A DNA stretch of 30,300 nucleotides, from assembly GCA_030668825.1 (NCBI GenBank), contig DAOVET010000029.1, forward strand, positions 1 to 30,300, in the 5' to 3' direction. Source of the DNA: Candidatus Heimdallarchaeota archaeon. Lineage in GTDB: Archaea > Asgardarchaeota > Heimdallarchaeia > Heimdallarchaeales > Heimdallarchaeaceae. The position numbers and the translations under genes are program-made. The notes under the pieces are model-generated. The model saw only the letters and a list, made by a program, of their open reading frames with translations, searched no databases and was not told where the DNA came from. Positions 1 through 30,300 of this stretch are shown here, piece after piece. Positions within the stretch are counted from its first letter, which is position 1, and every line of letters begins with the position of its first letter.

Positions 1-1
1 G

Positions 2-379
2 TGGAAACAACAATTACGATTGAGAAAAAAGACCACTCAGCTGTTTGTGATAGTACCTTTTAATAAGCTAATAGCCTTGCTTCGCTACAAAGCTGAGGAA
101 AAAGGAATACAAATTGAGTTAGTTGAAGAGTCCTATACTTCTAAATGTAGTTTTCTCGATAGTGAAATCCCTCAAAAACACCCCTCTTATATGGGAAAGC
201 GAGTGAAACGTGGTTTGTTCTGTTCTGCTACAGGTGTTCTGATCAATGCTGATGTCAATGCCGCATTTAATATTTTACTGAAAGGCGATCCGCAAGCACT
301 TCCACCTAGAAGTGTGGGCGGGGTAGGAGGGTACGTGGTTTACCCGCTTAGAGTGAGCTATCAAGCAATGACTCTCTAG
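2..379 (+). CDS. tnpB: TnpB (IS200/IS605-family RNA-guided nuclease), C-terminal part, truncated by the window start
   Basis: Frame is open from nt 2 (WKQQLRLRKKTTQLFV), which aligns with WKQNVHFWKKITQMFV of the full-length TnpB at 28573-29823. Contains LRYKAEEKGI, EESYTSKCS, RGLF and RuvC-III NADVNAAFNI. Confidence 0.93.
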   Translation, partial: WKQQLRLRKKTTQLFVIVPFNKLIALLRYKAEEKGIQIELVEESYTSKCSFLDSEIPQKHPSYMGKRVKRGLFCSATGVLINADVNAAFNILLKGDPQALPPRSVGGVGGYVVYPLRVSYQAMTL

Positions 380-421
380 GAAAGATAGCGTTCATATGAG
401 AGTATGACAAAATCAAATCAT
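287..421 (+). ncRNA. Putative TnpB omegaRNA scaffold / IS right end
   Basis: Nucleotide similarity to the other TnpB copy continues past the stop codon (caatgac..ctcta..aaaga..gttca..tatgacaa.at..aa.tcat) and ends at TCAT 418-421. Hairpin GGGTA-N7-TACCC at 329-345. TnpB omegaRNAs are known to overlap the tnpB 3' end. The 5' boundary is approximate. Confidence 0.6.
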
Positions 422-464
422 ATTCGTATCTATTTGGAGAAGAAGTGAGTAGAAAAAAAAAGAA

Positions 465-1604
465 CTACTCGATTTCGATATAGGTTTCTTTTATTTTTGT
501 TTCCGCTTCGATAATTTCCTTTCTAGTATCTCTTCCTTTCTCAAGCACTTCCCAGAACCTCTCTACATAATCGGGATGAATTCCAGTTAGTACTCCTCGA
601 ATTGTTAAAATTGGTTCTTCTATAGAATTTAGAGAAACTTTTATGTCTCCTTTTTCGAATTTTTTGACTATTTTTCTTGTTTCAAATGTAGACTGATAAG
701 TTGTTGGCATTGTTATTGCTAAATAACCTAACTTAGCTCTAGTCACATCAGCTGTTAAACTTGAACTTTCATCTAATTCATTAAAGAAAAGATCAGAAAA
801 CCTTGTATTTTGAGCCTTCTCCAAAGTTTCAAATTCTTTATCAAGAGAAATAATTATGCCTAAACCTCTAGCATCTTTAGAGAATGATTTGAAGAAATCA
901 TTTAGATCCGCATAGAATTCCTCATGAGTACTTTCTTGAAGAGCTGAAAGAACAGTTGTAGTGAAGGTTTCTGCTAACAAATTATTGCTTTTTTCCAGTA
1001 CTGTTTCTATACTCTCATCTTCATAGAGTTTCAAGAGTTTTTCATTGTCAAATAATATGATTGGACAATGAGGACCAAGTGTGTCAAATCCGAGGTAATG
1101 TAGAGCTCTAGCAGAATTATATTGGACAAGTGAAGGTTCATCTTTTTCCGGTAATACGAAGATAACTGTTGGTGGTTCCCCTATTATATCAGCTAATAAC
1201 TTGCTAATAATAATGGTTCCAGCACTACCAGTACCGCCACCACTACCTATTATTAGGTGAAGAGCTAAATCGTCTGCATCTCTCCTTTCATCACGTTTGT
1301 AAAAGACAACTCTCTCCAGTTTAGATTTCATCTCCAGCTCTTTAGCTTTCAATTGTTTGTATGCTTTCTCAAAATCATAATCTGAGGAAGCAAATTCTTT
1401 TTCTCCAAACCAGAAGTTATCTGAGAAGTTACTGATTTTTGGTTCAAAATTATCAGCTAGATTCACTGCTAATGATTTTATGGCGATTTTACTTTCACGT
1501 AATTCTTGAATAAGTTTTTCACCTATTTTGCAACCTGCGTTACCAACACCTATAACTGATATAGATATCTTCTTTCGGAAGATTTTTCTTTTAAGCCAAG
1601 ACAT
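465..1604 (-). CDS. Tubulin/FtsZ superfamily GTPase, divergent CetZ-like, with N-terminal amphipathic helix
   Basis: T1 loop VIGVGNAGCKI; signature GSGGGTGSAG (nt 1218-1247); VLPEKDE...YNSARAL; T6 FDNEKL; T7-like FYADLNDF. GGAGGAGG Shine-Dalgarno lies within the end of the upstream gene. Confidence 0.88.
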   Translation of the reverse strand: MSWLKRKIFRKKISISVIGVGNAGCKIGEKLIQELRESKIAIKSLAVNLADNFEPKISNFSDNFWFGEKEFASSDYDFEKAYKQLKAKELEMKSKLERVVFYKRDERRDADDLALHLIIGSGGGTGSAGTIIISKLLADIIGEPPTVIFVLPEKDEPSLVQYNSARALHYLGFDTLGPHCPIILFDNEKLLKLYEDESIETVLEKSNNLLAETFTTTVLSALQESTHEEFYADLNDFFKSFSKDARGLGIIISLDKEFETLEKAQNTRFSDLFFNELDESSSLTADVTRAKLGYLAITMPTTYQSTFETRKIVKKFEKGDIKVSLNSIEEPILTIRGVLTGIHPDYVERFWEVLEKGRDTRKEIIEAETKIKETYIEIE

Positions 1605-2978
1605 TTAGAAACCTCCTCCTACTGACCTGATAATTTTGAGTATGTTTATCACCCATATAGCAATAATCATGATTGTTTTGAATATTTTCTGCGTTGATAT
1701 TGGAAATATCCTCATTGAAGCTACATATTCTCTTAGTTGTAACATTGTAACATTCTCTCTCTTTGCTTCTTCTGAATATTTTTCTCCGAATTCTACTACA
1801 TTTGCGAAAATATAATTGTCTAATTCCATGAGTGCTTTAATTTTGAATTTTTTAGCTTTGATACTGAAAGCCCATAATGGAAGAATAACATAAAAAACCA
1901 TCAATACTGCTATTAAAGCTGAGATAGTTACAACTAGAATTGTTGCGGGTTGTCCAGCTTTCAGAAACATAAAATTTACGTTATGTGTAGGCATTCCAGG
2001 AGGGGGAAATGAGTACATCAGCTGATTTATGTTACCCATAAACATCGCAATGATGATGATTAGAGTGGAAAGTATACCAGCTGTCGGTATGTTTTCTAGT
2101 TGGCTAATTGATCTTCCTCTTGACCACTTATCGCCTAAAGACCAAATTATGTCATAGTTTTCTCTCATTAGAAGAGTTCCATATTCTTTTCTGTAAACAT
2201 CCATTTTTTGTTTGATTGGTTTAAGAATTTTGGAATAAATTCGTGTATTAAAGAACATGTAGTAAACTGCTATAAAGAAGATATAATAGAGGAAGGGACT
2301 GAATATGCAAGTAATAATACCAAAAATAGCTGCAACAGGATGCCCATCAAAAGCTATTTGTAGCATTGGAATTTGAATACCTATACCTGTTGCTAGAGCT
2401 GCAAGAATAATGAGTGGGTTCTTTGGTAATTTTCTGTCGTAATATTTGTCATAGTACTCTCTGACAGGTTTTTCTAGCCATTCCACTCTCTTAGCTAGCG
2501 TTAAACTCAGAAAACCATCATGTGTATATTTAAGATAAAACAGTGATAGCAAAATAGCTATTAGAATTGGTGTTCCAACATTGAATATTATATCAATTAT
2601 TAATCTCCACCCCGCTGTCTGAAATGGCAACAAAACAAACAATAGTGTTGGAACAAACATTAATACAATGTAACTCCAAAGCTTAAGGAATTCTTTCCAT
2701 TTCAAAGATAAAATTGTATTTAATTTCAGTTTAAACAAGGCAATAGGTACAAGATAGAATCTTTTGAAAGGATTCATTAGTGCTTCAAGATAGATTGGAT
2801 TTTCAACTATTGCAGCTGTTCTTGGATATTTTTTGTAATGTTCATATAACATATTTTCAAAATCAAACGCTGGAACTTCGATATCATCAGGAACAACAGT
2901 TTTTGCTTTAAATGAAGTAGGTTTTTGAGGATTTGATTCCATAACAATTTCATAGAGTCTGTGTTTGCTTTTAATCAT
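1605..2978 (-). CDS. Polytopic membrane protein of unknown function (about 6-8 TM segments)
   Basis: 457-aa ORF with several long hydrophobic stretches. Its stop directly abuts the start of the tubulin-like gene (1605/1604). Alternative start ATG at 2942. Confidence 0.8.
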   Translation of the reverse strand: MIKSKHRLYEIVMESNPQKPTSFKAKTVVPDDIEVPAFDFENMLYEHYKKYPRTAAIVENPIYLEALMNPFKRFYLVPIALFKLKLNTILSLKWKEFLKLWSYIVLMFVPTLLFVLLPFQTAGWRLIIDIIFNVGTPILIAILLSLFYLKYTHDGFLSLTLAKRVEWLEKPVREYYDKYYDRKLPKNPLIILAALATGIGIQIPMLQIAFDGHPVAAIFGIITCIFSPFLYYIFFIAVYYMFFNTRIYSKILKPIKQKMDVYRKEYGTLLMRENYDIIWSLGDKWSRGRSISQLENIPTAGILSTLIIIIAMFMGNINQLMYSFPPPGMPTHNVNFMFLKAGQPATILVVTISALIAVLMVFYVILPLWAFSIKAKKFKIKALMELDNYIFANVVEFGEKYSEEAKRENVTMLQLREYVASMRIFPISTQKIFKTIMIIAIWVINILKIIRSVGGGF

Positions 2979-3032
2979 TTCGAAAGTGTTAGGGAATTAG
3001 TAAGAATTTTAATCTAGTACTTTTATGTTTTC

Positions 3033-4457
3033 TTGATAATATTGAGATTAACAAAAATAGTTTGCACAATAGGTCCTTCATCCAGTTCTGAGAATATTCT
3101 GAAAAAAATGATTGACAGTGGAATGGATTTAGCTCGATTGAATTTTTCCCACGGAAATCATCAAAGTCATGAAAAAACCTTCAATAATCTCAGAAATCTA
3201 TGCAATGATCTTGCAATTGGCATTGACATTAGTGGTCCAAAAATTAGATTAGGGAAGTTAGAGGAGATAAGAATTCTCAAAAGAGATGAAATTGTTAAAC
3301 TTACTACTAGGGACATAATTGGAAAAAATAATCTTATTCCAATCAATTATCCCATATTAACTAAGGAACTAAAAGTTAATACTTCTCTTTTCATAAATGA
3401 TGGTTTAGTTAGGTTGAACGCTGAATCAATTACAGATTATGAAATAGTTTGTAAGGTGATAGATGGGGGTGAAATTTCATCTAGAAAAGGTGTAAATATT
3501 CCAGATGCAGACTTATCTATAAGAGTACCAACTAAGAAAGATATAGTAGATATCGAAAAAGCTTGTGATTGGGAAACTGATTTTCTATTTATTTCATTTG
3601 TACGAAGCGTTGATGATCTTAAAAGAGTAAAAGAAATTGTTGAATCAAAAACTAGTAAAGACATTCAACTTATCGCAAAAATTGAACACCAAGATCCTTT
3701 AGATTCAATAAAAGAAATCGCTTCTTTTAGTAATGGTTTGATGGTTGCACGAGGAGATTTAGCTATTGAAGTAGGCCCTGCTAGGGTTCCTGTCTTGCAA
3801 AAACAATTAATCCAACTAGGTTTGGTTTTAGCTAAACCAGTTATTGTTGCAACACAGATGTTAGAATCCATGACTAAAGAACCCCTTCCTACAAGAGCTG
3901 AAGCAAGTGATGTTGCTCATGCAGTTTTTGAAGGAGCTGATGCTTTAATGTTATCAGCTGAAACAGCAACAGGAAGACATCCTCTCCTAGTTATGAAGTT
4001 AATGAAGGATATTATTTTAGAAGCTGAGAAAAACCTAGCTTTAGATCGTCCTTTAGTAGTTGATACTGAGGTTAATATTGGCAATGAAATAGGTATTTCC
4101 GCAGTTAGGTTGGCTAAGAGAATGTCAGTAAAAGCAATTATTGCTCTTACTCAGACTGGGTATACAGCAAGTATGGTTTCTAGAAATAGAGAAAATTTAC
4201 CTATTTATGCCGTTTCTCATAATCAATTTACTAAACGTGTAACAAGGTTATTTTGGGGTGTTCAACCTATTTTTCATAAGTATGAAGATAATTACGATGA
4301 GCTAGTATTCAATGTTATTAAGAAGCTTCATGAAGAAAAGTACATTGATGCAAAAGACAATGTTGTATTAGTAGCTGGATCAATGGTAGGAATCTCAGGA
4401 AAAACCCATACAATTCAGTTGTTAAATGTTGAAGAAACATTATCAACTGAGAAATAA
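3033..4457 (+). CDS. pyk: Pyruvate kinase
   Basis: TKIVCTIGP, RLNFSHG, GPKIR, KGVN, IAKIE, MVARGDL, ATQMLESM, PTRAE, DALMLSAETA. True start may be the TTG at 3042. Confidence 0.97.
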   Translation: MIILRLTKIVCTIGPSSSSENILKKMIDSGMDLARLNFSHGNHQSHEKTFNNLRNLCNDLAIGIDISGPKIRLGKLEEIRILKRDEIVKLTTRDIIGKNNLIPINYPILTKELKVNTSLFINDGLVRLNAESITDYEIVCKVIDGGEISSRKGVNIPDADLSIRVPTKKDIVDIEKACDWETDFLFISFVRSVDDLKRVKEIVESKTSKDIQLIAKIEHQDPLDSIKEIASFSNGLMVARGDLAIEVGPARVPVLQKQLIQLGLVLAKPVIVATQMLESMTKEPLPTRAEASDVAHAVFEGADALMLSAETATGRHPLLVMKLMKDIILEAEKNLALDRPLVVDTEVNIGNEIGISAVRLAKRMSVKAIIALTQTGYTASMVSRNRENLPIYAVSHNQFTKRVTRLFWGVQPIFHKYEDNYDELVFNVIKKLHEEKYIDAKDNVVLVAGSMVGISGKTHTIQLLNVEETLSTEK

Positions 4458-4524
4458 TCTCTTTTTCATGTAGCTAGCTGAAAAGTCTTAAAAATCCTTG
4501 CAACTAAATGCAATTGAAACAAAA

Positions 4525-5775
4525 ATGTCATGGATTCGTTCTATTTTTAGCAAAGGTAAGAAAAAATCAGCTGATGAATATCCTATCTTATTCAATGGCT
4601 TATACAGATTTAACCATTCGAACATTATAACTGATAAAGATCTGAATGGATGTGAAATTTCTGATACTCTATTTATTGAAGGAGATATAAAAGAATCACC
4701 AATTGGATTAGTTTTTGGTGAAAATTATGGGTTAAACATTCTTAAGAGTATGAAGAAAAGATTCAATGGTCAACTTCCCTCTTCACTTGTAATTACAACT
4801 CCATCTGGAGATTCAGATATCTATAGTAAACTTCCTTCAATTGAACTACCTTCTCTTTCCGAAGAAGAAATGACTTTTTTTCAAGGTAAGAAGTGGTATA
4901 CAGCAAATGAAGAAAGAATTAATTCTTATGTTGATAAATTGATCAGTAACAAATCATTAGTCTTTCTTTTCCCAGAAAATAATGCATTTGTTTTGGCTCT
5001 TTTTGAAGAAATAGCTCTGTATATCCTTTCTTCAAATAAACAGCCCGTTATGTTTGTACACTTGCCTGTTGCTAAAAAAAATATCATAAAAGAATTTTCA
5101 ATTATGACATTTATCTATGGTCTCTTAAGAAAATCTCAGAAGAATCATCTTCCCTATGTTCTAGTTGATGAAGAGAAACTCATCAAGAATAACCAAAACA
5201 AAGATTCAGAAGAAATTCTAGCTACTTTTGTCCAACGAGAAGCAAATCTAATAACAGATTTTATTATTGGTCTTCAACAGCCTTCAGAATTTTACCAAGT
5301 TGATCAAAGTAATTTCCTGAGAATTTTCAAAGATGCCAGAGGGATTTGCCGACTCATTAGTTTTGATGTATATGACAATAATCCTGAATTATCCCAACTT
5401 CTAGCAAAAATTGATGAAGGTGATAGTTTTTCATTAAAAACTAGAGCTACTAGAGGATTTTTCCTAATTCAACCTGGTCCTATTGGATTAACAACCGCAA
5501 GTTACAGAAGGATTAGAGAGAGATTCAGTAACTCAGATGTAATCTTCTCATTTCTACAAAAACGAGAAAATGGAGCAATTCTAAGAGGTATTTTAACTTA
5601 CAATATTTTACCCAGAGAAGTACTAAAACGTCTTGAAAATCTAGGAAAATTATTGATTAGCTTATATGACGAACTAGGTGATAGAATTATGTTTGAAGAT
5701 TCCACATTTTTAGGTGCAGTTTTCGATGCATCTAAATGGGCGATTTCTTTACCTGTTGTTGAGAAACTGAAGTGA
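4525..5775 (+). CDS. Degenerate tubulin/FtsZ-fold protein, paralog of 465-1604, lacking the GTP-binding signature
   Basis: Collinear similarity to 465-1604: HLPYVLVDEEKLIK vs HCPIILFDNEKLLK; EFYQVDQSNFLRIFKDARG vs EEFYADLNDFFKSFSKDARG; RATRGFFLI vs RAKLGYLAI; ILRGILT vs TIRGVLT; N-terminus MSWIRSIFSKGKKK vs MSWLKRKIFRKK. ATG 4525 is preferred over TTG 4498 because of the N-terminal match. Confidence 0.72.
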   Translation: MSWIRSIFSKGKKKSADEYPILFNGLYRFNHSNIITDKDLNGCEISDTLFIEGDIKESPIGLVFGENYGLNILKSMKKRFNGQLPSSLVITTPSGDSDIYSKLPSIELPSLSEEEMTFFQGKKWYTANEERINSYVDKLISNKSLVFLFPENNAFVLALFEEIALYILSSNKQPVMFVHLPVAKKNIIKEFSIMTFIYGLLRKSQKNHLPYVLVDEEKLIKNNQNKDSEEILATFVQREANLITDFIIGLQQPSEFYQVDQSNFLRIFKDARGICRLISFDVYDNNPELSQLLAKIDEGDSFSLKTRATRGFFLIQPGPIGLTTASYRRIRERFSNSDVIFSFLQKRENGAILRGILTYNILPREVLKRLENLGKLLISLYDELGDRIMFEDSTFLGAVFDASKWAISLPVVEKLK

Positions 5776-6009
5776 TTTTTCCAGTTCTTTTTTGGATTCT
5801 ATCAGTTCCAGGATTGAATTTATGCTGTTTAGAGCGATTTGTAGATACTTCTTATTACCAAACTTAGCCAAGTTTCTTCCAATGCGTAAAATATATAATA
5901 GCTCTATCTTAAATCAACTTAAATTAGTCTCATAAAGTTCATGCTGTTGTCATTAACTTTAAATATCTCTCGTGAGACGAAACAATGTATTGGAAAAAGA
6001 GGATTCACA

Positions 6010-9000
6010 ATGGACAAAAGACTTCGAACATTAATAGGCGCTTTTATTCTGACAGTTACCTTTAGTTCTGCTGTTGTGATTGGAGTAATTCTGCCGATTA
6101 ATTCTATAAATATAATGAACGATATTAATGCTGGCTTAACAGAATTTGGGCAGTTAACTGAAGATGATATAATACCTAATGATGGTACTGGTACATATTC
6201 TGACTGGATGCATACAGCTAGAAGTACCAATGAGTCAAGATTTTTTGATCAAGCATTTATCGAATTCTTTAATGTAAGTGATCGTGAAGGTTACTTGGAT
6301 TATAATACTCCAATTTCTTATTTCTATGTGCAAGGAGAACTAGTATTTGATATAATTATCAATAAAACGGTGTTTGAGTACAATAAGGAAGAGGATTATA
6401 TTGTATTTACTAGTAGAAGACAGTATATCTATAATTCTACAGCGTCCACATTATTTGGTAATGAGACAGTTTTGAATTTCAATTACATGTGGCCTTATTA
6501 TATTGAAAAGTTTGGAAATGGAACAGAATATGGTTTTCAAGCTTACATAGCCTCTTATCTCCTAGGATCTGAAATTGATCTTCTCAACTCAACATACACT
6601 TATAGTGAAATTGCATATGCAGTTTTGAACAGAGCTTATGCTGAGAGTGAAGGTTTAGTAGATACAGGAACATATCTACCTCACAATTGGATAAGTGTTC
6701 GTCCAGCTTTCCAAGATTTAGATATCGATCAAGCAACAAGCTATAAAATACTCTATAATGCAACTTATGGAGGTAATGATTATTCAGTATTAAGTGGAGA
6801 CAAAGGTTCTGCGAAATTCTTCTTGGATTTAGTAAGAGGATTAGATTATACTGAACCTGATGACCTAACCGTAGATGTTGTACAACTATTAGCTGACATT
6901 TACGACATTGATACTCCAACAGAAATTGAATCAGCAAAATCTTTTGCAGCATATTTGGGTTATCTTCTAGGAAAACCATCACTTGATTGGTTATACGATA
7001 ACAAAATATCATATGTCTGTACTAGAACTGCAATGGAATGGGTTGTTGGTGTCGAGGACCCATTGCTAAACGGTATGAAATTTCCATTACTTATGAATGA
7101 AACACTATCTTCATCGAGTGTAGATTGGGACAAAGACACTTATTATGCAGAAAGATTAGGTCTGAATAACATTGAAGAGATGGGTTCTATAATTGGAATA
7201 GCTAACATACCCTATTTTCAATACTCTAGATCAATGGATGTAGTTATGGAAGATAATCTTGCTTATGTTCTAGAAGGTGGAACAGATATCAAAATAGTAA
7301 ATACTACTGATTCACTCTTCAGAGCAATCGGTCAATATGGAGATTATGATGGCCAAATCTATGATTATACTGTAATTGATGGATATATCTATGCAGTAGA
7401 GGGAACTGCAGGTTTAGAAATTCTTAATGCAACAAATCCATACTCAATTGATCAAATTACTCAATGGAATTTTGGAAATAATGATATGAGAGATGTTACT
7501 AACGTATTTTATCCTATTGGTATTGCACCTTTCGATGCCTTAGTCATAGCTAACGGTAATTATGGAGTAAGAGTTGCCTCTCTTAGTGGTGATACTAAAT
7601 CTGTTAGTTCCGTTTATACATTCCTAAATACTTCTGGAGAAGCTATTGCCATAGATGCAAGAGTAGACATTGTAAATTCTGATGCTTTTGTTGCTCTAGG
7701 AACTGATGGTATTGATGTGTTAGATATAGGCCAAATTCTTACAAAGGATATTGAACTAGTATGGCATTATGATTCTGCTAACTACTCAAATCTAAAAGAT
7801 GTAAGAGATGTTAAAGTTGAAGGATTATATCTTTATGTTTTAGATGCAATCGAAGGATTACTAATCTTCCGAATAGAATCAAATAAAACCTTAACAGAAT
7901 ACAGTCAAATTGCTGCTTATCCTGGAGATGAGCCTTTCAATGACATATATATCGATGGAAACCAAGCCTACTTAACTCAAGGTAGTGATGGTTTTATGGT
8001 TGTTGATATCTCAGATAAACACAATCCTTCAGAAAATTACAGATTCAATGGAACTGATCATCTTGGAACAGCTTTTGGTATCTACGCTCATGGTAATGAT
8101 ATTTATTTAGGAGATTACGAACAAGGTCTAGTTCATTTAGAGTTTAGCTATCTTACTAGTCAATTTGATTTTGTTGAGAAGGATGAACTTCATACATTTG
8201 TTGAATGCTGGCAAAGAGATAGTAAAGTTCAATTTGGTTTATGGGATTTGGGTCCAGCTGCAGTAGATGCCGGAGTAGAGCCTTTTAGTTATACTTATGA
8301 CTCATTTGCTGTTCAACCAGATATAGAAAAAGGATTGAGACAACAATGGAATGAATTCTTCCTAAGGCCATTTGCTTATTCAGCTCTGGTAGATTCAGCC
8401 TTGTTCTATGAAGAAACTGTACACGTTTACAATGCACAATCAGGGTCGCCTTATCGTCAAATGGATAAGTATGATTTATATTGGATGCATGATGCAAACT
8501 TCTTAAATGCAAGCTTTATTCAGGTTGGAAAATGGAATAGTTTGTATAATATGAATTTAAAACCAAGAGATATGTTCTTAACATTCTCGTTACCAGGACA
8601 AGTAGGGAGAGATCCATTCCACATGCAATCAATGATGGTCGAGCCAGTAACAGGTAGTGTTGTTGAAAGAACAGATAGAATACAATATAATACATTTGCA
8701 ACCACTTTTCTCGAAGCTTTTAGTCTCCTTAATAGATCCAAATACACTGATTCTGTTCAAAACCTTCCTGTAATTCATCGATATCCAACTTGGCATCAAA
8801 CATTCACTGCATTACCAGGAAGTATGGCAACAATCTTTTGGCAAGAAAATATTCATTTTGCAACAAAGATATTTTATGACGCAATTAAAGAACAATTCTT
8901 AGACAGAATAAAAGGGGCAGATGCCTCTCGTACAATTGGTGCTTTTGGTTCTATGTTTATAGTTACTACAGGTTTCATCATTACTTCCGTAGTCCTTCAC

Positions 9001-9036
9001 AGATTTAAACCAAAAGAAGCGATTCCAGACAATTAG
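6010..9036 (+). CDS. CD36/scavenger receptor class B-like membrane protein with inserted LVIVD-repeat beta-propeller
   Basis: One TM helix at each end around a large sequon-rich ectodomain. CD36-like motifs FFNVSD, RTAMEWVVGVEDPLL, VEPVTGSVVERTDRIQYN, IFWQE. LVIVD-type repeats (e.g. DIYIDGNQAYLTQGSDGFMVVDISDKHNP) at ~7234-8150. ATG 6010 is the likely start; the ORF is open from 5941. Confidence 0.72.
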   Translation: MDKRLRTLIGAFILTVTFSSAVVIGVILPINSINIMNDINAGLTEFGQLTEDDIIPNDGTGTYSDWMHTARSTNESRFFDQAFIEFFNVSDREGYLDYNTPISYFYVQGELVFDIIINKTVFEYNKEEDYIVFTSRRQYIYNSTASTLFGNETVLNFNYMWPYYIEKFGNGTEYGFQAYIASYLLGSEIDLLNSTYTYSEIAYAVLNRAYAESEGLVDTGTYLPHNWISVRPAFQDLDIDQATSYKILYNATYGGNDYSVLSGDKGSAKFFLDLVRGLDYTEPDDLTVDVVQLLADIYDIDTPTEIESAKSFAAYLGYLLGKPSLDWLYDNKISYVCTRTAMEWVVGVEDPLLNGMKFPLLMNETLSSSSVDWDKDTYYAERLGLNNIEEMGSIIGIANIPYFQYSRSMDVVMEDNLAYVLEGGTDIKIVNTTDSLFRAIGQYGDYDGQIYDYTVIDGYIYAVEGTAGLEILNATNPYSIDQITQWNFGNNDMRDVTNVFYPIGIAPFDALVIANGNYGVRVASLSGDTKSVSSVYTFLNTSGEAIAIDARVDIVNSDAFVALGTDGIDVLDIGQILTKDIELVWHYDSANYSNLKDVRDVKVEGLYLYVLDAIEGLLIFRIESNKTLTEYSQIAAYPGDEPFNDIYIDGNQAYLTQGSDGFMVVDISDKHNPSENYRFNGTDHLGTAFGIYAHGNDIYLGDYEQGLVHLEFSYLTSQFDFVEKDELHTFVECWQRDSKVQFGLWDLGPAAVDAGVEPFSYTYDSFAVQPDIEKGLRQQWNEFFLRPFAYSALVDSALFYEETVHVYNAQSGSPYRQMDKYDLYWMHDANFLNASFIQVGKWNSLYNMNLKPRDMFLTFSLPGQVGRDPFHMQSMMVEPVTGSVVERTDRIQYNTFATTFLEAFSLLNRSKYTDSVQNLPVIHRYPTWHQTFTALPGSMATIFWQENIHFATKIFYDAIKEQFLDRIKGADASRTIGAFGSMFIVTTGFIITSVVLHRFKPKEAIPDN
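7234..8150 (+). repeat. About 7 LVIVD-type protein repeats (beta-propeller blades)
   Basis: Recurrent D-V-x-V-x-G-x-Y-x-Y-V-x5-G-L-x-I-x-D/N pattern roughly every 40-48 aa. No nucleotide-level repeat. Confidence 0.8.
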
Positions 9037-9040
9037 AGAA

Positions 9041-9072
9041 CATTTTTCCTCTTTTTTCCTTCCTTTTTCCTT
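9041..9072 (+). terminator. Pyrimidine/T-rich archaeal-type terminator
   Basis: catttttcctcttttttccttcctttttcctt immediately after the stop at 9036. Confidence 0.6.
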
Positions 9073-9082
9073 CAATTGCCTT

Positions 9083-9160
9083 TAAAATTTACACTTATAT
9101 AGATATAACTTATAATATAACCATAATAGCATATATTCCGACAATATTATTACAATATTA
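9083..9160 (+). promoter_or_regulatory. AT-rich promoter region of top6B-top6A
   Basis: TATA-like TTATATA at 9095, inverted repeat TTATAT-AG-ATATAA (9095-9108), and direct repeat ACAATATTA at 9141 and 9152. Confidence 0.4.
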
Positions 9161-9178
9161 AAGGGAGTACAATTTCAA

Positions 9179-12100
9179 GTGGAAGAGGTAACAAACGTGT
9201 CTGAAAATTCAGTTACTAAGAAGATGTCTGCCGCTGCTTTTTTCAATGAAAATAGAGCAATTGCAGGCTTTGGAAATTCTATGCGAGCTGTGTTTACCAG
9301 CATACGCGAATTAGTTGAAAATGGCTTAGATGCTGCAGAAAACAGAGGAATAAATCCTAACATCTCAATTGATTTAAGAAAACTATCTAGTAGAGAGATA
9401 AATGAACTTCTTGATGTTAAACAATATAAGAAATTAGAGAAACACCTAGACTTCTTACAACTTACCTGTACAGATAATGGTACAGGTGTTCCTGGACATC
9501 TTATTGCTGATCTTTTCGGTAGAGTTCTCACAGGAACTAAGTATGGAGTTATTCAGACACGAGGACGTTTTGGTTTAGGAGCCAAGATGTGCTTATTGTA
9601 TTCCATGTCTTCTGTTGACCTCCCAGCTAAAATTAGATCAAGATATTTCATGGATGATATAACACATGAAATGCACTTAATGATCAACCTTGAGAAAAAT
9701 GAACCCATAATTATGGAGCAACGAGAATTTCTTCCGGGGGATGAGGGTTATCTTGAAGAAGCAGGAACTGAAATTTCAATTACATTTACTGGTGCATGGA
9801 ATCTCGCCAAGAACAGCGTTAGAGAATACTTTAGACAACTAGCAATAATCACTCCTTATTCCTATTTCCAAGTGAAAGTACCAGGTGATAAAGAGGGTGA
9901 ATATGAAGAATTCATTTTTGAGAGTGTTGTAGATGACATGCCCCCTCCTCCTCAAGTTGTCAAGATTCATCCATATGGGTGTGATATCACACAGTTCAAA
10001 TCAGAATTGAGCGTAAATAATGATAAAAAACTCAAAGAGTTTCTTGCAAATCAATTTATGGGAGTAACCAAAGAAATTGCTGAAGATTTCTTTCAGTTAT
10101 TAGAAATAGATCCCAATAAACATCCTAACGAGTTAACTTCAAAAGAAATACGTAGAATTGTACATGAAGGATTTGTGAAAGCCCATCAAGAAGCAAAAGA
10201 AGTAAAACGAAAACGTGATAGAGTTTTTCAGTTTGATCCACCAAAAGGGACAGCACTTTCTCCTCTTGGTGCAGGGAGATTGAAGAGAGGGCTTGAAAAA
10301 GAATTAAATCCTAAATTTGCTGAAGCTATTTCTAGACCACCAAAAGCTTATTCTGGACATCCGTTTGTGGTTGAAGCTGCCTTAGGTTATGGTGGAGGTG
10401 TAACAGAAGCTTCTCAACAACGAGGTGCTAATGTTCAAGATAATAAAATAATTTACAGATATGCAAACAGAATTCCTCTGATTTTTGGTGCAGGCAATGA
10501 TGTTATTAGTCATGTTGTTTCTTCCATAAGATGGAATGAATATGGTCTTACTAGACAATCAGATCCTTTAGCTGTTACAGTTTCAATAGTTAGTACAAAA
10601 ATACCTTTTCCAGAGACAAGTAAAGAATATATCTCCATTGTTCCAGAGATTGAAGAAGAAATAAGATTAGCTCTGCAACAACTTGGAAGAAGATTAAAGA
10701 CCTTCCTGGGTAGGGCTAAAAGAAGACGAAGAGAACATGCCAGATTATCACGATTCGTCAAATCTGCGCCTATAATTGTAGAAAATCTTTCTCAGATTAT
10801 TGAAGATGAAGGTATCGGGATGGCTGATTTTCGATTTGAGAAGAATAGAATTGCGTCTTCTTTAGCTCATGGCTCTCCTAAAAAAGCAAAGTTATTCATG
10901 CCCCTAGGACAAAGACTTTTCGGTCTAAATATTTGGTGTTCTACATCAACTCAAAATATATTAAAGAACAAGAATATCTTGTCAGTTTCTGATTTCCTAA
11001 TAACACCAACTAAGGATTTAATGTATATTTTAACACTTGATGAACAATCTATTTACAATATTAAATTAAGAACCATCTTTGAGTTAGATAAGGAAGGACT
11101 AAGTCCTCAATTTGACTCTAAAATCTTTGTTTCAAGAGCTGTAGAGAGACGATTCGACAAAAATTTTGTTTCATTAAAAGATGCTTTAAATCGAAGATGG
11201 ATTCAAAATAGTTACCATTATTTGGCTACTGAATCTGTAAAATTAAAAACAGTCTCTGGTCTTTTAGAGAAATTATTTGAGAACAAGAAAGATGAGCTAA
11301 TTAATCAACTTTTACTCCAAAACAGAAAAAATGATGGTTCAAAGACTTCTCCTAAAAGCGAATATGGTACTGATTCTCTAACTGCTAAAGGTCAATTGAA
11401 AATTGAACATTTATTCCCACCTTTCAAAGTCTTCAAGAAGCTATCAAATGAAATTCTAGCAGCTGATTTAACTGTTGAAGAGTTTATTTATCAAACACAA
11501 CTTCCAAATGGGATTAACTATCAACAGGAAATAACGGCGATATTCATTGATTACTTAAAAGAAGTATTCATTAAAATGTCAAAGAAGTTTCCTACATTCA
11601 ATGCTACAAACATAACTAAAATGACTCCTGATTGGACAGATGGATATACAAAAAATGCCTTTCACAGGAGAAAAATTAGAACAATTGAAAGCTTCATTAA
11701 CACTTCTACAGATGATCTTGTACAAGTTAAAGAAATGGAAAGGATTTTGTATTCAACCTATCTAGAACTCCTTGTTAAACAATCTCCATCAATCAATCTT
11801 TCAGCTTTTGAGTTTATCGAGAGTAAGGGGCTCAAAAATGATGAAGCTTTGGTGATCAAATCATTGGCAGCCAAGGGTATCAAATCTTTAGCTCAACTGT
11901 TATATTTTGCAGCTGAAGAAATTCAAGATAAGAAATTAGTTGATCTTGCAGAACTACTTATGAAAGAAACAAAATTCACAATTTTGTCTTCTCTGCAAAT
12001 ATCTAAAAAAGGTCATAATTCTAGTCATATTAAGATTATACCTAGTAATGTGGAAAAAGAACTGCACCGAAACCAGATCTTTAATTCTTCAACCTTTCTC

Positions 12101-15100
12101 TCTTATTCTTCACTGCAACTAAGAAAAATGGGTCTGAAGAAGAGAGAAGTTGACCAGATCAAGAAAACCCTTGGAACGCCATTACCAAAGTGGTTGGGAC
12201 AAGAAGAAATGCTAAAAGAATGTGGGGTTATTGTACTGGAGGAGTTGTTCTTCAATTCAGCTGAAACTTATTCATTATTAGCAGAGAAGAAAAAGAAATA
12301 TTTTGAATTAGCAAATGTTCTCAGAACACCTATTATATTCTCATTCCCACAACTTAGAAGATCATCCTACTTATTGAAAGAAGTGGGGATTAACTGCTTG
12401 GGTCGATTTCTGATTTGGCCTGATGAAGAATTAGCAAGTATATTGGGTTACAAAATAGAAGAAATAAAAGCAATGAAAGATGCTGTTTCTCTAGCTGAAA
12501 TTGAGAAGAATAGAAAAACATTCAGTAAACCTCTATCTCAGTTGAACAGTCTATTTCCACGATTAATCACTTATTTTGGAGGAACTGATGAAACCCTTCA
12601 AGATTTATTTTATCTCTACCCCTCAGAAAAAGTAAGTTTATCACAGGGATTATGGAAGAAAATTGATCACTTGAGCAAGCTTTCTCAGCTTGAAATTATT
12701 GAACTTGCACAATTATTCTCTAAGAACTCCAAGAAATTAGATGAAGCGAAAGAAGCTCTTCTAAGATTGAATGTAAGAAACATTATTACTATTAGACAAT
12801 TTCTAGACCTTATCCCTGAAATCATTGAATCTGAGCTATCAGCAGCTTCCCATAGAAAAATTATCTTAGAGCTCTATCATATGATTAAGAATCGAGATAT
12901 TGAGGAAACAAGTGACTTAAACAAACAAGTTCTATTGATTAGTGAATATGATGAGTTTGAAAGAGCTTTAAGTTTACCAATATCGAGAATTGGTAATCTT
13001 ACTTTACAAGAATATGAAGATTTACGAACAGAAAACATTATAGCTATACATCAATTATTTGAATACTCAACAAAAGAATTGAAATCTATTCTTAACAAAA
13101 CTGAAGATGGAATTAATCATGTATTCAAAGATTTCAAAATTGAGCAGAAGGGAACTAGTTTCTTTATCAAAGGAGAAAGAAGTCGGCTAAAATCCTTAAT
13201 TTCCTTTGAATATGAGGAATCTGAGCGGTTTTCCACTCATGAAATTGAATCACTGATTCTAGCAGGTTATGATTCAGTTGACAAGATTTTCTTCTTATCC
13301 CACCCCTTAACTTTTTCTGCTTCTTTAGTCCATTGGAATGTAATCGACAAGTTTAGAAAACTATTACGATCCCCACTCACATTAGTAGCTTGGGAGAAAG
13401 TTGTTAAGAAAAAAGTGCAGGATGAAGAAACTGAAACTATAAATGAAATTGATGAAATTCAAATCTCTACTCTTTCTACCGATCAATTGAACACACTTAG
13501 AAATAGTGGAATCTCTAGAATTGTTGATTTGCTGATCGTTAAGAAGGATATTCTTGAGTCTATCTTGAGTATTAGTCCAAAAGAAGCAGCTTTAATGCAA
13601 AGAAACTTAAGAATAAGTGACACTGGAACAGATCTTTCAGAGCTAGATATCTTTAAACCACATATTGTTGATATCCTAGAAGAATATAATTTAGTTACAA
13701 TTGAAGACCTTTATTTCTCCACTTCTGAACGCGAATGGACTGTTTCTGAACTTCCATGGAGGATAATTAAATCATTCAAACAAGTATTGAATTTACCACT
13801 GAAATATATCTCCGATATGCTGGATAAGGAACTTATTGAAATCCTGAAGAAAGTTGAAATTACAACTCTGCTAGGATTCATGCTTATCTCACCAGAGAAT
13901 TTAATGGAAAAAACTGGCATTCCAGATGAACGTTTTGAAAATATTAAGCGAGGACTAGCATTATCTGATATTTTGGGTACTTTCACACTGCCAAGTTACT
14001 ACATCCCCTCTCTAACATTTGAACAGACAGAGATTTTAAGAGGAAATAAAATTCCAACTATAGCCGATTTCATTCTAACATCGAATCAGAAATTAACCAA
14101 ATTGCTGGAAATCCCATCTAAAGATCTAACTGCAATAAAAAATTCGTTAACTGCTCAGACCATACAGGCTTCATATGAAGATAGGGGCATATTTGCTACA
14201 GAAACAAAGCTATTTGACAAATTAGAACAAAGACAATTAAGCCGTGATTCAATTATCCAATTTGAAAGATTTCAGACAATTCAAGAAATATATTATGTCG
14301 TAGAGGAAGAATTCTATCCATCAAACCCAGATTTGTGGTCGAAAGTATCAGCTGTTAAAACAGTGCTAGATTTACCATTAAGAATCTTCACTGAAATATC
14401 AGAATATTCGCTAGAGGTATGGGAACATAATAATATCAAGTATGTGCGCCAACTCCTCTTTTTACCTGATGAAGAAATAAAAGATCCAGTTCTCTATAGG
14501 TCGATCTCCACATATTCCTCTAAAATGCTAGAAATGCGTGCATTTCATTATTTTGCAAAACTACCATCATCCGTTTACAATTCTTCATTCTTCAGTAATA
14601 TAGTTCAAGATTTCGAAGAAAAAACTCTTTCAGATGTTGTGACTGATACTAAAGTTATTTCACTTCTACTCTCAAAAGATAAACAATCTCTTACTGATAA
14701 TTATAATTTAACACTCATTCGAGCTCTTCTCGAACTTCCTATCAGAATAACTCCATTTTTCAATAGAATCAAGAAGATTAGAAGAGAGGAGTACAAAAAT
14801 ACTAAAATTGGTGATGTATTTGACATCGATTTAGTAGACCATTCAGCTCTAGCTCCATTTTATAATAAATTGCAGGAAGTTGATTCTTTAAATAACATGG
14901 TTGCTGATTTGGCAGTTCCAATTTCCTCAATGGGATTGCCAAGAGAATTAGCTCTAAAATTAAGCAAATCATCAATTAACACTTTAATAGACTTCTTCTC
15001 AACACCAGTTAAAACCATTTCAGAAATAACAGGAATACCTCAAAGATATATTAGAGAAATTCAAGATAATCTGGATTATTCATTAATTCAATCGTTTAAA

Positions 15101-18100
15101 AAAGCTCAAACCCATGACATTATTGCTTCTGAACTCATAACAGATAAGCATATTGAATCCTTAAAGAAAATAGGTATTCTTGATCTTGAATCACTTTACT
15201 ACTCAGCTGAAGCACAGAACATATCTTCAGTTTTACCAGTCGAAAACTATGCAAAAGTGAAGGAAATTCTCTCAGGATCAATAAGATTTATTGGCTTCTT
15301 TGCCTCTGATGAGATCAAAAGGCTAGAATTTTATAATATTAATTCCGTTATAGATTTAGCTTTGCTAGACAAAAAAGAACTATTTCATATAACGCAGAAT
15401 CCAATTTACAAGGAATTTCATGCACTAGATATCCTTTCCTTAGATGAAGTTGCGGAGAAGAGAGCAGAAACCGCTCTATCTCTAGAATTATTGCCTTCGA
15501 TAGAGGAAGATTATCTTGAGAAGATTAAACAATTGGGTATAAACTCAATTCAAGATTTCAATTCTAGAATGTCTGAATTAAGGGATTCTCACCCTCATTT
15601 AGTTAAGCTTGATGTATTTCGTGATGTTCAGCTATATCTTTCATCAGTTGCCTTCCTTGGATTGAATAATCAACAAGTACAGAAATTAGTTTATTCTGGA
15701 GTGGGAGATATACTTTCATTTATTACTGAAGATGTTTCAACCATTGCAATAATTCTAGACACGGAAGAAACGGAAGTACGAAAGTACTTAGATAAGATAA
15801 GCTCTGAAAATCTTCTTGAAGAAATAGAAAAGAAAGGAGTAAAACTGACAGACTTTCCTGTTCTTTCCAAATCAACAGTGAACTATCTACTAAAATCTGA
15901 CAAGGATCTTGTTCAGGATGTCTATAGTCAATATTATCAAGCATTTACAATAGCTAATGTTTCTGATGATGTTCTGAGAGACTTCCTTAACAGCTGTAAT
16001 GTGTCAATTTACCGCATTAAGGAGTTATCACCAGAAACAAAAATAAAATTGTCACAAATGGGTATTCTTAGAGTTATCGATTTCTTATGCACTAATGACT
16101 CAGAATTAAAGAATGCTTTAGGTGGCAAAATTGGTAAAGATATTAATGAAGTTCGAAGGGGCAATTTCACTCTGATTAAGGGAACTGAACTGCTACTAAA
16201 TGAACCAATTCTCAATATTTTAAAGGATCTTTATTTTGAACCATCGAAGAAAACGGTTGAGGATTTGTTTGGGTTTGTTCCTGAGCATTTATTGCAATTC
16301 ACTGAAACTGAAAGAATAGAAAAAATCACCAATATATCATTTGTTGAGCAGTTGGTAAGTTTCCTGAGCTTGAGTACTCTTTCTCTTACATATTTTGATG
16401 TTGAAACCAAAGCAGTTCTTTGGAATATCGGAATTAAACATGTGATTGAACTAATCTCAACAAATATACAAGATCTCAAAGATATTCCTAGAGAAGTAAT
16501 TAGAGCTATAAGAGAGTTTCAACGCAGCTTCAATCTAAGTGTTAGAATGTCAGAAACATTTTCCCCATATATTGAGCAAAAACTTAGTTTACCTAAAGAA
16601 ATACGAGGAAAATTCAAGACCTATGGTCTAACCACCGCTCTATTCCTTTTTGATTTTATGCACCATCCTTTGTTTGAACTAACAAATAAAGAGAAAAATC
16701 TTCTAAGTACTGCTACAGCAAACTTATTCAAACCTGTTACTTGGTTAGTAGATCATTCGGATCTCAAACTAGAAGACTTAACTATTTTTAGAGATAAGAA
16801 GGCAAACAACATCATTTCTGCCCTCTTGATACTGGATGATGATAAACAATCAACTGATGCCAAATATTTCTCTGAACAGTTTTATTCCAAATTTAAAGAA
16901 GTGGTCAATGAGAACCTCTTCAAAATTAAACCTCCTGAATGGTCACTTAAACTTGCTGACTTAAATCTCATCAAAGATCAAAAACTTTTGAGGAAGCTAA
17001 AAACAGCCAAAATACTATATTTGGATGAACTGCTTTCTTTGGATAGTAGCATTATTGAAAATCATTCCGTGTATGAGGAGTTAAGGTCAATGCTACTCTC
17101 ACTTAAGAATTTCAGTGTTGCATCTATAGATGGCTTATCTGTAACTAATGTTAAGAAATTGAAACAAAACGGTGTAAGATATGTATTCCAGTTCTTATTA
17201 ATGCCTGTATCTTATTTATCCCAATTCATGAATGTAAGTGAAGAAAAAATTGAGGAAATAAAGCTAAACATTGATTTAGAAGTTCTAGAATCAAACGCAA
17301 AACTAGTCGGATTAGATATTCAACTTATTGGAAAATTAAATGATAAGATAAAGAGGGTTTTGATGGAACACGGGTGTGTTTCACTTACACAGGCTGCACA
17401 CCTTCAGATAAACGAGCTTCCTCTAACTGAAGAAGAGATGCAAAGTGTCAGAGAACTAGTCTCTATACTTCAAACTCCTATTACATTAATTGGTAAAGTT
17501 CTGAAAATGAGCAGAAAGAATGTTGACCAACTAGTAGACGAAAAAATATTCACATATACTGATTTGTTAGAAATACCTCAAGAAAAATGGCCATCTAGTC
17601 TTAAGAAGTTAATAACCAATCAGCAAACTGATCCCACATATCTGATTAAACAGTTATACGGCATCCAAAAGTTTGGTATGTCAGTAGAAGAACTAGGGTT
17701 GACCAAATCAGTTACAACTTCGATGTTACAAACAGGATTATCTACAGTGGATCATCTCCTTTATGTACCTGACACATATTTGACTTCTAAAGGCAAAATT
17801 AAACTTACTGATCTTCTTGAATTAAGAGACAGGTTGGGTAGAAGCGTTAGTATTTTACCTAATTTAACAAATGAGACAATTGAATACTGTTTGAGTAATA
17901 ATTATCAAATCATCGAAGACTTATTGATTTATTTCAAGGATCATCCGAAGAAAATACGAGAAGAAATTACTCCTTCCCTAAGAGCTATTAAGACAATTTC
18001 AGAAGTAGGATTTGTTAAATCATTATCTGAAACTGAACAAGATCTTCAGAAAAGAGGGTATTATTCTTATACCTCTTTACTAACATCCGCGAATTTTAAG

Positions 18101-21100
18101 ACAGATAAGGAGCTGTTTTCAAAATTCGCCCCTTATCTATTGGCCAATTTACGATTTCTAGATTTAGAATCTACTGAGTATAATAAATTGAAGCGTTCAG
18201 GTATTTTTACAATATCTGGTCTATTAGTAGTTTCACCAAAAACAATTGCAACTCAAACAAAAATGAGTATCTCAAAAATAACAACCACAATAGATTCAAT
18301 CATTTACGAAGAATTAAAACAAAAAATAGACGCAAATATAGAATCAGTTGATCGTGAGTTCTTCTTATTATCTAATAATGACAAAGACTTCCTTAAGTCA
18401 ATTGGAATTTATAGTATATCTGATTTGAACGAATATTCAACTTATTCTTGGTTAATTTCAGAAAATAAGCTCAAGAAGATCAAAGGTAAAATTGAAACAA
18501 TTTTGGAAACATCTATACTTTACTATCCAAACATAACCAAATTGACTATTTCAGAAATCGAGAAGCAATATTATGATAAAGGAATCTTTAGCATCCAAGA
18601 ACTTCTTAGTTCAGTTGATGAGACCGAAACTGAGAAAATTATTGTTTTTCTACAAGAGTTTGCTTCAGTGGATGAGCAATTGGACACCGAATATATTACA
18701 GCTGCTCAGCTCTTTTCCGAGACCGAATTAACTACGCTTTCGAAATCTATTCCTAAGAAGAACATTAAGCAGTTAAATGAGTTTCTCTCAGAATTGTATA
18801 AGAATTATGAAAAGATATCAGAACCTAATAAGAAAATTCTCAGGACACTTAAACATCCTCTGTCAGCCTTGTCGAAATTGACTACAAGCGATGTTAAGAA
18901 CCTTAACAAAAATAACAATTTCCTAATTATAGATATTCTTGTCAAATCTCAAACCTATTGGAATGATTTTTCGGCAAAACCAACAGGTTTTAAGGTTCTC
19001 ACATTGCTTTCAACATTGACATTAAGTAAAATTAGAAGCCAGATTAGAAAGCGCCCTGATATTTCATCTCTAGGCGTGTTTGATACTGAAACAATCAAAG
19101 AAATTAGCTCATATTATCAAACTATAGATGAAATTCTTTATGCAATTGAATCAGAAGATTATGAAGTTTCTAGAACTTTAATTAATAAGGTTCAGAGAAC
19201 ACTTACAACACCTGTTAAACTAATTATGGTCCCTAAACTCTCTCTTAAAGTTTGGAAGAAACTCAACTCGTCGAATGATACTGTAACAGATCTCTTAAAA
19301 CTCTCAGACAAGGATCTTTCTTCTTTCCTTTCAATTCCCCAAAATGATATCCCTAAGATAAGGAGTTCATTCAATGTAGAGAACATGATTAGAGAACCTT
19401 CCTTGAAATCCAATATTATTTTTTCCCAACAGGAAATAGAAACGCTAAACAATATAGGTTACAAAACATATGATCAACTAGTAGAAAACCTCTACTCTGA
19501 CAAAGCCATACCTAAGACAATTAAACCAAAAATGGCTTTTATTCAGACATTCGATATCAAGAAATATGAACCTAAACTCGATGAATCATTAACAATACTT
19601 GATTTACTCTTCCTCATTAATAGTACAGAAAACCTAGCTATAACTAAAAAACAGAAAGAATTAATCGAATCAACAGCAGATTTCTTTTTCTCCAGAGGGA
19701 CACAATTATGTACCATTCTGAACATTGACCCCAGTGCAAAGAAATCTCATTGTCCAGAAATGTCAATTGAATATTTACTTCTTCTTAAAAAATATAATAC
19801 GCAAATGTTTGATGAAATTTGGCGTAAATTACATGACAAAATAAAACCAACAATTGAATCACTTTTTTCCTCTCTAAATCGTTCTCCTGTAATATTAACT
19901 AAACTAACCGCTGATTCTATTCATCAAATATCCACTACTAAATATAAGAAGATAAGTGAGCTTCTATTGTTGTCCCGAAAACAACTATATGAACAGATTT
20001 CTGATAAGAATGTGCAACGTAATGTCCGAAACCTCTCTTTAGGTTTATTCCAAGAATTATCGCAGAATCTGACATCATTTCCATCTTCCCTTCTTACGCC
20101 AACTGAGATGAATACTCTCAATAGAAGTAATATCAAATCAATAGAAGAAGCTTTAGTCTTTCTTGAACAGAGTAAGAAAGGTGATTCTAAGGTTCTGATT
20201 ATTTGCAATAAAATAAGTAAAGTTATGGAAACTGACTTGACAATACTTCCAAGTATAATACAGGATAAAAGAAAATCAGATGAAGTAACTAGGCTGAAAC
20301 TGAGTAATGTGTATGATCTTCTAACCTTCTGTAAAACTACTCAAAAAGCAGAATCTAGAGCATTATGTTCAGATATTTTATATATGCTTAAATTTGATAA
20401 GATAACTCAATCAGTGAGTGATGAACAAAGCAGATTTAGCAGCTTCTTTAGAACGACTGAATACTTGCAGTTTCTAAAAAGGAAGAAAATTAAAACTTTT
20501 GGACCCCTTGTTAATCATGTTAAAATAACATCTGCTCAAGATTTGGAGCAGGAGTTCGAACAGATTCTATCAGCTTTGAGGGCACCGTTATCAATATTCA
20601 CACTTGATCAAACTCTCCTTAAGAAGCTAAGAGATTTGAATATTCATCAAGTAATAGATTTAATTTTACTTACAGATATTAACAAACAAATCAAATCAAA
20701 TTTAACTGAAAAACAACAAACAGTAATGCAAACCATAACTAAACAGCTTAATTTCATCAGTATTAATCAACTCTTATCAAGTTTATATCCTGTTTCGAAA
20801 GTTAGCTTTATTGATGAAAATTCAAGGAAACAATTAATTAGAACTGGATATTCTACAATTTCTCATCTAAACATATCTAATGAAATTCTTGCCAGCTCAT
20901 CTAAAATCAGAAGTTCAATCTTAGCAAAAATAAATCGAATACTTGATTCTCCAGTCTACTATCTGACAGATATGATTAGAGATAATCCTGGTAGCGTTTT
21001 TGCATTGTATGATAAGGGTATTTTCAACTTGTGGGGGGTTTATGCATACAACACAAAAGATTTGGCAAAAATCATCAAAATTACTGATAGACAGGTTAAA

Positions 21101-26167: not shown

Positions 26168-28515
26168 ATATAGATACTGTACGTTCTTATCTCCAAAGTA
26201 ATCAACAAGACAAAATTCCTCTAGGAAATCTCAAAGTACTTAATATATTGGTTGAGTTGATGGCTGATGGTGATGAAAGAGTAAGAAGAAAGAGCTCAGA
26301 CTTGATTTTTAGTTCGGAATTTATTCCCACAAAAAATATTGTTGAATTTTATCTTAAAAATCCTCATCCACATATTAAACAAGTAGTTACTAAAAATATG
26401 AAATATTTCATACCAATTCTCTATGAATATTTAACTAATGATTCTAGCTTTGATTCAATTTATGATATTATTTCTCCTTTTAAACCAGATCAGTTGTTTA
26501 AATCCATTCAGGAATCTTATAAGGTTGTTCCAATCTTGTCAACTCTGACAGAACTTACCTTGAGAACTTGTGATTCAGATTTTTCTAATCTAGAAGATTC
26601 ATTTATAACTTACAACTTCATATCTATGAAAACAAAAGAAATTAAGAAAATTCTATCTTATAGAATAAAACAATCTAATACTATTTTTCCTGAATTAACT
26701 CTTCTTACAGTCACGAAATTTCCTGAGTTAGCAGTTCTAATTATCAAGAATATCAGAGATATTATTTTGAAAGATAAGAGTGAAGTAAATATTCAATATG
26801 GATCTTTAGCATTAATGCTGGTTGATGAACCAAAAAACAGTGATGTCTTAATAGAAAGACTTGCAAATAAGAATGATTCAACTGATACTAAACTCGCAAT
26901 AATCGAAGCTTTAGGGAATTTAGGTAATGATAATGCTTGTGAGGTTTTAATTGAACAATTCGAAAAAGGAGAGCCCTTAGCATACTATGCTGCTAGATCT
27001 CTTTCTTTGCTTGGTGACAATGTTCTACCATTTCTTATCTCAGCTCTTGAGGAAGATAAGAATATTCCTTTCATAATAGAGACGATGAAAAGAATTGGCG
27101 AATCAAGTTACGATCATTTAATGGTCGCTCTCCATAAAGGTAAGAGAAATGTAAGTAGAAATGCTGCCCAATGTTTAACTCTTGTGATGAGCGAAAAATA
27201 TGGATATGTAGGGGCAATAAGATTACTTACAGGCCAATTAGCTGGTAAGAATCCTTCTATTATAGAAGCTGTGACTGAAGCTTTGTTAACCTTAGGTACT
27301 CCATCAATAAGGGTGTTAATTGAAGAGCTGATTGATGACGATTTAAGGTTAAGAAAGAATGCTATAGAGGTGTTACACTATTTTGGTTCTGATAATATTG
27401 ACTTATCCTTAGATGGTCTGCTAGATGTCGACCTTTCTCTAGTTGTAAAATTGGGTATCATCTTATATCTATACTATCCTACCGAAGAACTGCAGAATCT
27501 GGGTTATTCTTTCGCTCTTCAATCAGAAAAATTACGAAGTAAAGAAGATGAAATATTTAATATAGTTTTAAAATCATTAGGGGAAATCGATCGTGAAATA
27601 AGAGAAAAAGGTTGTGGTTTAATGTCGCAATTTGGAGCAAAAGCTGTTCCAGCTCTGTCTGACCTTCTCGCAGACCCTAATATTCAAGTTAGAAGAAAAG
27701 CAGTTGAATCTCTTAGAAGAATTAAAAACAAAAGAGCTCTAATAACTCTAATAAATGCAGCAAAGAAAAATGATGATATAATTGCTGAAATATCAACTCG
27801 TGCTTTGGGAGAGTTAAGAGATCCTGGCGTTATCGATGTTATCATCAACAATATGAAAAGATCTAAACAATTAGTTCGAGATGCAGCTGTTTATGCAGCT
27901 GTAAATATTGGAGCTCCAATTGCAAAGAAGTTATTTTCTAATCTTAATTCCCCTAACAATAATTTAGTTAACGCTACAGTAGATGCTATTGGTCAAATGG
28001 ATTCGAAAGTTCTTGAACTGACATTTTCTAATCTACAATCAAAGGATGAGAGGTGGTTTAGAAATCTTAAACGTATTGTAGAAAAAATGGGTGTATCAGC
28101 AATTCCAGTCCTTAAAGCCAGATATAATAAAGAGAAGAATGAAAAAGCAAGGACTAGACTTATCATCTTACTATCAAAAGCAAAGGATACTTCAATCATG
28201 TTAGATCTCATTAAAATGATAAATGAAGGCAATATGAAAACTGGTGTTACTGCACTCAATAATATTGGAGTTGATGGTTCAAAACAATTAGTAAAGGAAT
28301 TGAAGAACACATCTCTAAAACAAAAGAATACTTTCATAGAAAAGAGCAAAGGCATTGATTCAAAAATTGTAATTAATCTACTGCAAGCTGCAAATAAAAC
28401 TGATAAATTAGAAAAGTTAACACCTTTGATTCTCAAATCACATATAAGAGCAATTAGAAAATACTGCCAAGATGAAAATCTAGATTATGATGATTTCATC
28501 AAGGATTTTCAATGA
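26164..28515 (+). CDS. HEAT-repeat (PBS-lyase-type alpha-solenoid) protein
   Basis: Repeats such as AVPALSDLLADPNIQVRRKAVESLRRI, IRVLIEELIDDDLRLRKNAIEVL, AIIEALGNLG. TTGA overlap with the GTPase stop; GAGGAGG at 26149-26155. Confidence 0.88.
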   Translation: MNIDTVRSYLQSNQQDKIPLGNLKVLNILVELMADGDERVRRKSSDLIFSSEFIPTKNIVEFYLKNPHPHIKQVVTKNMKYFIPILYEYLTNDSSFDSIYDIISPFKPDQLFKSIQESYKVVPILSTLTELTLRTCDSDFSNLEDSFITYNFISMKTKEIKKILSYRIKQSNTIFPELTLLTVTKFPELAVLIIKNIRDIILKDKSEVNIQYGSLALMLVDEPKNSDVLIERLANKNDSTDTKLAIIEALGNLGNDNACEVLIEQFEKGEPLAYYAARSLSLLGDNVLPFLISALEEDKNIPFIIETMKRIGESSYDHLMVALHKGKRNVSRNAAQCLTLVMSEKYGYVGAIRLLTGQLAGKNPSIIEAVTEALLTLGTPSIRVLIEELIDDDLRLRKNAIEVLHYFGSDNIDLSLDGLLDVDLSLVVKLGIILYLYYPTEELQNLGYSFALQSEKLRSKEDEIFNIVLKSLGEIDREIREKGCGLMSQFGAKAVPALSDLLADPNIQVRRKAVESLRRIKNKRALITLINAAKKNDDIIAEISTRALGELRDPGVIDVIINNMKRSKQLVRDAAVYAAVNIGAPIAKKLFSNLNSPNNNLVNATVDAIGQMDSKVLELTFSNLQSKDERWFRNLKRIVEKMGVSAIPVLKARYNKEKNEKARTRLIILLSKAKDTSIMLDLIKMINEGNMKTGVTALNNIGVDGSKQLVKELKNTSLKQKNTFIEKSKGIDSKIVINLLQAANKTDKLEKLTPLILKSHIRAIRKYCQDENLDYDDFIKDFQ

Positions 28516-28660
28516 TGAGTTGTTGTCATCTTGTCATAATAGACAAGAGTTGTTGAACTTCTTTTTTAGAGGTCATTGTGGGTCTACACTCACTCTACGT
28601 GGATACATCACGTATCCTCCTACCCCGTTCACACTCCGCTTAGGTAGTGCTTTCGGATCG
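28515..28660 (-). ncRNA. Putative TnpB omegaRNA scaffold / IS right end
   Basis: Homologous to 287-421. Perfect hairpin GGATAC-N5-GTATCC at 28601-28617. Similarity ends at AACTCAT (28521-28515, - strand). Confidence 0.6.
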
Positions 28661-29823
28661 CTTTTAACTAAGATATTATATGCAGCATTGACATCAGCAT
28701 TGATTAGATGGCCTTGAGCTGAACGAAATAACCCTCGTTCTGTTCTTCGTCCAACATACTTTATTCGTTTCTTGGGAAACTCATTATCCAGAAAACTGCT
28801 TTTAGAAGTATATTGTTCAGGGATGAGCTCAACTTTAATTCCATGTTCAGCTGCTTTGTATTTCAGCTGGTTGATAATTCTCATGAAGGGAATGGCAACA
28901 AACATCTGAGTAATTTTCTTCCAGAAATGAACATTTTGTTTCCATTTTTCATTGTACCCGATGATCACTTCATGTAAGTCCCGTTCCACCCACAAGTCTA
29001 CAAGATACTTGGTGAGTTTATGAATGGCATCTTTGAGTTTTTTGCGCCACTTCTCGCGAAGATGATAATAGGCTGGACCATAGCTGAGTTTATTCCTTTT
29101 TTTCAATTGGTTTCTTTGTTGTTGCACATATTGCTCTTGTAATTGTGTCTGCTTTTTCAAATAATACTGGATAATACTTCTGATTCCTCTCCCGTGATCC
29201 TTGATAACAATTGGTTGAGTGCCAAGGTTATCCACAAAGGCTACAAAGTTGATAGACCCTAAATCGATAGCACCTTTCCTAGTAAAACGTTTTCGCTGTT
29301 TAGGTAAGACTTTCTCATACACTAGTTCGAGAGTGTAACCCACTCGTCGAGGGACAATTCTTACTTCTTTCAACGTGGTACGCGCTGTCAGTCGAGTTTT
29401 GTAGTAAAAGCCTACTTTCTTAGGAAGGACTAGCCAACCATTTTGTAGTCTCGCTTGCTGGTTGGTGAAGATAGCTACAACTTCCCCATCTTTAGCTTTG
29501 TAGTTAGGAGGTTGAGGCATAGCGAAGAACGCTGCAGGATTCTTTTTCCACTCCTTCAGTGCACGAAAATATCCTTTCCAATTTCTGCAAAGGAGCTTGA
29601 TTGTATGTTGTGCAGTATGTGCAGGAAGGGTTTTGTAACACGCTTCTTCCTTAAGTAAGGTGTTGAGGTCATAGTACACTAATAACTTGTTCTTCTTCCT
29701 CAACGATTGCTTTACTAGATAATTCGTTCGATTATAGAGGTTTTTCACTTGATGACAAAGTGTACTCAGAGCTTGATGATAGGAAAGTTCTATGCATTCT
29801 ACTCGTAGTACTTTTGTCATCAC
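28573..29823 (-). CDS. tnpB: TnpB (IS200/IS605 family, IS1341-like, no adjacent tnpA)
   Basis: N-terminal KNLYN and P.PP.YK; RuvC-I GAIDLG; IIGYNEKWKQ; LKYKA; PEQYTSKSS; RuvC-III NADVNAAYNI. Confidence 0.95.
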   Translation of the reverse strand: MMTKVLRVECIELSYHQALSTLCHQVKNLYNRTNYLVKQSLRKKNKLLVYYDLNTLLKEEACYKTLPAHTAQHTIKLLCRNWKGYFRALKEWKKNPAAFFAMPQPPNYKAKDGEVVAIFTNQQARLQNGWLVLPKKVGFYYKTRLTARTTLKEVRIVPRRVGYTLELVYEKVLPKQRKRFTRKGAIDLGSINFVAFVDNLGTQPIVIKDHGRGIRSIIQYYLKKQTQLQEQYVQQQRNQLKKRNKLSYGPAYYHLREKWRKKLKDAIHKLTKYLVDLWVERDLHEVIIGYNEKWKQNVHFWKKITQMFVAIPFMRIINQLKYKAAEHGIKVELIPEQYTSKSSFLDNEFPKKRIKYVGRRTERGLFRSAQGHLINADVNAAYNILVKSDPKALPKRSVNGVGGYVMYPRRVSVDPQ

Positions 29824-29943
29824 CTTTCTCCCTTGAATTCCCTATAAAAGCTCCTGTAATAATTGTTCTAAAAGTGTCTTCCAAAGTGATTCATTGTACT
29901 TTTAATATGACTCCATGACGATGAATAATCATAAATTAAGAAT

Positions 29944-30300
29944 TCAAAGGATTTCTTCAATAGATAAAGGTCCTTCTCTGAAATCCTCTTTTTTGTCTAG
30001 TTTTTGCGAAAAACTCTTTGCAAGAATTGGAGCTGCTGATAGCTCAAACTGTAAAGGTATATTGAAGTGAAACATCTTTTTTGATGCAGAAACTTGTATC
30101 CAATCATTTATTGAATCACAAATACTGATTTGAGTGTGATATGAATCAATAATTTCCAGAGAATCTGTTAAAGAAAATACTTTACCAAAATCACTTTTTA
30201 CCTTGCTTATGCTCTTTTTCTCATCTTCTCTCCCTAAAGAATGTAAGATATGAAAATAACCCGCTTCTTCCAACCACATCAAAGATGAGGTTGACATGTC
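29944..30300 (-). CDS. Hypothetical protein, probably C-terminal part truncated by the window end
   Basis: Frame remains open to nt 30300 (GAC precedes the ATG at 30297). No recognisable motif. Confidence 0.55.
   Translation of the reverse strand, partial: DMSTSSLMWLEEAGYFHILHSLGREDEKKSISKVKSDFGKVFSLTDSLEIIDSYHTQISICDSINDWIQVSASKKMFHFNIPLQFELSAAPILAKSFSQKLDKKEDFREGPLSIEEIL

Follow-up and report, generated by a model that had tools for sequence, protein, structure and literature searches.

In a 30,300-nucleotide stretch of Heimdallarchaeota DNA (the window), the tubulin-like GTPase P0001, a polytopic membrane protein and the tubulin-like pseudo-GTPase P0002 probably make up an order-specific, membrane-associated tubulin module, in which P0002 would be a nucleotide-free accessory subunit docking on P0001; we put the probability of this reading at about 0.6. 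The conservation of the three-gene set across one archaeal order points to a putative membrane-bound cytoskeletal system. The initial annotation of this DNA had described P0001 and P0002 as a pair. Its interpretation is supported overall, with P0001–P0002 binding as a model-based prediction; both genes are real, but the unit comprises three, and the membrane protein had been missed. Below, SHORT stands for P0001 and LONG for P0002, each with its orthologues, f1 is the family of the window and f2–f4 are sister families.

Gene arrangement of the locus

Both reading frames were found at the coordinates given for them, P0001 (379 aa) at 465–1604 on the minus strand and P0002 (416 aa) at 4525–5775 on the plus strand. 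They are divergent, and the distance between them, previously put at about 3 kb, was measured as 2920 bp (1605–4524). This gap is occupied by two genes. The first (1605–2978, minus strand) encodes a 457-aa polytopic membrane protein with about seven hydrophobic segments in the hydropathy plot; it lies directly upstream of P0001 with 0 intergenic bases, its stop codon (1605–1607) touching the P0001 start at 1604. The second encodes pyruvate kinase (3033–4457, plus strand; Pfam PK, E = 1.1e-95; PK_C, E = 4.1e-30), which adjoins LONG in f1–f4 in varying orientation and is a conserved neighbour throughout the order. By the ORF coordinates, 54 bp (2979–3032) separate the membrane-protein/SHORT operon from the pyruvate kinase/LONG array and form a candidate bidirectional promoter region. 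An LVIVD-repeat protein of 1031 aa is encoded at 5941–9036 on the plus strand (Pfam LVIVD, E = 8e-6). Its gene is a conserved downstream neighbour of LONG in f1 loci only and was not seen next to LONG in f2–f4 loci; we regard it as context of LONG and at most as a candidate member of the module. Two further public runs, belonging to two studies, gave DNA contigs that cover positions 521–5990 (10 differing letters) and 521–6306 (13 differing letters), so the gene arrangement is not an assembly artefact.

P0001 is an intact tubulin-like GTPase and P0002 is predicted to share its fold

P0001 matched the Pfam Tubulin family (PF00091) with 42.3 bits (E = 1.3e-10), above the cut-off of 33 bits. The motifs quoted for both proteins in the initial annotation were all present. 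In P0001 they are intact, with T1 GVGNAG at residues 19–24, T4 GSGGGTGS at 120–127, the DN pair of T6 and T7 ADLND at 232–236. The T7 of the P0001/P0002 family aligns with NVDFAD of Methanocaldococcus jannaschii FtsZ, and D236 of P0001 occupies the place of the FtsZ catalytic Asp. A basic peptide, MSWLKRKIFRKK, is found at the N terminus of P0001.

For P0002 a start at an upstream TTG (4498) would be possible; its orthologues begin with MSW, which corresponds to the ATG at 4525. The protein carries an N-terminal extension of about 55 residues, beginning MSWIRSIFSKGKKK. Family searches by sequence returned no match for it, and 0 of 15 members of its family matched Pfam Tubulin at E ≤ 0.01. The AlphaFold2 model of P0002 had a pLDDT of 88.3 and a pTM of 0.89. 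When it was compared with the PDB using Foldseek, at least 500 matches were obtained at E ≤ 0.001, with FtsZ (1w5e, E = 8.5e-16), TubZ (4ei7, E = 1.3e-15) and CetZ2 (4b45, E = 2.5e-15) foremost, each at probability 1.0, which makes the tubulin/FtsZ fold suggested earlier a confident prediction. BLASTP joined only the C-terminal halves of P0001 and P0002 (E = 8e-12, 31% identity over 180 residues). With hhalign, 15 P0002-type and 23 P0001-type sequences were aligned with 98.9% probability (E = 1.3e-17) in 326 collinear columns, P0002 57–388 to P0001 12–372, confirming the collinearity over most of the length. Judged from these profiles, P0002 is homologous to P0001 along the whole fold, with a similarity beyond chance.

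Loss of the GTP motifs in LONG

At the T1 position P0002 has FGENYG (64–69) in place of GVGNAG, and at T4 FPENNAFV (149–156, nt 4969) in place of GSGGGTGS. The Asn of T6 is replaced (DE versus DN), and T7 reads VDQSN (259–263) versus ADLND, with N263 at the site of the catalytic Asp. Other motifs correspond in the two proteins (DNEKL in P0001 and DEEKL in P0002, KDARG in both, IRGVLT and LRGILT). By its sequence P0002 is thus devoid of a recognisable nucleotide site, all canonical GTP contacts and the T7 catalytic acid having been lost, in agreement with the proposal that it cannot bind GTP canonically. T1, T4 and T6 are replaced in all 18 aligned f1 LONG sequences, that of the window included, and the T7 acid in 16 of the 18; both sequences of genus g5 keep the Asp. 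In contrast, the glycine motifs of T1 and T4 are still recognisable in the LONG orthologues of f4, f2 and one f5 genome, and the T7 acid is kept (Glu, once Asp), the commonest set being GxGGAG / GSGGTGVG / DLNEF. The description as an active and a pseudo-GTPase therefore holds for f1 and does not extend to these orthologues; on the aligned motifs, the loss of the pocket is derived and limited to the window's family.

Distribution and evolution of the three genes

Of the 47 genomes of one Heimdallarchaeia order, the module was detected in 46. It also turned up in one further genome (f5), probably a misbinned one, and in none of the roughly 330 other Asgard genomes; among 1.84 billion proteins, only 35 representatives matched at E ≤ 0.001. 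The membrane protein has no Pfam, NCBIfam or PADLOC family, and its AlphaFold2 model is all-helical (pLDDT 73.8). In a profile search of 400 Asgard genomes it was detected in 29 of 30 f1 genomes plus that of the window, in 1/1 of f2, 2/3 of f3, 12/12 of f4 and 1/22 of f5; there was one borderline match in f20 (E = 7.6e-4) and none elsewhere. The membrane protein and the tubulin-like proteins are thus confined to f1–f4 and one f5 genome among these 400. In 41 of 41 loci the membrane-protein gene is followed by SHORT on the same strand. From gene content and order, the polytopic membrane protein is dedicated to the tubulin-like pair, and the unit is one of three genes.

The predicted co-occurrence of the two tubulin-like genes was also observed: of 31 f1 genomes, 27 have LONG and 30 have SHORT, and in 20 both lie on one contig. 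In 13 of 16 f2–f4/f5 loci the order LONG–membrane protein–SHORT is found on one strand, the other three being cut by contig ends. LONG and SHORT are ancient paralogues that, in the sister families, flank the membrane-protein gene in a single operon; in f1 the LONG gene switched strands, its evolution sped up several-fold and its pocket was lost. In the tree, obtained by a quick search without bootstraps and with 8 loci (15 near-duplicate rows) left out, LONG and SHORT formed a clade against FtsZ-type outgroups with an SH-aLRT of 100 (SHORT 96, LONG 89, f1 LONG 100), and the stem of f1 LONG was longer than that of f1 SHORT (1.65 versus 0.92). The dN/dS values were 0.18–0.36 for LONG (15 of 15 pairs), 0.08–0.11 for SHORT, 0.13–0.15 for pyruvate kinase and 0.05 for the membrane protein; these sequence comparisons place P0002 under purifying selection.

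Predicted contact between P0001 and P0002

The heterodimer modelling suggested earlier gave a score of 0.86 for P0001 with P0002, while the best of three controls reached 0.01. Among 80 solved complexes 58 attain the mark applied, as do 2 of 110 mismatched pairs; the comparison is to be read with the 1:1 model having been built with custom alignments and with GTP riding along, unlike in the calibration of the tool. The runs agreed in at least 71% of contacts, with a partner pLDDT of at least 81. On the P0001 side the interface comprises residues 22, 71–76, 153–161 and 191–203, which belong to the nucleotide face, and the tail 356–378; on the P0002 side, residues 255–273 (T7), 309–346 and 359–374. 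The T7 face of P0002 is thus predicted to lie on the GTP face of P0001, although the pass may come from a resemblance to longitudinal tubulin/FtsZ contacts, of which many have been solved. The predicted contact residues of P0002 scored higher in conservation than its other residues (0.680 versus 0.602; 20 of 5000 random sets, unmatched for burial, were as high).

From these results the following mechanism can be proposed. P0001 would be the polymerising GTPase, and P0002 would attach to it by a longitudinal contact of the canonical kind, its conserved T7 face meeting the GTP face of P0001. With Asn263 at the site of the catalytic Asp, no hydrolysis would be triggered by this contact, and P0002 would thus act on GTP-bound P0001 at one end of the filament by capping, nucleating or stabilising it, a role comparable to that of the non-catalytic T7 of beta-tubulin, which covers the GTP on alpha-tubulin. 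The assembly would sit at the membrane through the basic peptide shared at the N terminus, together with the membrane protein; we infer this membrane association from gene order and the basic peptide only.

An unlikely alternative is that a stable P0001–P0002 heterodimer assembles head to tail into an obligate ABAB polymer, like alpha/beta-tubulin, BtubA/B and AtubA/B, one working nucleotide site per dimer being enough. Two ancient paralogues sharing an operon across the order would agree with it, as would the predicted longitudinal heterodimer with its non-catalytic T7 over the GTP of P0001. In addition, the subunit that degenerates is not the same in every family: it is LONG in f1 and SHORT in f3 (with SSDGFSTAF or SSGTFSSGV as T4), which fits a dimer for which one site is enough. 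But two related loci (L060 and L061) lack LONG cleanly: the LVIVD gene and the kinase gene are there without it in between, and the membrane protein and SHORT are intact. LONG was also not found in the genomes G007 and G012 (86% and 89% complete). Moreover, the former nucleotide face of f1 LONG, the would-be second longitudinal interface, was less conserved than the rest (0.500 versus 0.619). The loss in L060 and L061 implies that the other two parts work without LONG, and P0002 therefore looks accessory and not essential, as a cap, nucleator or stabiliser. Of the roles first offered for it (co-polymerising, capping or nucleating partner), the accessory ones are kept as a prediction, and an obligate co-polymer subunit is considered unlikely in view of these two records.

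It is improbable, too, that P0002 left P0001 altogether and acquired a new partner or role after leaving the operon, for instance as a static scaffold of the membrane or together with the downstream LVIVD surface protein. It is true that in f1 the gene after LONG is always that of the LVIVD protein, that LONG shares its direction with the pyruvate kinase, LVIVD and topoisomerase VI genes and lies outside the membrane-protein/SHORT operon, and that its stem branch is long and its evolution fast. The predicted contact residues of P0001 were also not specially conserved, being less so than the rest (0.727 versus 0.824; 4973 of 5000 random sets, unmatched for burial, were as high), and the same applied to its contacting C-terminal tail. 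Nevertheless, in 20 of 27 LONG-bearing f1 genomes no more than a few kb separate LONG from the membrane protein and SHORT, and in five related loci without the kinase between (L026, L027, L028, L045 and L057) it is directly divergent from the membrane-protein operon at a distance of 67–138 bp. The T7 face is the best conserved surface set of LONG, in f1 and equally in f2–f4, the complex model passes its controls, and the family searches of P0002 gave no link to another function.

That the pocket of P0002 has been rewritten and still holds a nucleotide or some other ligand, so that the protein is not a true pseudo-GTPase, seems very improbable. Among close orthologues the replaced loops are conserved (FxENYG, xENNAF), and conserved substitutions can mark a new ligand site, but among f1 genera T1 (FGENYG, FVGSEG, FLEE-S, LTGSYG) and T4 (PENNAF, TDNTCF, AGNDGF, SSNSRF) vary freely, and the mapped nucleotide face was the least conserved set of all. 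A decaying pseudogene or annotation artefact, which the absent family match and the evolution faster than that of its neighbours might suggest, is already contradicted by LONG matches that are all open frames free of internal stops and full-length in most of 27 f1 genomes (five genera; the rest are cut by contig ends), by the dN/dS values, by the confident fold prediction and by the same sequence in contigs of independent runs.

Comparison with known systems

The solved relatives closest to P0001 by single sequence were CetZs (4b45, E = 6.5e-7; 4b46, E = 1.1e-5). The LONG profile matched 3zid, another CetZ structure, with E = 6.4e-11, and the Foldseek TM-score of the P0002 model normalised to 4b45 was 0.73. 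A P0001 homologue, P0027 (387 aa, 82% identical, record AB_125), is named 'Tubulin-like protein CetZ' by one source. The characterised CetZs are reportedly single GTPases of Euryarchaeota, and no pairing of a CetZ with a degenerate paralogue and a polytopic membrane protein of its own is known. Both the SHORT and LONG profiles scored CetZ lower than TubZ. The best match among solved structures for both families, almost full length, was 4ei7, Bacillus cereus TubZ deposited as 'RepX' (SHORT, E = 2.9e-16, positions 12–346 to residues 15–371; LONG, E = 4.5e-14). TubZ is a plasmid and phage partition GTPase that works with a DNA-binding adaptor; unlike it, LONG and SHORT are chromosomal and vertically inherited across an archaeal order, with a membrane protein as the fixed partner.

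Alpha/beta-tubulin, BtubA/B and the Asgard AtubA/B resemble P0001/P0002 in having two paralogous subunits. The T7 of P0002, devoid of the catalytic acid, is predicted to lie over the GTP of its partner like that of beta-tubulin over the N-site GTP of alpha-tubulin. Beta-tubulin has a Lys in its T7. The role of E254 in tubulin has been described (PMC13394414). Unlike beta-tubulin, BtubB and AtubB, which are themselves GTP-binding proteins, P0002 lacks a recognisable nucleotide site, and its loss in related lineages sets it apart from an obligate heterodimer subunit. True tubulins were only distant matches to the SHORT profile (AtubA, E = 7.7e-4; BtubA, E = 1.2e-3).

A CetZ-like, tubulin/CetZ-related paralogue group of Heimdallarchaeia and Lokiarchaeia, 'Asg.Tub', with neighbours of unknown function, has been reported (Santana-Molina et al. 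2023, PMC9871819). Compared by description only, it may include P0001 and the GTP-competent LONG forms, so the term 'undescribed' used earlier for this system may not hold for them; the GTP-motif-less partner, like the conserved membrane protein, goes unmentioned in the available part of that description. Matches to the P0001/P0002 family at E ≤ 1e-12 came only from a single Heimdallarchaeia order and one additional genome, with none in other Asgard classes, whereas Asg.Tub, as described there, also occurs in Lokiarchaeia. FtsZl1 (Pfam Tubulin_2) is a divergent tubulin-superfamily GTPase with a predicted function in membrane remodelling together with membrane proteins (Makarova and Koonin 2010, PMC2875224). 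Four of ten GTP-competent LONG relatives gave Tubulin_2 matches, all sub-threshold (13.9–16.3 bits, cut-off 27), and the LONG/SHORT loci lack the operon partners typical of FtsZl1 (vWA proteins, P-loop GTPases, protein kinases, OmpA).

Chloroplast ARC3, a multidomain eukaryotic protein with a MORN domain, is related to P0002 by fold only. Its FtsZ-like domain is not known to carry GTP-binding motifs. It provides a precedent for the regulation of an FtsZ polymer by an FtsZ-derived domain that does not itself build the polymer, in this case by inhibiting Z-ring assembly.

Two homologous tubulin-like proteins at one locus

P0001, the SHORT protein of the locus, is encoded by an open frame of 379 aa at 465-1604(-), and P0002, the LONG protein, by an open frame of 416 aa at 4525-5775(+). 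All motifs that the initial annotation had cited for these frames were recovered at the residues to which it had assigned them. P0001 matched the Pfam Tubulin/FtsZ family PF00091 (E 1.3e-10, 42.3 bits, cut-off 33), and its T1 (GVGNAG), T4 (GSGGGTGS) and T7 (ADLND, with D236) are intact; by this domain and these three motifs it is assigned to the tubulin/FtsZ GTPases. Its closest solved relatives in a single-sequence search were 4b45 (E 6.5e-7), described in Foldseek as CetZ2 of Haloferax volcanii, and 4b46 (E 1.1e-5). Nothing meaningful was found when the P0002 sequence was searched against Pfam, NCBIfam and, with phmmer, the PDB sequences.

By BLASTP, P0001 and P0002 aligned in their C-terminal halves only (E 8e-12, 31% identity over 180 residues). 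Profile-profile alignment of 15 P0002-type with 23 P0001-type sequences by hhalign gave a probability of 98.9% and an E-value of 1.3e-17 over 326 collinear columns, laying residues 57-388 of P0002 onto 12-372 of P0001. The collinearity claimed in the initial annotation was thus reproduced, and the homology of the two proteins is confirmed far beyond chance. Two further public sequencing runs contain DNA contigs that cover 521-5990 and 521-6306 and differ in 10 and 13 letters, and the gene arrangement is therefore real. Both subunits start with a short hydrophobic-basic peptide (MSWIRSIFSKGKKK in P0002, MSWLKRKIFRKK in P0001), and analogous N-terminal peptides are present in other families; it might be a membrane- or partner-binding peptide.

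A word-indexed search with SHORT found 58 relatives of P0001; for P0002 it gave only 6 proteins, itself included, so that an exhaustive profile search was required. Where the source named them, the relatives from the word-indexed search belonged to Candidatus Heimdallarchaeota or Heimdallarchaeaceae. Among 1.84 billion representatives, the exhaustive search returned only 35 matches at E<=0.001, 19 of them at E<=1e-30, and the closer ones share the degenerate loops of P0002. Ten of the more distant matches, 413-454 aa long and 16-19% identical, carry the same N-terminal extension of roughly 55 residues; most of them retain GxGGAG, GSGGTGVG and a T7 ending in Glu, and nine reached Pfam Tubulin at E<=0.1, three of these above the cut-off.

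P0002 is predicted to keep the fold and has lost the GTP motifs

The AlphaFold2 model of P0002, built from a 26-row alignment, had a mean pLDDT of 88.3 and a pTM of 0.89. Foldseek gave at least 500 PDB matches at E<=0.001, the top ones being FtsZ of M. jannaschii (1w5e, E 8.5e-16) and TubZ of B. cereus (4ei7, E 1.3e-15), and CetZ2 (4b45) matched at E 2.5e-15 with a TM-score to target of 0.73. For the FtsZ, TubZ and CetZ matches the probability was 1.0 over 320-365 columns, with TM-scores to target of 0.65-0.76. As proposed in the initial annotation, P0002 is predicted to have the two-domain tubulin/FtsZ fold, composed of a Rossmann-like GTPase domain, helix H7 and a C-terminal domain. A profile that includes GTP-competent LONG forms matched TubZ, CetZ and FtsZ chains; together with the BLASTP and hhalign matches to P0001, this shows homology with bona fide members of the superfamily at the level of sequence also.

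In P0002, T1 (GxGxxG) has become FGENYG, FPENNAFV stands in place of the T4 signature, sought as (G/A)GGTG(S/A/T)G together with a glycine-rich T1, the 'DN' of T6 is DE, and T7 reads VDQSN. As established for FtsZ and tubulin, the acidic T7 residue, which is the last Asp of FtsZ NxDxxD, activates hydrolysis in the neighbouring subunit. Because the T7 consensus of the family, nAdlnD, lines up with NVDFAD of M. jannaschii FtsZ, D236 of P0001 and N263 of P0002 sit at the place of this Asp. T1 and T4 are degenerate in all 18 aligned LONG sequences of the window's family (f1), and the T7 position is non-acidic in 16 of the 18, P0002 included; the Asp is kept by both sequences of genus g5. The reading of P0002 as lacking the canonical GTP-contacting motifs thus holds at all four loops, and by the loss of the T4 signature, the glycine-rich T1 and the T7 acid P0002 falls outside the tubulin/FtsZ GTPases as a functional family. 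None of 15 P0002-type proteins reached Pfam Tubulin at E<=0.01, and no source gave a name for any of six P0002 cluster representatives; the guess that standard annotation would call P0002 hypothetical was for these reasons sensible.

Selection and motif state across families

We calculated a maximum-likelihood tree of 62 rows (quick search, SH-aLRT support only), from which 8 loci with 15 near-duplicate rows were omitted and in which 10 FtsZ-type proteins of the same class formed the outgroup. LONG and SHORT together made up one clade (SH-aLRT 100), in which SHORT was monophyletic (96), as was LONG, though less strongly supported (89). Each subtree mirrors the genome families, which dates the duplication to before the order arose. 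The f1 LONG proteins have a stem of 1.65 substitutions per site, compared with 0.92 for f1 SHORT, and their tips were several times longer. Among close orthologues of P0002 dN/dS was 0.18-0.36 in all 15 pairs; the values were 0.08-0.11 for P0001, 0.05 for the membrane protein encoded beside it and 0.13-0.15 for the neighbouring pyruvate kinase. Constraint on P0002 is relaxed yet clearly purifying, and P0002 is consequently no pseudogene.

The state of the GTP-contacting motifs was compared with that in the sister families f2-f4 of the same Heimdallarchaeia order and in f5, another Asgard family. In LONG the motifs are kept in f4, in f2 and in the f5 genome, and are partly altered in f3 (GAGSTGVG, GSDSIGVG). 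In SHORT they are intact in f1, T1 is non-canonical in f4 (SCGDxG), and T4 is lost in f3 (SSDGFSTAF and SSGTFSSGV; locus L037, 6629-7804, and locus L039, 1740-2915). The initial annotation's pseudo-GTPase stands as regards the lost motifs of P0002, but the dead pocket of LONG is, on this comparison of sequences, lineage-specific, since LONG in sister families retains its GTP motifs. We also noticed that f3 is the reverse of the window's family, with SHORT lacking the T4 signature and LONG carrying a partly altered one.

A three-gene module with a membrane protein

Gene maps were compared for 35 loci of related genomes and for 41 loci reached via the membrane protein in named records. This protein (1605-2978(-), 457 aa) has about seven hydrophobic segments, and in the window its stop codon (1605-1607) abuts the start codon of P0001 (1604). 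In f2, f3, f4 and one f5 genome, LONG, membrane protein and SHORT follow one another on one strand with few-base gaps or overlaps; this order was complete in 13 of 16 loci, the remaining three being cut by contig ends. With all families counted, the membrane protein and SHORT were together in 41 of 41 loci. In the five genera of f1, LONG is on the strand opposite to the other two genes, either directly divergent from them at 67-138 bp (five loci), or behind the kinase as in the window, or upstream of the gene for the LVIVD protein (5941-9036(+) in the window; three loci). The two-gene pair of the initial annotation is genuine, but the same-strand order in sister families makes the unit a trio that includes the membrane protein. 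Pyruvate kinase adjoins LONG in loci of the f2-f4 type; in the window (3033-4457(+)) and all related loci, covering all four families of the order, it stays beside LONG with changing orientation.

The cytoplasmic motifs of the membrane protein are strongly conserved. It matched no known family in Pfam, NCBIfam or PADLOC, the clusters from an Atlas search were all unnamed and fell short of the usual recognition mark, and its AlphaFold2 model (pLDDT 73.8) had no Foldseek match at E<=0.001. Below significance, the best Foldseek matches were to seven-helix ion channels of insects, the gustatory and odorant receptors (E 0.18-0.3, probability up to 0.98, TM-score 0.37-0.45); a 7TM-channel-like fold is a weak lead from this model.

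A functional link to the downstream topoisomerase VI genes, for which family-level synteny was the sole basis, was dropped, and so was a defence-system reading, as PADLOC gave no matches for either tubulin-like protein, the membrane protein or the LVIVD protein. Among the public sequencing runs containing the window sequence, none was listed as RNA. Run X20, with 'RNA-Seq' in its library text and probably of DNA, yielded only short contigs, which cover P0001, the LVIVD gene, the kinase and the membrane protein but not P0002, and is uninformative on expression.

Distribution among Asgard genomes

A profile of the membrane protein was searched against 400 Asgard genomes. It matched 29 of 30 f1 genomes and the window's own genome, the single f2 genome, 2 of 3 in f3, all 12 in f4 and 1 of 22 in f5; one borderline match (E 7.6e-4) was seen among 135 genomes of f20, a further Asgard family, and none in all other families. 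With the SHORT profile (E<=1e-12) the distribution was the same, apart from 3 of 3 genomes in f3 and no match outside f1-f5. Within f1, LONG was present in 27 and SHORT in 30 of 31 genomes; they share a contig in 20 genomes and in 7 are on separate contigs, most of them short, and the two genes co-occur as the initial annotation supposed. One 1.2-Mb f1 assembly contained neither LONG nor SHORT. The sole copy of the module outside the order (L041, an f5 locus, G052:C52) is on a 4-kb contig; because in the tree its proteins group inside genus f4g11, misbinning or a recent transfer is likely.

In four genomes (G005, G006, G001, G000), two of them single-contig, Pfam Tubulin found one canonical FtsZ and SHORT only, and in f1 it fails to detect LONG. 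The tubulin-family complement of these archaea is undercounted because domain-based surveys of Asgard cytoskeletal genes miss such proteins. Many FtsZ-using archaea carry two FtsZ paralogues, according to the accessible text of PMC9871819; since two are common and one canonical FtsZ is found here, the module might stand in for the missing second FtsZ.

Predicted contact between P0001 and P0002

The heterodimer modelling suggested in the initial annotation was performed as one complex job, with a separate alignment for each protein and GTP riding along, a set-up that differs from the calibration of the tool. The complex scored 0.86 (median of three runs), against 0.01 for the best of three controls; for comparison, 58 of 80 solved complexes reached the score mark, as did 2 of 110 mismatched pairs. 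Contact agreement between runs was at least 71%, and partner pLDDT at least 81. On P0001 the predicted interface consists of residues 22 (T1), 71-76, 153-161 and 191-203, which make up the nucleotide face, and of the C-terminal tail 356-378; on P0002 it consists of 255-273 (T7), 309-346 and 359-374. The predicted contact is of the canonical longitudinal protofilament type, with the non-catalytic T7 of P0002 placed over the GTP site of P0001. Longitudinal contacts are abundant among solved structures, and for this reason the pass may reflect likeness rather than binding.

Sequence conservation gave mixed backing for the predicted contact. The contact set of P0002 had a conservation of 0.680 versus 0.602 for the rest, with 20 of 5000 random sets, unmatched for burial, as high; its columns were also conserved in f2-f4 (2 of 5000, random sets again unmatched for burial). 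The former nucleotide face of f1 LONG is at 0.500 versus 0.619 for the rest. On P0001, conservation is lower in the contact residues (0.727) and the tail (0.708) than elsewhere in the protein (about 0.82).

Natural loss of LONG and the proposed role of P0002

In two related loci, L060 (Candidatus Heimdallarchaeota archaeon AB_125) and L061, no LONG lies between the LVIVD gene and the kinase, which are separated by about 230 and 180 bp, respectively (about 3300-3530). Both loci retain SHORT and the membrane protein along with the kinase, the LVIVD gene and a fragment of topoisomerase VI B, which are 71-84% identical to their counterparts in the window. A search for LONG with either query gave no match in two search-set genomes (86% and 89% complete). 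The two loci represent a clean natural deletion of the dead subunit, which SHORT and the membrane protein evidently do not require.

The initial annotation had left open whether P0002 co-polymerises, caps or nucleates. An obligate alternating co-polymer of P0001 and P0002 is argued against by this deletion: since relatives without LONG keep the membrane protein and SHORT, P0002 would be an accessory subunit. The most likely mechanism, to which we give a probability of about 0.6, is that P0002 is a nucleotide-free cap, nucleator or stabiliser in a membrane-anchored assembly: itself without nucleotide, it would bind the GTP face of P0001 and there cap, nucleate or stabilise it.

A more far-reaching reading is speculative and, in our estimation, rather unlikely. 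The module would be a membrane-anchored two-subunit machine of the tubulin superfamily on a dedicated seven-helix membrane protein, in which one working nucleotide site per pair suffices; families would have silenced different subunits (LONG in f1, apparently SHORT in f3), and the dead subunit, comparable to a template or cap, would set filament polarity or nucleation at the membrane protein. If true, it would be an independent re-run of the functional asymmetry of alpha/beta-tubulin in the closest archaeal relatives of eukaryotes.

Comparison with known systems

In profile searches of solved structures, TubZ was nearest to both paralogue families, with almost full-length matches (E 2.9e-16 and 4.5e-14); CetZ and FtsZ came next, and the true tubulins AtubA, BtubA and OdinTubulin were marginal. 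CetZ was the best single-sequence PDB match of P0001, whereas the profiles favour TubZ, and no curated NCBIfam family reached its cut-off. Partners of this kind are not known for characterised CetZ proteins. A CetZ-like group, 'Asg.Tub', with neighbours of unknown function has been described in Heimdallarchaeia and Lokiarchaeia (Santana-Molina et al., 2023, PMC9871819), and P0001 or the GTP-competent LONG forms may belong to it; in the accessible text of that paper there is no mention of a motif-less partner or of the membrane protein. The literature searched contained no description of the three-gene module and nowhere combined 'pseudo-GTPase' with tubulin and FtsZ. The word 'undescribed' in the initial annotation needs a qualifier, as GTP-competent relatives of P0002 may have been published before under the name Asg.Tub.

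In alpha/beta-tubulin, BtubA/B and AtubA/B both subunits bind GTP, whereas P0002 has no nucleotide motifs; their heterodimers are stable, whereas here a longitudinal heterodimer is only predicted and P0002 is lost in two relatives, so that the module does not belong to this class. Asgard AtubA/B and the alpha/beta-tubulin of Heimdallarchaeales are true tubulins of another family, as far as the accessible texts go (PMC13394414, PMC13371889).

TubZ partition systems are plasmid- or phage-borne and have a centromere-binding adaptor gene. The present module is chromosomal and syntenic across the order, with a membrane protein, pyruvate kinase and LVIVD protein as neighbours and a tree that follows genome families, and this setting speaks against a TubZ partition system. 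The FtsZl1 (Tubulin_2) identity was rejected: PF13809 reached only 13.9-16.3 bits (cut-off 27) in 4 of the 10 distant relatives and matched neither P0001 nor P0002, and the neighbours differ from the vWA, P-loop GTPase, kinase and OmpA genes of FtsZl1 operons in the accessible text of PMC2875224.

The first interpretation is supported as far as computation goes, with the trio, the lineage-specific dead pocket, the accessory subunit and Asg.Tub as corrections. The module adds a variant to the known tubulin-family systems with non-equivalent subunits, whose polymers are central to eukaryotic cell biology and pose the old question of how one tubulin subunit came to keep its GTP unhydrolysed. The Heimdallarchaeia locus offers a compact natural series, with both subunits GTP-competent in sister families, LONG dead in one family, SHORT seemingly degenerate in another, and the dead subunit deleted in one sub-lineage, the same membrane protein being present in every case. 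With it, a few recombinant proteins would be enough to test what nucleotide binding, capping and membrane anchoring each contribute, and it is of clear interest for Asgard cell biology.

Other genes in the window

The ORF at 9179-21760(+) encodes 4193 aa and starts as topoisomerase VI subunit B (Pfam Topo-VIb_trans, E 1.3e-52, residues 355-520), followed by a C-terminal extension of roughly 3600 residues with RAD51D_N / helix-hairpin-helix-like repeats (E 1.4e-21). It would be an unusually giant Topo VI B; related loci have fragments 59-89% identical to it at the corresponding position. The next gene, topoisomerase VI A/Spo11 (21757-23166(+)), overlaps it by 4 bases. A 570-aa ORF at 23817-25529(+) had no Pfam family at E<=0.001. 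Genes for a Ras-family small GTPase (25568-26167(+), Pfam Ras E 8.2e-36) and a 783-aa HEAT-repeat protein (26164-28515(+), E 1.1e-29) overlap by 4 bases and are likely a two-gene operon of eukaryote-like signature proteins. TnpB / Cas12f-like (OrfB_IS605) genes or fragments lie at both window ends (2-379(+) and 28573-29823(-)), and in four related loci (L048, L058, L062, L077) a TnpB-like fragment or gene, 63-70% identical, is located beyond SHORT.
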